From contig OY970309.1 in NCBI GenBank assembly GCA_963716395.1, forward strand, positions 1,088,001 through 1,152,000: DNA of 64,000 nucleotides. Reading direction: 5' to 3'. Every line of letters begins with the position of its first letter. The first letter of the stretch is position 1. Below the pieces are notes generated by a model, which had not been told where the DNA came from, made no database searches, and saw only the letters and a program-made list of their open reading frames with translations. The stretch is from an uncultured Fibrobacteria bacterium (lineage in GTDB: Bacteria; Fibrobacterota; Fibrobacteria; UBA11236). Below, one piece after another: positions 1 to 64,000 of this stretch. A program made the translations under genes and the position numbers.

Positions 1-153
1 CGGACCAGCCGGAAACTACTGCCGGGATCGCTTCCGGACCAGCCGGAATTTAGGGATATCGTTGGGAAAAGCGTCCGGTCTTCGGTGTTTCCGCTTTCGC
101 CGCGGGCGGAGCCGCGCGCACGCAGACGAAGCCGGGATTAAATTATCGACACG

Positions 154-1023
154 ATGCTGCGTCCATTATTATCGAAACTTTCATCCCGGCTTTTCCGCTG
201 CGGGCTCTGCGCCTTGGCCTTGGCCGCCTGCGGAACGGATCATGCCGAAAATTCCCCGCCGGGGACTTCGCATGCGCCCAACACCGACACCTCGGGTCAT
301 TGCACCGGAATTTGCGACGCTTCCACACCCAGTTATCCCGTGCTCGACTCGATCAGTTACGGCGACGTGACCACTTACGGCAGCGTGACCAACCCCGCTC
401 CCAGCCAAGGCGGGGCCTGTAATTACGGACAAACCCAGGTGTACCAATTCGCCGCCATCCAGGTGAACCAACTCCCCGGAGATATGCAGGGTCAATGGCA
501 GGGCGGCCATATTTGCGGACAATGCGCTGAGGTCAGCGTCCGCACCGCGACCGGCTGGAAATCGACGGTGGTGCGCATCATGGATAAATGCCCGGACGAA
601 TATTGCGGCATCGATTTGGGCGGCGCGCCGGCCCAAGCATTGATGGGAAATCTGCCGGGGCGCTACGCAGGAAAATGGTCGTGGGTCAGTTGCGACGGCT
701 ATCCCGAAACCTCGAATGGCCCCCCGACCCTATGGGTCAAGGACGGCAGCAATGCCTATTGGTGCCTGGTGCAAGTCCGCAATCCCGCGGAGCGCGTGGT
801 CGGAATCCGCCTGCGCCCCGCCGACTCGACGCAGGCGTCCTGGACGGATTTGACCTGGGCCGTCGAAGCGGAAAACTTCTTCACGGTTCCACCGGCCATC
901 CTACAAGACACCGCCGAGTATAGCCTGCAAGTCCTGCTGCCCGAAGGGCCCCGTTATGCTTTGCTTGTGAAAGGCAGCGCGTTGGCGGTGGAACAAACGT
1001 CTTTTCCGCTCGACACTTTATAA
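154..1023 (+). CDS. Expansin-like (EXLX1-type, DPBB + CBM63) lipoprotein
   Basis: Lipobox LALAAC; motifs GGACNYG, CGQCAEV, MDKCPD..GIDL and WVKDGSNAYW.LVQVRN typical of bacterial expansins. Confidence 0.85.
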   Translation: MLRPLLSKLSSRLFRCGLCALALAACGTDHAENSPPGTSHAPNTDTSGHCTGICDASTPSYPVLDSISYGDVTTYGSVTNPAPSQGGACNYGQTQVYQFAAIQVNQLPGDMQGQWQGGHICGQCAEVSVRTATGWKSTVVRIMDKCPDEYCGIDLGGAPAQALMGNLPGRYAGKWSWVSCDGYPETSNGPPTLWVKDGSNAYWCLVQVRNPAERVVGIRLRPADSTQASWTDLTWAVEAENFFTVPPAILQDTAEYSLQVLLPEGPRYALLVKGSALAVEQTSFPLDTL

Positions 1024-1036
1024 GCATCAATAAGAG

Positions 1037-1687
1037 TCAAGTGCGGGAAGCGCGGACGCGGCGACGGGCGCGCCAGGCGCCCCCCACGATGGGCAACAGC
1101 GATACGGCGATGATGCCCAGCACCACCAGTGAAAAATGCGACTTGACCGCGGGAATATTGCCGAAGAGATAACCCGATCCCGCGCACACCGACACCCATA
1201 GCAGGGCGGCCGCGGCGCTGAACGACAGAAAGCGCGCGTAGCCCATGCGCCCGATGCCGGCCACGAAGGGCGCGAACGTGCGCACGATGGGAACGAAGCG
1301 CGCCAGGATGATGGTTTTGGTGCCGTAGCGTTCGTAAAACCGGTGCGTGCGTTCCAGGTACTCCGATTTCAACACCATGGCCCCGGGCCGGAAGATGCGC
1401 GGCCCGATGAAGCGGCCCGCATGGTAATTGGTGATGTCGCCCAAGAACGCCGCCGCGGCCAGTAGGCCCGCCAACAGAAAGAATTCGAGATCGCCTTTGG
1501 CGGCCAGGGCCCCACCTGCGAACAGCAGCGAATCGCCGGGCAAAAACGGCGTCACCACCAACCCGGTTTCACAGTACACGACGACGAACAGCAGGGCGTA
1601 GGTCCAGACGCCGTAATGGCGAATGGCGTCTTGCAGATGCACATCGAGATGCAAAAACAAATCAAGCGCCAGCGACAGTAGGTGCAT
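1037..1687 (-). CDS. dedA: DedA family membrane protein
   Basis: ETGLVVTPFLPGDSLLF and ARFVPIVRTFAPFVAG signatures. Confidence 0.95.
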   Translation of the reverse strand: MHLLSLALDLFLHLDVHLQDAIRHYGVWTYALLFVVVYCETGLVVTPFLPGDSLLFAGGALAAKGDLEFFLLAGLLAAAAFLGDITNYHAGRFIGPRIFRPGAMVLKSEYLERTHRFYERYGTKTIILARFVPIVRTFAPFVAGIGRMGYARFLSFSAAAALLWVSVCAGSGYLFGNIPAVKSHFSLVVLGIIAVSLLPIVGGAWRARRRVRASRT

Positions 1688-1737
1688 GGGCGAGCCAAGG
1701 TAGCTAAAGGCCGGCCCGGATCATCGCCGCGGCTGCC

Positions 1738-2829
1738 TTAGGCGTGGATGCCCTGCGATTCGCGCAGCACCGTCTCGATCACCGCGAGCACTTTCTCGTT
1801 GCCCTGCGCCAGGTCTTCGGCGTTGAGCGCCCGGCGCAAACGATCCGCGTCCCGCTCCAAGGCTGTGACGGCCGCCGCCAGGGATTCGGCCGTCAGGGCC
1901 TCCTGCGGCAAAACATGCACCAGGCCGCGTGCGGCGAACGAATCGGCATTGAGGATTTGATCGCCGCGCGAAGCCGTGGCCGGCAGGGGAATCAAAAGAC
2001 AGGGTTTGCGCAGGGCCAGGAATTCGAACACCGCGTTGGCGCCGGCGCGCGTCACCACCAGATCGGCGGCGGCCATGACATCGCCCCATTCGGAACGCAG
2101 AAATTCGAATTGACGGTAACCGGCGTGCTTCCCCAGGGAAGCGTCGACCCGGCCCGGACCGCAGATATGCGCCACCTGATAGCGTTCGGTAAGCCGCGGC
2201 AGGGCGGCGCGCACGGCCTGGTTCAGAGCCGACGAACCCGAACTGCCGCCCACCGCCAGCACGACCGGGCGTTCGTCCGTGAACCCGAGCCGGGCCAACC
2301 CGGGGTCGCGCCGACCGTGAAAAAGCTCGGCGCGCAAGGGCGGGCCCGTGAGCATGGCCTGGGCCGGAGGCAAATGCCGCAGGGTTTCGGGGAAACTGAC
2401 GCAGACCCGGCGGCAAGCCGGCAGGCACAGACGATTGGCCAGGCCCGGGGTGAGATCGGATTCGTGCAGCACCACCGGAATGCGGCGTAAAAAAGCGGCG
2501 TAAACCACGGGCACGGCGACGAAGCCGCCTTTGGAAAACACCAGGTTCGCTCCCAGCGCGCCCAGGCGGGCATGGGCCTGCGCCAGGCCGCGGATCACCC
2601 GGAAGGGATCGACGAAATTTTTCCACGAGAAGTAACGCCGAAGTTTCCCCGACGCGATGGCGTCGAAGGGAATGCCCGCCGCTTCGGCCAGGCCGCGCTC
2701 GGGACCGGCTTGCGACCCGAAATAATGCAGCGTCCAGCCCGCCGCGCGCAGGCCCGGCGCCAGGGCCAGATTGGGCATGACATGCCCGGCGGTTCCGCCG
2801 CCGGTGAGCACCAGCATTTTCGCAGGCAT
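1738..2829 (-). CDS. murG: Undecaprenyldiphospho-muramoylpentapeptide beta-N-acetylglucosaminyltransferase
   Basis: TGGGTAGHV, SKGGFVAVP, HESD, GGSSGS, RAGAN and GDQILNA motifs. Confidence 0.95.
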   Translation of the reverse strand: MPAKMLVLTGGGTAGHVMPNLALAPGLRAAGWTLHYFGSQAGPERGLAEAAGIPFDAIASGKLRRYFSWKNFVDPFRVIRGLAQAHARLGALGANLVFSKGGFVAVPVVYAAFLRRIPVVLHESDLTPGLANRLCLPACRRVCVSFPETLRHLPPAQAMLTGPPLRAELFHGRRDPGLARLGFTDERPVVLAVGGSSGSSALNQAVRAALPRLTERYQVAHICGPGRVDASLGKHAGYRQFEFLRSEWGDVMAAADLVVTRAGANAVFEFLALRKPCLLIPLPATASRGDQILNADSFAARGLVHVLPQEALTAESLAAAVTALERDADRLRRALNAEDLAQGNEKVLAVIETVLRESQGIHA

Positions 2830-2885
2830 GTGGCTTCAAAGTAACTCTGCGCCCGGAGGCGCCCGGGCGTGGTACAATCAAAAAA

Positions 2886-4295
2886 ATGCCTTTGCCCGCG
2901 CCCTGGAACACCCTCGAAGAAAGCATTTCACGCGAACAGGATTATGCCGCGGGTGCGGAAAGGCTGGCCGGGTTTTTCAAAGCCACCGAAGAGCGCATCC
3001 GGCCCGACGCCCTGTTCAAAATCCTGCTCGACGCCAAACCGACTTTGAAATGGATGGAGCGCTTCGCCTTTTGCCTGCTCAACACCGGCGTATCGGATCG
3101 GCAAACCGGATTGCGCGCCCTGGAAGGCCGGCGTCTGCTGCGCCTGGCCCGCAAAATCACGGTGGGAGCGCCCCTGCTGGAAACCGAAGTGCAAATCGCC
3201 GAACAGTTGCGCACCTGGCTGGAAACCGGAACCTTGGATCTGCCCGACTTCGTCCGGCGCGGCCGCGAAGTATTCGAACGCATGCTGCAGGGCGAAAAAT
3301 TGGAAGAGGCCGAGATCCGGGCCGTGACCTTTCTCATCCGCAGCGAAGGCCAAGCCTTGCGCGAACGCGTGAACTGGCTTTCGGAAAACGCCGACCCCTA
3401 CAACATGAAAACCATGGCGCGCATTCTGCCGCGGCTGCGCGTCTACGACGAAGGCCTGCACGAAGCCTTGCGCCTGGCCGATAAAATCGAAGCCGGCGAA
3501 ACCGTAGGCGAAACCCGCCTGAGCCTGGAAACCCATTTTAAAGAAGCCGGACTCAACAAATGGGTGCAGCACCTATCGGCGTCGGCCTATTTGCGGCCTT
3601 GGGTTGTGGCCGTGGAAATGCAGCGCGAGAAAAAAGTGCCGACCCTGGATCTGATCGCGCTGGCGACCTTGAGCCGCTATGTGTTCGAAGCGCGCAATGA
3701 AAAACCCGACCCCCTGGTCTGGATTGGGTATGCGTTGCGATCGTGGCAGGGCGGTGGCTTTTCCCTGGAGGCCGGAGAAACCGCGAGTGTGCTGCGGCCG
3801 GCTTTGACGGGCATGGGCCTCAAAGTGGTCGGGTCGCGCGTCGAAGGCGATTTTCACAAGCGCACCTACGTCGATCTCATCGGCAAAGATCTGCTGACGC
3901 GGCCCTATGCGCACATGGTCGACGAAGGCGCACTCGACATGAAGACGCTGCTGGCGCAGAACATGGGCCGCGATTCGGTGCTCGAAGCCCTGCTCAACAA
4001 TCCCAAGGTCTACCAAAGCCCGGGCATGGTGGAGTTCGTGGCCAATATGACCCGGTCGGTTCCCGTGCTTTCCAAAATCGCCAAATCGCGTTTTCTGCAT
4101 TCGGGCTACGCCAACCGCGATGTGCCCCTGGCCCTGCTCAACAATCCCGGCAATGTCCCCCTGTCACTGTTGCGGCCGTTCATCCATACACGCTACGTGC
4201 CCATGGTCGACCTGAAGCATTTGGGCCGCCGGAGCGCCGGAATCCGTCCTGAAGTGCGCCGGGAAGTGGAACAGTATCTGCTCGAGCATACCTGA
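2886..4295 (+). CDS. Hypothetical alpha-helical protein with C-terminal 'ALLNNP' repeats
   Basis: 469-aa ORF with genome-like codon usage; two ALLNNP motifs near the C-terminus; no recognised catalytic motif. Confidence 0.7.
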   Translation: MPLPAPWNTLEESISREQDYAAGAERLAGFFKATEERIRPDALFKILLDAKPTLKWMERFAFCLLNTGVSDRQTGLRALEGRRLLRLARKITVGAPLLETEVQIAEQLRTWLETGTLDLPDFVRRGREVFERMLQGEKLEEAEIRAVTFLIRSEGQALRERVNWLSENADPYNMKTMARILPRLRVYDEGLHEALRLADKIEAGETVGETRLSLETHFKEAGLNKWVQHLSASAYLRPWVVAVEMQREKKVPTLDLIALATLSRYVFEARNEKPDPLVWIGYALRSWQGGGFSLEAGETASVLRPALTGMGLKVVGSRVEGDFHKRTYVDLIGKDLLTRPYAHMVDEGALDMKTLLAQNMGRDSVLEALLNNPKVYQSPGMVEFVANMTRSVPVLSKIAKSRFLHSGYANRDVPLALLNNPGNVPLSLLRPFIHTRYVPMVDLKHLGRRSAGIRPEVRREVEQYLLEHT

Positions 4296-4422
4296 AGCGG
4301 GGTTTGGCTGGACACGGCCGGTACGGATACCCGCTTCGGAATGCGACCTCCGGTATCTGGCCATTGTCAAGGTTGCCGGAAAGAGCGTCCGACGATGAAT
4401 TATTTTTGCGTACAGAAATCCG

Positions 4423-5133
4423 ATGTCCTTCCGCATTCACGTATTCCAACACGTTCCGTATGAAGGCCTGGGCGCCATGGAAGCGATTTTTGCGGCCGTG
4501 GATGCGCAGATCCAACGCACCTGTTTTTTTGCGGGCGACATTCCGCCCTCCTCCGAGGCTTTCGACCTGCTGGTCATCATGGGTGGTCCCATGGGGGTGT
4601 ATGACGAAGGCGAATTCCCGTGGCTGAAGGCGGAAAAGGCCGCCATCAAAGACGCGTTTGCGGCGGGCAAAGGTGTGCTGGGCATTTGCCTGGGCTCGCA
4701 ATTGATGGCCGAAGCGCTGGAGGGACGGGTCACCAGGAACACGTATAAGGAAATCGGCTGGTGGCCGGTGGAACGCCTGCCCGAAGCTCAGAACCATTGG
4801 GTGGCCCAATGCTTTCCCGAACGGTTCAAAACCTTTCATTGGCATGGCGACACGTTTTCGATTCCGCCCGAAGCCGTGCCCTTGTTTCAATCCGAGGGCT
4901 GCGCCCATCAAGGCTTCGCCTTCGGCGACAAGGCCGTGGCCCTGCAATTCCATCCCGAAATTCTTCCCGAAATCGCCGCGACCTGGCTGCAAACCGGCGC
5001 CGCGGAATTAACACCCGGTCCTTATGTGCAAACTCCGGAACAAATCGCCTCGGGCACACCCGACGATTTCGCCGCCAACAACGGTTGGACGGGGAGATTA
5101 TGCCGGGGTTTATTGCGCACTTTGCTTTCGTAG
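4423..5133 (+). CDS. Type 1 glutamine amidotransferase (class I GATase)
   Basis: GICLGSQL nucleophile elbow, WHGDTF and QFHPE triad motifs. Confidence 0.92.
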   Translation: MSFRIHVFQHVPYEGLGAMEAIFAAVDAQIQRTCFFAGDIPPSSEAFDLLVIMGGPMGVYDEGEFPWLKAEKAAIKDAFAAGKGVLGICLGSQLMAEALEGRVTRNTYKEIGWWPVERLPEAQNHWVAQCFPERFKTFHWHGDTFSIPPEAVPLFQSEGCAHQGFAFGDKAVALQFHPEILPEIAATWLQTGAAELTPGPYVQTPEQIASGTPDDFAANNGWTGRLCRGLLRTLLS

Positions 5134-5168
5134 AAAAAAAATCCGGGAGCTGGCGCCCCCGGATTTTT
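5134..5168. terminator. Bidirectional intrinsic terminator
   Basis: AAAAATCCGGG-N10-CCCGGATTTTT inverted repeat between convergent genes. Confidence 0.75.
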
Positions 5169-5188
5169 AACGGACCTGTGAAGACGAT

Positions 5189-6892
5189 TCACATCCCGTT
5201 GATCACACGTAAATACACCCGCTCCGAAAGCTTGATGTCGGCCGGCAAGAGCAGGCGGGTTGCGCCGGCGGGCAGAATGAGCCGGTGCAACCGGGATCCG
5301 TCCAAGCGGAAGACCTGCACGGAGCGAATTTGCTGCGCAGGGTTGAAATCCAATTCGAGCCGTCCTCCGTTCCAGCGTTCGCTCCACGCGTTTCCGGAGA
5401 GGAGACCCGGTAACACCGCCGCCGAAATGGCCGTCATCGCAAAATCGATTTCCGAAGTCTCGCCCGCAGTCACGGCGGTGGTCGTGGCCGGCACATTCTG
5501 GTATCCCGAATCGGCGACCGTCACGGTGTAGTTTCCGGCTGCGAGATCGGGGATGACGTAATACCCTTGGGCATCGGTGTGCACCGTATCATGTACGGTA
5601 CCCCCGCCTCCCAGGGACGACAACACCACGCGGGCGGCGGCCAGAGGCTGGGCGCCGCCCAGAACCAAGCCGTTCACACTGCCCCGGTTGGCCGCAGCCG
5701 TATCGACGAGCAAAAAGTCGAGCGTATCGGTGGCGGCGGCCAGGATGGTCGCGCTTTTTACTTCCCTTTGAAAGCCCGCTGCCGTCACCGTCACGGTATA
5801 CGCGGTGTTGGAGGCGGGAAGACTATCCTCAAGAAATTGGCCTTGCGCATTGGTGGTCAAGGTATCCGGCGCGACGCCGCCGCCAATCCCGATTCCACGC
5901 GCTGGCGTCACGATCACTTGCGCATTGGCCACCGGCTGTTGGCTGGCGCCGATGAGCACCGCTCCGACCAATGCCCCCGAGGTGACGCCGTTGGGAACCA
6001 GGCTCAGGTTCTCGGTGGTGACGCTGCCACTGGTCACGGCCACGCCCGTTTGCGTTGCCATCTGGAATCCCGAATCGGTGACGGTCAAAGAATAGCCCGT
6101 GCTCACCGCCAGGCTGTCAAAGGTGAAATGGCCCTGGGCATCGGTGGTCAAGGTATCCGGCGCGGTGACACCGCCGATCCCGATTCCACGCGCTGGCGTC
6201 AAAATCACCCGCGCCCCGGACAACGCTTGCTGGTTGACGCGGTTGGTCACCGTTCCGGCAATGCTTCCCGGAGTGGGAATGGGAAGCAGGGCCAGGTTTT
6301 CGGTGACGGTTTGCCCGTCCCCCACGGTGATTCCGGTGCGGGTCAAAGCCTGAAAGCCGGTGGCCGTCGCGTTCAACGCATAACCGGAATTGGCGGCCAG
6401 GCTGTCGAAGACGTATTGGCCTTGCGCATTCGTGGTCAGGGTTTCCGGCGCGAACGATCCGCCGGCCCCGAGTCCGCCCGTGCGGCTGAGAATCACCTGC
6501 GCCCCGGCCAGCACCTGCTGGTTGGACGAGTCTTTGACCACGCCGCTGATTTTTCCCGGCGCGGGAACCGCGGTCAGACTCAGATTCAAGGTGTAGCGCC
6601 CCATGTCGTTGGTAACCATTACATTACCGGTAACTGATGTGTAACCTATGAATTCGGCTTCGACCTGCCGCGCTCCCGAGGTGGAATCGGTGAGGGTGTA
6701 TTGCCCGGCCGAATCGGTGGCCGTCGAATCCAGATGCGCCCCGCCGCTCGCGTCGATGAGAATCACCGTGGCGCCGTCCAGCGCCATCGACGGACCGGTG
6801 CCCGCGCGCCCGGTCACGGTACCGCTGATGGTGGCCGCTCCCGCGGCCAGAGGAAAAAACGCCAATATCCATGCCTTGCTTCGCAGCTTCAT
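5189..6892 (-). CDS. Secreted protein with ~5 carboxypeptidase-regulatory-like (transthyretin-fold) repeats and C-terminal sorting tail
   Basis: Start MKLRSK at 6892 with purine-rich RBS; signal peptide; repeated G.ISG.V...L.GA.V.L...T.T.AQG.Y/F units; tail VFRLDG. Confidence 0.8.
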   Translation of the reverse strand: MKLRSKAWILAFFPLAAGAATISGTVTGRAGTGPSMALDGATVILIDASGGAHLDSTATDSAGQYTLTDSTSGARQVEAEFIGYTSVTGNVMVTNDMGRYTLNLSLTAVPAPGKISGVVKDSSNQQVLAGAQVILSRTGGLGAGGSFAPETLTTNAQGQYVFDSLAANSGYALNATATGFQALTRTGITVGDGQTVTENLALLPIPTPGSIAGTVTNRVNQQALSGARVILTPARGIGIGGVTAPDTLTTDAQGHFTFDSLAVSTGYSLTVTDSGFQMATQTGVAVTSGSVTTENLSLVPNGVTSGALVGAVLIGASQQPVANAQVIVTPARGIGIGGGVAPDTLTTNAQGQFLEDSLPASNTAYTVTVTAAGFQREVKSATILAAATDTLDFLLVDTAAANRGSVNGLVLGGAQPLAAARVVLSSLGGGGTVHDTVHTDAQGYYVIPDLAAGNYTVTVADSGYQNVPATTTAVTAGETSEIDFAMTAISAAVLPGLLSGNAWSERWNGGRLELDFNPAQQIRSVQVFRLDGSRLHRLILPAGATRLLLPADIKLSERVYLRVINGM

Positions 6893-7112
6893 TCTCTCCC
6901 CCTCTCCTACCGAAACTCGTGCCCGTCGTCTCGGGCCATTCGGGTTGAAAGGGGAGCAAAAGGCATTCCAGGGCGGAAATGAAACCGCGTCACGAAATTT
7001 GCTTTGAATCACGACAATTCAACCGCCGGCTTGGCCCGAAACCGCCGTATTCAATTCCCGCGTACGCTCCGGTACATTTGCTGACCCGAAACGAACATCT
7101 CCGATGGAAACG

Positions 7113-9257
7113 TCAGGGATGCAAATAGCCTGCGCGTTTGATGAAGGAAAAGGTCGAAGCCGTGACATGCGACTCGTTGCCGCCGTCGTTGTAATCTTCG
7201 GCGATGGTATGGATGGTGGTTTTCAAAATGTAGACCCCCGTGCCCAGCTGACCGCCGTCATGCGCCACGGGCGGCACCGTCATCACCGAAACCACGGAAT
7301 CCGAACCGGGTGTGCGGGCCGCATTCCAGGCGGCACTGTCGACCTCTCCCGCGAACTTGTTCACGTACTGGCCCAGATGGTCGTAGACGAGCATCTGATA
7401 GGTGTAAGGCGCCTTGGTGGTGAGTACGAAGCTCATGCCCCGGTTCGGCGGCAAAGACGGAGCCAATCCGCAATTGGTGACGCACTGACCACCTTTTACC
7501 ACAACCGAGTCGTTGGCGAGGTGGATGACGGTGTCGATGCCCGCGTAAATGACTAGGTCTTTGGGGTTGACGCCACCGAGGTCCGTACCACGGGTGACGG
7601 GCTGCAGGGTGTTCACCTGAATAATTCCCGCCAAGCTCGGAATTTTGCTGCTGGGCAATAAATAAGAAGCAAAATCGCGCGGATCGCGCGGATGCACCCA
7701 ATACAAGGTCACCACGCCGTTGGCATCGGCTTCGAGCGTGCCATCTTTGGGCGTGGGGGTGTTGTCGCGGCCATTGAACGGCTCGGATTTTTGAAAGGTG
7801 GTGACGCCCCCGGCGCTGCCGGTTTGCGGCAGCACCACGTATTCCGAGTCACCCCAACGCGAACCCAAGGCCGAATCCTTGGAGGCGGCCGATATCGTGA
7901 CCGAGCTCAAATCGGTGCCGCTGCGTTTGAGCTGAATGGTGTACGCATTCGAAGTCGCCGAGTACACCGAATCCCGCCCGCCTTGGGGGTTCAGCATCAC
8001 CAAGGTCGTTGGATCGTAGCATTCCAGGCTGGCGGTAGACTGTGCGGCCGTAGGGCCGGTGGCGTTGATGTTGAAGGAAAAATTCTCCACATTGCCGTCG
8101 GATTGGGTGACCTTGACGGTGATGGTATTGGCGCCCTTGTTCAGGGCGATAATGCTGTCCAAAGCAAGGTTCAAGTTGCCGTTGGCGTCGAAAGACATGC
8201 CTCCGGCCACGCTGGTTTGGCCCACCGTGGTATTGGTGATGGTGACGGATCGCGGCACGGCACTGACGAGGATTTGCGCGAGAATGGTTTGCATCACCTG
8301 GTTTACGGCCGCAACATTGCTGGGATCCACGCGGTTGAACGTCCCTCCTGTGGTGTCGGAAAGCTGCTTCAACTTGGCGGTATCGGGCGTGCTGATCCGG
8401 CCCAGAAAAATGCTGTAGACCGGAGGCATACTCGCGTCCACCAGGTTCAGATAGCTATCCGAGGGAGCGCCATCCGAAATAAAGACGATTGCATGTTTTG
8501 CGTTTTTCGCCAAGGCGGGGTTGTTCAACCATTGCTTGGCCAAAGACAGCGGCGGATTATAATTAGTGCCTCCTGTGGTGTCCAATACGATCGAATTTTC
8601 CACCTGGGCGATATTCGCCGCGCTGTTTAATTGCAAGGGCTCCTGCGTATGGGCGGTCGTGTTGGTGAAAGCGATGGCCCCGGCCGTCGACAATGTGGAA
8701 TTCTGCGCCATATAATCGATGGCTTGCTTGATGACGCTGCCCCGGGCCATGTAAGGATCGCCGGCGTAGGTGTTGCCGCAGCTGTTGTTATTGGTCAATT
8801 CCGGAATGGTGCGGGGACCCAATACCGTTTGATACGTCAGGGTGCCGTTGCCATTGCCGTTGCCATTGCCGCAGGTACCGTAATAGAAAATCGTGTCGCC
8901 GGCGGTCGGATCGACCCACGCGGCTTTGGATAACATGCTGCCGCTGTTATCGTAGATAAAAACCACATCCGCCGCTCCGCCGGTCGAGACGGTAAAGGCG
9001 TTTTTGCATAAAATCAATCCGCTGTTGCTGATGCGCGTCGCATTGTCGGCGACTTGCACCGCCGCGCCGCCGGCTTGCAAGGCCGTTAAATCCAGACAGG
9101 CGGTATTGGCCCCGGTTCCCGGAGTGGAGTTCACCAAGTAATCGCAACGTTTCGGGGCCTGCGCCTGCGCGACGGCCAGCAGGGCGCTCAAGACAAAAAA
9201 ACCCGTCGCCCCGTAGCGTTTCTGGCCGTAAAAATTGAATCCCGTTTTCATAGGCAT
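7113..9257 (-). CDS. Secreted VWA-domain protein with Fibrobacter-type C-terminal domain
   Basis: MIDAS motifs DNSGSM, GGTN and FISDG; signal peptide; C-terminal VYDHLGQYVNK...GTGVYILK. Confidence 0.85.
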   Translation of the reverse strand: MPMKTGFNFYGQKRYGATGFFVLSALLAVAQAQAPKRCDYLVNSTPGTGANTACLDLTALQAGGAAVQVADNATRISNSGLILCKNAFTVSTGGAADVVFIYDNSGSMLSKAAWVDPTAGDTIFYYGTCGNGNGNGNGTLTYQTVLGPRTIPELTNNNSCGNTYAGDPYMARGSVIKQAIDYMAQNSTLSTAGAIAFTNTTAHTQEPLQLNSAANIAQVENSIVLDTTGGTNYNPPLSLAKQWLNNPALAKNAKHAIVFISDGAPSDSYLNLVDASMPPVYSIFLGRISTPDTAKLKQLSDTTGGTFNRVDPSNVAAVNQVMQTILAQILVSAVPRSVTITNTTVGQTSVAGGMSFDANGNLNLALDSIIALNKGANTITVKVTQSDGNVENFSFNINATGPTAAQSTASLECYDPTTLVMLNPQGGRDSVYSATSNAYTIQLKRSGTDLSSVTISAASKDSALGSRWGDSEYVVLPQTGSAGGVTTFQKSEPFNGRDNTPTPKDGTLEADANGVVTLYWVHPRDPRDFASYLLPSSKIPSLAGIIQVNTLQPVTRGTDLGGVNPKDLVIYAGIDTVIHLANDSVVVKGGQCVTNCGLAPSLPPNRGMSFVLTTKAPYTYQMLVYDHLGQYVNKFAGEVDSAAWNAARTPGSDSVVSVMTVPPVAHDGGQLGTGVYILKTTIHTIAEDYNDGGNESHVTASTFSFIKRAGYLHP

Positions 9258-9373
9258 GCCCCCTATCCGCCTTTATTTTGCAGAGTTCCGGGCTCTCCCT
9301 CAGCCGGTTCCTGTAATATACCGCACTGGTTAAGAAATAGAAAAGGCTTTTTAACCTGTTTTAATTTGTGATT

Positions 9374-10357
9374 TTACGACGCTTTTCGAGAATTTGAAAA
9401 ACCGGCGTAAATCCAGCATGCCACGCGGTTTTCCCCGGTGTCCACCCAAGGCGGATAGTCCTCACGACAAATTCCTTCGGCTTTGGGGCAGCGGGTTTGA
9501 AACGGGCACCCCGGAGGAGGGTGGGCCGGGCTGGGAATTTCTCCGGCCAGCGGAGGTTCGCGCCTCTGCGCATCGGCGGCCGCCAGCAGCGCGGCCGTAT
9601 AAGGATGGCGCGGATCGCGGAACAAAGCTTCGGTTTCTCCCTCCTCCACGATATGGCCCAAATACATGACCGCCACGCGATCGGCCAGGCGTTGCACCGC
9701 ACCAAGATCATGCGAAATGAAGAGATAGGTAAGGCCGAAGCGTTTTTTCAAATCTTCGAGCAGGCCCAAAACCTGGGCTTGTACCGACATGTCGAGGGCC
9801 GACACGGGCTCGTCGGCCACCACCAATTGTGGTTTCACCGCCAGGGCGCGCGCAATGGCCAGGCGCTGCCTTTGGCCACCGGAAAATTGGTGGGGAAATT
9901 TGCGCGCGTCGGCGGCTTCAAGCCCGACCGATTCAAGCAGGGAGATAACTTCATCTTTCAGCGCGGCGCCTTCTGCCAAGTGATGAATGCGCAAGGGTTC
10001 GGCCAGCAAAGTTCCCGCACTATGCCGGGGGTTGAGCGAAGCCGCGGGATCCTGGAAAATCATCTGCACCTGGCGGCGGAAGGCGCGCAGCGCCTCCGCC
10101 GTCATCGCGCGCACATCCAAGCTTTCTTCCCACCGCAGGGTTCCGGCAGATACCGGTCCCAGCCGGATCAGGGCTCGGCCCAAAGTGCTCTTGCCGCAGC
10201 CCGATTCGCCCACGACGGCCAAGGTTTCACCACGGCGAATGGTGATGTCGACCCCATCCACGGCTTTCAGGAAGGTGCGCGGGCCGAAGAAGCTCCGTCC
10301 CACCGGAAAATAAACCTTGAGCCCGGCGGCGGAAAGCAGGGGAGTCGCGGCCGGCAT
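9374..10357 (-). CDS. Oligopeptide/dipeptide ABC transporter ATP-binding subunit (OppF/DppF-like)
   Basis: [29 protein letters not shown] and C-terminal GCPFQTRC; start at MPAATP. Confidence 0.93.
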   Translation of the reverse strand: MPAATPLLSAAGLKVYFPVGRSFFGPRTFLKAVDGVDITIRRGETLAVVGESGCGKSTLGRALIRLGPVSAGTLRWEESLDVRAMTAEALRAFRRQVQMIFQDPAASLNPRHSAGTLLAEPLRIHHLAEGAALKDEVISLLESVGLEAADARKFPHQFSGGQRQRLAIARALAVKPQLVVADEPVSALDMSVQAQVLGLLEDLKKRFGLTYLFISHDLGAVQRLADRVAVMYLGHIVEEGETEALFRDPRHPYTAALLAAADAQRREPPLAGEIPSPAHPPPGCPFQTRCPKAEGICREDYPPWVDTGENRVACWIYAGFSNSRKAS

Positions 10358-10359
10358 GC

Positions 10360-11313
10360 TCAGGGCGCGGGCCAGGGGTGGTAACAGGCCACTCCCGCTT
10401 CCATAGGCGGTTCTTCGCGCCCGCACCGCTCCGACGCGCGGGCACAACGGGGATGAAAGCGGCAGCCCGAAGGCGGTCGGCGCGGATTGGGAACCTGTCC
10501 CGGAATTCCCCGCAAGGGCTGATCGGCGGGAATGCGGGCGGGGATGGAATCGAGCAAGGCCTTGGTGTACGGGTGGCGCGGAGACGTGAACAGGCGGGTG
10601 ACCGGCAAGACCTCCACCACTTTTCCGGCGTACATCACGGCCACGCGATCGGCGACGTTGGGGACCGCTCCCAAATCATGGGTGATGAACAGCAGCGCCA
10701 TGTTCCGCCGCTCGGCCAACGCGCGCAACAACCGGAGAATCTGCGCCTGCACCGTGGCATCGAGGGCCGTGGTGGGTTCGTCGGCCAGCAATAATTTCGG
10801 ATGCAGCGCCAAGGCCATGGCGATGAGCACGCGCTGGCGCATGCCGCCGGAAAGTTCATGCGGATATTGCCGCCATTGGCGCGCCGGATCGGGCAACCCC
10901 ACTTCGCCGAACAATTCCAGCACGCGCAGTTTGGCCTCGCCCGCCGAGCAACCGCCGCGCACGCGCAGCGCTTCGGCCGCCTGGGGACCGCAGCGCAAAA
11001 CGGGATTCAGATACGCCATGGGATCCTGAAACACCATGGCCAGGGAGGCGCCGCGCAATTGACGCCTTTCGGATTCGGGCAACGCGAGCAGATCGCGGTC
11101 TTCGAAACGCAAAGCGCCCCCGGCAAAATATCCGGCCGGCGGCAGCAACCCTATGATGCCCAGCGCCGTGAGGCTTTTTCCGCAGCCCGATTCACCCACC
11201 AAGGCCAGGGCCTCGCCGGCCGCAATGGAAAACGAGGCGCCGTCCACGGCGCGGGCCACCCCGTCTTCGCTGTCGATGTAAATGCGCAGGTCTTCGACGG
11301 CCAGCAGCGGCAT
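10360..11313 (-). CDS. Oligopeptide/dipeptide ABC transporter ATP-binding subunit (OppD/DppD-like)
   Basis: [28 protein letters not shown] and GCRFHPRC. Confidence 0.93.
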
Positions 11314-11345
11314 GCGCGAAATATGCAATTTGAAATCCCGACGCC

Positions 11346-12008
11346 ATGCGCACCGTGCTGCTCCTCGATCTCGACCACACCTTGTACCCTTCGACCTCGC
11401 CGACCCTGGCCGCGGTCGACGCCCGCATCACCGCCTTCGTGCGGACACGATTGCATCTGGACCGCGAAGCCGCCGACAGCTTGCGGCGCGAGTTGTGCGC
11501 CCGCTTCGGCACCACCTTGAAAGGCCTCGAAATTTTGCACGGCGTCGATCGCGAAACCTATTGCGACTTTGTGCATGGCGTCGACGCTGCCGACTTACCC
11601 GCGCGCAACCCCGCCTTGCGCGCCTGGCTGCTGCGGCTTCGTTGCCCCGCCTATGTCTTCACCAATGCCCGGCGCGATTGGGCCGACCGTTGCCTGCAGG
11701 CATTGGGCCTGCACGATTTGGTGGCCGACGGCGGCGCGCTGCGCGGCATTTTCGACATCGCCTTCGTGGAATGGACCGGCAAACCCGAGCCTTCGGCCTT
11801 TGCCCGGGTCGAACGGCGCGTACGCGAACGGCATCCCGAAACCGACGCCCTGGTACTGGCCGACGACCGCCTCGACAACCTCGCCACGGCCAAGGCGCAG
11901 GGTTGGGAAACGGTCTGGGTGCGGCCCCACGACGTCGGCGGCGAGGAGCATGCGGGACATCGCACGGTGGATTTTCTCACCGATCTCGACCCCGAAGCCT
12001 GGGCATGA
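11346..12008 (+). CDS. HAD-superfamily hydrolase, pyrimidine 5'-nucleotidase-like
   Basis: DLDHTLY, FTNA, GKP and DD..DNL..AK..G motifs. Confidence 0.88.
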   Translation: MRTVLLLDLDHTLYPSTSPTLAAVDARITAFVRTRLHLDREAADSLRRELCARFGTTLKGLEILHGVDRETYCDFVHGVDAADLPARNPALRAWLLRLRCPAYVFTNARRDWADRCLQALGLHDLVADGGALRGIFDIAFVEWTGKPEPSAFARVERRVRERHPETDALVLADDRLDNLATAKAQGWETVWVRPHDVGGEEHAGHRTVDFLTDLDPEAWA

Positions 12009-13087
12009 AAATATTCGCCGTGGCCGGCGAGCCTTCGGGCGACCGCATGCTGGCCCGGTTGCTGGCAGGGTTACGCACCTGTTACCCGGATCTGGAAATC
12101 GCCGGAATGGGGGGGCCGCTCAGCACCGCGCAAGGGCTGCCGACGACTTCGGGCTGGTCGCGCCTGGCGGTCAACGGGGTGGGCGACACGCTGCGGCAGT
12201 TGCCTTTTCTCGCGCGCGCCTATCTTGAACTGCGGCGCAATTTGCGGCGCTTCGCTCCCGATCTGGTTTTGCTGGTCGACTATCCCGGCATGAACGTCGG
12301 CCTCGCGCGTTCGGCGACCGCCCATGGGTATCGCGTGCATTACGTGGGGCCGCCGCAATTATGGGCCTACCGCCGTCCCGCTTCCCGCCTGCGGCGCTTA
12401 CGCCGGGCCCTGCGCGGCGTTTCGCTGCAGGTTCTTTTTCCCTTCGAGCGCGAGTTTTACGCGCCCTGGGCCCAGCACCTGATCGCAGGACATTTTTTCG
12501 CAAAACCGCCCGTCAGGGTGCGGGGCTCCCGGCTGCTGCTGTGCCCCGGAAGCCGGCGCACAGTCTTGCGGCGCAATCTTCCCCTCTGGTTGCAAGCCTT
12601 GTTCTCACCGCCGAATTCCGCCGCGCTGAAACATTTTTCCGGCGTCGACGTCTTGAGTCCGCCGCATCTGAAAGCGGAGGCCACCCGCTATTGCCGGGAT
12701 TTTTCCGCCGAGGTTTTGACTGACTTTTCCGTGGCCAAAAACCGCGCTGCGGCGGCTCTGGCTTTTCCCGGAACCATGACCCTGGAGCTTTTCTTGCACC
12801 GCCTTCCCGCCCGGGTGTGGGCCGTGCTCGACCCCATCACCCTGCGCGCGGGACGGCGGGTTTTGCGCCATCCTTGGACGGCCCTGCCCAATCTGCTTTT
12901 ACAAAAACCGGTTTATGCGGAATGGGTCGGAACTCCCGGCGACTTCCGCCATCATCCACCGAAACTTCCAGCGGAATGGCAGGAAATTCTTGAACTTGAT
13001 AGCGCCGCCGTCTGGCAAAAAATCGGCGCTCCGGCGGGCGAATCCGCGGGAGTGGGCGTCTGCCGCGAATTGTTGCAGGCGATGTAA
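12005..13087 (+). CDS. lpxB: Lipid-A-disaccharide synthase (divergent)
   Basis: AGEPSGD, VDYPGMN, PQLWAYR, LFPFE, PGSR, GTMTLE and LPNLL; ATGA overlap with upstream gene. Confidence 0.85.
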   Translation: MKIFAVAGEPSGDRMLARLLAGLRTCYPDLEIAGMGGPLSTAQGLPTTSGWSRLAVNGVGDTLRQLPFLARAYLELRRNLRRFAPDLVLLVDYPGMNVGLARSATAHGYRVHYVGPPQLWAYRRPASRLRRLRRALRGVSLQVLFPFEREFYAPWAQHLIAGHFFAKPPVRVRGSRLLLCPGSRRTVLRRNLPLWLQALFSPPNSAALKHFSGVDVLSPPHLKAEATRYCRDFSAEVLTDFSVAKNRAAAALAFPGTMTLELFLHRLPARVWAVLDPITLRAGRRVLRHPWTALPNLLLQKPVYAEWVGTPGDFRHHPPKLPAEWQEILELDSAAVWQKIGAPAGESAGVGVCRELLQAM

Positions 13088-13195
13088 TCCCGCGCGGCTG
13101 CGCATAGCATTTTTCCTGGCGTCACAACTGGAATTTTTTTGGGTTTATGCCCTGGATTTTTGCTTTTTCGGGCTTCCGAAGTCTAAAATAAACCG

Positions 13196-14683
13196 ATGTC
13201 TGAAACTCCGCCCACGGCGCCGGAATCGGTCGCTGCAAAGCCCGTCGCGACCCCGGAAACGCCGAGCAAAAAAGCCGATGCCGAAGCGGTGCGGCCCGAG
13301 GACTACCTCGACCTTCGGGTCTCCGCGGAGCGGGCCACTTTGCTGATCAAGGCTTCGGTGCAATTGACGCCCATCGAAATGACCGTGGATTTGCTCAAGG
13401 CCAACCTTGCCCGGACCAAGATCAAAATGCCGGTCGACGACAATTTGCTGCGCGACATCATCGACAACAAGCAGTTCGACAAAGCCCATGTTCTGGCCGT
13501 GGCCAAACCCGTGGTCGAGGGCAAAGACGCCGGCATCGAAGAAATGGTTAAAATCGATCCGGATATCACACCTAAAATTTTGCAGAATGGCCGCGTGGAT
13601 TATAAAAACATCGACAACATCCATACCGTCGAAGCCGGAACGGTATTGGCGGTGAAACATCCGGCCACCTTGGGCGAAGAGGGAATGGACGTTTTCGGCA
13701 AGGTGACTCCCCCCAAGCCGGGCAAAGATGCGCAGTTCAAAGTCGGGCTTAATGTCACAACCTCTCCCGACGGCTTGCAACTCATTGCGGCCACGGGTGG
13801 GTTTCTCTATCGCCAAGCCGGCGCGATTTGCATCGGCGATGGATACATCGTAAAAGGCGACGTGGGTTTCAAAACCGGCAACATCCGTTATCACGGTGTG
13901 GTGCAAGTGCAGGGCGGCGTCTGCGAAGGCTTCACGGTCGAGGCCGACGGCGATGTCACGATTGACGGCAGTGTCGACGGTTCCAGTGTCACTTCGCGCC
14001 AAGGCGGTGTTTTAATCAAGGAAACGGTGTTCGGGCACCACCGCAGTCATATTCGCTCCAAAACCAAAATGCACGTGACCGCCGCGCAAGATGCGCATTT
14101 GGAATGCGAAGGCGTTCTCGAAATCAAAAAATTGCTGCGCAACTGCCAGGCCGCCGGGGGCGAAGTACATGCCGAAGCCTCGGGATGCGTGATTCAAGGC
14201 GGACGCTTGACCGCTTATGGCAACATCCACCTTGCCGGTGTCGGGGGCGAAGGCCTGCATACCGAAGTCGGCATTATCGACCGCGAAGCCGAGCAGCGCC
14301 GCCAGGATTTGGAAAAACTGAAATCCTTGGCGGCGGTGAAAGAAAACCAGGTGCGGGCCTTGGAGCAGAAGCTTAAAGGCATGAAGGCTTTGACCAACAA
14401 GCCCAATGTTCAAATCACCGAACGTATGGCGGCCGAACTCAAAACCTCGGTGCAAAAGCACGCCGACTTGCAACGGGAGTGGCAGGAAGTCATTCAAAAG
14501 AGAAGCGAACTCGAAGGCGCCATGCGCTCCGCTCAAAACCATCCCGGTTTCATCGCCATCAAAGAAAAGGTGTTGGGTTCGGTAAAAATCAATCTTTACG
14601 GTCACGGCTTTGAATTGGGATCCGAAGACGGGGGCAAAAAATGGCTATGGGCGGAAGACGGGGTGGTTTCAGCGCCTTTTTGA
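13196..14683 (+). CDS. FapA / DUF342 family protein
   Basis: GRVDYK, G.DVFG, GDVGFKTGNI.Y.G.V.V.G.V..GF.VEA.GDV.I.G beta-helix pattern and coiled coil. Confidence 0.88.
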   Translation: MSETPPTAPESVAAKPVATPETPSKKADAEAVRPEDYLDLRVSAERATLLIKASVQLTPIEMTVDLLKANLARTKIKMPVDDNLLRDIIDNKQFDKAHVLAVAKPVVEGKDAGIEEMVKIDPDITPKILQNGRVDYKNIDNIHTVEAGTVLAVKHPATLGEEGMDVFGKVTPPKPGKDAQFKVGLNVTTSPDGLQLIAATGGFLYRQAGAICIGDGYIVKGDVGFKTGNIRYHGVVQVQGGVCEGFTVEADGDVTIDGSVDGSSVTSRQGGVLIKETVFGHHRSHIRSKTKMHVTAAQDAHLECEGVLEIKKLLRNCQAAGGEVHAEASGCVIQGGRLTAYGNIHLAGVGGEGLHTEVGIIDREAEQRRQDLEKLKSLAAVKENQVRALEQKLKGMKALTNKPNVQITERMAAELKTSVQKHADLQREWQEVIQKRSELEGAMRSAQNHPGFIAIKEKVLGSVKINLYGHGFELGSEDGGKKWLWAEDGVVSAPF

Positions 14684-14947
14684 CAAGAAATTAACCGATG
14701 TGACCCTTTAACCGTCTTTTCATCGCTTTTTGATTTCGTCGAATGGAATTGATATTTAATTGACCGTTTCTTTCGAATTCATTTCTGACCCGTTTTCTGC
14801 AAAATTTAAAGCCCCGTACACCCTGTTTTAAAGCTTTTTTTAAGAATTTGAGGCTTTATTAGGCCTTTTTGCCAGAAAATCCAGTTGTCGCTGGGGTTTT
14901 TCAGATCATAGTTTTCTTTGCGAATAACGCGCTTCTAAGGAGTTTTT

Positions 14948-15829
14948 ATGGCTGCGCTCGCTTCTTGGATTGGAACATATAAGCCGATTTTGGCTTTGTT
15001 GTATTTATCCGCTTTGGGTGCTTTATGTGTATCCGGAGTGGATGCTTATTTGAAAGTACCTGTTGCACCCGGAGTGCTTTTTGTTTTTATGGCCTTCGTT
15101 TTCGGCATTTATTTGCTGAACCGTACCACCGATTCGGATGAAGATATTCTGAACGATCAAAGTCGCATCGTTTTTTACATGAGCCGGAATTTTTATTTCG
15201 GATTGGCCTTGGCCATCCTTATGGCTGATGCCGTTTTTCTCGTCGCCACGCAAAAATTCCATTGGATTCACGCCGTACTCTTGACATTCGGCGTCTGCTA
15301 CTCCTTTAAGGTGATTCCCTGGATTGCGAAAAATCACCGGATGATTTTTATTCGCATTAAAGAAGTGATCTGGCTGAAGAACCTTTCGGTGGCCCTGCTG
15401 TGGGGGGGAAGTGTCGTGATTATTCCTTCGGTCTATTCCGGAGTTTCGCCCTTTTCCAATCCGGTTTTGCTTCTCATCGGTTTGGGGCTTTTCATCAGCA
15501 GTTTCAACAACACCTTATTCGACGACGTACGCGATCTCGAAGGCGATCGGGCGGCCGGGATTAAGACCTTGCCGACGGAATACGGCGTCCGCTTCAGTTA
15601 TCTGCTTTTGTTCGGTCTGGATGTGATTTGGAGCTCGGCTCTGGTTTTTATTTGGAAAGCGGGCATGCTGAATTTTCGTTGCACCGCGTTTTTGGAATGC
15701 CTGTCGATTTATCCCATGGTCTATCTCGGCCTGTTCAAATTCGTTCCCGGGCAACGCTTCTGGAACAGCTTCTTAGCCGAGGGCGATTTATTTGTTTTCG
15801 GATTGGGACTTTTTCTGATTTCCCGCTAG
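14948..15829 (+). CDS. UbiA family prenyltransferase
   Basis: Asp-rich motifs NRTTDSDED and DDVRDLEGDRAAGIKTLP; multiple TM segments. Confidence 0.88.
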   Translation: MAALASWIGTYKPILALLYLSALGALCVSGVDAYLKVPVAPGVLFVFMAFVFGIYLLNRTTDSDEDILNDQSRIVFYMSRNFYFGLALAILMADAVFLVATQKFHWIHAVLLTFGVCYSFKVIPWIAKNHRMIFIRIKEVIWLKNLSVALLWGGSVVIIPSVYSGVSPFSNPVLLLIGLGLFISSFNNTLFDDVRDLEGDRAAGIKTLPTEYGVRFSYLLLFGLDVIWSSALVFIWKAGMLNFRCTAFLECLSIYPMVYLGLFKFVPGQRFWNSFLAEGDLFVFGLGLFLISR

Positions 15830-15831
15830 TC

Positions 15832-17625
15832 TCAAACCGCGATTTCGGGCACCGCGTTTTCCTTTATGCGTTGCGCGGCGGAATTGCCGGTTACCAAGTT
15901 CTGAAGCACATACTCCTCGGAAAAATCCATGGGGGTTTTGTTGCCGCCGAAGTCGTAAACATACAGCGAGCCTTTTTGCTCCGAGAGCAAACAAACCTTG
16001 GAAAACGAATCCTTTAATTTGGCGAAATGCATTTTAATCGTTTCTCCGCTGGCGATCACGGAGAGGGCTTTGCGCTGAAAGTTTTGCTGTAATAGTTCAT
16101 TCACATTTTGCACGAAGTAAGGGGTGACATAGACATTCTGAAACACGCGGATAATTCCGGCAATATCGGGCAACCCTTCTTTGATGACCATAATGGGTGA
16201 TTTGCGATCAAAATCTTTGGCCAGATCTTCCGAGAAGTTGGGAAAGGTGATTTGAAATTTCACGCCATGATGGCCATCCTCGGCCAAGTTCTTGGAATAA
16301 AGACTGATATGGCCACCGTGGCTTTCGATGATGGTGCGGGAAATGGAAAGGCCCAGCCCGGTGCCTTTACTGCCGATTTTCGTGGTGAAAAAAGCTCTGA
16401 ACATATTTTTCAATTGCTCTTGGTTGCAGCCGATTCCGTTGTCTTCGACGGTGACTAAAATGACGCTCGTGGTGGCTGAAACCCTGACTTTTATTTCCAG
16501 TTCCTCGCCGGGATGGGCCGCATCAAAAGCATTGCCGAAGAGGTTGGTGAAAACTTGGTGTAATTTATCCCAATCTCCCGGTACCTCATAATCGCGTTCG
16601 CAACCGTGAAGCTGAAAATGCTCGCGTTTTTCCGAAAAATTGTCTTTAATCACATCACGAATCAGTGCCGGAAGGTTGAGGGGCTTTTTATCCCGCAAGA
16701 TATGAGTTTTCGACAATTCAAGAATATCCTGGCTGAAATTTTGCAGCCTGGTTACAGATGAGATGATATGCCCCAGAAGCTCTTTACCTTTCCCCGTGAC
16801 CAAATCCATATCATGAATCAATTGGGCATTGCCGGAAATCATGAACATGTAATTCTTGATTTCATGATTGATGATAGCCGTAGATTCGCCGAGTTGGCGA
16901 AGAGATTGGGATTGTTGCAGGTCGGAGTAGGCGGATTGGAGTTTTTCTTGCGCTACGTTGCGATCGCGCAGAAGTTGCAAGAACCGTTCGGTGAAAACCA
17001 TGACATACATAACTCCCATGGTAAAAATCCCGATGATTTTAAAACTGGGAATGATGCGGGTATTGGGATTAACTATTCCGGTCATGTCGGCGATGCCTGA
17101 AACGCCCAAAACTATAAAGCCGGCCAAATGGAACCAGATGATTTTTCTCTCATCACCGATAGCGTGGCGTAACGCAGCGATCAGAACGTAATTGACGCAG
17201 GCTACATAATAAAGTGCTAGCGGAAAGAAGAGAACATAATATAATGGCCCTCCTTCCACTTTGCCTTCATGAATCCCCAACATCCAATTCGAAAAAAGAA
17301 GAGGGAGGCAAACGACGTTAAAGGCTACCATGATTTTCAAAGGAAGCTGACTCTTCCACTTCGTCATGATCAGGTGATAACTGATTGAAGAGATGGTAAA
17401 AAAGCCCGCAATGACATGCAGCATTCTTTCCCAAAACAGCTTGTGCTCCAATGAGCCATGGCCAGGGCTAATCCAAATATCAATGGCCGCCATCAGAGAA
17501 AGCATAATCAGGGCGGCTCCAAAATATCCGAAGCTGCGATCGAATTTGGTTCGGATATCAAGAAGAATGAATAACAGCCCGGCGGCCATTAAAAAAGAAC
17601 AGAGAATTTGGAGTACAATTTCCAT
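15832..17625 (-). CDS. Sensor histidine kinase with ~7 N-terminal TM helices and extra C-terminal domain
   Basis: H-box INHEIKN, N-box NLFGNAFDA, DNGIG, FFTTK and GTGLGL. Confidence 0.92.
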   Translation of the reverse strand: MEIVLQILCSFLMAAGLLFILLDIRTKFDRSFGYFGAALIMLSLMAAIDIWISPGHGSLEHKLFWERMLHVIAGFFTISSISYHLIMTKWKSQLPLKIMVAFNVVCLPLLFSNWMLGIHEGKVEGGPLYYVLFFPLALYYVACVNYVLIAALRHAIGDERKIIWFHLAGFIVLGVSGIADMTGIVNPNTRIIPSFKIIGIFTMGVMYVMVFTERFLQLLRDRNVAQEKLQSAYSDLQQSQSLRQLGESTAIINHEIKNYMFMISGNAQLIHDMDLVTGKGKELLGHIISSVTRLQNFSQDILELSKTHILRDKKPLNLPALIRDVIKDNFSEKREHFQLHGCERDYEVPGDWDKLHQVFTNLFGNAFDAAHPGEELEIKVRVSATTSVILVTVEDNGIGCNQEQLKNMFRAFFTTKIGSKGTGLGLSISRTIIESHGGHISLYSKNLAEDGHHGVKFQITFPNFSEDLAKDFDRKSPIMVIKEGLPDIAGIIRVFQNVYVTPYFVQNVNELLQQNFQRKALSVIASGETIKMHFAKLKDSFSKVCLLSEQKGSLYVYDFGGNKTPMDFSEEYVLQNLVTGNSAAQRIKENAVPEIAV

Positions 17626-17764
17626 AGTTTCTCCCGTTTTGGGAATAAATGCTTGGATAGATGATTATTCTATGTGGAAAAATTTGAGTCAACCATTTAA
17701 ATCAGGTGTTATCTATCCGAATTAAAATTTATGTCTGTTGATAGATTATTGATATAGCCTTAAA

Positions 17765-18559
17765 TTGTTGATAGAATTTGTAAAAGTTTGGACTGCAAAG
17801 CGCGTACCGGGGTTTAGTACGTTCACTGAATTGAACGATCCCGGCTTAATAGCCCTTGGAATTGCGGTATTGCTTTGCGGTCTTACGACCTGGGAAACGC
17901 GAAAAGCACGATGGGCTCCGTTTTTCCCCGCCACGGCATTATTAACCTTCGCTATCCCGTTTCTATTTCCGGGTCTCCCTCCCATGCTGACGACACCGGT
18001 ATGGGGGAGGATTTTGTGGACCACACTGTGCGTCCTGGCAGCCAACGTTATTTGGGAATTGGGCTTATGCACCTTTATTTATGAGCGCCTCGTCCTTCAC
18101 CGATTTGCGTTGGATTCCAGCTTCTTTTGGTCTCCTTCGGCCGCCGTTGAATCCTTGTTCTCCCCCTCCGCACACAATTCCGGCTTCGGGAACCAAGAGT
18201 TGGTGGGATTGGCTTTCATGCTCATTTGGGCGCCCGTCGCGGAAGAAATTTTCTATTGCGGTTTTCTTTATTCCGCCATGCGCCAAGACTTCTCAAACTT
18301 CTCGGCCGCAATGGTTACCGGCCTCGCCTTCTCAACCTGTCATGCATGTAGATTGGCCTCCATACGCCCCTTTCCCTGGCCGGCAGCGATAGGATTTGCA
18401 TTTTCGGCCTTTGGACCTATTGTATTCAACTGCTACTTGTTGGAGATTACCAAAAGCCTTCTACCCTTAATACTGGTACACTTCGCTTCAAATTCGATTT
18501 GGGCTGGCCACCAATGGATATGGGCCACATCCCCAATCAAGACTAATGAAGAGCGCTAG
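17765..18559 (+). CDS. CPBP (Abi/CAAX) intramembrane metalloprotease
   Basis: APVAEEIFYCG, FSTCH and H..SN motifs; hydrophobic; start uncertain. Confidence 0.75.
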   Translation: MLIEFVKVWTAKRVPGFSTFTELNDPGLIALGIAVLLCGLTTWETRKARWAPFFPATALLTFAIPFLFPGLPPMLTTPVWGRILWTTLCVLAANVIWELGLCTFIYERLVLHRFALDSSFFWSPSAAVESLFSPSAHNSGFGNQELVGLAFMLIWAPVAEEIFYCGFLYSAMRQDFSNFSAAMVTGLAFSTCHACRLASIRPFPWPAAIGFAFSAFGPIVFNCYLLEITKSLLPLILVHFASNSIWAGHQWIWATSPIKTNEER

Positions 18560-19772
18560 CTACTTCTCTATCGGCTTCGATGACCTTGGATCTAAGAAAG
18601 GCGGCCCAGTGAACTCCCGGCGCCAAACAAACCAACCGCACCGGATACAACACATGAATGTAATCGGCGTTTTCCAAATATGGATTACCAATCACTTCCG
18701 CGGGGGATGGCCTTTCAGGCATTTGCTCGAAAATACCCTTCTCCATCAAGAATGGTGATGCCCAAACCAAATCGGCAAAATTATATGGTTTCGGTACTGC
18801 CAGAAAGATTTTCTGGGCCCACTCCGTCCAAGCGGCATCTACAACTTTAAACTGGGCATCCTCGTCCATTTGCTGTTGAATGGACACGTCAAGTCCTGAC
18901 CAAAGGATGGAGAATCGGTTCCAAAAAAATAGCGCCACCCCTGGAGGATAGTATTGCTGAAACCGAAGAGAAGCCAAGCGCCCTTCTTCTGCATGCTTGC
19001 CCAACATACGGAATATTCCTGAAGAAATCTCGGCCGCCAAAGCTTGGGTATCGCGGTGAAGGAACCGAAATGCAGTTGCGAGATAACCAAGAACGTTTAC
19101 ATTCGTAGTAGCATCCACTTCATTATTGTTTTCAAAGATCCAGGTGTAAACGCCGCGGTCGTTCTCTTCGACGCCGTTTTCATAGTTGAGTATGCCTTTT
19201 GCAAACCTTCCTTTTCGGAATACATGTTCGCCGAGAAAGCGAACGAACATTTCCCAATCGTGCGCCCATTGATCTTGCAAGGCAAGTCGTGTCCGAGAGG
19301 CAAACCACGCGCAACTGGAGTAGACGATGCTGGAGGTGTCGTTGTCGGGAACGGCGAAGTCCATGAGGCGCACCAAAAAGCGAAACAGGGGATGGCGCTT
19401 CTCAACATATTCGACGGGGGAAAAATAGGAGTACATCACCAAAGAAAATTCGTCACGCTTGACCGGAACCCCCTGCCGATGCAGACCGGCGAGGGTCTTT
19501 TCGCTTCCGCGACGAATGCGTTCGACGATCTCATCCGATAAGAATCGACTCGCTTCGGTCAATACTTCCCAAACCAACAAATCGTTGAAAAAGGACATGT
19601 GTTGCAGGGAAAGCGGGTTTTTGGGATTCGAGATCAAACAAAAGCCGTGATGGCCGGATTCGCGCCGGGAAAAAAGATAGAGGGGCGCGCCCAAAAGCAA
19701 AGACAGTCGCAGACGGGGAACCCGTTTGAAAACAATCCACCAATCCCGTTTGGTGAACAATGCGTCACGCAC
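18543..19772 (-). CDS. Hypothetical protein, possible class II terpene cyclase / alpha-alpha toroid domain
   Basis: PDNDTSS (DxDTT-like), NEVDATTNVNVL and QYYP motifs; frame stays open ~59 codons upstream, so start uncertain. Confidence 0.45.
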   Translation of the reverse strand: MRDALFTKRDWWIVFKRVPRLRLSLLLGAPLYLFSRRESGHHGFCLISNPKNPLSLQHMSFFNDLLVWEVLTEASRFLSDEIVERIRRGSEKTLAGLHRQGVPVKRDEFSLVMYSYFSPVEYVEKRHPLFRFLVRLMDFAVPDNDTSSIVYSSCAWFASRTRLALQDQWAHDWEMFVRFLGEHVFRKGRFAKGILNYENGVEENDRGVYTWIFENNNEVDATTNVNVLGYLATAFRFLHRDTQALAAEISSGIFRMLGKHAEEGRLASLRFQQYYPPGVALFFWNRFSILWSGLDVSIQQQMDEDAQFKVVDAAWTEWAQKIFLAVPKPYNFADLVWASPFLMEKGIFEQMPERPSPAEVIGNPYLENADYIHVLYPVRLVCLAPGVHWAAFLRSKVIEADREVASALH

Positions 19773-20017
19773 GGGACAAAGGCGAAGGGCTTGTCCAAAG
19801 CCGCCCGTTCTTTCAAACGTATCCAGCAGGCTTTGCGCGATCAGGGAAATTTCGTTGCGGGTGGTTGATTCGTCGTTTTTTGAAATCGTATTGCTCCCGA
19901 TGAAGGCTTTGATTCCTATGCCTGATTCGTGTTTTATTTCCCGCGGTTTGGAGCACTAAATATAAACAGGCGCGATTTATTCCGGAAATGAACACCCCAT
20001 CACCGGATAGATCCCAT

Positions 20018-20812
20018 TCATCGCGATTGACTCCTGTCTTCTTCGGAAGCCGCATTTGATGGCGCCCCCTTTTGATTCGGATTGTCGATTCGCGTTTGCA
20101 AACGTTGCCGCCAGGCTACAAGCTTGTCCCCGTCCACGAGACGGCTGGCGGGAGACAAGAAACGATCGGCCTCGGCCTGCACCTTACCGGTCGCGTATCC
20201 CAGGCGCAGCATCACTTCGGCACGCATGAGAATGAAGGCCGGATCATTCAAATCTCCGATGTGGTTAAGAATGCGCACGTAATAATCGGGATCGGTGGCC
20301 AAACCGTACAAAATGCGATTGTCGTTATATGTGTTTCGTAAACGCAAAGTTGCGGTATCGCGAGGTTCTTCGAATTTAAGCGGCGGCAACCATTTCAATT
20401 TCCACAATTCTTCGTCCGTCAGCGGAGGGCCCCAGCGATCCCGCTGTTCGTCCCAGAAGCTTTGAATGTCTTCCGGCAGACTGAAATTCCACAGAGTGGT
20501 TTCGGGATCCATGCGCGCCAACCGGGAAAAAGTCCGGATCGCCGCCATCGTGTCTTTGGCCAACGCGAGATCGAGGATGCCGAGCATGCGATACGCATGA
20601 ATGAGACAAGGGCGATCTACGCGCAACCTTTCTTCGTTGGCCAAGGAAATGAAATTGAGCCAGCGCCCGTACACTTCATTGAGATCACCGTCTTCGAATT
20701 GCTTCTGAAGCTGAATCGTGTCCAAACAGGGAAGCCGAGAGCGTGAAGCCGTTACCGAATCAGGGTCGTAATTTGAGGCTGCAAGCAGGCCCGCGAGAAG
20801 CAAAGACCACAT
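20018..20812 (-). CDS. Secreted helical (TPR-like) hypothetical protein
   Basis: Start MWSLLLAG at 20812, just downstream of the 20818 gene; signal peptide; helical pattern AYRMLGIL...A..TF..L...DP. Confidence 0.6.
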   Translation of the reverse strand: MWSLLLAGLLAASNYDPDSVTASRSRLPCLDTIQLQKQFEDGDLNEVYGRWLNFISLANEERLRVDRPCLIHAYRMLGILDLALAKDTMAAIRTFSRLARMDPETTLWNFSLPEDIQSFWDEQRDRWGPPLTDEELWKLKWLPPLKFEEPRDTATLRLRNTYNDNRILYGLATDPDYYVRILNHIGDLNDPAFILMRAEVMLRLGYATGKVQAEADRFLSPASRLVDGDKLVAWRQRLQTRIDNPNQKGAPSNAASEEDRSQSR

Positions 20813-20817
20813 GGCCT

Positions 20818-21603
20818 TTACGGCTTGCGTGGTCCGGCTTGGGGCAATGTCGGATCGTCTGCAAAGAGGAGAGGCGTGGGTGGAGAAACTCCGGCACCAC
20901 TGCCTGAGGCGGAAAGCATCCACCAAACGCCTCCGCCGGCAAGTACCATGCCGGCGCCGACCCCTCCCCATAACCAGGGAGACTTCCACATCGGATGACC
21001 CGTAGCACCCGAAGCGGCTGTAACGGTCGAAGCGGAATCCGCTGCGAACTCTCCATTTTGGGCTTCTACATCTTCGCCGTCATACCCCAAAGTCAGCGCC
21101 GCGCCGGTGGCCGCCTGCATGCGTAAACACCCTTTGACGAAAACGTGTTCCAGGGTAACGCTTTTCGAATGCGTCACGATAACCGTGTCGGCATTGAACA
21201 AGCGGACGTTGCGAAAGCGCAACGATCCGGTTTCGCCAATGCGGATACCGCCCCAGCGGACCGGGCCTGGACGCAGGCCCAACGCATATTCCTCCAGGGA
21301 TCCGGAAAAATAAACGGGATTGGTTTCGGATCCTTCCGCGATCAGAACGCCCTGCACCAGCACGACATTCTTCCCATCGAAGATCTTGTCGAAATGCAGT
21401 TTGACGCCGGGATGGATGAAACAAGTGTCGCCGGAGTGAATTTCCATGGTGTCGCAGGGCAGTAAATACGGCTGGGAAATCGAACTTCCGGGAAGGCCGA
21501 TTTCCCCGCGCAGAAAATGACTCTGGCTGTTTCCGTCTTCGCAGGTCAAAGCATACAAAGAAGCGGCGCCGAACAAGCACATGAAAATCGAAACTTTTTT
21601 CAC
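20818..21603 (-). CDS. Exported beta-helix-like protein with C-terminal membrane anchor
   Basis: Signal peptide; G.L.AEG...NPV.F...WGGI pattern; C-terminal WKSPWLWGGVGAGMVLAGGGVWW; GTGA overlap with upstream gene. Confidence 0.65.
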   Translation of the reverse strand: MKKVSIFMCLFGAASLYALTCEDGNSQSHFLRGEIGLPGSSISQPYLLPCDTMEIHSGDTCFIHPGVKLHFDKIFDGKNVVLVQGVLIAEGSETNPVYFSGSLEEYALGLRPGPVRWGGIRIGETGSLRFRNVRLFNADTVIVTHSKSVTLEHVFVKGCLRMQAATGAALTLGYDGEDVEAQNGEFAADSASTVTAASGATGHPMWKSPWLWGGVGAGMVLAGGGVWWMLSASGSGAGVSPPTPLLFADDPTLPQAGPRKP

Positions 21604-24600
21604 AAACCATTCCCTTGGACTCCGTCCATAAACCGGAGCGTCGCGGTTCGGATACCGACGCTTCCGCGATATCGGATTTGCAGGAAATAAAGGCCGAAGC
21701 GGCGCGGCGCTTCCAAAGACAGCATGTCCTCGCCGGAAAGCAAGGGTCCGAAACGTTTTTCCGCCAGAACCCGTCCGGAAACATCCAGCATGCGCAAATC
21801 CACGTCGCTCACCATACCGAAAGCCGCGGGCACTTCAAAATCAATCTGCATTTCCGATCCCAAACGGCGCGCCCCTCGCAGGATTCCCGTTTCTCCCGTC
21901 GCTTCTTGTTGCAATTCGGATTCGGTGGCGGCGAACCCTGCGGAGTCGATTTGCACCAACTGAAAAGCATTCCATCCCGCCGCAACCATAACGCCCGAGT
22001 CACCCAGGGGCAACAAGCGGTTTTGCGCCGGCGACCACACGGCCCAATTCGTGATGCTACCGTGGGCTTGCACGGCCACCTTACCGGCTGTGGGCGCTTC
22101 TAGAAAAAAATTCCGGCGCGGTTTCACGGCGGCGCTGAGGGAACCGTTCAGCGAATCCCATACCGCGAAAAACCCGGGGTGGAAAAAAGTCGGCACCGGC
22201 GCGGGTCGGCTGAAATTCCGCAGGCGCAAAATAGCGGTTTGCCCAGTGGATGCGAAGCTCCATTGCACGTCGATTCCGCCTGGCGCCGCGGGCTTGCCCA
22301 AAGGCAACGAAACAAACGGATCAAAAGCGAGCTGCGTAGGCCGGAACGCTTTAACCATGTATCCCTGAAAAGGTTTGAGCGTATCGGCGAGGGACCAAGA
22401 CGGCTTGGCCGAATCCCCATCGCCCGTCCAACTAAGCGCGTAGAAATAGGAAACCGACGACGAATCGAGGCCGATGCGCGCGTCGGCAATGGGAAAAGGC
22501 AAAGGGTCGGCCACGCAATGCCAGCCCGAGTCCAAATTCATCCCGACCGGAAGAGCGGAAAGCCCATCGGTGTCGAGCTTGGGATTCCAGGCGGCAGGCA
22601 ATCCCGCGAGATAACCGCCGGCCGCGGCCAAAGTTGCGGTTTCCGGCAAATTAGACCAGGCCGTTCCATTCCAGCTTTTAAGCACCACGCTGTCGCCGGT
22701 CGACTTGCCCTGCAACACCTCAGACGCCGGCATGTTTTGTGGATAGCCGATCAAGTTCTTGATGAAGGGGCGCAATGCGGGCGCGGCCGCGTTCGCCGCG
22801 GCCGTAAAAGCGGCGGGGTTCAACGGGGCCGGCGTCCAAGTCGCATCCCACGCCACCGTACCTGCAAAGTTACGATACCCCATGCGATACGCCCCCAAAA
22901 CCCCGGTGGGTATGGAAACCGACAAACTCGAATCGAAACCGGCCGAATCGGTGAGGGTCATCACCGTACCGCCCGCATCCACGAATTCCACTTGCGTCAA
23001 CACCGACAAAGTGCGCGCGCTTTCGGAAGAATCGAGCGCGGGGGTGAGGATGAGCTGTCCGCTGGAAACCTGCGCCACGGCGGGTTTCGCGGGATGAATC
23101 GGCACGGTATCAAGCGGTGAAAGGCGCTCGGCCACAACCAGGGCCGTTACGGCGGGCACAAGCGCCAGGCGATAGCGGTTTCCAATTTGCGCCACCGAGT
23201 CCAAAACCCAGGATCCGCCGGCGTTACGGGTATACGCGACCAAGCGCGCAGGGTGCACGGGTGCGAGACCGGCGACGAATACGGTATAAGCCTGGGTCGG
23301 CGTCAAATGCGTCAAAACCACGCCGCGCACCGCCAGAAAGCGCAAAGTATCTTGGACGAGACCCGTAACCTGATAGGTACTATCGAGGGCGAAATCGCCG
23401 GGCGTCGACGACAGCAGACCCGTCACCGAATCGGGACCCAGCGCGAATGAATTCGTTTGTCCCGCGGCCAGGGAAAACTTGCGCGCCAAAAAGAAAACCA
23501 TGCCGCTGTCGGCAAGCGCCAATGCCGATGCAACCGACGCCGTGTCTTCGTTCATGACGGCCGCAGCGGCCGTCTGTGTTCCGTTTTTCACAAACAGCGA
23601 TTGGCCCGCATTGGTTTTGCGGAACACCGCGACCAAGGTGTCGCCCGCGGCGCGGCCGGGCCACTTGAATGAAAACGGTTTGGAGAAATACCCCTGGCTC
23701 GGGAAAGCCGTAGTGTCGAGCTGCGAGGCGGAACTGTCGATGGAGAGTTGATGGCCTGCAGCCGTGGCGGAATACAAATGATTGCCCGCAAAAGCCACGG
23801 TATCGCGCCCGCTACCCACGGCCAGCCGCTCGACCAGTGCCGCCGAGAACGACGAAGCGAAAGGCGATTTCCACCACCAAAAGCCGGACGAGTCAAAGGC
23901 GGGGACGAAACTCGCGTTGCCAATCCTAAAAAAAAGCGAGTCGGGCCAAATCGGCGCGCCGGCTCCGGCTTTGGTCAGGCCAAGCTTTAGAGTACCAGAC
24001 CCTTCGGCATTGGTGGCGAAAGCCGCGCCATAGGGTTCGCCGTTACGGGCGATGGGGCGCAGGCGTTTTTGCGGCGGCAGTGAATCCCTCGCGCGGGCCA
24101 GGGTTCGCCCCGCGCGCGTGACCGAATCAAAGCGCACCGTGGTGTCGGTTCCGAGTCCGGTGACCGAAACGTTACTGCCGCGAAACGTGTTCTGCCCCGC
24201 AAAGGCGGGAATGAAGGTGTTGGCCAAAGTGGCGTTTACGAAAATCGAACCACTTTCGACGCCTTCGCTTTGGGCCACGAAGGCGGAGCCCGCCTGCGCG
24301 AACAGCAGCGGCCTGCCTTCACTGCGGGCCGGGAGCGAAATCGAATTCACCCGCGCCGACCCGTTCAAAACCAAGGTCGTGTCTTTCTCAAACCACGATC
24401 GCACCGAATCGGGAAGCGCCGTGGCATAAACCGCCGCGCCTAGCGACGCGGTCAGAACGCGGGGGAAGACGGAGGCCGCCACAGTGAACACCGCATTCCC
24501 CGTGGGTAGCGCAAAAGTTACTGTACTGTCCGGCGGAAAAAGATTGAAGACGGGCAATGGGTTCGGGCCATTCCAGGCGCCATGCGAATTATCGCCTGGG

Positions 24601-25801
24601 ATTTGCCAATCCCAGGCGACGGTCGAGTCTTTCGACGGGGAAACAACAGTATTACTGGAGTCGGAGAACATGGATTGCCCTAAAGAACTTGTGAAGCCAT
24701 TCCAACTGGAATACCGCACATTGTTGCTGACGGAATCCGGTGTTATAAATCTGGTTACTAGGATAATGTTTTTCTGTGACCCATCTTGGGTAATGTTATT
24801 CTGCGCGGGTGGATTTGCAAAATAATTGTTTTGAATATTGCAGGTCGCGCTTAAATTACCGTCTAATAAAAACTGCGTTTTATTCACCGTATTGTATTTC
24901 ATGTCAAGGCGGTTGGTTGCCGATGCACTCAACACCCCGGAGAAGTTAAAAAGATTGTTAGAAAGCGTGATGGTACTATCGGCGGGCAGCGACAGCGCCC
25001 CGGTCGCTGAAAACATCGAATTCGCAATGCTGATGCTGCCAGCCCCCGTCAGCGACAGCGCCCCGGTCGCTGAAAACATCGAATTCGCAATGCTGATGCT
25101 GCCGCCCCCGTCAGCGACAGCGACCCGGTCGCTGAAAACATCGAATTCGCAATGCTGATGCTGCTAGCCCCCGTCAGCGACAGCGACCCGGTCGCTGAAA
25201 ACATCGAATTCGCAATGCTGATGCTGCTCGCGCCCGTCAGCGACAGCGAACCCGTCGCTGAAAACATCGAATTCGCAATGCTGATGCTGCTCGCGCCCGT
25301 CAGCGACAGCGAACCCGTCGCTGAAAACATCGAATTCGCAATGCTGATGCTGCTCGCGCCGTCGCCTCCCCAGGCGAAAACCTTGCGGCTGTTCTGCCCA
25401 TCGCCCAATACCGTGCAACTGTCGAATGTGAGGTTGTGGTTGTTAATCTTACTGGTGTCGAACAAGATTCCGGAACCGTTCAGCTTAATCGCAAGATTTC
25501 GAAAAATCACGATGCCAGCTTGATTATCCAAATGCGCCAGAACACCACTCACCTGCACCGCCGAATCGGCTTGCGAAGCCCGCTCGAAATACAACGTGTC
25601 GCTGCCATTGCCGCTTAAGGTAAGACTGCCCGGGTTTTGGTAGCCCAATCCTGCGAAACGAATGTGGGTTGTGCCCGTGTTCGGCACGGTGATATTGTCG
25701 AGGCGCGTTGTGCCGTCGATGGTGAACACGGCGGCAGGCGACAAAAACGGTGCGAACGCAATCAGCGCCGAAGTCAAAGCGAAAATTGGGTGCCGGTTCA
25801 C
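21600..25801 (-). CDS. Large (~1400 aa) secreted surface protein with 21-aa repeats and T9SS-like C-terminal domain; 1-bp frameshift at ~25103
   Basis: ORFs 25049..25801 (signal peptide) and 21600..25079 join across one 62-bp unit among 63-bp units; tail LRMLDVSGRVL..GLYFLQI. Confidence 0.75.
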
Positions 25802-26044
25802 AACTCAAAAGGTAGCAACAAGCTTTTTACCCGATTCAATTCGCACAGCCGGTTCAAGCGGCCACAAGGGGCCGGACGCCGCCTTTCTGAAAAACCGAGG
25901 ACATTGTCTGAGTTCGGAAATCCGCCTTCGCCGAAGGGGTCGGGTCGCTCCGGGCGAGTTCCGCAGGCCGGCAAGAAAGGCGACGATCTCCGTGGTCAAT
26001 TTGCGCTCGCGAAAAAATGGTGAAGATCATTTCAACTTCAATGT
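24106..26044. repeat. Segmental direct repeat, copy 1 (partner 27609-29359)
   Basis: Near-identical sequence with offsets of 3315 and 3503 bp; the 188-bp difference equals three 63-bp units minus 1 bp. Confidence 0.92.
24987..25360. repeat. Coding tandem repeat, 6 x 63 bp (SISIANSMFSATGxLSLTGAx)
   Basis: GCTGAAAACATCGAATTCGCAATGCTGATGCTG at 25006, 25069, 25131, 25194, 25257 and 25320. Confidence 0.95.
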
Positions 26045-26626
26045 ATCCGTCTTTTCTGCATAGTCATCTCCGCTCAGATATTTCAAAATCAAGGCATCCT
26101 TTGTGAAGCTCGCCTCTTCAACCGCAAATCGTACGGCGGCAATTTTTTTTGAAAAACGCGGAGTGAACGAACGTGAAGGACTGGAGCAAGGGAAAATGCA
26201 TTCAACGTGAACCGTGTCGGCTGTCAAATATGCGATTGACATTGTTTCCGTATCTTCTGCAAGGATGTCCGGAAAAAATTCCGATTTCTTGGAATCGGAC
26301 AATCGATAAAAAAAGGTCATGTCGCATGGACTGCCGCAACTCCCGGTAATTTTCATGACGTCCGAGGTGAAATGATTAATGGCGGTGTTTTCTGGCATCT
26401 CTTCGATGAATTTAGGGCGCCGACCCGCTTGTGCGACGAATACGGAACACCCTTGAGCCGTACACCGAAGATTCATAGGACTTTTTGAAATGGAATATTC
26501 GGAATAAGCTCCGCTTTTAGGTGCGACATTCGGATCACCATTTTTGTAACTGAATCCGACAATTGTAATCGCAGCAAGTGCCGCGAATACAACGTCAACT
26601 TTTATATCGATAAAATTTAAAATCAT
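26027..26626 (-). CDS. Putative exported immunity protein of the adjacent cell-wall hydrolase
   Basis: Overlaps the hydrolase stop; N-terminal hydrophobic segment; paired Cys (CTAQGC, CGSPC, CIFPC); AT-rich. Confidence 0.55.
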   Translation of the reverse strand: MILNFIDIKVDVVFAALAAITIVGFSYKNGDPNVAPKSGAYSEYSISKSPMNLRCTAQGCSVFVAQAGRRPKFIEEMPENTAINHFTSDVMKITGSCGSPCDMTFFYRLSDSKKSEFFPDILAEDTETMSIAYLTADTVHVECIFPCSSPSRSFTPRFSKKIAAVRFAVEEASFTKDALILKYLSGDDYAEKTDTLKLK

Positions 26627-27182
26627 CTGTTTGAAGTAAATTCGGAATTTCGACTTCTTCTACTTTTTGATTCACAAAATCAGGCTCTTTCCGATATTTT
26701 TTCGGATCCATCAAATGCCATTTCGCTTGTGCTTTGGGGCTATAATAAAGCTGGCACCCTTGAGTTAAATCCGGATCATTTTTGTCGTAAACAAGTTTTA
26801 TAACGGGTATGAATTTTTCAATGCTCCTGTCTTTTTCGATTGACTCATTTTTCAAATAATCGAAGCATTTAACATAGGGCGCATTGCGTTGATCATGCGC
26901 GTCAAACCCACCGCCGTTGATCAAATCCAGAACATTTTTATACCGCGTCCACTCCCTTTTCCCCACCCGGTTCATGATTACATGCGCAATCGCGCGCCAA
27001 GCAACGGGGCTTTGCGCGGCCGCTTCGCCGTAAATCGTTGACGCGAACACGATGAACTCTTCGGAATAATCTGTTTTCTTTGCGCTTTCATCAATCAACC
27101 GAATCGAATATTTCCGTCCCGTGCGGAGATAGAGGCCCTTTTGAAGTTCCGCAGCGGTTGCCTCGATTATTTCGTCGTCCAT
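26595..27182 (-). CDS. Cell wall hydrolase (Hydrolase_2/SleB-like lytic transglycosylase), putative toxin
   Basis: ASTIYGEA...AIAHVIMNRV, DLTQG..LYYSP and FKFY motifs; no signal peptide; RBS AAGGA. Confidence 0.78.
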   Translation of the reverse strand: MDDEIIEATAAELQKGLYLRTGRKYSIRLIDESAKKTDYSEEFIVFASTIYGEAAAQSPVAWRAIAHVIMNRVGKREWTRYKNVLDLINGGGFDAHDQRNAPYVKCFDYLKNESIEKDRSIEKFIPVIKLVYDKNDPDLTQGCQLYYSPKAQAKWHLMDPKKYRKEPDFVNQKVEEVEIPNLLQTDDFKFYRYKS

Positions 27183-27199
27183 ACGATCATCCTTTTAAA

Positions 27200-29116
27200 T
27201 CAACGTTGCACAGACGGCAGCATTTTCCCGTCGGCCCGGTACGCGCCCTTGGGACCGACGATGGAGTAAGGCGGAAACTCGCGCAATTTAATCGCCGCCA
27301 TGCGCCTGGGCAAAACCGCCTGGGATCCCGACGGTACCGCAAACACAATATTGGCATTTTGAGAGAACGGCAAGACAACGCTCAGGTTGTTCAGCGCCGC
27401 TTTGACGGGAAGCATTTTCGATGCGTTCCAATAGGCGACAATACTGTCTTTGGCCAAGGCTGCCGTGTCAACCCCGACGTAGAAGATGCAGCGCACCGAA
27501 TCCTGGCCTTCGACATCGGTCGCGATATCATACGCTATCGGTTGGCCGCTCAAAAGCAGGGGAACATATCCGGTCGGCAGTTGCGTATTCGGTGAATGGA
27601 ACACGGTGCGCCCCGCGCGCGTGACCGAATCAAAGCGCACCGTGGTATCGGTTCCGAGTCCGGTAACCTGAACGTTACTGCCCCGGAAAGTATTCTGGCC
27701 TGCGAAAGCGGGAATGAACCCGGTCGCCGAAGAACCGTTTACGAAAACCGAACCGCCTTCGACACCGACGCTTTGGGCCACGAAGGTCGAACCCACCTGC
27801 GCGAACAGCAGAGGCTTGCCTTCATTGCGGGCCGGAAGCGAAATCGAATTCACCCGCGCCGACCCGTTCAAAACCAAGGTCGTGTCTTTTTCAAACCAAG
27901 GCCGCACCGAATCGGAAAGCGCCGTGGCATAAGCCGCCGCGCCCAGCGACGCGGTCAGAACGCGGGGAAAGACGGAGGCCGCCACCGTGAACACCGCATT
28001 CCCCGTGGGTAGCGCAAAAGTTACTGTACTGTCCGGCGGAAAAAGATTGAAGACGGGCAATGGGTTCGGGCCATTCCAGGCGCCATGCGAATTGTCGCCT
28101 GGGATTTGCCAATCCCAGGCGACGGTCGAGTCTTTCGACGGGGAAACAACAGTATTACTGGAGTCGGAGAACATGGATTGCCCTAAAGAACTTGTGAAGC
28201 CATTCCAACTGGAATACCGCACATTGTTGCTGACGGAATCCGGTGTTATAAATCTGGTTACTAGGATAATGTTTTTCTGTGACCCATCTTGGGTAATGTT
28301 ATTCTGCGCGGGTGGATTTGCAAAATAATTGTTTTGAATATTGCAGGTCGCGCTTAAATTACCGTCTAATAAAAACTGCGTTTTATTCACCGTATTGTAT
28401 TTCATGTCAAGGCGGTTGGTTGCCGATGCACTCAACACCCCGGAGAAGTTAAAAAGATTGTTAGAAAGCGTGATGGTACTATCGGCGGGCAGCGACAGCG
28501 CCCCGGTCGCTGAAAACATCGAATTCGCAATGCTGATGCTGCCAGCCCCCGTCAGCGACAGCGCCCCGGTCGCTGAAAACATCGAATTCGCAATGCTGAT
28601 GCTGCCAGCCCCCGTCAGCGACAGCGCCCCGGTCGCTGAAAACATCGAATTCGCAATGCTGATGCTGCTCGCGCCATCGCCGCCCCAGGCGAAAACCTTG
28701 CCCGTGTTTGCGTGTCGCCGAGAACCGTGCAACTGTCGAACAGGAGGTTGTGGTTAAAACTCAAGGGTTGAATCAAACATCGCGCCGCCGGTATTCAGCT
28801 TGAACGCCAAGCCACGAAAGACGACCGTCCCTTTCTGACCTTGCAGATGGAGCAGAACCCCACTCACCGCCACTGCCGAATCGGTTTGCGAAGCCCGCTC
28901 GAAGATGAGGCTGTCGCTGCCGTTGCCGCTTACGGTAAGACTGCCCGGGTTTTGGTAGCCCAATCCTGCGAAACGAATGTGGGTTGTGCCCGTGTTCGGC
29001 ACGGTGATATTGTCGAGGCGCGTTGTGCCGTCGATGGTGAACACGGCGGCAGGCGACAAAAACGGTGCGAACGCAATCAGCGCCGAAGTCAAAGCGAAAA
29101 TTGGGTGCCGGTTCAC
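27200..29116 (-). CDS. Short paralog (~640 aa) of the 21600-25801 surface protein; compensating indels near 28700-28760
   Basis: Identical N-terminus MNRHPIFALTS; shifted frame reads FNHNLLFDSCTVLGD like the paralog; unique C-terminus ending YRADGK. Confidence 0.7.
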
Positions 29117-29359
29117 AACTCAAAAGGTAGCAACAAGCTTTTTACCCGATTCAATTCGCACAGCCGGTTCAAGCGGCCACAAGGGGCCGGACGCCGCCTT
29201 TCTGAAAAACCGAGGACATTGTCTGAGTTCGGAAATCCGCCTTCGCCGAAGGGGTCGGGTCGCTCCGGGCGAGTTCCGCAGGCCGGCAAGAAAGGCGACG
29301 ATCTCCGTGGTCAATTTGCGCTCGCGAAAAAATGGTGAAGATCATTTCAACTTCAATGT
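27609..29359. repeat. Segmental direct repeat, copy 2
   Basis: Matches 24106-26044, with diverged patches at ~27609-27985 and ~28675-28935. Confidence 0.92.
28490..28675. repeat. Coding tandem repeat, 3 x 63 bp
   Basis: Same unit at 28509, 28572 and 28635. Confidence 0.95.
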
Positions 29360-29570
29360 GTCGTCTTTTCCAAGTAACCCCGTTCCGTGAAATAACGCAC
29401 AATTAAATAACTCTGTTCAAATTTTGGTCTTTGAATGGATGTGGAGAAGCAAGCGATCCTAATTCAAATGTATTCGATTGACGGGTATGCAAAAAAATTC
29501 ATTTAACTGAAACGGAATCTTGTCCGTATAAACAAGTGACGATTAAACTTTCGGAATCAGTAGTAATGAT
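29342..29570 (-). pseudogene. Degraded 3' remnant of a paralog of the 26027-26626 immunity gene
   Basis: IITTDSESLIVTCLYGQDSVSVK*IF aligns with ILAEDTETMSIAYLTADTVHVECIF; ends ..EKT/DTLKLK*. Confidence 0.65.
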
Positions 29571-29667
29571 ATTTCGAAGCCCCCTCGGTAGATTTCAATA
29601 TATCGAGTATGACCGGAAAATCCGCATCTTCGCGTGTTTGCATCAAGGTGATGATGGCCTGGGCCAA
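29571..29667 (-). pseudogene. Cassette 8: truncated constant segment (LAQAIITL..STEGASK), no tip
   Basis: Constant block breaks off after GASK and is joined to the unrelated immunity remnant. Confidence 0.8.
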
Positions 29668-29669
29668 AC

Positions 29670-30440
29670 CTATTGCAGCAACTTTTCCACGGTTTTGGCG
29701 TCGGCCTGTGCGTTGTGGACTCGCAGGCCATTCTTGAAGATTTCTTGCTCCACCCTATAACGCTTTAACGTGCTATCCGGCTCAGCGCTGAAAGTCCACA
29801 ATTCACCGGTTCCATTTATCACTTTTCCAGTTGCTTTTCCGGTCGGGGAAAATGATTCGGAAAAAATTAGGCGCTGGTTCCCTTTACTCGGATCTTCTTC
29901 GCGGGTCGCCTGTTCTTTCAGACGCAAATTACCGTTGGGAAAATACTCTTCGTCCGAAATAATTAACCCTTTATGGCATTGCGCCACCAATTTCTTATTG
30001 CCATTGGGCCACCATTCCTGCCATAAGCCCTCTTCTTGGCCGGAGTCGTTGTAGTTTTTGATTAAAGATGGGTGGCCGGGGGAATAGTAATTTTCATCCT
30101 TGCCGATTTGGATTCCGTTTCGATGTTCCCTGCGTCCAACAATATTACCAAGGGAATCCCAGAACAATGAAACCCCATTTTCTTTTCCATTGATATAAAA
30201 ACTGCTGTCTTTCTTTCTCCAAAGACTATCATAGTCAACTTGGAAACCATTCTGAGTCCCATTTTTATACTCAAGGGCGGAAATTATATTTTCCGATTTA
30301 TAATCGCAGTCTTACTCGAAGCTCCACCGTACCATATTTTCGTTTTTGAATTTCTTTTTCTCCACAAGTATAAGAGGGGTGCGCCAAAGGCTTCCGAATC
30401 AGAAATAGACAGCCAAACCTGAGATTTTAATTTTCGATTT
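29670..30440 (-). CDS. MORN-variant/YwqK-like partner 7 (B-type C-terminus; 5' part frameshifted, start uncertain)
   Basis: YTCGEK..YGTVELRV..; constant block YSPGHPSLIKNYNDSGQEEGLWQEWWPNG; ends VEKLLQ. Confidence 0.75.
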
Positions 30441-30780
30441 TATTCTCTTGAAGGATAATGTGGAATTGATCGAGAAACGGGTAGTTTGCCTTTTGCTGAT
30501 TATGATTTTCATCGAAAAACCCCTTCCCTAATCCAAAGTCATCGATCCTCTGTTTCCCCGCCTTCAGCGCATCCGCTTTTTGTTTTACAGCCACCGGATC
30601 TTCATCACCCGATCCGGGTGGCGGCAAAGGCAATTGCGACACAAAGCGCAACACCCATTTGAGAATGTGATTGCCGTTCGGTGATTTCGAAGCCCCCTCG
30701 GTAGATTTCAATATATCGAGTATGACCGGAAAATCCGCATCTTCGCGTGTTTGCATCAAGGTGATGATGGCCTGGGCCAA
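30427..30780 (-). other. Cassette 7: effector C-terminal module, tip GKQRIDDFGLGKGFFDENHNQQKANYPFLDQFHIILQENKIEN
   Basis: Constant 75 aa near-identical to the effector sub-terminus, followed by a variable tip. Confidence 0.85.
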
Positions 30781-30782
30781 AC

Positions 30783-31564
30783 CTATTGCAGCAACTTTTC
30801 CACGGTTTGTGAGTCGGCCTCCTGATTGCTCACTTCGAAGCCGTCTTTATAAATTTCGTGCAAGACGCGATAGTTTATGCGTGACGCTGTCCGGCTTGGC
30901 ATCGAATAGCCACGTATTCTCCTGTTCCATTCACCACCCTGCCGGTAGATTTTCCGGCGGGTGAAAAAGTTTCATAGAAAACCACCTTCGCGTCTCCCTT
31001 TGATGGGCTTCGCGCTGATACGCTGTTTTTTCCTTTAATCGCAAAATTCCGTTTGGAAAGTATTCTTCATCCTCAATCACTTCACCCTTTATGACATTGC
31101 GCCACCAATTTCTTATTGCCATTGGGCCACCATTCCTGCCATAAGCCCTCTTCTTGGCCGGAGTCGTTGTAGTTTTTGATTAAAGATGGGTGGCCGGGGG
31201 AATAGTAATTTTCATCCTTGCCGATTTGGATTCCGTTTCGAAACTTCCGCTTTCCCACTACTTCGCCTAGCGTATCCCAAAAAATCAAGGTTCCATTTTT
31301 TCTACCGTTAACAAAAAAACAACTGTCGTGTTTGCGCCATAAACTATCATAATGAATGGCAATACCATTTTGAATGCCTCCTTTATATTCCAAAACCGAA
31401 ATAATGTTATCCGCTAAATAGTCACAACGAACCCGAAGCTCCACTTGGCCGTATGGCCTGCTTAAGGTCTCTTTCTGTCCGCAGGTATAGGGAGTTTGCT
31501 TTGCAGAAGTAAGGGCAATGGGGATAAGCATTGCCGCCCAGATTAATCGACTATTTAATCCCAT
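30783..31564 (-). CDS. MORN-variant/YwqK-like partner 6 (A-type C-terminus; frameshifted)
   Basis: Signal peptide MGLNSRLIWAAML; YTCG..VELRVRC; overlaps tip 6. Confidence 0.78.
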
Positions 31565-31901
31565 TCTCTTTGAGTAGAGTGTGTAATTGATCCAAAAAAC
31601 CGTCATTTGCATCCGGCTCTTTATTGTTCTCATCGAAATACCCCTTCCCCAATCCGAACCTTTTAATCCGCTCTATCCCCGCCTTCAGCGCATCCGCTTT
31701 TTGTTTTACAGACACCGGATCTTCATCACCCGATCCGGGTGGCGGCAAAGGCAATTGCGACACAAAGCGCAACACCCATTTGAGAATGTGATTGCCGTTC
31801 GGTGATTTCGAAGCCCCCTCGGTAGATTTCAATATATCGAGTATGACCGGAAAATCCGCATCTTCGCGTGTTTGCATCAAGGTGATGATGGCCTGAGCCA
31901 A
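31551..31901 (-). other. Cassette 6: effector C-terminal module, tip GIERIKRFGLGKGYFDENNKEPDANDGFLDQLHTLLKENGIK
   Basis: Constant segment plus variable tip. Confidence 0.85.
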
Positions 31902-31903
31902 AT

Positions 31904-32661
31904 CTATTGCAGCAACTTTTCCACGGTTTTGGCGTCGGCCTGTGCGTTGTGGACTCGCAGGCCATTCTTGAAGATTTCTTGCTCCACCCTATAACGCTTT
32001 AACGTGCTATCCGGCTCAGCGCTGAAAGTCCACAATTCACCGGTTCCATTTATCACCTTTCCAGTTGCTTTTCCGGTCGGGGAAAATGATTCGGAAAAAA
32101 TTAGGCGCTGGTTCCCTTTACTCGGATCTTCTTCGCGGGTCGCCTGTTCTTTCTTAGACGCAAATTACCGTTGGGAAAATACTCTTCGTCCGAAATAATT
32201 AACCCTTTATGGCATTGCGCCACCAATTTCTTATTGCCATTGGGCCACCATTCCTGCCATAAGCCCTCTTCTTGGCCGGAGTCGTTGTAGTTTTTGATTA
32301 AAGATGGGTGGCCGGGGGAGTAAAAGGATTCGGACTCTCCATTTAGTTTTCCGTTACTATAATTCTTTCGAGAAATGATATTTCCAAGAGTGTCCCATAT
32401 TAAACACTGGCCCTCTTTTTTACCATCAATAAAAAAGACACTATCATGTATTCTCCATTTTTTATCATAGCTTAACAGCATCCCGTTCCTAATTTTTCCT
32501 TTATATTCAGAAACAAAATTAAAATTTTTAGATAATCCGCAATCAACTCTTAATTCGATTTCACCATTAGTGGTTTTGTGCTTTTCAATTTGTCCACATT
32601 CATAAGCGCATACGAAACAAGGGAAAACAAATATCCCAAAAAAGGAAACACGAATTACCAT
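31904..32661 (-). CDS. MORN-variant/YwqK-like partner 5 (B-type C-terminus; frameshift ~32150)
   Basis: Signal peptide; YECG..IELRVDC; MORN-like repeats. Confidence 0.78.
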
Positions 32662-33014
32662 AAGCTATCCAAATTATTTTGGGCCAGTAAGGCTCTAAAC
32701 GCGATTAAAAAATCTGCATTCGCTTCTTGTGGGTCTCCATTTTCATCAACAAATCCAACTGCATTGCCAAAATCCTGAATCCGCTCTATCCCCGCCTTCA
32801 GCGCATCCGCTTTTTGTTTTACAGACACCGGATCTTCATCACCCGATCCGGGTGGCGGCAAAGGCAATTGCGACACAAAGCGCAACACCCATTTGAGAAT
32901 GTGATTGCCGTTCGGTGATTTCGAAGCCCCCTCGGTAGATTTCAATATATCAAGTATGACCGGAAAATCCGCATCTTCGCGTGTTTGCATCAAGGTGATG
33001 ATGGCCTGGGCCAA
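32655..33014 (-). other. Cassette 5: effector C-terminal module, tip GIERIQDFGNAVGFVDENGDPQEANADFLIAFRALLAQNNLDSLW
   Basis: Constant segment plus variable tip. Confidence 0.85.
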
Positions 33015-33016
33015 AC

Positions 33017-33794
33017 CTATTGCAGCAACTTTTCCACGGTTTGTGAGTCGGCCTCCTGATTGCTCACTTCGAAGCCGTCTTTATAAACTTCGTGCAAGAC
33101 GCGATGTTTGTGCGTGACGCTGTCCGGCTTGGCATCGAATAGCCACGTTTCTCCTGTTCCATTCACCACCCTGCCGGTAGATTTTCCCGCGGGTGAAAAA
33201 GTTTCATAGAAAACCACCTTCGCGTCTTCCTTTGAGGGCTTCGGCTGATACGCTGTTTTTTCCTTTAATCGCAAAACTCCGTTTGGAAAGTATTCTTCAT
33301 CCTCAATCACTTCACCTTTATGACATTGCGCCACCAATTTCTTATTGCCGTTGGGCCACCATTCCTGCCATACAGCCCTCTTCCTGACCCGAGTCGTTGT
33401 AGTTTTTGATTAAAGATGGGTGGCCGGGGGAATAGTAATTTTCATCCTTGCCGATTTGGATTCCGTTTCGATGTTCCCTGCGTCCAACAATATTACCAAG
33501 GGAATCCCAGAACAATGAAACCCCATTTTCTTTTCCATTGATATAAAAACTGCTGTCTTTCTTTCTCCAAAGACTATCATAGTCAACTTGGAAACCATTC
33601 TGAACTTCTCCTTTATACTCTAAAACTGAAATTACGTCGTATTCTTTTTTACCGGAACAGTCGACTTCTAATTCCACTTTCCCATAACGTCGCTTGAAAA
33701 TTTTTTTCTCTCCGCAAGTATAAGAAGATGGTTTACATTGCCCAAAACTGAGGAAAACAAATAAAATCAAAATTAGTCGATTACTGAATCCCAT
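33017..33794 (-). CDS. MORN-variant/YwqK-like partner 4 (A-type C-terminus; frameshift ~33372)
   Basis: MGFSNRLILILFVFLSFGQC signal peptide; YTCG..VELEVDC. Confidence 0.78.
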
Positions 33795-34131
33795 TTTCTT
33801 CGAGCAAATTATGGAATTGGTGCAAAAACCCAGCGTTCCGGTTTTGTTTTCTTCTGTTTTCATCAAAGTACCCTTCACCCTCGCCAAAATCATTAATCCG
33901 TTTAATCCCCGCCTTCAGCGCATCCGTTTTTTGTTTTACAGACACCGGATCTTCATCACCCGATCCGGGTGGCGGCAAAGGCAATTGCGACACAAAGCGC
34001 AACACCCATTTGAGAATGTGATTGCCGTTCGGTGATTTCGAAGCCCCCTCGGTAGATTTCAATATATCGAGTATGACCGGAAAATCCGCATCTTCGCGTG
34101 TTTGCATCAAGGTGATGATGGCTTGGGCCAA
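33781..34131 (-). other. Cassette 4: effector C-terminal module, tip GIKRINDFGEGEGYFDENRRKQNRNAGFLHQFHNLLEENGIQ
   Basis: Constant segment plus variable tip. Confidence 0.85.
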
Positions 34132-34133
34132 AT

Positions 34134-34921
34134 CTATTGCAGCAACTTTTCCACGGTTTTGGCGTCGGCCTGTGCGTTGTGGACTTCGCAGGCCATTCTT
34201 GAAGATTTCTTGCTCCACCCTATAACGCTTTAACGTGCTATCCGGCTCAGCGCTGAAAGTCCACAATTCACCGGTTCCATTTATCACCTTTCCAGTTGCT
34301 TTTCCGGTCGGGGAAAATGATTCGGAAAAAATTAGGCGCTTGCGTTCCCTTTACTCGGATCTTCTTCGCGGGTCGCCTGTTCTTTCTAGACGCAAAATTA
34401 CCGTTGGGAAAATACTCTTCGTCCGAAATAATTAACCCTTTATGACATTGCGCCACCAATTTCTTATTGCCATTGGGCCACCATTCCTGCCATAAGCCCT
34501 CTTCTTGGCCGGAGTCGTTGTAGTTTTTGATTAAAGATGGGTGGCCGGGGGAATAGTAATTTTCATCCTTGCCGATTTGGATTCCGTTTCGATGATTCCC
34601 TGCGTCCAACAATATTACCAAGGGAATCCCAGAACAATGAAACCCCATTTTCTTTTCCATTGATATAAAAACTGCTGTCTTTCTTTCTCCAAAGACTATC
34701 ATAGTGAACTTGGAATACCATTCTGAACTTCTCCTTTATATTCTAAAACTGAAATTACGTCGTATTCGTTTTTTAGCCGGAACAGTCGACTTCTAATTCC
34801 ACTTTCCCATAACGTCGCTTGAAAATTTTTTTCTCTCCGCAAGTATAAGAAGATGGTTTACATTGCCCAAAACAATGAGGAAAACAAATAAAATCAAAAT
34901 TAGTCGATTACTGAATCCCAT
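34134..34921 (-). CDS. MORN-variant/YwqK-like partner 3 (N-half as partner 4, B-type C-terminus; several indels)
   Basis: 5' half near-identical to the 5' half of partner 4; 3' half matches B-type. Confidence 0.72.
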
Positions 34922-35259
34922 TTTCTTCGAGCAAATTATGGAATTGGTGCAAAAAACCCAGCGTTCCGGTTTTGTTTTCTTCTGTTTTCATCAAAGTACC
35001 CTTCACCCTCGCCAAAATCATTAATCCGTTTAATCCCCGCCTTCAGCGCATCCGCTTTTTGTTTTACAGACACCGGATCTTCATCACCCGATCCGGGTGG
35101 CGGCAAAGGCAATTGCGACACAAAGCGCAACACCCATTTGAGAATGTGATTGCCGTTCGGAGATTTCGAAGCCCCCTCGGTAGATTTCAATATATCGAGT
35201 ATGACCGGAAAATCCGCATCTTCGCGTGTTTGCATCAAGGTGATGATGGCTTGGGCCAA
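34908..35259 (-). other. Cassette 3: effector C-terminal module, same tip as cassette 4 (homopolymer indel)
   Basis: DNA near-identical to 33781-34131; extended A-run at ~34951. Confidence 0.8.
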
Positions 35260-35261
35260 AT

Positions 35262-36054
35262 CTATTGCAGCAACTTTTCCACGGTTTTGGCGTCGGCCTC
35301 CTGCATTGCTCGACTTCGAAGCCGTCTTTATAAACTTCGTGCAAGACGCGATAACGCTTTATGCGTGAAGCTGTCCGGCTTGGCACTCGAATAGCCACGT
35401 TTCTCCTGTTCCATTCACCACCTTGCCGGTAGATTTTCCGGTCGGGTGAAAAAGTTTCATAGAAAACCAGGCGCTTCGCGTCTTCCTTTGACTCGGGTCT
35501 TCGTCGCTGATACGCCTGTTTTTTCCTTTAGATCGCAAAACTACCGTTTGGAAAGTATTCTTCATCCTCAATCACTTCACCCTTTATGACATTGCGCCAC
35601 CAATTTCTTATTGCCATTGGGCCACCATTCCTGCCATAAGCCCTCTTCTTGGCCCGAGTCGTTGTAATGTGATTAATGTGCTCGGCTTATTGGGGGCGTA
35701 AAATGTTGTGCGAACTCCGACGGGATATCCATTTACATAATGGGTTTTTTCAACAATATTTCCAAGTGAATCCCAGACTAAACAATTTCCGTTCTTTTTC
35801 CCCTCCACATAGAAGCAACTATCGTGTTTTATCCATCGGACAGGCCCTGAATTTGTTTTGTTAAAGCTCATGGATATCCCGCTTCGCCGGCCATTTTGAT
35901 ATTCGGATACGAATTTCGTATTCGTGTCGAGTTTACAGTTCACACGTAATTCAACTGTTCCATATGGTTTTGAATATGTTGCCCTGGTACCGCATTCATA
36001 TTCATCCGAAAAACAGATTTGAAAAAGAAGAGCGATAATCAGCAACCTGATCAT
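35262..36054 (-). CDS. MORN-variant/YwqK-like partner 2 (most divergent N-half; 3' half A/B chimeric with indels)
   Basis: MIRLLIIALLFQICFS signal peptide; YECG..VELRVNC; ATGA overlap with tip 2. Confidence 0.72.
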
Positions 36055-36404
36055 AAACCACTCAAACCATTTTTTTGCATGAGGTCAGCAAAATCTGATA
36101 AAAAGTCCTCGTCTTTATCTCGATATTTATCTGTTGGTTTAAGATTTTTTGCGAGCCCGTAATTATTTAACAACTGTTTCCCCGCCTTCAGCGCATCCGC
36201 TTTTTGTTTTACGGCCACCGGATCTTCATCACCCGATCCGGGTGGCGGCAAAGGCAATTGCGACACAAAGCGCAACACCCATTTGAGAATGTGATTGCCG
36301 TTCGGTGATTTCGAAGCCCCCTCGGTAGATTTCAATATATCGAGTATGACCGGAAAATCCGCATCTTCGCGTGTTTGCATCAAGGTGATGATGGCCTGGG
36401 CCAA
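36051..36404 (-). other. Cassette 2: effector C-terminal module, tip GKQLLNNYGLAKNLKPTDKYRDKDEDFLSDFADLMQKNGLSGL
   Basis: Constant segment plus the most divergent tip. Confidence 0.85.
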
Positions 36405-36406
36405 AC

Positions 36407-37177
36407 CTATTGCAGCAACTTTTCCACGGTTTGTGAGTCGGCCTCCTGATTGCTCACTTCGAAGCCGTCTTTATAAACTTCGTGCAAGACGCGATGTTTG
36501 TGCGTGACGCTGTCCGGCTTGGCATCGAATAGCCACGTTTCTCCTGTTCCATTCACCACCCTGCCGGTAGATTTTCCCGCGGGTGAAAAAGTTTCATAGA
36601 AAACCACCTTCGCGTCTTCCTTTGAGGGCTTCGGCTGATACGCTGTTTTTTCCTTTAATCGCAAAACTCCGTTTGGAAAGTATTCTTCGTCCTCAATCAC
36701 TTCACCTTTATGACATTGCGCCACCAATTTCTTATTGCCATTGGGCCACCATTCCTGCCATAAGCCCTCTTCTTGGCCGGAGTCGTTGTAGTTTTTGATT
36801 AAAGATGGGTGGCCGGGGGAATAGTAGAATTCTTTCTTCCCAATCTGTACTCCCATACGATGATTTTCGCGGCCAACGAGGTTGCCGAGCGTATCCCAAT
36901 AAAGACATTCGCCGTTTTCTTTTCCGTCCACAAAAAAACTGCTGTCTTTTTTGCGCCAAAGACTATCGTAATGTATTGCAATGCCATTTTGATTATCGTT
37001 TTTAAATTCTAATACGGATATATTGTTGTCTGTTTTATCAGACAAAAAGCTACAATCGACTTGCAGTTTTACTAGGCCGTAGGGTTTTTTAACAGTATTC
37101 GATTCGCCACATGAAAATGGGTTACCAGTATTCGCGTTTATCATGGATGCTGCGATTAAATAAAACAGAAATTTCAT
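36407..37177 (-). CDS. MORN-variant/YwqK-like partner 1 (intact, 256 aa, A-type C-terminus)
   Basis: Signal peptide; FSCG..VKLQVDC; repeats G..NG....Y/W...G; ATGA overlap with tip 1. Confidence 0.85.
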   Translation of the reverse strand: MKFLFYLIAASMINANTGNPFSCGESNTVKKPYGLVKLQVDCSFLSDKTDNNISVLEFKNDNQNGIAIHYDSLWRKKDSSFFVDGKENGECLYWDTLGNLVGRENHRMGVQIGKKEFYYSPGHPSLIKNYNDSGQEEGLWQEWWPNGNKKLVAQCHKGEVIEDEEYFPNGVLRLKEKTAYQPKPSKEDAKVVFYETFSPAGKSTGRVVNGTGETWLFDAKPDSVTHKHRVLHEVYKDGFEVSNQEADSQTVEKLLQ

Positions 37178-37524
37178 TTTATCGAATTTGTTTCTAAAAG
37201 TATGTGAATGTGCGCCAGAAAAACGTCGTTTCGTTTCGCCGGATCCCCTCTTTCGTCTACATATCCTTCACCTTTCCCGAACTTTTCAATCCGCTCTATC
37301 CCCGCCTTCAGCGCATCCGCTTTTTGTTTTACAGACACCGGATCTTCATCACCCGATCCGGGTGGCGGCAAAGGCAATTGCGACACAAAGCGCAACACCC
37401 ATTTGAGAATGTGATTGCCGTTCGGAGATTTCGAAGCCCCCTCGGTAGATTTCAATATATCGAGTATGACCGGAAAATCCGCATCTTCGCGTGTTTGCAT
37501 CAAGGTGATGATGGCCTGGGCCAA
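37174..37524 (-). other. Cassette 1: effector C-terminal module, tip GIERIEKFGKGEGYVDERGDPAKRNDVFLAHIHILLETNSIK
   Basis: Constant segment plus variable tip. Confidence 0.85.
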
Positions 37525-37526
37525 AT

Positions 37527-38344
37527 CTATTGCAGCAACTTTTCCACGGTTTTGGCGTCGGCCTGTGCGTTGCTGCACTCGCAGGCCATTCTTGAAGATT
37601 TCTTGCTCGACGCTATAACGCTTTATGCGTGAGCTATCCGGCTCAGCGCTGAAAGTCCACAATTCACCGGTTCCATTTATCACTTTTCCAGTTGATTTTC
37701 CGGTCGGGGAAAATGATTCGGAAAAAATTAGGCGCTTCGCGTCTCCCTTTGACTCGGATCTTCTTCGCGGGTACGCCTGTTCTTTCCTTTAGATCGCAAA
37801 TTACCGTTTGGAAAATATTCTTCGTCCGAAATAACTTAACCCTTTATGGCATTGCGCCACCAATTTCTTATTGCCATTGGGCCACCATTCCTGCCATAAG
37901 CCCTCTTCTTGACCCGAGTCGTTGTAGTTTTTGATTAAAGATGGGTGGCCGGGGGAATAGTAATTCTTCACTCCTTGCCGATTTGGATTCCGTTTCGATA
38001 ATTCCCTTTCCGCACGATACTTGACCCAAGCGTATCCCAGAACAATCAAATTCCATTTTTTTTACCGTTAAGATAAAAACTGCTGTCGTTTTTTTAGTCG
38101 CGCTATAAGACTATCATAGTGAACTGGCAATACCATTTTGAATCCGCCTTTGATATTCGAAAACCGAAATTATGTTATCCTCTAATTAGTCTGCAATCGA
38201 CGCGAAGCTCCACTTCGCCATAGGAACGTGCTTGAACTTTTTCTTTTTCTCCGCAAGTATAAGTTTGCATGTGCAGATAGTTTGAGATGACTAACACAGG
38301 AAAAACATAAAGCCTTAGATTAATCGAGCTATCTTAATCCCATT
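37527..38344 (-). CDS. MORN-variant/YwqK-like partner 0, cognate to the full-length effector (many indels, likely consensus errors)
   Basis: Homologous blocks YTCGEK, VELRVDC, YSPGHPSL..WWPNG and VEKLLQ are recoverable across frames. Confidence 0.65.
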
Positions 38345-40997
38345 CTCTTTGAGTAGATTATGAAATTCGGATACAAAAAACCGGCATTTGCAGTCCTGCT
38401 CTTTATTGTTCTCATCGAACATTTACCCCTTCGCCCGCTCCAAATTCTTAATCCGCTTTATCCCCGCCTTCAGCGCATCCGCTTTTTGTTTTACAGACAC
38501 CGGATCTTCATCACCCGATCCGGGTGGCGGCAAAGGCAATTGCGACACAAAGCGCAACACCCATTTGAGAATGTGATTGCCGTTCGGTGATTTCGAAGCC
38601 CCCTCGGTAGATTTCAATATATCGAGTATGACCGGAAAATCCGCATCTTCGCGTGTTTGCATCAAGGTGATGATGGCCTGGGCCAAACCTTCGGGAGGAA
38701 CACTTTTATAAATGGTTTGGCGCAGAGGAGCGCCCACAATTTGCTCTTTCACGATGGCTAAATCATGCAGATTTTCCGACAGCCAGTGTTTAAAATTGCT
38801 CACCCGATTGATGGCATAATCGGCGCCCATGGCTAGGGTTATTTTCCGATTCCGCGACTAAGGCGAAGCTATAGTTCTTGTACGCCGTGAAGGCGTCGTC
38901 GATTTCCTTCACATAATGAGAATCGACGGAGTACAGCAAATGCCCTAAAAATTCGCAGCCTTGCTTGGCGTCGACTTCCCAGGTCAAACCGCTGCCGCCG
39001 CCCAAACCCCAAGCCAGGCTCCAGGCAAAATGAAAACGAAACCGCCCGGCACTATAACTCACATGAAAGGATAAGTCGGCCGCAGCGCCGGCCGTGCCTT
39101 TCAGTTCGCCTTCGATCTCGGCCAAATCCGCAAATTCTTGGTGCGCGTCCGGACTCCATTGCGCCGAGAAGGTTATGCCGGCCGTGCCTTGCACGCCGGC
39201 CACCGCATGCACATCGGCTTTGGCCGAAGTTTCACTTTTGGACTTCGATTCCTGGTTGTCGGATTTCTTGTCCTGGCTCAAATCCACGGCCGGAAAGGAA
39301 ATGCAGCCGTTGGCCGATAGGCCCACGAACAATCCGGCTTTGCCGTCTATGCAGATCCGCACCAGGCATTGACCGTTGTTCTCGCGGCAAGAATTTTGGG
39401 CTTTGGGATTGCACAAAGTGGGCAGCAAATCCAATCCTTCGCGCTGGGGCAGAAAAATCTTGCCTGAAAGTTTGCCCTCAAACAAGGCGAAAGACGCGTC
39501 GCCCGAAGCCTGCAAGGAAATTTTTTTGTCTTTGAGATCAAATTCCGCTTTTCCGCTATAACCCAGGGCATAACGCCCGAGGGCCGCTTCGGGGGTGAAC
39601 TGAAACACATCGTTAGGGTTGGTTTTTTGATCCGACTTTCGCGGCCATTTCCAGACGCCGCCGACGACAGGTTCGCTTTCAAACAACTTGGCCTTCAGTT
39701 TCCCTTTCCATAGGGATTTGTCCTCCCCGTCACTTTTATTTCGCTTCAGCAATTTGTCCAGGCGCTTCTGCAAGGATTGATCCGAGGCCTTGACCCATTT
39801 CCCGGGAATTTTGCGGCCGTCTTGGCGCCAAGCCGCAGGCACGTGCACGAAATCCGTCGGCTGGCCCCAACGCGGGTTTTTCTGCACGGTCAACAATTCA
39901 TCCAAACCTTTTTCGACATCGCCGCCGGGCTTGCCTTCGAACAGTGCTTCCCATTCTTTCCGCACCTTTTCCAATTCCTGGGTGCGCGCTTTGGAATCGC
40001 TTTGCTTCCAGGCCTCGGCGGTTTTGCCCCGCAAAGCCTGGGATTTGTTCACATGGGTCGAAAAGGCATTGAAGTCCTCCTGCACTTCCAACATCAGGTA
40101 TTCTTCATTCCGCGGACTATAAAAAATGCAGCCATCAAAATCATCCTCGGTGATTTTCAACCCCCCGCTCTTCACTTCGAGCTTGGGCGAGGATTTTTTG
40201 GCCTTGAAGTAGAACGCATCGCCCGGCTTCAGCGGACCCATGCGCGTTTTTTCCGGCACACACCATTTGGCCACGGCGGCATGGTCGTTGCGTTTTTTCC
40301 CCACGGTTCCGGAATAGGTATTCACCATTTCATCCGATCCGCTTTGGCCTTTGCGGAATAGTTCGAAATGAATGAGATCGCCGGGCATGAGCCCGTCGGT
40401 ATCGACTTTGAAATGCACGATGTCGCCGATGGCGGCTTCGGTGAGAATGCTTTCTGAACTGCCGGGCTTGGTATCGTCTTCGATGTAAGCAAAACCCGGG
40501 TTCAAAAGCGCCGGTTCCGCCTCTTGGCTTTGCGCCGCCGCTGCATCCGCATCCTCGGACTTTTTCCTTTTAGGGTTGGCGCGGGCCAAGGCGCGCGTAT
40601 AGGCCCAATACAGGGCGTGCACGGCATGGTCGAGATGCGAGCCGGGAGCGACCACCAGCCACGATTCCCGGTGGTGCGGAATTTCGTGGGCGAGAAGGTG
40701 AAGGGGAGAATCTTCGGGGCGGCGCGGATATCCCGTGACGCGGGGAGGTCCGGTGCGGTACAACTCTTCCAACTCGTTGCGGTTCAACCTTTGCAAAACC
40801 CTTTCGAGGTCCAGCTGCGTCTGGTTTTTCAGCCAGGCCGGGCATTCCTTCGGCAGCCTGGGACAGGGGCCGAGGTAGTGAAATCCCCGTATGCGCGGGC
40901 TGCCCCCCAGGTAACGGCAAGGTTTCCAGGGGCAATCTTTACAGCAAGGCGCCGGGTAGGGCAAAGCTTCGGAAGGTACGGAAGCGGTTTCAGGCAT
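38330..40997 (-). CDS. Large (~890 aa) putative secreted effector/polymorphic toxin with swappable C-terminal tip; frameshift ~38845 and indels in tip
   Basis: ORF 38790..40997 joins ORF 38423..38830 by one frameshift; Cys-rich N-terminus, Ig-like segment, Gly/Ala-rich beta region, then the constant LAQAIITL..KAG block. Confidence 0.7.
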
Positions 40998-41139
40998 GGC
41001 CCTTCATTTCCTCTAAACGGCCGAACATCTGCTCCGACAATCTATGATCCTTTTATTCACCCGGGCCCTCGGAAATGGGAATCAATTGCGCCGATTTGGA
41101 ATCCTAAACGACTTGGGTTACCGATCCATCGCGCATCTT

Positions 41140-41331
41140 TCACACGGCCTGCTCCACCTTGTCTTCCTGGGTCAAGTCGGCCGCGAAAAGCTCATCATCG
41201 GGATTCACCTTTTTCGGGTGACGGCTGACCAGACGGATATTTGCAGGGTAGGCGGACAATTCTTTGGCCAGCGGCGAACCGATGGAGCCACCGGCCCCCA
41301 GAATGGTTTGTCTTGCTTGCGTTTGCGCCAT
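41140..41331 (-). pseudogene. Truncated NAD-dependent epimerase/dehydratase (N-terminal Rossmann fragment)
   Basis: QTILGAGGSIG..LA.EL......RLVSR.PKKVN..DEL..ADL; stops after 63 aa with no continuation visible. Confidence 0.75.
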
Positions 41332-41563
41332 GTTCGCGCCTTTCTTGCCTAGGGTTGGATAAAAACAAACAAAGGATCGGCCGTTGGATCCATCGATGAT
41401 TTCATTTCGATTTCGGTGCACACGGAAATCCAGATCCGAAAATTCCCGCTTTTAGAGCGCCGGAAAGCGATGAATTTCCACAAACCCTTCCCTTCGCGGG
41501 CTAAAGGGTGGAAAATGATACTTGTCCCGGAACCCGCCGTTCGTGTGACCCAAAGGGGAGAAC

Positions 41564-43360
41564 ATGCTTTCTTCGGTTTTCAACAAACAGGAGTTGACGG
41601 CGACTTTTGACGCGCTTTCGTTGCAGGGCCAATCTTTGATCGAGGTTGCGCTTTTCAATCCGAGCACTTTGAAGTCGGAAGGCCGCGGCTTCTTCAATGA
41701 TTCCGATTTTTTGTGCGAAGCCGCCAACCCGCATCTCGGCCGCTTCAATTTCGGAATCACCCCCTTCGCCTATGCGCCGGATCGTCTGCCCTCGCGCAGC
41801 AGCTACAACCAATTCGACCGCTCCCTGATCGATCACAACACCGAAAGTAGCCGGGTACATTCCGCCACCCTTTCCTTCTGTTTTCGTCCCGACGCCTTGC
41901 GCGAGCTGGGCGCCGCACCGGACCCGCAGCAAGGCGTGGTGCAAATGGCTTATGCCGTCACCGGCATTTTGGAACGGTTGGGCCTGCATTCGTTTTCGCT
42001 GGAATACAACCCCACTACGTTGGTGGTGCGCTTTTTACCGCGCCTTTTGCAGAATCGGGCCGACGCCTTTCGTTCGCAATTGGGCCCTTGGACCCGATCG
42101 TTTCTGGAGCGGGTCGACAAGGAAATGACGCCGGCCGAACACAAGCAATTCACCTTGGCCGCGGCCGCGCTGGGTCAGGTTTTCGATCCCGTGCCGGGCC
42201 TGCCCGGCGTGTTCAACGACAACAAAGACCTAATTACCGTGTGGAGCCTGTCGCCGCCGCGCCCGGCCGAGGAAAGTTATTTCGACGAGCTGCTCGATCT
42301 TTGCCTGCGGCCGACCGACTCCCGGAAAAACGGGGTCGACGTATACGCTCCCGCCAACCTGCAGGGTTTGAGCCAGGGGTGGGACGACCGCGATGACGAA
42401 CCGATGCTGGGCGGCGTCGGCACCATGAAATCGACGCGGTCAGAAACCGCGCACGCCCCTGAGGCCCAAGCTTTCTCCGACCGCAAGCAACAGGAAGAAG
42501 TGCGCGAGTTGGCTGATGCTTTTCAGCACGCGGCGGAGGCTTGCTGGACTTGGCCGCTCTATAGCCAGGCTTTCTCGACCCGCTACCGCGGTTTGCAATG
42601 CGGCCAGGTCATGCTGATGCAAGCCGATCCCTTCGCCGGTGCTCTGGCCTTCGACTTTTTGTTGCAATGCGCCGAACCCTGGGCCAAGGAGGGCAAGGGC
42701 CAGGTGGTGGCCTTTACGAAAAAGAAATCGGCCGGCGATCTGGCGCTGGCGGCGTTGGCCCGCCAGTATAAAACCCATCCGCTTTCCGAGGCCAGCCAGG
42801 CTGGCCGCAACGCCGCGGAATGGGCGCGCAATTATGCCGGCCTGTTCACCGACGCGCCCATCTTTCCCGTCTGCGCTCCCAACGAAAGCCTGGAAAGCCT
42901 GTTCAATTATCTGGATCACGATTTTCAATTGCGTCATCGGCGCAAAGGCGGCGATGCGCCGCCCGTCGCAATTCTGGTCGACGACTTGCATGGGTTTCGG
43001 CAGGGCGACGAAACCGAAACTTACCGCGGGCTGCTCCGCCTGCGGCAAAAGCTGCGCGATCTGAACGCGACCTTGTGGATTACGCAGCTCGTTCCCCAGG
43101 CGCAAATGCCGCAGTCCCGAAGTTTCCTGAGCCTGGCCGACTTTCACGCGCGTTTCGCCAGCGGCGGCGAGGTGGCGGCCAACGACTCCGGGGCCTGGGA
43201 AAAATCCTTCGCCCTGGATGCAGCGCTGCAAAAGGCGCTGCCCGATCTTGCGCTGGTGCGCATCGGCTTCGCGGCCCAAGGGTCGCATCGGCATTACCCC
43301 AGCGCTTACCTCTACCATCGCCCCACCTGCCTGTATAAGGAAATCGCCGTGCCATCCTAG
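41564..43360 (+). CDS. Hypothetical protein: primase-like N-terminus + degenerate DnaB/RecA-like ATPase domain
   Basis: GLQCGQVMLMQADPFAGAL (Walker A position without GKT), ILVDDLH (Walker B), LWITQL. Confidence 0.5.
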   Translation: MLSSVFNKQELTATFDALSLQGQSLIEVALFNPSTLKSEGRGFFNDSDFLCEAANPHLGRFNFGITPFAYAPDRLPSRSSYNQFDRSLIDHNTESSRVHSATLSFCFRPDALRELGAAPDPQQGVVQMAYAVTGILERLGLHSFSLEYNPTTLVVRFLPRLLQNRADAFRSQLGPWTRSFLERVDKEMTPAEHKQFTLAAAALGQVFDPVPGLPGVFNDNKDLITVWSLSPPRPAEESYFDELLDLCLRPTDSRKNGVDVYAPANLQGLSQGWDDRDDEPMLGGVGTMKSTRSETAHAPEAQAFSDRKQQEEVRELADAFQHAAEACWTWPLYSQAFSTRYRGLQCGQVMLMQADPFAGALAFDFLLQCAEPWAKEGKGQVVAFTKKKSAGDLALAALARQYKTHPLSEASQAGRNAAEWARNYAGLFTDAPIFPVCAPNESLESLFNYLDHDFQLRHRRKGGDAPPVAILVDDLHGFRQGDETETYRGLLRLRQKLRDLNATLWITQLVPQAQMPQSRSFLSLADFHARFASGGEVAANDSGAWEKSFALDAALQKALPDLALVRIGFAAQGSHRHYPSAYLYHRPTCLYKEIAVPS

Positions 43361-43403
43361 TTCCGCGCAGCGACGGCCAAACGGGGATGGGTATCTTTTC
43401 TCC

Positions 43404-44285
43404 ATGCGCCGCCAACTCGGCTTTTTGTTGCTCGAAGCCTTTCGCGGCCTGCGGGCGAACCGCTTTCTTTCCGTCACCTCGATCATCACCATCGGCATTT
43501 GCAGCGCGGTGCTGGCGGTGCTGCTGTGCGGCCTTTCGCTGGTTTGGTCGCTGGACGCGGCGCGCGGCGGAGCGGCCGTGTCGCTGCGTGTGTTCACCAA
43601 GCCCGATGCCGAAGACAGTGCCGGTCTGGCGCATTTGCAGGCGGAGCTGCTGCGCTTCGGCGGCTTCGATTCAGTGGTGTTCGTCAGCAAAGACCAAGCG
43701 CTGCTCGAATTCCGGCGCGAGTTCGGCGACGAGATGCTGCAATATCTCGACGCCAATCCCCTGCCGCCTTCGTATTTGCTGTACCCGTCCGAAAAACCGC
43801 TTTCCGCCGCGCGTGTGCGCGAACTGCGCCAGCGGATTCTGCTCTTCCCCGAAGTCGAAGAGGTTTCCGGCAACGCCGAGCATTTGCAATGGCTCGATCG
43901 CTGGCGGCTGCCGCTGCAAGCGGGCTCCTTTCTGCTGCTGGCGTTCGTGGGCGGCGCCCTGGCGCTGATCGTGCACAACGCCGTGAAGCTCAACCTGTAC
44001 GCGCGCCGGGCTCTGGTCGAAAACATGAAATATTGCGGTGCTTCCGAGGCGTTCATTCTCACGCCCTTCGTGCTCGAAGGCGTGCTGCTCGGTCTGGGCG
44101 GCAGTCTGCTGGGCGTGGTCTGCCTGATCGGCCTGTTGCATGCGGGGCGGCTTTTGGCGCCGGATTTGTTGCAGTCAACCCATACGGCTCGGTTGTCGGC
44201 GGCGCTGATGGGGGCCGCGGCCGGCATCGCCTTGTTGTCCAGCATGCGCACGGTGCGCGCCTTTTTGCGGGGAAACGCCGATTGA
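43404..44285 (+). CDS. ftsX: Cell division permease FtsX
   Basis: EAFRGL..N...S..SI.TI, FVSKDQAL, NPLP.S, MK..GAS..FI..PF.LEG. Confidence 0.9.
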   Translation: MRRQLGFLLLEAFRGLRANRFLSVTSIITIGICSAVLAVLLCGLSLVWSLDAARGGAAVSLRVFTKPDAEDSAGLAHLQAELLRFGGFDSVVFVSKDQALLEFRREFGDEMLQYLDANPLPPSYLLYPSEKPLSAARVRELRQRILLFPEVEEVSGNAEHLQWLDRWRLPLQAGSFLLLAFVGGALALIVHNAVKLNLYARRALVENMKYCGASEAFILTPFVLEGVLLGLGGSLLGVVCLIGLLHAGRLLAPDLLQSTHTARLSAALMGAAAGIALLSSMRTVRAFLRGNAD

Positions 44286-45433
44286 AGGGATTATGGCTCG
44301 TCGTCTTGCTCGGCATCGCCGGCAACCTGCGCGATTACGATCGCGAAATCACGCACCAACGCCAAGAACTCGACGCCCTGCGCAGCCAATTGGAGGCCGG
44401 GCAAAAAGAATTGGCTGCGCTCAAGGCGCGCAAATCGGCCACACTGGAAGAATTGGATCGCCTGTCGGGCCATATCGCCCTGACCCAACGCTACCTCCGG
44501 CAATTGCAGGTCCTGGAACAACAGTTGCAGCAATCCGTCGCGGCCACGCGGCAATCCCTCGACAGCATCGACCGCCGCCTGCAGTTGCGGCAGCGCGTCA
44601 TGGCGCAGCGCGTGCGCCTTCTCTTCATGGCGGGGCCGCCCGAAAACCTGTTGCTCGCGCCCCTGGGCGAAGGCGATTTCTTCCAGCGCGCCTACCTCGT
44701 GAAACGCATCGTGCGCTACGATCACACGCTGGCGGAACAGTGCCGCCGCGACCGCGATCTCAAACGGCAGACCCTGGCCCAGCTCGCGGCGCGGCGCGCC
44801 GAGTTGGTCCAATTCCAGCAGCGCCGGCGGAGCGAGATGGTGCGTTACACGCGCGCGCAGAACGACGAAGAGAACACCTTGCACGCACTGGAGCACAGCG
44901 AAAGCGCCAAGGCCGAGACCCTGCGGCAACTTCAGGAAAACGCGCGCGCGCTCAACGACATCATCGCCGCTCTGGAAAAGCGGCGGCGCGAAGAACGGCA
45001 ACGCAGCCGGCGCAAGGCCCTGGTGCTCGAGAAGAGCACGCATTATTGCGCGCCGGTGGACGGGCCGGTGGTATCGCGTTACGGCATGCAATACCACGCC
45101 TCTCTGGGCATCAGCACCCGCAACCTCGGCATCGAAATGGAGGCGGCGCCGGGCACGCCCGTGCGCGCCGCCGTTTCCGGAGAAGTGGCTTTGATTACGC
45201 GCATTCCCGGCTACGGTCCCGGTGTCATTCTCGACAACGGTTCGGGTTACTTCACCATCTACGCCAATCTCGGCGCCATCCGGGTGCGTCTCGGGGAGCG
45301 CGTCAAAACCTGCCAGGAAATCGCCGCGGTGGCGTCAGATGCCGCCAATGTTTATTTCGAAGTGCGACAAGGCACACGCACTTTGGATCCCACCGCCTGG
45401 CTGAAAGGCGAAGAGGAGAACGCTTCTAAATAG
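44282..45433 (+). CDS. envC: Murein hydrolase activator EnvC (coiled coil + degenerate M23)
   Basis: TTG start overlapping ftsX stop; long coiled coil; NLGIEM, YANL and YFEVR lack the Zn-binding His residues. Confidence 0.82.
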   Translation: MKGLWLVVLLGIAGNLRDYDREITHQRQELDALRSQLEAGQKELAALKARKSATLEELDRLSGHIALTQRYLRQLQVLEQQLQQSVAATRQSLDSIDRRLQLRQRVMAQRVRLLFMAGPPENLLLAPLGEGDFFQRAYLVKRIVRYDHTLAEQCRRDRDLKRQTLAQLAARRAELVQFQQRRRSEMVRYTRAQNDEENTLHALEHSESAKAETLRQLQENARALNDIIAALEKRRREERQRSRRKALVLEKSTHYCAPVDGPVVSRYGMQYHASLGISTRNLGIEMEAAPGTPVRAAVSGEVALITRIPGYGPGVILDNGSGYFTIYANLGAIRVRLGERVKTCQEIAAVASDAANVYFEVRQGTRTLDPTAWLKGEEENASK

Positions 45434-45528
45434 TGGAACTATTCGCGCAGACGCGAAACGGCAAACCGCATCCAGGCCTGGAAGCGGTTTGCCGGAAATA
45501 AAAAATCGCGCGCTGCGAAGTGCTTGAT

Positions 45529-46029
45529 TCAGGTAATGTGGCCGAAACCTTCGGCGAGAATCTCGATGCCATGCGCCATGCGCGCCAACCCCTTGAGAAT
45601 CTTCTGCTGCGCCTGCTTGGCGAAAACGGGCGCGGACGCCGCGGACCGCCCGCGCACCGCTTTGCCCGGCCGTTTGCCGACCGATTTTTTGGCGCGCGTG
45701 GATCCGGGTTTGGCCATTCCGGCTTTCTTCATCCATCCCCGCAAGGAGATATAAGAAATGCCGAATTTTTTCAGCGCCTGGCCCACGCTGCCGCGCTCGG
45801 GATTATCGTGGAGCCATTCCAGCACCTGGGACTTGAACTCGGGACTGTAGCGTGTGCCCGTGCTTTTCGCTTTCGCCGCGCGCTTCTTGGCGACTTTGGC
45901 AGCCGGCTTACCGGTCTTCTTCGCGACTTTTTTACCCCGGCCTTTTTTAGCGGCTGACTTGACGGCCGACGCCGCAGGCGGGGCGGCGTCGAATTCCATC
46001 GCCCCGTGGTTTTCTTGCATCGATTCCAT
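45529..46029 (-). CDS. Basic Lys/Ala-rich protein with central HTH domain
   Basis: KVAKK/AAK tracts flank RYSPEFKSQVL...SVGQALKKFGISYISLRGWMKK. Confidence 0.65.
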   Translation of the reverse strand: MESMQENHGAMEFDAAPPAASAVKSAAKKGRGKKVAKKTGKPAAKVAKKRAAKAKSTGTRYSPEFKSQVLEWLHDNPERGSVGQALKKFGISYISLRGWMKKAGMAKPGSTRAKKSVGKRPGKAVRGRSAASAPVFAKQAQQKILKGLARMAHGIEILAEGFGHIT

Positions 46030-46128
46030 GTGTTCGGGCTCCTTCCGGATGGATTACTTGTGCGGAACAGAACGGTATTCAATTCGTTGCTCGAATTATG
46101 AAATCCGATCTGAATAATGACAATCTAA

Positions 46129-47157
46129 TTATTCAATTTTCTTTTGCGCGGAGCCCCATAAAAAATAAACCGGAGCGCATAGGAACGCGATCAGAAACAC
46201 GATGGTGTGCACCAGCGCCGGAATCTCAATGCCCCCATGCGCTACCCCTACCGCGTGGTAAAGTAGCGCCCCGCCCGCTTCACCCACTCCCAAACCGGCC
46301 GGAGAAATGGGAATGCCGTTGAGTAACGTCAAAGTGGGCACGATGAAAGCATGCAGTTTGAAGGGCAGCGAAATTTCCAAGGCCTGGGCGCACAACGCGT
46401 ACACTCCTACCAGGCAGAGATGCACCAGCATGGAGATGCCGATCACGCTCCAGAACACGAGGGGCGCGTCGCGCAGGGCCACGAGGGAAGCCAGAAACCC
46501 TTTGAGAAAACTGCCGCGCGGATGCGCGCCGGGCTCGAGCGCGGCCCGGTGCAGCCAGGCGGGTTTCCACGGCGACAGATAGATGGACACGAAAATGGCC
46601 GACGCGAGCGAGACGCCGAGAAAGGTCACGATTTGGGTGCTGAGCATGCGCGACACTTCCCACAAATGGTGGTTGAGGATGTTGGTGACGGCGCCCAGCC
46701 ATAACAATCCGAGGAGACCGGCAAAACGATCGATCACGATGGTGCCCAGGGCCGCGGCGCCTTCGGCTTTGTCGCGGCCGCGCAACAGATAAAAACCTTT
46801 GATGATATCGCCGCCGTTACCGCCCGGCAACACGCCGTTGAAGAACAGCCCGATCATGTGCAACTTCAGCACGAAGCCCGCCGACACCTCGACCTTGGCT
46901 TCGCGCAGCAACCAGAACCAGCGCAGGAACGACAACCCTTCCAAGATAGGACCGTAGAGGCAGAAGGCCGCCGCATACCACCAGGGATGGCGGGTGATGG
47001 CCCGCGCCAGCAAATGCGGTTTCAAAGCGCCGGTGTGGATAAAGAAATAGATGGCGAAAACGCCCAAGCCGATGCGAATCCCTTGTCCCAGCCATTGATT
47101 CCGGAACAGCGATGGTTTTACGGGCGAAGACATGCAATTCGAAGAAGTGGAAGACAC
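46129..47157 (-). CDS. Lysylphosphatidylglycerol synthase TM-domain (UPF0104/flippase-like) protein
   Basis: RW..LL, IGLFFN.VLPG..GGD..K, DR..GL and PISPAGLGVGE; start may be 47133. Confidence 0.88.
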   Translation of the reverse strand: MSSTSSNCMSSPVKPSLFRNQWLGQGIRIGLGVFAIYFFIHTGALKPHLLARAITRHPWWYAAAFCLYGPILEGLSFLRWFWLLREAKVEVSAGFVLKLHMIGLFFNGVLPGGNGGDIIKGFYLLRGRDKAEGAAALGTIVIDRFAGLLGLLWLGAVTNILNHHLWEVSRMLSTQIVTFLGVSLASAIFVSIYLSPWKPAWLHRAALEPGAHPRGSFLKGFLASLVALRDAPLVFWSVIGISMLVHLCLVGVYALCAQALEISLPFKLHAFIVPTLTLLNGIPISPAGLGVGEAGGALLYHAVGVAHGGIEIPALVHTIVFLIAFLCAPVYFLWGSAQKKIE

Positions 47158-47217
47158 ATCAATGTTACAAAATGCTATCCGCGCCGACGACGCAGTCGCC
47201 GCGACGCGCTCCTTACG

Positions 47218-47865
47218 TTACTTCGAAGTCAACAGTTCGGTCGGGGCCGTCAGCGCCCGGCAAAACGAGAGGCGATGAAGAGGGCTCAGCCCGTGCCGTT
47301 GCAGCGCGCGGCGATGTGCAACGGTGCCGTAACCTTTATGGCGCGCGAATCCGTATTCGGGATAACGGCGATCCCATGCACACATGGCGCGATCGCGCGT
47401 GACCTTGGCCAATATCGAAGCGGCGGCGATGGCCGCCGAAAGCCCGTCGCCGCCGACGATGGGGAGTTGGGGCGCTTCCGCGCCCGGAACCATTTGGTTG
47501 CCGTCGACCAGCAGCAGCGCGGGACGAAGGCCCAGCGCCGACAGCGCGCGCCGCATGGCGAGAAAGGTGGCTTGCAGAATGTTGAGGCGATCGATTTCTT
47601 CGCAGCTCGCTTCGCCGATCCCGAAGGCCAGGGCCCGCTGTTGGATGACCGGAAACAGCGCCTCGCGCGCCGCGGCGCTCAGGCGTTTGGAATCGTCCAC
47701 GCCGGGAATGGGTTCCATGTCCGCGGCAAACGCCACACAGGCCGCCACCACGCTTCCGGCCAAAGGGCCGCGTCCGGCTTCGTCGATGCCCGCCAGCGCG
47801 CCCGAGGCCGGCCGCAAGGTGCAATCATGTTCCCACAGATTTCGCTCCGGCGCGCTGCGCTTCAT
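47218..47865 (-). CDS. rnhB: Ribonuclease HII
   Basis: GIDEAGRGPLAG, DSK.L, VDGN, IAAASILAKVTRD, HKGYGT and HR.SF. Confidence 0.96.
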   Translation of the reverse strand: MKRSAPERNLWEHDCTLRPASGALAGIDEAGRGPLAGSVVAACVAFAADMEPIPGVDDSKRLSAAAREALFPVIQQRALAFGIGEASCEEIDRLNILQATFLAMRRALSALGLRPALLLVDGNQMVPGAEAPQLPIVGGDGLSAAIAAASILAKVTRDRAMCAWDRRYPEYGFARHKGYGTVAHRRALQRHGLSPLHRLSFCRALTAPTELLTSK

Positions 47866-48545
47866 GGCGCCGGGGCATCCAAGGCGCGCATGCGCCGCAG
47901 CCAATCGGGATGGATGCGCACCGCCTCGCCGGGTTGCGAACTTTCGGTCGGCACCAGATCGCCGGCGGCGAAGGCCCGCAGCACGCGCCAGTAACTGGCA
48001 TGTTCCACCGCCACAACCATCCGGGCCAGGGCGTCAGCGTCGACGCCCCCAGGCACCGGCACCACCCGCTGCCACAGGATTTGTCCGGCGTCGTAAGCTT
48101 CATTCACCATGTGGATGGTGATTCCCGTGAACTGGCAGCCGCGCCGGATCACGGCTTCATGCACCCGGTGCCCGTAAAAGCCGGGTCCCCCGAAAGCGGG
48201 CAAAAGCGCCGGGTGAATGTTGACGACGCGGTTCGGCAGCCGGCGCAGCAAGGCTTCGGGAACTTTTTTCATGTATCCGGCCAGCACCAACAAATCCACG
48301 GGATGCCGTTCGATCAATTCCATCAATTTGGCGGCCACGCCGTCTTCGGAACCTTCGGTGCGTTCGCTGACGTGATAGGCCGGCGCGCCCGCCTGGCGGG
48401 CCCGATCCAGCGCCAAAGCCCGGCTGTTGTTTCCGGCGACGAAGGTCAATTGGGCCGGCAAGTCTCCGCTGCGTATGTGCTCGAGCAAAGCCTGCAAATT
48501 CGATCCGCCGCCTGAGGCCAATACAGCGAAGCGCACTGGATGCAT
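47862..48545 (-). CDS. purN: Phosphoribosylglycinamide formyltransferase
   Basis: ASGGGSNLQAL, LAGYM, NIHPALLP.FGG and YDAG.I. Confidence 0.96.
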   Translation of the reverse strand: MHPVRFAVLASGGGSNLQALLEHIRSGDLPAQLTFVAGNNSRALALDRARQAGAPAYHVSERTEGSEDGVAAKLMELIERHPVDLLVLAGYMKKVPEALLRRLPNRVVNIHPALLPAFGGPGFYGHRVHEAVIRRGCQFTGITIHMVNEAYDAGQILWQRVVPVPGGVDADALARMVVAVEHASYWRVLRAFAAGDLVPTESSQPGEAVRIHPDWLRRMRALDAPAP

Positions 48546-48599
48546 GCGGCAAAAGTATCTAAAAGCAGAATGGTTCCACGCTCGCCGGAGCGCGGCGAA

Positions 48600-49889
48600 T
48601 CAACGCGTGGTGTAGCGCTGCACCGTGGTTTTCTCGAACAACCCGATTTGGCCTTGCACGTTGAAGCGTAGGAGATCGCTCCCCACTTCGAAACGCAGGC
48701 GTTCGATGCCGGGCAAAAGCACGTGCAAGCCGACATAACCACTGCGGGCGAAGTCTCCGGGGGCCGGCGAATTGCCGTTCCACAAACTGGCGGCATCGAG
48801 GCCCGCCACGGCCTGCACGGCGTAGTTGAGGCTCCACCACTTCAGACTTTGCACCCTTTCGGTCACCAGGTCAAAACGGTATTCGGCGTTCAGCAAACAT
48901 TCGCTGCGCCCTTGAAACGAGTTCTCGGAAAAACCGCGCAAAGAATTGGCGCCGCCGGCGTGAAAATCGTCGTAGCGCCCTTCGCCGTCGGCCGGTCCGC
49001 GGCGAAATTGATACAGGCCGTCGACGACCAAGCCCTGCCGCGTCGACAGCGGAGCATAGGCGCGCACATCGATTAACTCTTCCCAATAATCCGCGGGACC
49101 GCCCAAGGCTCCGCCGTTTTCGGTGAGCCGGGTTTCGGCGAAAAACCCGCGTCGGGGCAGATAGGCCCGATCGCGCGTGTCAAAGCGCAGACCCGCGCCC
49201 AGCCGCGGCACCTCGTCGCCGCCGGAGCGCAAGGTGATGCCGTCGGCGCCGCGAATCCAATACCATTCGCCCAGCCACACGGCGCCGAAGTGTTCGGTCC
49301 AGGGCCAATACCCTTCGCACTTGATTCGATGGGAGTACTCGTGGAACGAATCGTAGGGATTGTAACTGTCGACATGTATCCAGGCGGCGTCGAATTCGAT
49401 GGGTCGGCCGAATAATTGCCGTCCCGAAACCGAGGCCTGGTATTCGGTGGTGCCGAGGAAGCGCGCCAGCAGGTCGACCTGTTTGGCGGTGCCGAGAAAA
49501 TTCAGGGCCAGCACATGCGGCCCGATGCTCCAGCCGTCTTGATCGGTTTTATCGACGGTGAGCAGCGGTACATAAGGCGGCAGTTCGACGAAGCGGTAGC
49601 GCAAAGCCACCGAGTCGCCGAAGGACCGGGCTTGCAGCGACACCGAGGCGAACACATCCAAATCTTTGAGGCGATTGCGTTCTTTCTCCCAATCGCGGCA
49701 GGAAAACTTTCGGCCCACGCGTTGCCGCAATTCCTGCAGCACGACACCCGGCCGCGTGATGCGCAGGCCTGCGAGCGACACCGAAGCCACGACGAGGCTG
49801 TCGGAGGCCGGGCATCCGGGCGCTTTGGCCACGGCCAGCCCCTGTATCAGGCAAACGCCGGCACACAAGGCGCGGCCCATTTTCGACAT
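48600..49889 (-). CDS. BamA/TamA (Omp85) family outer-membrane protein with single POTRA
   Basis: GL..T...V..EL POTRA; N.LG; DTRD...PRRG; GGANSLRGF. Confidence 0.82.
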   Translation of the reverse strand: MSKMGRALCAGVCLIQGLAVAKAPGCPASDSLVVASVSLAGLRITRPGVVLQELRQRVGRKFSCRDWEKERNRLKDLDVFASVSLQARSFGDSVALRYRFVELPPYVPLLTVDKTDQDGWSIGPHVLALNFLGTAKQVDLLARFLGTTEYQASVSGRQLFGRPIEFDAAWIHVDSYNPYDSFHEYSHRIKCEGYWPWTEHFGAVWLGEWYWIRGADGITLRSGGDEVPRLGAGLRFDTRDRAYLPRRGFFAETRLTENGGALGGPADYWEELIDVRAYAPLSTRQGLVVDGLYQFRRGPADGEGRYDDFHAGGANSLRGFSENSFQGRSECLLNAEYRFDLVTERVQSLKWWSLNYAVQAVAGLDAASLWNGNSPAPGDFARSGYVGLHVLLPGIERLRFEVGSDLLRFNVQGQIGLFEKTTVQRYTTR

Positions 49890-49966
49890 CGACGCTCCGG
49901 GGAACAATCCGCAAAAGGTGCTCATCCTGCGCAGGCCCTACAACCTTTGGCTGCTACTTTATCCCC

Positions 49967-51235
49967 ATGCCGCGTCCCGGTCCGCTTCGAGGTCTTTTCC
50001 TATGCCTGCTGGTGCAAACCGCCGGATGGGCCGACAAGCTCTTGCTTCCCATGGACCTCACCCAAACCAACCACCTCAAGGCCTACGGCCTCGCCTATTA
50101 CTCGCTGGCGCACGGACACAAGGTGGAATGGCTGCTCAATTACCGCGGCGGCAGTTTTTTGCTCGACGATGATCCCGACTTCGAGCGCGAAGCCGTGCGC
50201 CGCGACGTGCTTTTCGAAACCGTCGACCCCGAGGCCGAGGATCGCCTGCGCCATGAAATCGAAGTCTCGAACATGGAATCGGTGCCCCTGGAGAAAGCGC
50301 CACGCATCGCCGTATACACGCCGCTGACCCAGCAACCTTGGGACGATGCCGTCACCTTGGCGTTAACCTATGCCGAAATTCCCTATGACAAGATTTACGA
50401 TCGTGAAATTCTCGCGGGCCGGCTCTCCCATTACGACTGGCTGCATTTGCACCACGAAGACTTTACCGGGCAATACTCCAAGTTTTACGCCGCCTTTCGC
50501 GGCGCGCCCTGGTACATGCGCGAAGTCGCGGCCCAGCAGCAGCTCGCGCAGGAACTGGGATTTTCCAGCGACGCCGTTCTGAAAAAAGCCGTGGCCCTGG
50601 CTATTCGCAGCTATGTGGAGAAAGGCGGCTTTCTCTTCGCCATGTGCCTGGCCACCATCACCTTGGATATGGCCCTGGCCGCCGTCAAAACCGACGTGGT
50701 GGGCGTTCCCTTCGACGGCACGCCCCCGGATCCGAATTACCGGAAGAAGCTCGATTACAGTTTGTGCCTGGCCTTTACGGGGTTCACATACGATACCGAT
50801 CCCATGTCGCCCAGCTTCGGCGATCTCGACTATAACCAGGTCAACGCCGGACCGCTCCGGCGGCGGCCGGCCAATGATTTTTCCCTGTTCGCGTTCAGCC
50901 CCAAAATCGATCCTGTACCGTCCATGCTGGTGCAAGATCACACCGATTACGTCAAGGGGTTTTACGGCCTGGCCACTTCATTTCCCAAGTCGCTGATCAA
51001 ACCGTCGGTGACCATCCTCGGCGAAGAGGTGGGCCAGCCCGCCGTGCGTTACCTGCATGGTACCTTGGGCAAAGGGCAATTCACCTATTACGGCGGGCAC
51101 GACCCCGAAGACTATTCGCATGCCGTGGGCGACCCGCCCACCAATCTCGATCTGCACAAGAACTCGCCCGGGTACCGTCTCATTCTGAACAACGTGCTGT
51201 ATCCCGCGGCGCGGCAGAAAAAGAGAAAGACGTGA
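49967..51235 (+). CDS. Conserved GATase-like protein of the family commonly labelled 'asparagine synthetase B'; true function unknown
   Basis: PMD..QTNHLKAYG, YDWLHLHHEDFTGQY, GGHDPEDY and SPGYRLILNN. Confidence 0.7.
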   Translation: MPRPGPLRGLFLCLLVQTAGWADKLLLPMDLTQTNHLKAYGLAYYSLAHGHKVEWLLNYRGGSFLLDDDPDFEREAVRRDVLFETVDPEAEDRLRHEIEVSNMESVPLEKAPRIAVYTPLTQQPWDDAVTLALTYAEIPYDKIYDREILAGRLSHYDWLHLHHEDFTGQYSKFYAAFRGAPWYMREVAAQQQLAQELGFSSDAVLKKAVALAIRSYVEKGGFLFAMCLATITLDMALAAVKTDVVGVPFDGTPPDPNYRKKLDYSLCLAFTGFTYDTDPMSPSFGDLDYNQVNAGPLRRRPANDFSLFAFSPKIDPVPSMLVQDHTDYVKGFYGLATSFPKSLIKPSVTILGEEVGQPAVRYLHGTLGKGQFTYYGGHDPEDYSHAVGDPPTNLDLHKNSPGYRLILNNVLYPAARQKKRKT

Positions 51236-52290
51236 ACGCGCCCGCGAAGTCGACTCCCGCCGGAGCCGTGCTCGGCGCGTTGGATCGATTCTTCGCGGCC
51301 GAACCCGAGGTTCTGGATTGGGGAACGGTCGGTGTGAACGGCCCTTTGCCGCATGCCGAAGAACTCGCGGATTGGGTCGCCCAGGGGCTGCATGCCGGAC
51401 TGCGGTATATGGAGGCCCATCTCGAACAACGCCAGTCACCGCAGCGGCTTTTTCCCTGGGCCCGCAGCGCCGTGCTGTTTTCCCTGCGCCCGCCCGCGGC
51501 CTGGGGAGCGAATACGGGAAGCTTTCGGGTGGCCGCGTATGCGCTGGGCGAAGATTACCATCGCCGCGCCCGCCACGTTCTCGCCGCCGCGCAGAAACTC
51601 TTGGCCGAACTGGATCCGGCGCTCCGCGTTGCGGGCTTTGCCGACACCTGGCCGGTGTTCGAACGCGATCTCGCCGCCGAAGCCGGCCTGGGTTGGCGCG
51701 GCAAAAACACCTGCCTGATCGACAAACGCCAGGGTTCGGGGTTTTTACTGGCCGGATTTTTTCTCGCAGCCGAATTGCAAGCACGACAGGCGCCGGCCAC
51801 CGACTTCTGCGGCCAATGCACGGCCTGCCTGGATCAATGCCCCACGGGCGCGCTGCTGGAACCGGGCCGGCTCGACGCCGGCAAATGCATCAGTTATTGG
51901 ACCATCGAAGCCAAGGGCGAAGTGCCCGCGTCGATGGCGGATCAAACCGGCGGCTGGATTTTCGGCTGCGACATTTGCCAGGAAGTTTGCCCCTGGAATC
52001 ACAAGCACAAAGCCCGCGAGGCTTCGCCGCCGCCGGATTGGCCCCTGACGCCGGCCGCTTGGCTGTCGCTGTTGCGCCCGGGCGGCGGCTTTCAAAGCCG
52101 CTTCCGCCGCACGCCGCTGGCGCGGGCCGGAAGAAAAGGCATGCTCCGCAATGTGCTGATCGCCCTGCGGCAAAAGCCTCCGGACGCATCCGTCGCGGAT
52201 TTGATCGCGGTCATGGCGGACGAAGAGACGGATCCCGTGCTCCAAAACGAATTGCAGCGCACGCGCGCACATTTCGCCAACGGGGCGTGA
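51232..52290 (+). CDS. queG: tRNA epoxyqueuosine(34) reductase
   Basis: YA.G.DYH, AGLGW.GKN, CGQCTACLDQCPTGA, CISYWTIE and FGCDICQEVCPWN. Confidence 0.95.
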   Translation: MNAPAKSTPAGAVLGALDRFFAAEPEVLDWGTVGVNGPLPHAEELADWVAQGLHAGLRYMEAHLEQRQSPQRLFPWARSAVLFSLRPPAAWGANTGSFRVAAYALGEDYHRRARHVLAAAQKLLAELDPALRVAGFADTWPVFERDLAAEAGLGWRGKNTCLIDKRQGSGFLLAGFFLAAELQARQAPATDFCGQCTACLDQCPTGALLEPGRLDAGKCISYWTIEAKGEVPASMADQTGGWIFGCDICQEVCPWNHKHKAREASPPPDWPLTPAAWLSLLRPGGGFQSRFRRTPLARAGRKGMLRNVLIALRQKPPDASVADLIAVMADEETDPVLQNELQRTRAHFANGA

Positions 52291-52304
52291 AGTTCGGATC
52301 GCGC

Positions 52305-54809
52305 TCAGTTCTCGGGCAGCATTTTCTTGTCGCCGCCCCACTTGCGAAAGGATCGGAAGTATTGCTCGGCTTCGTCGGGCTTGGATTTCAACACGGCGAC
52401 TCCGGCATAATAATACCCCATGGGATCTTCCGGGCAAAGCTGCATAACGCGGCGGCTGCTGGTCGAAACCGATTCCAGTTGCCCGGACTCCTGCGCGAGT
52501 TTGGCCGCTTCCACCCAGAGACTGCACGACAAAGGTTTGGCCGCCAGCCCCCGTTGCACCGTCGTGTTGGCTTGGGCCGGGCGTTTGCCGGCCGCCAGAG
52601 CTTCGGCCAAGGCGACCAGGCCATCTTCGTTCCGGGGATCGATTCCCAAAGCCTTTTGCGCCGTGGCCTGGGCTTCGGCGATCTGGCCCTTCTGCAGGCG
52701 AAAGCGCGCTTGCAAAGCCAGGGCTTCGGGCAGGGGAGACGCTAACAGAGAAAGCGCCAGATGATGGATTTCGGCTTCGGGCATGCCGCGGGCCTCGAAA
52801 GCCAAAGCCATTCCGTAAAAACCGCGCGCCTCCCAAACCGGATCGGTGTATTGCGACAACTCCTTGAAATCGTTTTCCGCGTCGTCTTCATTCCCCAGCT
52901 TGACCTGGCAAAGACCCAGGTGATAAAGCGCCTCCGGATATTCCGCCCGATAGCCGAGGGCCGCTTCGAATTCGCCGCGCGCATCCTTGAGCCGGTTTTG
53001 CAGGGCGTAGGTCAAACCGAGGTAATAGTGATATTCGGGATTGTGGGAATCCTTCCCCAGCAATTGGCTCAGCAACTTTTCGCCTTCGTCGAGATTGCTG
53101 GTGAAAGTGTGGGCGGCGGCGAGGGCGATTTGCGCCTTGGCCCGCGCATAACGCACTTCGTCCGCATGCAAATAGGGAGAGCCCCCGGAAAGCTCCAAGG
53201 CTTTTTCGGGTTGGCCCAGGCGCGTCAACAAGTCCATGTGGTGCGCCAGCGCCGGGGCCGAAGGAAAGCGCCGTTCGAGCGCGGCATAAACCGAAAGGGC
53301 CTGGTTCGGGTTTCCGCTCTTGGCCAGGCAATCCCCGTACAACAGCAGGCCGGTCGGCGACAGATCGGATTGCGCCGGGTCCAGCGCCGCCAGCGCCTGC
53401 TTGAAATCGTCGCGATCCATTTCCAACCGGGCCAGGGCTTCGGCGTAGCGCCCGTCCGCGGGTTTGAGTCGGTTCGCCCGCCGGAAAAAATCTTCGGCTA
53501 CGCCCGGTTGGTTCCGCTTGAGCGCGACCCGGCCCAGCCAATACACGGGTTCGGGATCGCCGGGCGATTTCTTGCCGAGTTTTTTAAATCGACCTTCGGC
53601 GCCGTCGACATCGCCTTGCTCCATTTGAACGCGCGCCAAATCGATTTGCACCTCCGGATCGGCGTCGCCGAAAGCGACGGCCTTCTGCAACACAGCCCTC
53701 GCTTCGTCGAACTTTTTCACTTCCACCAGGCACCGGCCGAACATCGCCAAGACGCCGGCATCCCGGCAATCGGCGCAGGCGATGCGAAAATAGGGTTCGG
53801 CGCCGGCATAATCGTATGCCTGAAACCGCTGCCGGGCCAGGCCCAAGGCCGCCTGGGCGTCGGCCGACGACGAATCGGGCGGCATCGCTTCGCGCCGTGT
53901 GCCCGCACTTTCGCCGGCCGGTCCCCGGTCCGTCGCCGCGGACGCGGTGCTCCCCGGGTAAACCGGAGGGTTGTTTGCGCGGCTGCCGGGCGCTGTTCCC
54001 GGTTGTGACAAGCGTTGCGATTCGATCTGGTACGCGTCGCGGTCGTCGGTGCGGTCGGAAAACAGCCCGGCTTTGCGGTAGCATTCCGCCGCTTCTTTGC
54101 CGTTGCTCTTGGCAAGCGATCGACCCAACCCCGCCCAATAATCCGCGGTCTCCGGCCACTTCTTCAGCAAGCGGCGGTAAACCGCCGCGGCTTTGGCGTT
54201 CTCCCCGGCATGCAGCTCGGCGGCCGCGAGTTTTTCCAACACCACGTTGTCGACTTCGGGGAAATGGGCCAGATCCCGCAAGGCCGCAAGATAGGCTTTG
54301 GGAAATTTTTCCTTGCCGGCGGTTTCCACCGCGTAAAGAAATCGTTCGGCCAGCTTGTGGTCTTCGGGCTTTTTCTCCACCAGCAGACTGAGAATGTCGA
54401 CCTCCCGATCGATTTTGCCCGCACCTTCCAGGGCCGACAGGTATCGGATCAGAAAGGCGGCGTCGCCGGGCTGCAGGGCCTGCGCCTGGGCAAAGGCATC
54501 GACGGCTTCGTCGAACCCGCCCTCTTCCAGAGAGGCATCGGCCAACCACTCCCAGGCATCGCGGTTGCGGGGTTCCTTATCCACGCATTGGCGCAAAGAG
54601 GGAATGGCCCGGCTGATATCGCCCGAGTCGTAAAACGATTTGCCGCGCTGGCAGAGCATGTCGGCAGACGATTTGCGGGCCTCGTGGGCCTTATGCGATC
54701 GGGAGGTGGCCCAGGCACAGAGCACGGCGACGGCGCACAACGCGGGAACCTTGACCGGAAGCGGCGGCCGATTCTGCGTTTGGATGCGAGCGGTTTTTTT
54801 CACTGCCAT
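52305..54809 (-). CDS. Tetratricopeptide repeat protein with N-terminal hydrophobic anchor
   Basis: Many TPR consensus units (Y.LG..Y...G...A...F..AL...P). Confidence 0.88.
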   Translation of the reverse strand: MAVKKTARIQTQNRPPLPVKVPALCAVAVLCAWATSRSHKAHEARKSSADMLCQRGKSFYDSGDISRAIPSLRQCVDKEPRNRDAWEWLADASLEEGGFDEAVDAFAQAQALQPGDAAFLIRYLSALEGAGKIDREVDILSLLVEKKPEDHKLAERFLYAVETAGKEKFPKAYLAALRDLAHFPEVDNVVLEKLAAAELHAGENAKAAAVYRRLLKKWPETADYWAGLGRSLAKSNGKEAAECYRKAGLFSDRTDDRDAYQIESQRLSQPGTAPGSRANNPPVYPGSTASAATDRGPAGESAGTRREAMPPDSSSADAQAALGLARQRFQAYDYAGAEPYFRIACADCRDAGVLAMFGRCLVEVKKFDEARAVLQKAVAFGDADPEVQIDLARVQMEQGDVDGAEGRFKKLGKKSPGDPEPVYWLGRVALKRNQPGVAEDFFRRANRLKPADGRYAEALARLEMDRDDFKQALAALDPAQSDLSPTGLLLYGDCLAKSGNPNQALSVYAALERRFPSAPALAHHMDLLTRLGQPEKALELSGGSPYLHADEVRYARAKAQIALAAAHTFTSNLDEGEKLLSQLLGKDSHNPEYHYYLGLTYALQNRLKDARGEFEAALGYRAEYPEALYHLGLCQVKLGNEDDAENDFKELSQYTDPVWEARGFYGMALAFEARGMPEAEIHHLALSLLASPLPEALALQARFRLQKGQIAEAQATAQKALGIDPRNEDGLVALAEALAAGKRPAQANTTVQRGLAAKPLSCSLWVEAAKLAQESGQLESVSTSSRRVMQLCPEDPMGYYYAGVAVLKSKPDEAEQYFRSFRKWGGDKKMLPEN

Positions 54810-55065
54810 GCTTTTCCCCCGCTTTGGGTGGGCCGCGTTTTAATGGGAATTGCTGCCGCATATCCTGCCGGGGCAGGTTACGGAAGGGCATCGGAAAACG
54901 CCGCGATTGATATTCGGCGCTTAACCGATCTTTAACCTAATCAGATTCCAGCGGGTCGGCAGGCCACGGATTCAATTTCGGGAATATCAGCGGCGCGTTT
55001 CTCCCCATTTTGTCGGAGAAGCGTGGAATCCGCCGGCTTGCGTCAACCCGAAATAGGGAAGACGT

Positions 55066-56151
55066 TTACCGGATTTCCACCGGTTTTCCCGTGGCGGCCG
55101 AAGCATAGATGGCGTCGATGATTTTCATCAGCTTCACCGCCTCGTCGGCCGTATTCAGCGGCTCTTCCCGGCCCAGCAGCGCGAGCGCGAAGTTTTGGGC
55201 CGAACGGCTGCGGCCCATCGCCACATCGCCTTCGAAAATGAGGTTGCGATTCACGGGGAACCCGTTTTCCTGGGTGTACAGTTCGCAGGTGTCGATGCTG
55301 GTGGCGTCGATGCCTTCGACCCGGAACAATCGCTGCATTTTGCCCCCGGCCTTCTGTCCCTGGAATACCACCGAAACCACTTCGCGTTCATTCATCTCGG
55401 CCCAAGAGTTGCGCAAAGAGAGAACCTGTCCGGTTTTGAAGGTCACGAATCCGTGCGCGGCGGCTTCGACGTCGGTGACTCCGCCCTGGATGTCGGGAAT
55501 GCCCCAAGGCCCTTTGAACTCTTGGTTGTCGATCAAATCGCTGAAGGTTTGCCCCAGCACAAAAGCCGGCTCGGGATATCCCATGAAATGCAACGCCAAA
55601 TCGATCATGTGGATCAAATCGATCAACGGGCCGCCGCCGGAGAGTTTTTTGGTGGTGAACCACCCGCCGAAACCCGGAATGCCGTTGCGGCGAATCCAGG
55701 TGGCTTGCGCCGAATTGATGCGGCCCACCGTGCCCGAACGGATATAGTCGCGCAGGGCGTAGGCTTCGGGGCGCGCGCGGTTGTTGAAATTGAACATCAA
55801 GGTCTTGCCTTGCTTCTTGGCCGCATCCGCCATTTCGGCGACATGCTTGGCGTTCAGGGCGGGTGGCTTTTCGCAGAACACATGCTTGCCGCGGGCCAGC
55901 GCTTCGAGCACCAACGGATGGTGGAAGGCATTGGGCGTGATGATGGAAACGGCGTCGAGATCGGGAAGAGCCCCGTACATTTCGCCGGCTTCGGCAAAGG
56001 TCATGGAGACGCCGTATTTTTCCGCGGCTTGCTGGGCGGCGGCCGTGTTTTTGTCGGTGATAGCCACGACTTCGGCGCCGGCGCTGCGGAATCCCGCCAC
56101 GTGATAGGCCGCCATCCATCCCGCGCCGACAATGCCGATTTTCAGTGCCAT
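55066..56151 (-). CDS. Gfo/Idh/MocA family oxidoreductase
   Basis: GIVGAG, TPN..H, HVFCEKP and GGGPLID..H. Confidence 0.93.
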   Translation of the reverse strand: MALKIGIVGAGWMAAYHVAGFRSAGAEVVAITDKNTAAAQQAAEKYGVSMTFAEAGEMYGALPDLDAVSIITPNAFHHPLVLEALARGKHVFCEKPPALNAKHVAEMADAAKKQGKTLMFNFNNRARPEAYALRDYIRSGTVGRINSAQATWIRRNGIPGFGGWFTTKKLSGGGPLIDLIHMIDLALHFMGYPEPAFVLGQTFSDLIDNQEFKGPWGIPDIQGGVTDVEAAAHGFVTFKTGQVLSLRNSWAEMNEREVVSVVFQGQKAGGKMQRLFRVEGIDATSIDTCELYTQENGFPVNRNLIFEGDVAMGRSRSAQNFALALLGREEPLNTADEAVKLMKIIDAIYASAATGKPVEIR

Positions 56152-56188
56152 CTGCGCCTCTTTTGGTTAAGCACCGGGAGCGGAGTTT

Positions 56189-57343
56189 TCACACTTCCAT
56201 CCGCGTCCATTTGCTGTGGGATTTGTTGCTGGCCAGAAGCGCCTCGATGAAGGCGACCCCGATGACGCCGTCTTCGACCGTGGGGTGATCGCAGACGGGG
56301 ATTTTCTCTCCGGCCTTGGCCGCCCGAATCCCGCGAAAGGCTTCGCGGTAAATGTTGGCGAAGGCCTCGATATAACCGTCGGGATGTCCCCAGATCAATC
56401 GGGCCGCGGCCTGCGCTTCGGGGGCCAGATTGCTGTTGCCTTTCGAGTAGCGGGTTTGCGTGCCGGCCGGATCCTTGACCAGCAAATAATTCGGATCTTC
56501 CTGCTTCCATTCCAGGCCGAGCTTGGTGCCGTAAACGCGGATGCTCAGGGGATTTTCCTCGCCCGCAGAAATCTGCGAGGCGTAGAGCACGCCGCGCGCG
56601 CCGCCCTTGAAGTGCAAGAGCAAGTTGCCGTCATCTTCGAGGCCGTTGCCTTTGACGAAGGTGGTGAGATCAGCGCACACCTCGTCGATTTCGAGTCCGG
56701 TGATATAGCGCACCAGGTTTTCCCCGTGGGTTCCCAAATCGCCCATGCAACCCGAACCGCCCGCGATTTTCGGATCCATGCGCCACATGCCGATGGCGTT
56801 GCCGGGGCTGGTGATAAGTCCGCTCATCCACCCTTGCGGGTATTCGCACACCACCTTGTTGATGGTGCCGAGCAAGCCGCTTTTCACCATGTGGCGCGCC
56901 TGCTTGACCATGGGGTAGCCGGTGTAATTGTGCGTGAGGGCGAACACCTTGCCGCTTTTCCGCACGACTTCGCGCAGGGCTTTGGCGTCGGCCAAGGTGG
57001 TGGTCAGGGGCTTGTCGCAAATCACGTGGAAGCCCGCTTCCAAGCAAGTTTTCGCCGCTGCGAAATGCCCGCTGTTCGGAACCACGATGGAGACGAAATC
57101 GATGCGCTGGTCGGCCGGCAACTGGCTTTCTTTCTCGGCCATTTCGGCGAAGCTGCCGTAGACGCGCGCGGGGTCCAACCCCAGTTCTTCGCCCGACTTT
57201 TTCGATTTCGCCGCGTCCCGCGAAAAGGCGCCGGCCACATATTCGGCCTCGCCGTCCAAGGTGGCCGCCATGCGGTGCACGGGGCCGATGAAGGCGCCGA
57301 TGCCGCCGCCCACCATGCCGCCTTTGAGTTTGTTTTGTGCCAT
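56189..57343 (-). CDS. Gfo/Idh/MocA family oxidoreductase
   Basis: GMVGGG..AFIG.VHR.A, HVICDKP, NYTGYPMV, DLGTH and GHP.GY.EAFAN. Confidence 0.93.
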   Translation of the reverse strand: MAQNKLKGGMVGGGIGAFIGPVHRMAATLDGEAEYVAGAFSRDAAKSKKSGEELGLDPARVYGSFAEMAEKESQLPADQRIDFVSIVVPNSGHFAAAKTCLEAGFHVICDKPLTTTLADAKALREVVRKSGKVFALTHNYTGYPMVKQARHMVKSGLLGTINKVVCEYPQGWMSGLITSPGNAIGMWRMDPKIAGGSGCMGDLGTHGENLVRYITGLEIDEVCADLTTFVKGNGLEDDGNLLLHFKGGARGVLYASQISAGEENPLSIRVYGTKLGLEWKQEDPNYLLVKDPAGTQTRYSKGNSNLAPEAQAAARLIWGHPDGYIEAFANIYREAFRGIRAAKAGEKIPVCDHPTVEDGVIGVAFIEALLASNKSHSKWTRMEV

Positions 57344-57398
57344 AGGTAATGTTTCCGTCTAAAGGTTTGTGGATACTGGATGTTAAAAAAGGGTCATC

Positions 57399-58640
57399 CT
57401 ACGATCGATAGGCTTGGCGGCCGAAGCCCTGCACGGGAATGCCCTGCGCGGCCAGCACTTCGTGATGCAAGGCGAACATGGCCGCGGCCGCCTCGTCGAT
57501 GGCGCGCGTGAAGGCGAGCGAACCCTTGAGAATGGGCCCGAGCTTGGCCTGGTCTTGAATGCGGGCCTTCGGGTATTCGTGCTCCACCACCAAATAGGTG
57601 TGGGCGGGATCGATGTCCAGCAGTTCGCGCGCGGCCAATTGGTGATCGAGCCAATCGACGCTGCGGTTCTGCAAATACGCCAGCGGATCATGCTTGGCCG
57701 TGCCCGGCAATTCGTGTTCGCACAGCACCACCTGTTTTTTCCAGGCGTTGGCCTGATCGGCCGGGTTGGGCGAAGGTTTGCCGTTCATCCAATCGCCGCG
57801 CTGCATGGTTTGTCCGCCGTAACCCCAGGCCGACACGCCTTTGGCGTCGACCACCTGGCCCTTGACGTGGAAACCCGCAATCAGGAAGTTATACCCTTCA
57901 TCTTTCAAATACTGGAACAGCGAACGCGTGTCCTGCCCCATCAAAATGGCATGCGAGGGATCGTAGTGGATGCGGAACTGGTCGCCCACCCCGTGCTTCT
58001 CGCAGATCTTGTGCAAGGCGATCCACGGCCCGGGGGCGTAAGCGATGTTGTTATGCCATTTGTCGGTGACGTTCCAGCCCGGCATGGGGCATTGCTCGAC
58101 GCGGTAGACCAGGCCGCGGGCCTTGGCCTCTTTGAGCAGGGGCACGAACACCTCTTCGAACATGACGAGGTTCGGGTCCATGTCGATTTCGGGATTGCGG
58201 CCCACGAAGCCGCACACCGCATCGGTGCCGAGCAGTACGGCCGCGTCGAACAGGCGCAGCATGAAATCCAGCTTCTTCTTGCGGACGGTGGGGTTGGGAT
58301 GCAGCAGGTTGTCGAAATAGGCGAGGTCGGAAAGGCCCACGCCCGTGGCTTTCATGGCCGCATGCACGCGCGCCGCGCGTTCCTTGGTGAAGGGCTTGCG
58401 AAGATCCAACGTGTTGGCCACGGGATCGAGCATGGCTTCGGGCGGCACATCGCTTTCACTGGGATGCAGGGCCGCGGAAAGCTGGATATTCGGCGAACCG
58501 ACATCTTTAGCGAATTGCAACCACTCTTCGACGGCCAAATCGGGATCGGGATCGCGCTTCGCGCGCGGCGTCAATTCCTGCAAAGCCGCGGTGAGAACGC
58601 TCAATTTCATGGGTTTGGGTTCAAAGCTTTTTATTGCCAT
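57399..58640 (-). CDS. Sugar phosphate isomerase/epimerase (AP endonuclease 2 / xylose isomerase-like TIM barrel)
   Basis: [17 protein letters not shown] and VEHE metal-ligand motifs. Confidence 0.85.
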
Positions 58641-58895
58641 CGCAGCACTCCTTCTTGCAAAGAATAAAGACGCTCCCGCTGCCGAACCGCCGGGAACATC
58701 GTTTTAGTAGGGATACTTAACTTATTAAGAATCTGCCTTCGGAAGCATGGGGTCCGGAGCGTTCCTCTGGATGCGCCTTTCCCTGGCGCGGGCGTTGGGT
58801 TTCGGCCGCGTCGGCGCCCTGCAGGTAACTACGATTAGCTACGGAAAGGCCGGCGCGGAATCGCCGGAGGCTCTCTTTCGCCGATCCCCCCGCGC

Positions 58896-59903
58896 ATGAA
58901 AAAAAACACGACCCTCAAAGATATTGCCCAGCGTCTGGGGATTTCTCCGGCCACAGTGTCCCGCGCCTTGGGAGACCATCCCCATATCAGTGCGGAGCGA
59001 AAAGCCGCCGTATGGAAAATGGCGCGGAAACTCAGTTATCACCCCGACTCGGTCGCGCAAAGCCTGAAAAGCGGAAGCACCCACACCCTCGGGGTGATTG
59101 TGCCCGCCATCAAACACCACTTTTTCTCCGAAGTGCTCGACGGCATCGAAGAGGTGGCGTTCAAGTCGGGCTACACCGTGCTGTTGTGCAAGTCCAACGA
59201 AGACCATGACCGCGAAGTCGTCAATGCCCGCATGCTGGCCTCCAAACGCGTGGCAGGGATCATCGTCTCCCTGGCGCAAAACTCCCGTGACACCGATCAC
59301 TTCTCCGAGTTGATGCGTCGCAACCTTCCCGTGGTTTTCTTCGATCGCGTGCCCGAAAAACTGAAAGCCCCCAAGGTCGTGGTCGATGATTACGCGGCCG
59401 CGTTCGCCTTGACCGAATATCTCATTCGCGCGGGTTACCGGAGGATTGCCCATTTGTCGGGCCCCGAATCCCTGCTAATCACCAAACTGCGCCGAAAAGG
59501 GTTTGAAGACGCGTTGAAGAAACACGGGCTTTCCGCGCCTGCGAACTATCTGATCTTCGGCGGCTTGGAAGAAGAAGACGGCAGAAGCGAAGGCGAACGA
59601 ATCTTGGCGCTTCGTCCCCGGCCCGATGCCGTATTCGCCGTAAACGATCCTGTGGCCTTGGGTGTGTACCGGGCCTGCCACCGCGAAAAAGTGCGCATCC
59701 CGGAAGATTTGGCCGTGGCGGGGTTCAGCGACAATCCCATCTCAGCCTTGCTGAATCCACCCCTGACCACGGTGGCCCAACCGGCCTACGAGATCGGGGT
59801 GGCCGCGGCCAAAATGCTGTTGGAGAGAATCCGCGCGGGAAAACCGGCCAAATCCGAGTTGGTCGTATGCCGCACCAAATTGGTTATCCGCGCGAGCGCC
59901 TAG
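58896..59903 (+). CDS. LacI family transcriptional regulator
   Basis: TLKDIA..LGIS.ATVSRAL HTH; IPEDLAVAGFSD and LTTVAQP. Confidence 0.96.
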   Translation: MKKNTTLKDIAQRLGISPATVSRALGDHPHISAERKAAVWKMARKLSYHPDSVAQSLKSGSTHTLGVIVPAIKHHFFSEVLDGIEEVAFKSGYTVLLCKSNEDHDREVVNARMLASKRVAGIIVSLAQNSRDTDHFSELMRRNLPVVFFDRVPEKLKAPKVVVDDYAAAFALTEYLIRAGYRRIAHLSGPESLLITKLRRKGFEDALKKHGLSAPANYLIFGGLEEEDGRSEGERILALRPRPDAVFAVNDPVALGVYRACHREKVRIPEDLAVAGFSDNPISALLNPPLTTVAQPAYEIGVAAAKMLLERIRAGKPAKSELVVCRTKLVIRASA

Positions 59904-60019
59904 TTATCGCCCCCCGGGGCCAAAATTCCCCAGGTTTTCAAAAATATGCCGCCGCATTAACCGAGGAAAAAATTCGGAAAAGACAAACACGCCGCGAAGC
60001 CGGCGGATTATATTGCCCT

Positions 60020-60035
60020 ATGCAAACGATTACAT
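60020..60035. promoter_or_regulatory. Candidate LacI-family operator ATGCAAACGATTACAT
   Basis: Imperfect palindrome with central CG, just downstream of a TATATT -10-like element and upstream of the GH27 gene. Confidence 0.55.
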
Positions 60036-60063
60036 AAACGGATTACGCGAAGGGGACGAGAAA

Positions 60064-61524
60064 ATGAAGCAGACGGATCGGATGGTGCGGAATGTCTGGG
60101 TTTGCGGAGGGATGGCTTTGGCTTTGGCCGCCACGGACGGTGTTGCGCAACTCGGGAAAACCCCGGCCATGGGATGGAACAGTTGGAACAACTTTGCCTG
60201 CAATGTCTCACAGACCCTCTTGGAAAACCAGGCGAATGCCATGGTGAGTTCGGGAATGGCGGCGGCGGGCTATCAATACATCAATGTCGATGATTGCTGG
60301 ATGGGCGGGCGTGACGCCAATGGAAATATTCAGGCCAGCAGCCAATTCACCAACAACAGCCTGGCCACCGTGGCCGCTTACATCCATTCCAAGGGACTCA
60401 AGTTCGGTACCTATACCGATGTGGGTAACCATACCTGCGCCAGCAATGGGGGGCCGGGCCTTCTCGGCCATGAAGGCCAGGATATTAAGCAATTCGTGAA
60501 TTGGGGCGTTGATTATGTGAAAGTTGATTATTGCAATAGCACCACCGCCCAACAGCAGAATCCCGCCGCGGCGTATAAGATCGTAGGGGATTCCATCGCC
60601 TTCTATACGAAAAGCCATCCCCTGTATTTCAGTATTTGCAATTGGGGTCAGGGAAATCCCTGGACGTGGGGCCGTCAGGATGGAGGCAACCAGTGGCGGA
60701 CCACCGGTGATATCAATGCCAGTTGGGGATCGGTTACCGGAATTATTGACCAACAAGTGAATCTATATACCTACTCCGGACCCGGAACTGCGGGCCAAGA
60801 GGGGGGCTGGAACGACCCCGATATGTTGGAAGTCGGCCGGGGTTTGACTCCGGATGAAGATAAATCGCATTTCGCCATCTGGTGCCTGTTGGCGGCGCCT
60901 TTGATCGCGGGCAACGATTTGACGAACATGTCGACCGCCACCAAAGCCATATTAACCGATACCGAGTTAATCGCCGTGGATCAGGATTCTCTGGGGATTC
61001 AGGCGCAGCGCATTTCCTCGGCCAACAACTTGGAAGTATGGGCCCGGCCATTGACCGGCAACGCGCGCGCGGTGGGCCTGTTCAATCGCTCCGGCGCCAC
61101 CGCCACCATCACGGTGAATTGGTCGGATCTCAACAAGTGGAGCGCCTACCCCTGGACCACCAGCCAATCCGTGACCGTGCGCGATTTGTACGGCCACACC
61201 GACGTGGCGACCAACCAAACCGGCAGCTACAGCGCTTCGGTTCCTTCGCATGGCATCGTGGTGGTCAAGCTCAGCGCTACCCCCGTTCCGATCCTGCCGT
61301 TGGCCGGGCCAACGAATCTTTCCGGCATCAAATTGGGATCCAATTTCATCCGTGTGAATTTGCCCGGCTATCACAGTCTGCAAATCCTGGATCTCACCGG
61401 TCGCGTGCTTTGGAGCCGTAGCGGAAACGGAGCTTCGGAATATGGTTTGCCCGGGCTTTCGGCCGACGGCAGCCGCATTCTTCGCGTCGTCACGCCGGAA
61501 TCCAGAACCGACCTCCGGTATTGA
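60064..61524 (+). CDS. GH27 alpha-galactosidase, secreted, with C-terminal sorting tail
   Basis: TPAMGWNSWN, NVDDCW, YVKVDYC, WRTTGDI and WNDPDMLEVG; tail ILDLTGR. Confidence 0.95.
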   Translation: MKQTDRMVRNVWVCGGMALALAATDGVAQLGKTPAMGWNSWNNFACNVSQTLLENQANAMVSSGMAAAGYQYINVDDCWMGGRDANGNIQASSQFTNNSLATVAAYIHSKGLKFGTYTDVGNHTCASNGGPGLLGHEGQDIKQFVNWGVDYVKVDYCNSTTAQQQNPAAAYKIVGDSIAFYTKSHPLYFSICNWGQGNPWTWGRQDGGNQWRTTGDINASWGSVTGIIDQQVNLYTYSGPGTAGQEGGWNDPDMLEVGRGLTPDEDKSHFAIWCLLAAPLIAGNDLTNMSTATKAILTDTELIAVDQDSLGIQAQRISSANNLEVWARPLTGNARAVGLFNRSGATATITVNWSDLNKWSAYPWTTSQSVTVRDLYGHTDVATNQTGSYSASVPSHGIVVVKLSATPVPILPLAGPTNLSGIKLGSNFIRVNLPGYHSLQILDLTGRVLWSRSGNGASEYGLPGLSADGSRILRVVTPESRTDLRY

Positions 61525-61705
61525 TGGTGCATGCATGCCTTCGGCATGAGCCGCATCCGACGGGCTATGCGTGGTCTGTTTGTTTACCGACAAATGGGCG
61601 TAAATGGGCGCGGTGCTTTCCTTACCTAAACCGTAAGGAGGGAGCGGCGCTTCGAATTCCTTTCTGCAGCGGCGAGGGAAATGTTTCCGACGAAGGAATT
61701 AAACG

Positions 61706-63157
61706 ATGAAGAACAAAATACTGCGCATGGCGGGGCTGCTCATCACCGGAATCGGCATGTGTTGGGGGCAGGAAGCTGCTCAGGATTCCACGCCCGCTCT
61801 CGGTTTTAAATCCAGCGGCTATGTGTACTACGAAAATTACCGCTTATGGAAAGCGGATTATAGCGGCAACATTTATAAAGGCGATTGGTTCAATGACGTC
61901 TTGGGCGGATTCGTCCTGGAAAACAACATGAGTCCTCGGCTCAAAACCCGCGTGGCCCTCGAAGCCACCTTCAACCGCCCCTTTCCCGAACAATTCAACC
62001 AAGACGCCTCGCTGACCACTTCGCCGAGCGCCTACGTGCAAGAGGCCAAGGCCATCTACTCCTTCGGCGATGTCCAAAATCCTCCGGTGGAATTGGAGGT
62101 GGGATATTTCATTTATGACTATAACAGGGATCAACATAACCTCGGCGAATACCTGTTCCGCAGCGGGATTTATCCCCTCATTCTCAACACCAGCTTCGAA
62201 TTGCCCGCCGAAAAACTGCTGGGATTCCGCCTGGGTAACAAGCCCTTCGAAGGATTTCACCAGGATTTATTGCTGACCAGCGATTACAAGTATTTTCCCA
62301 AGTCGGATTTTTCCCTGTCCTACGTGGCGGATTACAGCGCCGGAAAAGTTTTGACCTTGGGCGCCGGCATTTCGCTGGTGAATGTCTTTCCGGTGCGTCC
62401 CAGCCTGGAAGCGCCGCATAGCGACAACAACACCTATATCCAGATTCCCGCCCAGACCTGGACGGATGCCAACGGGGTGCAACACCAAATCTCCGCCCCC
62501 ATCAATATTTTCAAAACCGATTTGAATACCATGCAGAACGCCGACAGCATTTCCTATGTGAATCCTACGACGTTTTCGCGTGATATCGATCCGCAAATCC
62601 AGCACACCACGACCTATTTCACCTCCCAAGGCGTCAAACTGATGGGCCGATTCACTTTGGATCCCAAGCCGCTCATGGGATCCCCTGCCTGGCTGGGCCC
62701 GGACGACATGAAGCTTTACTCCGAAGTCGCCGTGTTGGGCGTGAAGGATTACCCGTTCCTGTACGGCGACATCTGGCAACGGATTCCCGTCATGGTGGGT
62801 TTCGATTTTCCCGCCTTCCACCTCCTCGACGTGCTGGGGCTGGAGGTGGAATATTGCGGCAACCAATGGCCCAACGACTGGCAAAAGCTGTTGCGCGAAG
62901 GCTTGCCGCAGCCGGGCGACCAGAACTTCAGCTATTCCAATTACGATCCCGCCGATTACGCCAACGATCATTGGAAGTGGTCAATTTACCTGCGCAAGGA
63001 ACTGAGCCACGGGCTGTTTGTTTCCGCCCAGATGGCGAGCGATCACCTGCGCTTGGCGGATCAAAACGGCTGGACCTATGAAAGTTTGATGAAAGACACC
63101 GGCTGGCCCTTTACCCGGGAATGGTGGGGTATCGTCCGGATTACGGCCAAGTATTGA
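61706..63157 (+). CDS. Hypothetical outer-membrane beta-barrel-like protein
   Basis: Signal peptide; aromatic-rich amphipathic strands; C-terminal VRITAKY. Confidence 0.6.
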   Translation: MKNKILRMAGLLITGIGMCWGQEAAQDSTPALGFKSSGYVYYENYRLWKADYSGNIYKGDWFNDVLGGFVLENNMSPRLKTRVALEATFNRPFPEQFNQDASLTTSPSAYVQEAKAIYSFGDVQNPPVELEVGYFIYDYNRDQHNLGEYLFRSGIYPLILNTSFELPAEKLLGFRLGNKPFEGFHQDLLLTSDYKYFPKSDFSLSYVADYSAGKVLTLGAGISLVNVFPVRPSLEAPHSDNNTYIQIPAQTWTDANGVQHQISAPINIFKTDLNTMQNADSISYVNPTTFSRDIDPQIQHTTTYFTSQGVKLMGRFTLDPKPLMGSPAWLGPDDMKLYSEVAVLGVKDYPFLYGDIWQRIPVMVGFDFPAFHLLDVLGLEVEYCGNQWPNDWQKLLREGLPQPGDQNFSYSNYDPADYANDHWKWSIYLRKELSHGLFVSAQMASDHLRLADQNGWTYESLMKDTGWPFTREWWGIVRITAKY

Positions 63158-63194
63158 ATGCTTTCCCCGCTCCGCGGTGAAAAGATCGACCTCA

Positions 63195-64000
63195 ATGCAT
63201 CCTCCCGCTTCCAGCAAGATCTGGCACCCTTACTTACAGGAATGGGTGATCCTGGCTCCGGCCACCGACGCCCGGCCCTGGAACGGAACCGTCTTGCGGA
63301 GCGAAGGGAATTCCGGGCCCGAATTCGATCCCGGCTGCCACCTTTGTCCCGGCGCACGCCGATCGATGGGTGCGGTGAACCCGCGCTACTCCGGCGTTTT
63401 TGTGTTTGACAACGATTTCCCGTCTTTGACCTTGGATGCGCCGGCCCGGGGCGTTTGCCGGGTGGTTTGCTTCGATCCCCGGCACAACGTCACCTTGGCC
63501 GAGATGCTACCCTCCGCCATCGAAGCGGTGCTGCGAACCTGGGCGGATCAGTTCCGGGAGCTGTCGGCCCTTCCGGGGCTGGAATACGTGCTGCTGTTCG
63601 AGAACAAGGGCAAGGAAATCGGTGTCTCCAATCCCCACCCGCACGGGCAGATCTACGCCACCGATTTCATTCCCCGCATTCCGCAAACCATGTATGGAAG
63701 CGCGACGAAATTCACTTCGGAATCCGGCGGCTGCCTTTTTTGCGACGTGCTCGCGAAAGAGTTGAAAGAGGGAAGCCGGGTGATCGCCCGCAATCAGCAT
63801 TGCGCCGCCTTCGTGCCCGCCTTTGCCCGCTTCAAATACGAAGTACACCTCATGCCGTTGCGGCATGTTCCCTTTTTGACCTCGCTGGATGACGCCGAAA
63901 TGCGCGCCCTGGCCGAGCTGTATCGCGACGTGCTGGTCCGCTACGACCGCTTGTTCGGCCGCCGCATTCCCAATATCACCCTGTTCTACAACGCTCCCTG
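63195..64000 (+). CDS. galT: Galactose-1-phosphate uridylyltransferase (runs off window end)
   Basis: Own translation from ATG 63195: WHP...EWVI.AP....RPW, CHLCPG, FDNDFP and FENKG...G.SNPHPHGQ. Confidence 0.93.
   Translation, partial: MHPPASSKIWHPYLQEWVILAPATDARPWNGTVLRSEGNSGPEFDPGCHLCPGARRSMGAVNPRYSGVFVFDNDFPSLTLDAPARGVCRVVCFDPRHNVTLAEMLPSAIEAVLRTWADQFRELSALPGLEYVLLFENKGKEIGVSNPHPHGQIYATDFIPRIPQTMYGSATKFTSESGGCLFCDVLAKELKEGSRVIARNQHCAAFVPAFARFKYEVHLMPLRHVPFLTSLDDAEMRALAELYRDVLVRYDRLFGRRIPNITLFYNAP

Follow-up and report, generated by a model that had tools for sequence, protein, structure and literature searches.

In a window of 64,000 nt from the genome of an uncultured Fibrobacteria bacterium, we found what is probably an auxiliary type VI secretion system (T6SS) effector-immunity locus with the build of a polymorphic toxin, in which units of effector tail and immunity-gene front would be exchanged through two constant blocks. 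The main gene is followed by its partner gene and by a tandem array of partial copies of the pair, and all genes of the array lie on the minus strand (Table 1).

A 32-nt anchor of constant block 1, searched with up to 4 substitutions, gave nine matches in the window. They mark nine near-identical copies of the 222-nt block. The main gene holds one of them, the full cassettes hold seven, and the last is a truncated stub that ends at about 29571. This agrees with the sequence-only reading, which had counted eight cassettes (seven complete). Its period of about 1.12 kb and its near-identical block of about 225 bp were also borne out (1113-1162 nt and 222 nt at 97-100% identity). The array, whose tips had been described as AT-rich, has 35-50% G+C vs 59.8% in the genome. 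After each full copy of block 1, there is a variable tip of about 42 codons and then a partner gene with a signal peptide, which overlaps the tip as had been described (ATGA in W1; 14 nt in W4 and W6). We compared the 12 type-A units (8 in the window and 4 at a second locus) in 30-column windows. The mean pairwise identity was 97-100% across the first ~210 columns; in the tip and the partner front, it dropped to 34-58%. Furthermore, a second constant block (~117 nt, 95-99% identical) lies mid-gene in every partner, and the partner 3′ part falls into two allele classes (a and b). The earlier description of block 1, tip, and partner thus holds, although it had overlooked block 2 and the two 3′ classes. 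From the alignment, we predict that a swap comprises the tip together with ~118 codons at the start of the partner gene, with constant block 2 as the far boundary. The similarity of the two type-A loci stops ~50 nt upstream of the start codon.

Table 1. Positions of the features of the locus in the 64,000-nt window
Feature	Position	Strand	Evidence or state
NAD-binding (SDR-type) gene fragment, 93 codons, directly upstream of main gene	41143..41421	-	
Main effector gene (type A)	38316..40997	-	tblastn vs intact 871-aa orthologue P0015
Matches of the block 1 anchor	38683 (within main gene), 37521, 36401, 35256, 34128, 33011, 31898, 30777, 29664		32 nt, <=4 substitutions
Constant block 1, copy 0, in main gene (AQAIITLMQTRED...ADALKAG)	38462..38683	-	anchor match, alignment
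Cassette W0 (main-gene tip and its partner)	37522..38461	-	both heavily frame-broken as assembled
Cassette W1	36402..37521	-	sole fully intact cassette in window
W1 parts	block 37300-37521; tip 37177-37299; partner 36407-37177	-	partner 256 aa, signal peptide, class b
Constant block 2 in W1 partner gene (...YSPGHPSLIKNYNDSGQEEGLWQEWWPNGNKKLVAQCHKG)	36705..36821	-	alignment
Counterparts of block 2	37841-37957, 34437-34553, 33315-33432, 32204-32320, 31086-31202, 29968-30084	-	
W2 copy of block 2	end at 35581	-	shorter
Cassette W2	35257..36401	-	tip intact, partner front half open
Cassette W3	34129..35256	-	class a 3′ part; several one-base insertions
Cassette W4	33012..34128	-	tip intact; partner with one extra base at 33375
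Cassette W5	31899..33011	-	tip intact; partner 3′ part (class a) with one 2-nt insertion
Cassette W6	30778..31898	-	tip intact, partner front half open; class b 3′ part, five one-base insertions
Cassette W7	29665..30777	-	tip intact; one partner frame break near 5′ end; class a 3′ part pristine
Block 1, truncated last copy (~95 nt), array end	29571..29664	-	anchor match

The main gene had been described as a full-length gene of ~890 aa. As assembled, however, it consists of a 735-aa ORF (38790-40997) and a 135-aa ORF (38423-38830), with a frame change near 38810-38830 and a premature TAA within the tip, the rest of which runs to ~38316. The tblastn alignment with the intact orthologue P0015 (871 aa) used frames +2 and then +3 and crossed one stop, and the effector would be about 890 aa long if read through. 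Its family is unnamed; at a threshold of E <= 1e-3, it has 296 database representatives, and the conserved core corresponds to residues ~296-835 of P0002. Among eight long homologues scanned with Pfam, three (P0080, P0101, and P0146) were VgrG fusions, with Phage_GPD and DUF2345, T6SS_Vgr, or PAAR upstream of the core, and the other five carried Amidase_2, PG_binding_1, OmpA, or SH3 domains. Because relatives join the core to either VgrG or peptidoglycan-binding domains, we predict that the main protein is most likely a periplasm-acting T6SS effector. In addition, the genome encodes TssC (436 bits) and VgrG (247 bits), neither of them adjacent to any of its four loci of this design, and a VgrG gene adjoins the homologue in one relative (locus L003; Phage_GPD, E 6.4e-60).

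Pfam gave no family for the main protein at E <= 1 (no YD repeats with PxxxxDPxGL, no VENN, and no DUF1020), and NCBIfam gave none for P0002, P0001, and P0005 at E <= 0.1. The N-terminal module of ~200 aa is common to a second effector type of the same genome. It is followed by an Ig-like domain, a beta-rich body (six strands of ~25 residues), an all-helical C-terminal domain, and the tail of ~42 residues. The best structural match of the Ig-like domain was the T6SS effector BtaeB-NTD (9jdh_A, Z 11.5, rmsd 3.3, 119 aligned; Z 9.5 for the next unrelated structure), and the domain resembles the one by which a Bacteroides T6SS cargo effector is loaded. No reliable structural match was obtained for the fold of the putative toxic body (the best had Z 8.0 and rmsd 13), so that its mode of action can only be guessed.

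The tail has the shape helix-FG-loop-helix. Its scaffold (G-I-x-x-L-x-x-F-G, ~15 variable residues, F-x-x-x-x-x-L-L-x-x-x-G-I) is family-wide and is kept in distant members at 25-35% identity. We considered the variable C-terminus as a toxin domain and rejected this, because it is ~42 residues long and built on one shared scaffold; identity within the body is 97-100%. The swapped part of the effector is short, as the sequence-only reading had it: just the tail on an otherwise constant body. Intact tips were found in six of the eight cassettes in the window and in 7 of the 12 type-A cassettes. The type-B tails are shorter (25-32 aa), and one main gene stops after the first helix.

The partner protein has an N-terminal hydrophobic leader and two invariant cysteines, and is thus probably periplasmic. 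It looks MORN/YwqK-like, as noted earlier: a language-model search of a protein atlas placed the partner nearest to YwqK/MORN_2 clusters (feature score 0.91, a lead only). However, the scores with Pfam MORN_2 (PF07661), 16.8 bits for the W1 partner and 24.3 bits for the W5 partner fragment, are under the cut-off of 29.6. The partner is predicted, most likely, to be the periplasmic MORN-like immunity protein of the effector. W1 has the only intact partner among the eight in the window (2 of 12 type-A partners overall). For the orphan effector stubs, TTG is the best start codon available.

The host genome has four loci of this design: two of type A (the window locus and C1:382.7-389.6 kb) and two of type B (C1:3.236 Mb and 1.817 Mb), in which the constant part is longer (~217 aa). 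We also examined ten loci of relatives, a comparison that the sequence-only reading had suggested. The effector-partner pair with overlapping stop and start was kept in five (L003, L012, L013, L017, and L018), a MORN partner was absent after the effector in three (L014-L016), and arrays were found in none of the ten. No homologue was found in 11 same-genus genomes (drafts, 6 of them <90% complete). The host genome comes from soil, and the family is documented here in Fibrobacteria.

There were 11 distinct variable units among the 12 type-A cassettes. The distances between tips were correlated with those between partner fronts (Mantel r = 0.80, a value reached by 0 of 5000 permutations), while tip and partner 3′ distances were uncorrelated (r = -0.06). 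The tip is thus inherited together with the front half of the partner. Furthermore, W3 and W4 share a variable unit (tip 99%, partner front 95%) and have unlike 3′ classes. W7 has 54-72% identity with W3/W4 before alignment column 660 and 100% from there on, and the pristine partner 3′ parts of loci separated by 740 kb agree at 99-100%. The cassettes are mosaics, and therefore recombination among them has occurred. In the low-depth contigs of one run, no alternative tip was seen on the main gene. The linkage of tail and partner front might also come from adjacency alone.

We propose the following mechanism. The downstream partner gene would be translationally coupled to the effector, and its MORN-like product would be exported by Sec. 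The seven further cassettes each combine the final 74 codons of the constant body with another tail and with a partner gene that differs just as much in its first ~118 codons. Homologous recombination through both constant blocks would bring a unit of tail and immunity front half into the expressed position, or could alternatively add or remove units. In this way, the neutralising immunity protein would change and the toxic body would stay unchanged, and the retained cassettes may double as spare immunity genes. A stronger form of this proposal is rather unlikely in our judgment: the specificity would lie wholly in the ~42-residue tail, read by the MORN front half, cassettes would be swapped in living populations by double crossover or gene conversion, and the mixed-template noise in the first cassette at all four loci would be the trace left by ongoing switching at the site of expression.

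We also think it unlikely that the locus is a decaying relic without switching. In this case, the effectors and most cassettes would be true pseudogenes, and of the orphan immunity genes only W1, X1, and those in the second cassettes of the type-B loci would be kept, as a defence against effector-carrying neighbours. Both type-A main genes are indeed frame-broken at the C-terminus as assembled, as are 10 of the 12 type-A partners, the W0 tip has its premature stop, and a broken first partner followed by an intact second cassette recurs at all four loci. That orphan immunity genes can be retained is known from another system (PMC5361080). However, when noisy partner 3′ parts were compared with pristine copies of the same class, all 37 indel events were insertions, and decay should include deletions. 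In addition, 27 of the 32 non-class-b bases in W2 match class a, and 29 of the 33 non-class-a bases in W0 match class b, and decay should not copy the other allele. The class b 3′ part of W2 has 15 insertion events, mostly matching class a, and the inserted bases in the class a part of W0 are class-b-like. The frame breaks occur only where the cassettes differ and mostly match the other allele; both constant blocks are without indels even in the noisiest cassettes, and the type-A main gene bodies have 15 substitutions and 0 indels over 2137 nt. The break at 33375 in the W4 partner, the sole one met by a short-read contig, is absent from that contig. The frame breaks look like mixed-template consensus noise rather than decay.

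Another explanation, which we find improbable, is that the tail is a functionless passenger. The immunity gene would be under selection, its protein would recognise the constant body or another effector, and crossovers at the end of the effector gene, as the closest stretch of conserved DNA, would have captured the cassettes. Because the tail is overlapped by the start codon and leader of the partner, it must move along with the partner. Furthermore, the whole variable segment including the signal peptide is about equally diverged, and the short type-B tails fit such a view. However, the tail scaffold is conserved in distant members, the constant body leaves the diverse partner fronts nothing else to read in this genome, and the tail is not inherited jointly with the partner 3′ part, which lies just as near on the DNA. 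Finally, it is very improbable that the array or its unit order is a chimera of strain haplotypes, a possibility raised by the sequence-only reading, or a mis-resolved repeat. In its favour, the genome is apparently a metagenome assembly, as the one run that contains the stretch carries the label soil metagenome, and the mixed-template signature in the consensus at W0, W2, W3, and W6 suggests that, at some positions, reads from several types of cassette were combined. However, the genome is a single 3.75-Mb contig (completeness 99.21, contamination 0.3), four separate loci share the design, the variable units of W1, W4-W7, and X1 are unique and clean, and independent contigs of run X1 match five different array parts with 0-2 letter differences and no gaps, the unit order being outside their reach.

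Rhs, CdiA, and MafB loci hold orphan C-terminal toxin/immunity modules that recombine onto the main gene (C-terminal displacement). The array fits this anatomy, as had been recognised: a constant body and an immunity gene are followed by repeats with a body piece, a variable C-terminus, and an own immunity gene, and the shared body piece permits recombination onto the main gene. However, their Rhs/YD, VENN, or DUF1020 domains are absent here (Pfam), and the swapped ~42 residues are not a toxin domain. In addition, the cassette here also has a far boundary, the constant block within the immunity gene, and only the front half of that gene would therefore be exchanged. In Neisseria pilE/pilS and Borrelia vlsE, silent cassettes vary a surface antigen to escape host immunity, with no paired second gene. 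The present locus would likewise pair one expressed gene with partial, presumably promoterless copies; its variable segment has a constant block on either side, and its cassettes are mosaics. It differs in the paired second gene and in that no conversion event was seen (low-depth contigs of one run). Colicin E DNases have a conserved toxic body, and a short variable surface segment (the specificity exosite) decides which immunity protein is bound. The logic proposed here would be analogous, although the colicin variants lie on different plasmids without a tandem cassette archive and have an unrelated fold and target. YwqK counters a cytoplasmic LXG toxin. The partner gives MORN_2 hits, which are under the Pfam cut-off, and is encoded directly after a toxin-like gene; unlike YwqK, it has a signal peptide and two conserved cysteines, as expected of a periplasmic protein.

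In the acquired interbacterial defence of Bacteroidales, immunity genes reportedly lie on mobile elements with a recombinase. These are arrays of orphan immunity genes against T6SS effectors (bioRxiv 10.1101/471110), a likeness to our locus. Here, however, each immunity gene keeps an effector stub, and the array stands directly behind the effector gene. In T6SS clusters of Vibrio cholerae, immunity gene arrays arise by sequential displacement (Kirchberger et al. 2017, PMC5361080). Older immunity genes are likewise kept downstream of the current effector, and homologous recombination shuffles modules; whole modules of different families are replaced there, whereas here the body stays, the tail and half an immunity gene vary, and the units form a regular 1.1-kb tandem array. 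We rejected a pore-forming effector of the BTH_I2691/VasX type, since NF041559, which represents that type, was unmatched (NCBIfam, E <= 0.1) and the partner is predicted to be soluble, exported, and MORN-like, unlike the membrane-bound immunity proteins reported for such toxins (PMC13133200).

Thus, the system is not undescribed in principle, as had been thought possible, because orphan tip/immunity arrays are already known; the novelty lies in the effector family and in the small cassette with its two constant borders. Regardless of switching, these data define an unnamed family of predicted T6SS effectors with 296 representatives, VgrG fusions, a beta-rich body without a reliable structural match, and a MORN-like partner. 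If our reading holds, killing activity would be separated from self/non-self specificity, which are fused in classic polymorphic toxins, and a 42-residue tail with half an immunity protein would be enough to redefine kin. The locus would then be a compact model for the evolution of toxin-immunity specificity, and at least 11 tail/immunity pairs in one genome would form a natural library usable for binding studies.

The minus strand carries all of the relevant genes. A 32-nt anchor of the repeated block was found nine times in the window, with at most four substitutions in each copy, and the repeat finder independently reported a 300-nt family of eight copies spaced 1113-1162 nt apart. The first anchor copy is inside the main gene, the next seven stand at the heads of the complete cassettes W1-W7, and the ninth copy of the block stops after ~95 nt. 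In addition, the G+C content of the array is 35-50%, compared with 59.8% for the genome. With nine block copies at regular spacing, the repeat array described in the sequence-only reading is real, although that reading had idealised it.

To compare the cassettes, we aligned eight units of the window (W0, which is joined to the main gene, to W7) and four units of a second locus (X0-X3). In this 12-unit alignment, the mean pairwise identity was 97-100% over the first ~210 columns, fell to 34-58% over the next ~450 columns, and came back to 95-99% in a block of ~100 nt midway along the partner gene. Thus, the variable segment has two constant flanks and not one, as had been supposed. Constant block 1 (222 nt) codes for the final 74 residues of the constant effector part, and constant block 2 (~117 nt) lies within the partner gene. 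The 3′ part of the partner gene beyond constant block 2 falls into two allele classes, a and b, with a similarity of ~59% between the classes and of 92-100% inside each class.

The C-terminus of the effector keeps the motif K-x-x-A-L-x-x-G-I-x-x-L-x-x-F-G across the family at only 25-35% identity. This motif is followed by ~15 unconserved residues and then by an amphipathic ending, F-x-x-x-x-x-L-L-x-x-x-G-I. A conserved pattern around variable residues indicates that the tip is a structured tail with a hypervariable loop and not a toxin domain; this family-wide scaffold bears out the earlier claim that the swapped part is no toxin domain. Among the 12 type-A cassettes, there were 11 distinct variable units. 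Distances between tips were correlated with those between partner fronts (r = 0.80, reached by none of 5000 permutations) and not with those between partner 3′ parts (r = -0.06). Furthermore, W3 and W4 have the variable unit in common and belong to different 3′ classes, and W7 is 100% identical to W3/W4 from part-way along the partner front. Thus, the parts have been shuffled by recombination, and the inherited unit is the tip together with the partner front. We infer that the tail serves as the recognition element of the pair; a rival explanation is that the tail is a passenger.

Four more copies of the constant block were found elsewhere in the same genome, in a locus with a 99% identical main gene followed by cassettes X0-X3. 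Two further loci carry a second effector type (type B; P0002, 865 aa), which is 43-46% identical to type A overall. For the two types (P0002 and P0001), the first ~200 residues are 78-98% identical and the remainder 20-38%. This sharing of N-termini is a second, higher tier of modular exchange. The common N-terminal ~200 residues include a Cys-rich PAPCCxDCxWKPCRY stretch. Behind the type-B genes, the same pattern was observed; there the constant part is longer, at ~217 residues, the tips have 25-32 residues, and the partner is a related exported protein. Thus, the design belongs to the family as it occurs in this organism and is not a one-off repeat. In the two type-A main genes, which are otherwise 99% identical, the stretch of ~55 codons between the effector body and constant block 1 has diverged strongly, and thus the block has variable sequence at either flank in these genes. 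Past one type-B array (locus L010), there are two genes without known family, one for a 295-aa protein with membrane segments and one for a 256-aa protein, and then another intact MORN-type partner of 264 aa.

The partner has a hydrophobic leader and two invariant cysteines. Its MORN_2 matches in Pfam were below threshold, and YwqK-family clusters were the nearest to it in a language-model search. In 5 of the 10 loci of relatives, a partner of this kind comes directly behind an effector homologue, and the stop codon of the first gene overlaps the start codon of the second. Adjacent genes that overlap in this way are the usual layout of effector-immunity pairs, and the partner would be the immunity protein. 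A complex predicted for the C-terminal 402 residues of P0015 (an intact orthologue of 871 aa) with its partner scored 0.00 and 0.11 against a mark of 0.32, values obtained without controls that speak neither for nor against binding. Meanwhile, three loci of relatives (L014, L015, and L016) have no MORN-type partner behind the effector homologue. In L016, its place is taken by a protein of 176 aa whose leader resembles that of a lipoprotein, which suggests an alternative immunity type.

The effector matched nothing in Pfam, NCBIfam, or a PDB sequence search. An exhaustive HMMER search collected 296 cluster representatives at E <= 1e-3; the part conserved among them is a core that spans residues ~296-835 of P0002. 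VgrG fusions make up three of the eight long homologues examined (one of the three also has PAAR), and the other five carry Amidase_2, PG_binding_1, OmpA, or SH3 domains; the orthologue P0015 has OmpA and PG_binding_1. In addition, TssC and VgrG are encoded in the genome, and a VgrG gene adjoins the effector homologue in one relative. A cluster look-up of 10 homologues gave a single name, 'Rhs element Vgr protein', on a VgrG fusion. Word-indexed protein searches returned three proteins each, none of them named. The locus search with the W2 stub protein found no relative beyond this genome, and that with P0015 found nothing but its own record.

Two AlphaFold models of the effector (mean pLDDT 70 and 72) have an Ig-like sandwich at residues 160-316, together with a coiled coil, six strands of ~25 residues, and an all-helical C-terminal domain. 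The top match of the Ig-like domain was the N-terminal domain of BtaeB, a T6SS cargo effector of Bacteroides fragilis, with Z 11.5 compared with 9.5 for generic Ig folds. Foldseek matched neither model in PDB at E <= 0.001. For the core strand region, the wide VIA search returned only outer-membrane beta-barrels (best Z 8.0, rmsd 13). Such values also occur among models without a true match, and therefore 'pore-forming' stays a guess. From domains and models, we read the effector as one that probably acts in the periplasm via the T6SS, and a membrane-inserting mode is possible. Two other candidates were rejected: a MIX motif in the N-terminal RIRGFHYLG, which by eye did not fit the consensus of that motif, and a BTH_I2691/VasX-type effector, for which there was no NCBIfam match (family accession from PMC13133200).

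As assembled, the type-A main gene of the window is not the full-length ~890-aa gene reported earlier. It consists of a 735-aa ORF, a frame change, and a 135-aa ORF that stops at a TAA within the tip. A tblastn search with P0015 found one frame change and one internal stop in this gene, and two frame changes and one internal stop in its twin at the second type-A locus. Among the 12 type-A cassettes, the tip is open in seven (W1, W2, W4-W7, and X1) and the partner in only two (W1 and X1). At all four loci (window, L001, L010, and L011), the first cassette is noisy, the first partner is frame-broken, and the second cassette is fully open in both tip and partner. Over 2137 nt, 15 substitutions and no indels separate the bodies of the two type-A main genes; therefore, the consensus is clean outside the arrays.

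The noise inside the arrays has a distinct form. When the partner 3′ parts of the noisy cassettes W0, W2, W3, W5, and W6 were compared with pristine copies of the same class, all 37 indel events were insertions. Moreover, 27 of the 32 bases of W2 that depart from class b agree with class a, and 29 of the 33 bases of W0 that depart from class a agree with class b. In constant blocks 1 and 2, which are alike in all cassettes, even the noisiest copies are free of indels. The frame break of W4 (33375) is reached by the end of one short-read contig from run X1, and the 13 loose letters of this contig fit the window only without the extra base. Most frame breaks thus do not look biological but resemble a consensus from mixed reads, because the noise is limited to sites at which templates differ and always adds bases, which mostly come from the other template. 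The mixture could come from strains that live side by side, from gain or loss of units, from real switching, or from reads placed in the wrong register. For the variable region of W0, a plain merger of two known cassettes had no more support than for clean cassettes: the best pair accounted for 84% of its bases, and clean cassettes reached 73-85%. Another rival explanation is assembly chimerism. One of the three listed runs contains the stretch (share 0.22), as low-depth contigs, and the uncovered array parts are uninformative; 13 contigs matched, none of them runs over a cassette boundary with unique sequence at both ends, and they have no bearing on unit order or switching. True decay of the genes is the remaining rival explanation, although mutational decay is unlike additive noise that is drawn from another template and confined to differing sites.

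Several further genes surround the array (see the table below). A 195-aa ORF has a weak match to Hydrolase_2, a cell-wall hydrolase family (22.1 bits against a cut-off of 27), and is followed by a 210-aa ORF of no family. These two may be another effector/immunity pair just past the array. Very large proteins adjoin effector loci in this genome and one relative, and repeated units and 'SISIANSMFSA'-type motifs were seen in them by eye. On the other side, the start of the main gene is adjoined by a fragment of 93 codons from the N-terminal part of an NAD-binding SDR-type gene (its matches to NAD_binding_10 and Epimerase were below cut-off), which gives the appearance of an insertion of the locus at this point. 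A Pfam search below the array gave no match to the remainder of the SDR gene.

Coordinates of the features at the effector loci (window positions unless a locus or contig is named)
Feature	Position	Strand	Basis or remark
Anchor copies 1-9	38683, 37521, 36401, 35256, 34128, 33011, 31898, 30777, 29664	minus	anchor search
End of truncated ninth block	~29571	minus	
Main gene, 735-aa ORF	38790-40997	minus	as assembled
Main gene, 135-aa ORF	38423-38830	minus	as assembled
Divergent ~55 codons	38684-38905		compared with L001
SDR-type fragment	41143-41421	minus	Pfam, below cut-off
195-aa ORF	26595-27182	minus	Hydrolase_2, below cut-off
210-aa ORF	26030-26659	minus	no family
Very large protein	21603-25163	minus	no Pfam family
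Very large protein	27200-28732	minus	no Pfam family
Very large protein	L001 1037-4612		no Pfam family
Very large protein	L010 35-2242		no Pfam family
Very large protein	L012 710-4477		no Pfam family
Genes past type-B array	L010 9934-12487 (G000:C1:3242933-3245486)		two genes without known family and a MORN-type partner
176-aa protein	L016 10359-10886	minus	lipoprotein-like leader
Second type-A locus	C1:383.9-387.2 kb		constant block copies
Type-B loci	C1:3.236 Mb, 1.817 Mb		

The locus shares its logic with the T6SS immunity arrays of Vibrio cholerae (PMC5361080). The portion of PMC3482391 available does not mention MORN, YwqK, or orphan. In searches of open-access main texts, we found no description of the effector family or of tail-only cassettes. 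Orphan modules are known from Rhs, CdiA, and MafB loci. The present locus follows the same logic, and yet it is not a member of these families, because their defining repeats or motifs (Pfam, NCBIfam) are absent; moreover, one of their defining functional features fails here, since the variable part is not the toxin. What is new is an unnamed effector family, a cassette cut to a 42-residue tail and half of the immunity gene, and the presence of another recombination block within that gene.

Taken together, a polymorphic T6SS effector-immunity locus with orphan cassettes is the best-supported interpretation. The data establish its anatomy, the T6SS links of the family, the conserved pairing of the two genes, co-inheritance, and mosaicism. 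The earlier proposal of an allele-switching kin-discrimination system is plausible in outline but less unprecedented than claimed in view of the Rhs, CdiA, MafB, and Vibrio logic. Recombination via both constant blocks would bring an orphan cassette into the expressed position, and such switching may be going on at present. Cassette exchange would alter the specificity of immunity and leave the presumably toxic body of the effector untouched, and the stored partner genes would give extra protection.

Follow-up and report, generated by a model that had tools for sequence, protein, structure and literature searches.

A probable T6SS effector-immunity locus with a tandem array of orphan tip-immunity cassettes in an uncultured Fibrobacteria bacterium

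Anatomy of the locus and its tandem units

The window, by which we mean the whole stretch of 64,000 nucleotides analysed here from an uncultured Fibrobacteria bacterium (GCA_963716395.1, contig OY970309.1), carries on its minus strand a gene of ~870 codons that is split in the assembly and is followed downstream by tandem units of ~1.12 kb (Table 1). The two open reading frames of the split gene are parted by one extra base near 38.82 kb, in a region through which the intact homologue P0004 reads without interruption. The centre of the product of the 5' frame, P0001, is rich in beta-hairpins and glycine. Each unit comprises a 222-nt block, a variable tip of 41-44 codons and an overlapping MORN/YwqK-like gene with a secretion leader. 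The window holds nine copies of the block, all on the minus strand and with 1113-1162 nt between successive copies, including a truncated ninth copy (a 32-codon remnant at 29664) that marks the end of the array. Six of the window units (A2, A3, A5, A6, A7 and A8) have clean tips; the tip of A1 meets an in-frame TAA after 12 codons, and that of A4 equals the tip of A5 with one extra T. A second array is found elsewhere in the genome (B units, for example B1-B4), and its clean tip in B2 brings the number of clean tips to seven.

Table 1. Coordinates of the putative effector gene, the repeat units and the candidate immunity genes in the window.
Feature	Position	Strand	Remarks
Effector gene, 5' ORF (P0001, 735 aa)	38790..40997	-	N-terminal ~160 aa near-identical to paralogue P0002
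Effector gene, 3' ORF (135 aa)	38423..38830	-	holds block A1 (38462-38683) and cut-short tip (38423-38461)
Rest of unit A1: tip remainder and broken immunity gene	37525..38422	-	A7-like/B2-like fine mosaic
First bases of the full blocks	38683, 37521, 36401, 35256, 34128, 33011, 31898, 30777	-	
Block A2 (222 nt, 74 codons)	37300..37521	-	
Blocks equivalent to A2	36180-36401, 35035-35256, 33907-34128, 32790-33011, 31677-31898, 30556-30777	-	
Tip A2 (41 codons + stop)	37174..37299	-	
Immunity gene A2 (256 aa)	36407..37177	-	leader + MORN/YwqK-like body; sole intact immunity gene in the window (1/8); ATG overlaps stop codon of tip A2 (ATGA)
Second homogenised patch, A2 copy, within immunity gene	36700..36800	-	3' limit of variable cassette
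Patch equivalents (among others)	31092-31172 (A7), 33321-33402 (A5)	-	
Tip A3 (42 codons + stop)	36051..36179	-	most divergent allele
Immunity gene of unit A3	35257..36054	-	front half in frame; back half with 13 insertions versus A2
Unit A4	34129..35034	-	tip and immunity front half as A5 (97-100%), extra bases; immunity back half of other class than A5's
Tip A5	33781..33906	-	
Immunity gene A5	33017..33794	-	one extra base in conserved patch; ATG 14 nt inside tip
Tip A6 (44 codons + stop)	32655..32789	-	
Immunity gene A6	31904..32661	-	one 2-nt insertion
Tip A7	31551..31676	-	
Immunity gene A7	30786..31564	-	five 1-nt insertions; intact gene of this type (P0153) on another public contig
Tip A8	30427..30555	-	
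Immunity gene A8	29670..30426	-	start codon lost (ATA versus ATG in A7); later front-half sequence identical to A5
Truncated ninth block (32 codons)	29557..29667	-	

A scan for promoters and terminators showed no signal (18 and 20 sites; shuffled sequence, 15.5 and 16.0). An invertible shufflon is ruled out because all block copies are direct repeats, as is a diversity-generating retroelement, since the alleles differ at all bases and by indels. In other genomes of the phylum single copies only, and no arrays, were found, so that arrays are not general to the effector family.

Two homogenised arms and the cassette between them

In the sequence-only reading, the tips had been taken for alleles of one scaffold lying next to a homogenised and almost invariant block of 75 codons. 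The near-invariance stands, the 12 genomic copies of the block being 97-100% identical, with a length of 74 rather than 75 codons. Among these copies only 10 of the 222 sites vary, of which 7 are third codon positions, and 3 differences are the most that separate any copy from that of A2, whereas the 41-44 codons just after the block have a nucleotide identity of only 30-70% between units. Homogenisation is borne out by comparison at the amino-acid level, where the identity of the block is 0.99 within the genome versus 0.45 to foreign homologues, the corresponding values for the tips being 0.38 and 0.36. The variable segment does not end with the tip. Segment identity matrices place it between an upstream arm of ~255 nt (the block and the preceding ~35 nt) and a downstream arm formed by a ~100-nt homogenised patch inside the immunity gene, so that the cassette has conserved sequence, common to the expressed copy, on both sides. 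This reach of the variable unit into the front half of the immunity gene had been missed by the earlier reading, which described tips and block only and also overlooked the membership in a T6SS effector family set out below.

All six clean tips of the window, together with that of B2, fit a profile built from foreign sequences only, in agreement with the view that they are variants of one scaffold rather than unrelated domains. This profile, made from 29 foreign tips, scores the seven clean tips at 14.7-46.7 bits, while none of 1400 shuffled controls reaches 14.7 bits (maximum 11.3). In A5 and A7 the N-G-I that closes the motif coincides in part with the ATG at which the next gene starts, but these residues are also found in foreign full-length proteins. 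The proposed helix-loop-helix is reproduced by an AF2 model of the A2 module (pLDDT 89.6; helices H62-84 and H100-112), in which the tip blocks reach pLDDT 89-97. The modelled domain has five helices, of which the tip is predicted to supply the end of the fourth, a loop and the fifth; the model of the homologue P0004 gives the same arrangement. The 41-44 residues of the tip thus correspond to 1.5 helices of a domain common to the family. Variability in the last helix follows helical periodicity (permutation p=0.02). Fold searches with the A2 module model gave a best Foldseek E of 0.67 and, with VIA, a best Z of 5.9, to generic helical proteins.

Diversifying selection, which had been proposed for the tip surface, cannot be shown, as synonymous sites between tips are saturated (mean pS 0.82, pN 0.42) and dN/dS is consequently not estimable for the set: dS is undefined in 15 of 21 tip pairs, and the six ratios that can be calculated lie between 0.21 and 0.86, none exceeding 1. 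The tip alleles of this genome are as diverged from one another as they are from homologues of other organisms, and look old and common to several organisms rather than recently diversified.

Movement of cassettes is evident from their flanks. Units A4 and A5 have the same tip and immunity front half (97-100%), but their immunity back halves differ (56%); the two arrays have a related cassette in common (A3/B4, 85%); and the immunity back halves, which are of two classes, are shuffled with respect to the tips. These patterns indicate exchange inside the arrays, and not only stacking. Across 13 pairs, tip and immunity front half are correlated (r=0.68; partial r given the block 0.67; 9 of 5000 permutations reach this value), compared with r=0.24 for block and front half, a correlation that is expected from physical linkage alone and is no demonstration of contact.

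T6SS affiliation and the candidate immunity protein

By sequence, the large protein belongs to an uncharacterised family of putative T6SS effectors with at least 633 representatives (profile search, E<=1e-3). Among 40 matches scanned, VgrG domains are present in 2 (together with PAAR in 1 of these), Hcp in 1, OmpA or PG_binding domains in 9 and cell-wall hydrolase domains in 2, and 25 have no Pfam family. In a T6SS cluster on the Cronobacter plasmid NZ_CP017664, vgrG is immediately followed by a distant homologue. The genome of the window itself encodes T6SS parts (TssC 436 bits, Hcp 112 and VgrG 247, all above curated cut-offs) as well as PAAR (46.5 bits), with two PAAR proteins in all. The effector locus does not adjoin vgrG or PAAR, and no adaptor gene was found as a neighbour: the sole VgrG match in the genome is at 2.68 Mb, 1.5 Mb from the locus, and the PAAR matches are at 0.055 and 1.181 Mb, the nearest being 29 kb outside the window. 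ORFs that precede the effector gave no family match.

The core of the effector has no Pfam or NCBIfam match and could be assigned to no named toxin family or solved fold. A PDB sequence search returned a match limited to the OmpA-like N-terminus of P0004, and the ESM Atlas returned solely ‘hypothetical protein’ clusters with scores of 0.81-0.82, below lead level. For the model of whole P0004, Foldseek found nothing at E<=1e-3, and the best VIA-wide Z (7.8) was to peptidoglycan-binding domains in the N-terminus of P0004 itself. A beta-barrel pore-forming toxin was considered as one candidate class: four strands of 22-28 residues are modelled in residues 468-610 of P0004 with low to mixed confidence, and comparison with outer-membrane barrels gave VIA Z values of 6.0-6.9, below the level that the tool calls meaningful (3qq2_A: Z 6.4, rmsd 5.0, 77 aligned residues). 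A literature search turned up no account of this effector family, nor of any T6SS immunity protein of MORN type. With this locus, a large and unnamed family of putative T6SS effectors is put on the map, its core having neither a Pfam/NCBIfam model nor a solved structure.

The same candidate immunity family is encoded immediately downstream of the effector in 8 of 11 foreign loci, and all three loci examined with long flanks have one effector and one immunity gene each, with no orphans. In all 29 homologues with a complete N-terminus, a segment of 16-30 residues precedes a conserved Y-x-C-G, and contains an uncharged run of at least 9 residues in 25 of them and of 8 in the other 4. The resemblance to YwqK/MORN_2 antitoxin-like proteins (PF07661) lies in how homologues of the window's immunity protein are labelled: 11 of 38 matches have a precomputed PF07661 domain and 5 of 38 are called YwqK antitoxin by one source. 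Unlike those proteins, the window proteins score below the Pfam cut-off (16.8 and 24.3 versus 29.6 bits) and carry a secretion leader, after which the conserved Y-x-C-G opens the mature protein. A complex prediction for the A2 module with the A2 immunity protein (residues 16-256) scored 0.00 in both runs, which speaks neither for nor against binding.

Interpretation and relation to known systems

We assign a probability of roughly 0.6 to the reading as a T6SS effector-immunity locus accompanied by arrayed orphan cassettes; an effector-immunity locus is the most likely identity because relatives of the large protein are fused to, or lie beside, spike or tube parts and because the genome has a T6SS. 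The ~870-aa effector would begin with a conserved part for loading, continue with a core rich in beta-hairpins and end with the five-helix domain, and would be delivered into the periplasm of neighbouring bacteria, with the leader-bearing MORN/YwqK-like protein encoded downstream acting as a periplasmic immunity protein. The effector's last 74 codons recur in each orphan unit in identical form, and are joined there to a different tip of 41-44 residues and to a different leader and first ~100 mature residues of the immunity protein. As two homogenised arms flank the cassette, homologous recombination or gene conversion can move it, and cassettes may be movable within arrays, between arrays and into the expressed gene. 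The tip is the sole part of the effector that differs between cassettes, from which we infer that it is the surface for cognate immunity recognition; each immunity protein would then recognise its own effector by the tip, on an otherwise constant toxin. If the tip sets specificity, it would be a minimal, portable module for effector-immunity recognition, by which a lineage could change its compatibility type with its weapon unchanged, and the seven natural allele pairs would offer material for testing how recognition is encoded.

A more far-reaching possibility is programmed self/non-self switching, in which the 42-residue helix-loop-helix ‘name tag’ of a constant T6SS toxin is swapped from a silent library by gene conversion, tag and matching immunity half being exchanged together, much as surface antigens are varied in pathogens. 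In this assembly neither type-1 locus has an unbroken expressed copy, A1 being a mosaic of A7-like and B2-like sequence and the B1 consensus also a mosaic; such mosaics at both expressed copies might be the trace of a mixed population, with the expressed cassette differing from cell to cell. We consider such programmed switching unlikely. The array may instead be a passive relic, formed when incoming effector-immunity modules successively entered the effector gene by recombination in its conserved 3' part, each time leaving the displaced tip and immunity gene downstream, so that the orphans are at most an immunity stock and the tips are passengers, with no switching back. This model, proposed for Vibrio cholerae (Kirchberger et al., 2017; PMC5361080), agrees with the damage to many units, with orphan tip ORFs that have a TTG start only and no clear ribosome site, and with tips that stand as far apart as foreign homologues do and cluster with foreign alleles, which is what horizontal acquisition would produce. 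However, simple displacement needs no second conserved arm inside the immunity gene, and the A4/A5 cassette with its different flanks, the A3/B4 pair and the shuffled back halves argue against it; we rate the relic model as somewhat unlikely.

Variation in the tip could also reflect binding to some other variable partner, be it a receptor or target in prey or a component of the T6SS spike used for loading, and the immunity front half would then vary for unrelated reasons. Contact between tip and immunity protein is our own deduction, and the C-terminal ends of some effectors serve for loading. Nevertheless, it is the adjacent front half, and not the block, whose variation the tip follows, the cassette limits make tip and front half move together, and one VgrG match and two PAAR proteins are too few for at least seven tip alleles, making this explanation quite improbable. 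It is harder still to credit that much of the array is an assembly product, that is, that tandem repeats were mis-resolved and that copy number, order and broken units are unreal. Several broken units do look like assembly consensus mosaics: they are longer than intact references, with ~50 insertions against 4 deletions, in A1, B4 and B3 pieces of 11-25 nt from two other units alternate, the variable part of A1 is 62% covered by 11-mers common to B2 or A7 with 11 switches between them, and the A7-type immunity gene exists intact on a separate contig. Three public runs (X1-X3, from one soil metagenome study) yielded short, low-depth contigs that cover block and patch, and not the A1-specific region. 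Yet consensus errors cannot create seven distinct clean tips with distinct immunity front halves, all clean tips match foreign homologues, and the unit spacing is regular.

Arrays of orphan toxin-immunity genes are well known and, to our knowledge, the part swapped in those described is a whole toxin domain; what differs at the present locus, read as an effector-immunity locus, is that the putative toxin stays constant and only a small helical tip and half of the immunity protein change together. In V. cholerae, arrays of orphan immunity genes downstream of T6SS effectors arise by homologous recombination (Kirchberger et al., 2017; PMC5361080), and are similar in order (effector, its immunity gene, then a row of further immunity genes) and in having alleles that resemble those of other strains. 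By contrast, each unit described here retains the same 74 effector codons together with a tip that looks intact, polymorphism in the effector is confined to 41-44 residues of a single fold, and the immunity gene contains a second conserved arm.

The tip-immunity pairs also invite comparison with polymorphic toxins of the Rhs/CdiA type, in which a large conserved protein with a variable C-terminus is followed by an adjacent immunity gene, and standalone cassettes with a common upstream homology block can replace the C-terminus by recombination. Those cassettes encode unrelated toxin domains of 100-300 residues after a demarcation motif, whereas the tips described here are all homologous, too short for a toxin domain and part of a family-wide five-helix domain. 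The likeness lies in the orphan cassettes, each of which has the upstream block of the full-length gene and an immunity gene after it. Polymorphic toxins are treated by Zhang et al. (2012; PMC3482391). In comparison with the Rhs/CdiA type, the present system would vary recognition on a constant toxin.

Colicin E nucleases combine one conserved toxin fold with many alleles, each having its own immunity protein and a small variable surface; fold, secretion route and immunity family are different at the present locus, where tip and immunity protein may be in contact. The genetic arrangement can also be compared with pilE/pilS antigenic variation, which has an expressed gene, partial silent copies, conserved brackets and mosaic copies. 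The array resembles it in having one expressed gene, partial silent copies, bracketed variable segments and mosaics, and differs in that the cassette carries two genes whose products would interact, that switching at the expressed copy is only presumed, and that selection would come from competing bacteria, not from a host.

Anatomy of the locus and of its paralogues

P0004, an intact homologue of 871 aa from another organism, reads uninterrupted across the junction of the two overlapping ORFs at the head of the window's array, which are therefore regarded as one effector gene of ~870 codons interrupted by one additional base. The tandem units downstream of this gene have a period of 1113-1162 nt, and each consists of a block of 222 nt, a 41-44-codon tip and a ~255-codon MORN/YwqK-like immunity gene. 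The block is present in eight full copies and a truncated ninth over an array of 9.5 kb, and the first unit (A1) is the end of the effector gene itself. The ATG of the immunity gene lies over the stop codon of the tip in A2, A3 and A6, as against 14 nt inside the tip in A5 and A7. Of the tips in the window, six are clean; an in-frame TAA cuts that of A1 short, and that of A4 matches A5 apart from an extra T.

The genome is a single contig of 3.75 Mb and holds a second type-1 locus, in which a 98.9% identical effector is followed by four units (B1-B4), including a clean seventh tip allele with an intact immunity gene (B2). Ahead of the start codon, the two loci have no more than 59 nt in common. 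Two further loci (L014, L015) belong to a 43%-identical paralogue (P0002, 865 aa) and have the same layout, with a period of ~1.53-1.56 kb, tips that are shorter variants of the type-1 tip motif and a homogenised arm that, at 645 nt and 100% identity among the orphans, is far longer and extends back into the beta-rich core. A stop codon ends the tip of P0002 itself early, in contrast to the intact copy at 1.82 Mb. Across the Cys-rich N-terminal ~160 residues, type-1 and type-2 paralogues are near-identical, against ~35-45% identity elsewhere. This region is missing from most family members in other organisms and may serve to load the effector onto this organism's T6SS. Elsewhere in the window, a 63-nt unit is repeated in tandem within a minus-strand ORF, and a paralogous stretch, 90-95% identical, lies a few kb further on.

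Coordinates of the features discussed (window positions unless a contig is named)
Feature	Coordinates	Strand
Effector 5' ORF (P0001), 735 codons	40997-38790	minus
Effector 3' ORF, 135 codons, overlapping the 735-codon ORF	38830-38423	minus
Cys-rich N-terminal region	first ~160 codons of 38790-40997	
Junction of immunity back-half classes, end of conserved patch	36642-36700 and equivalents	
63-nt unit, three copies (86-100% identity)	28471-28675	
ORF with the 63-nt repeats, 510 aa, weak DUF5649 match	27200-28732	minus
Stretch paralogous to the 63-nt-repeat region	~24.1-26.1 kb	
Second type-1 locus (L016)	G000:C1:383500-389557	
Unit B2	G000:C1 ~385.0-386.1 kb	
P0002-type locus L014	G000:C1:3236202-3241836	
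P0002-type locus L015	G000:C1:1816986-1821117	
Distant effector homologue, Cronobacter plasmid (L031)	NZ_CP017664.1, 17033-19150	

The module is found in 14 of 296 genomes of the phylum, this one included; it is absent from all 11 congeneric genomes. There are 13 matches here, two in one other genome and one in each remaining carrier. The absence of arrays elsewhere is weak evidence, because most of these genomes are fragmented assemblies that would collapse repeats.

The variable tips

The sequence-only reading had taken the tips to be alleles of one scaffold, and this is borne out by a profile built solely from foreign tips (29 homologues out of 34 stored module-matching proteins, five having been left out by eye where the match ended well before the tip). 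The seven clean tips obtain scores of 14.7-46.7 bits against this profile, and none of 1400 shuffles reaches 14.7; the tip motif therefore reflects real homology. In sequence terms, the tip alleles appear to be old, with an identity of 0.38 within the genome, 0.36 to nine close foreign homologues and 0.36 among those homologues. The adjoining block, proposed earlier to be homogenised, is indeed 0.99 identical within the genome as against 0.45-0.48 across genomes; only 10 of its 222 sites vary among all 12 type-1 copies genome-wide (seven of them at third codon positions), and past its end the column identity falls from 0.97-1.00 to about 0.5 in some 30 nt.

The predicted structure likewise agrees with the helix-loop-helix that had been proposed. 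In the AlphaFold2 model of the A2 module (116 aa, 30-row alignment; pLDDT 89.6, pTM 0.84), five helices are formed by residues 2-8, 16-26, 38-47, 62-84 and 100-112, and the tip, which begins at residue 76, takes in the final third of helix 4, the 15-residue loop after it and helix 5. The full-length P0004 model (80-row alignment, mean pLDDT 68) places the matching ending, at pLDDT 85-98, inside a helical C-terminal domain (residues 672-871). As would be expected if the variable sites lay on one face, the variability of the seven alleles in helix 5 is periodic with the helix (moment 0.405, p=0.02 by permutation); the short tip part of helix 4 gives p=0.14. The hydrophobic positions of the tip are the conserved ones.

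The proposal of diversifying selection fares differently. Across 21 tip pairs the mean pS is 0.82 and the mean pN 0.42, dS is undefined in 15 pairs because pS exceeds 0.75, and the remaining six give dN/dS of 0.21-0.86. The immunity front half is as saturated at synonymous sites as the tips, and the data thus speak neither for nor against positive selection. The tip subtype in which G-K-W follows the F-G turn is paired with an immunity subtype M-W-V-A-E-F-K-G in this genome and in foreign ones (B2, L022, P0187/P0189/P0190), which looks, from the sequences, like an allele lineage common to several organisms.

Extent and movement of the cassette

Nucleotide identity matrices calculated by segment for the 12 units show that the exchanged cassette is larger than the tip and extends into the front half of the immunity gene. 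Between units, identity is 97-100% in the block, 30-70% in the tip and 50-85% in the immunity front half, beyond which a conserved patch of ~100 nt falls into two classes (93-100% within each), as does the immunity back half (88-100% in the same class, 55-67% between the two). The back-half classes are spread independently of the tips: A4 and A5 have tip and front half in common (97-100%) but different back halves (56%), and A3 and B4, from different arrays, have front halves that are 85% identical. The cassettes have therefore been moved by recombination in the flanking arms.

Tip and immunity front half also show co-inheritance as a unit in a comparison of 13 effector-immunity pairs, six from this genome and seven foreign (3 of 11 foreign loci have no MORN/YwqK-like immunity gene within reach; A8, with a truncated front half, and L023, a near-duplicate of L020, were omitted). 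Tip and front-half identities are correlated (r=0.68, or 0.67 as a partial correlation controlling for the block; reached by 9 of 5000 permutations), against r=0.24 for block and front half, and with L023 added the correlation rises to 0.75 (0 of 5000). Since linkage alone could produce such a correlation, it is no proof of contact. At the junction of the back-half classes, the GGG in A3 and A7 belongs to one class and the bases after it to the other; the resulting frameshift coincides exactly with a likely breakpoint of recombination or of the consensus.

Only A2 has an intact immunity gene in the window. The broken units are longer than intact references and depart from them nearly always by added bases, with roughly 50 insertions against 4 deletions. 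The variable part of A1 is 62% covered by 11-mers common to B2 or A7 and changes from one likeness to the other 11 times, B4 similarly intermixes A3-like and A2-like sequence, and the A7-type immunity protein is intact on another public contig. We think that most of these lesions are consensus artefacts, which would stem from reads mis-placed among the repeats or from a population heterogeneous at the lesion sites.

The effector family and known systems

The effector core has no match in Pfam or NCBIfam, and a word-index search with it returned only its own paralogues and one weak match. A full profile search finds 633 representatives at E<=1e-3 (136 at E<=1e-30). Among 40 relatives scanned for domains, of 150 profile matches listed, two are fused to VgrG (one also to PAAR) and one to Hcp, nine carry OmpA or PG_binding and two a cell-wall hydrolase, one has a sub-threshold VasX_N match, and no domain was found in 25. 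A distant homologue on a Cronobacter plasmid lies directly after vgrG in a T6SS cluster; behind it, in place of a MORN-like gene, come two genes of the SUMF1/EgtB/PvdO family, and separate branches of the effector family may use separate immunity families. Genes for TssC, Hcp, VgrG and PAAR are present in the window's genome. The immunity protein has 38 homologues (39-84% identity), some labelled YwqK antitoxin and one from a Fibrobacteria MAG, and all 29 with a complete N-terminus carry a segment of 16-30 residues before the conserved Y-x-C-G, with an uncharged run of at least 9 in 25 and of 8 in four. At three foreign loci with long flanks (G263, G250, G258), one effector is followed by one MORN/YwqK-like gene and no orphans. 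The fusions, the vgrG neighbour, the host T6SS genes, the N-terminal segment and the paired loci together support a putative T6SS effector that acts in the periplasm, where its immunity protein would also reside. In the P0004 model, the centre is made of beta-strands of 22-28 residues, which resemble membrane barrels and pore states in fold only weakly and below significance; that the effector might be a pore former is only a guess.

In a limited literature search, we found no description of the effector family. Among described systems, the window's array is closest to the orphan immunity arrays in T6SS clusters of V. cholerae (PMC5361080), and a broader likeness is to the orphan cassettes of Rhs/CdiA toxins (cf. 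PMC3482391). It differs from these systems as described in that the exchanged part of the effector is a 41-44-residue piece of one conserved fold, which is coupled to half of the immunity gene and flanked on either side by homology arms.
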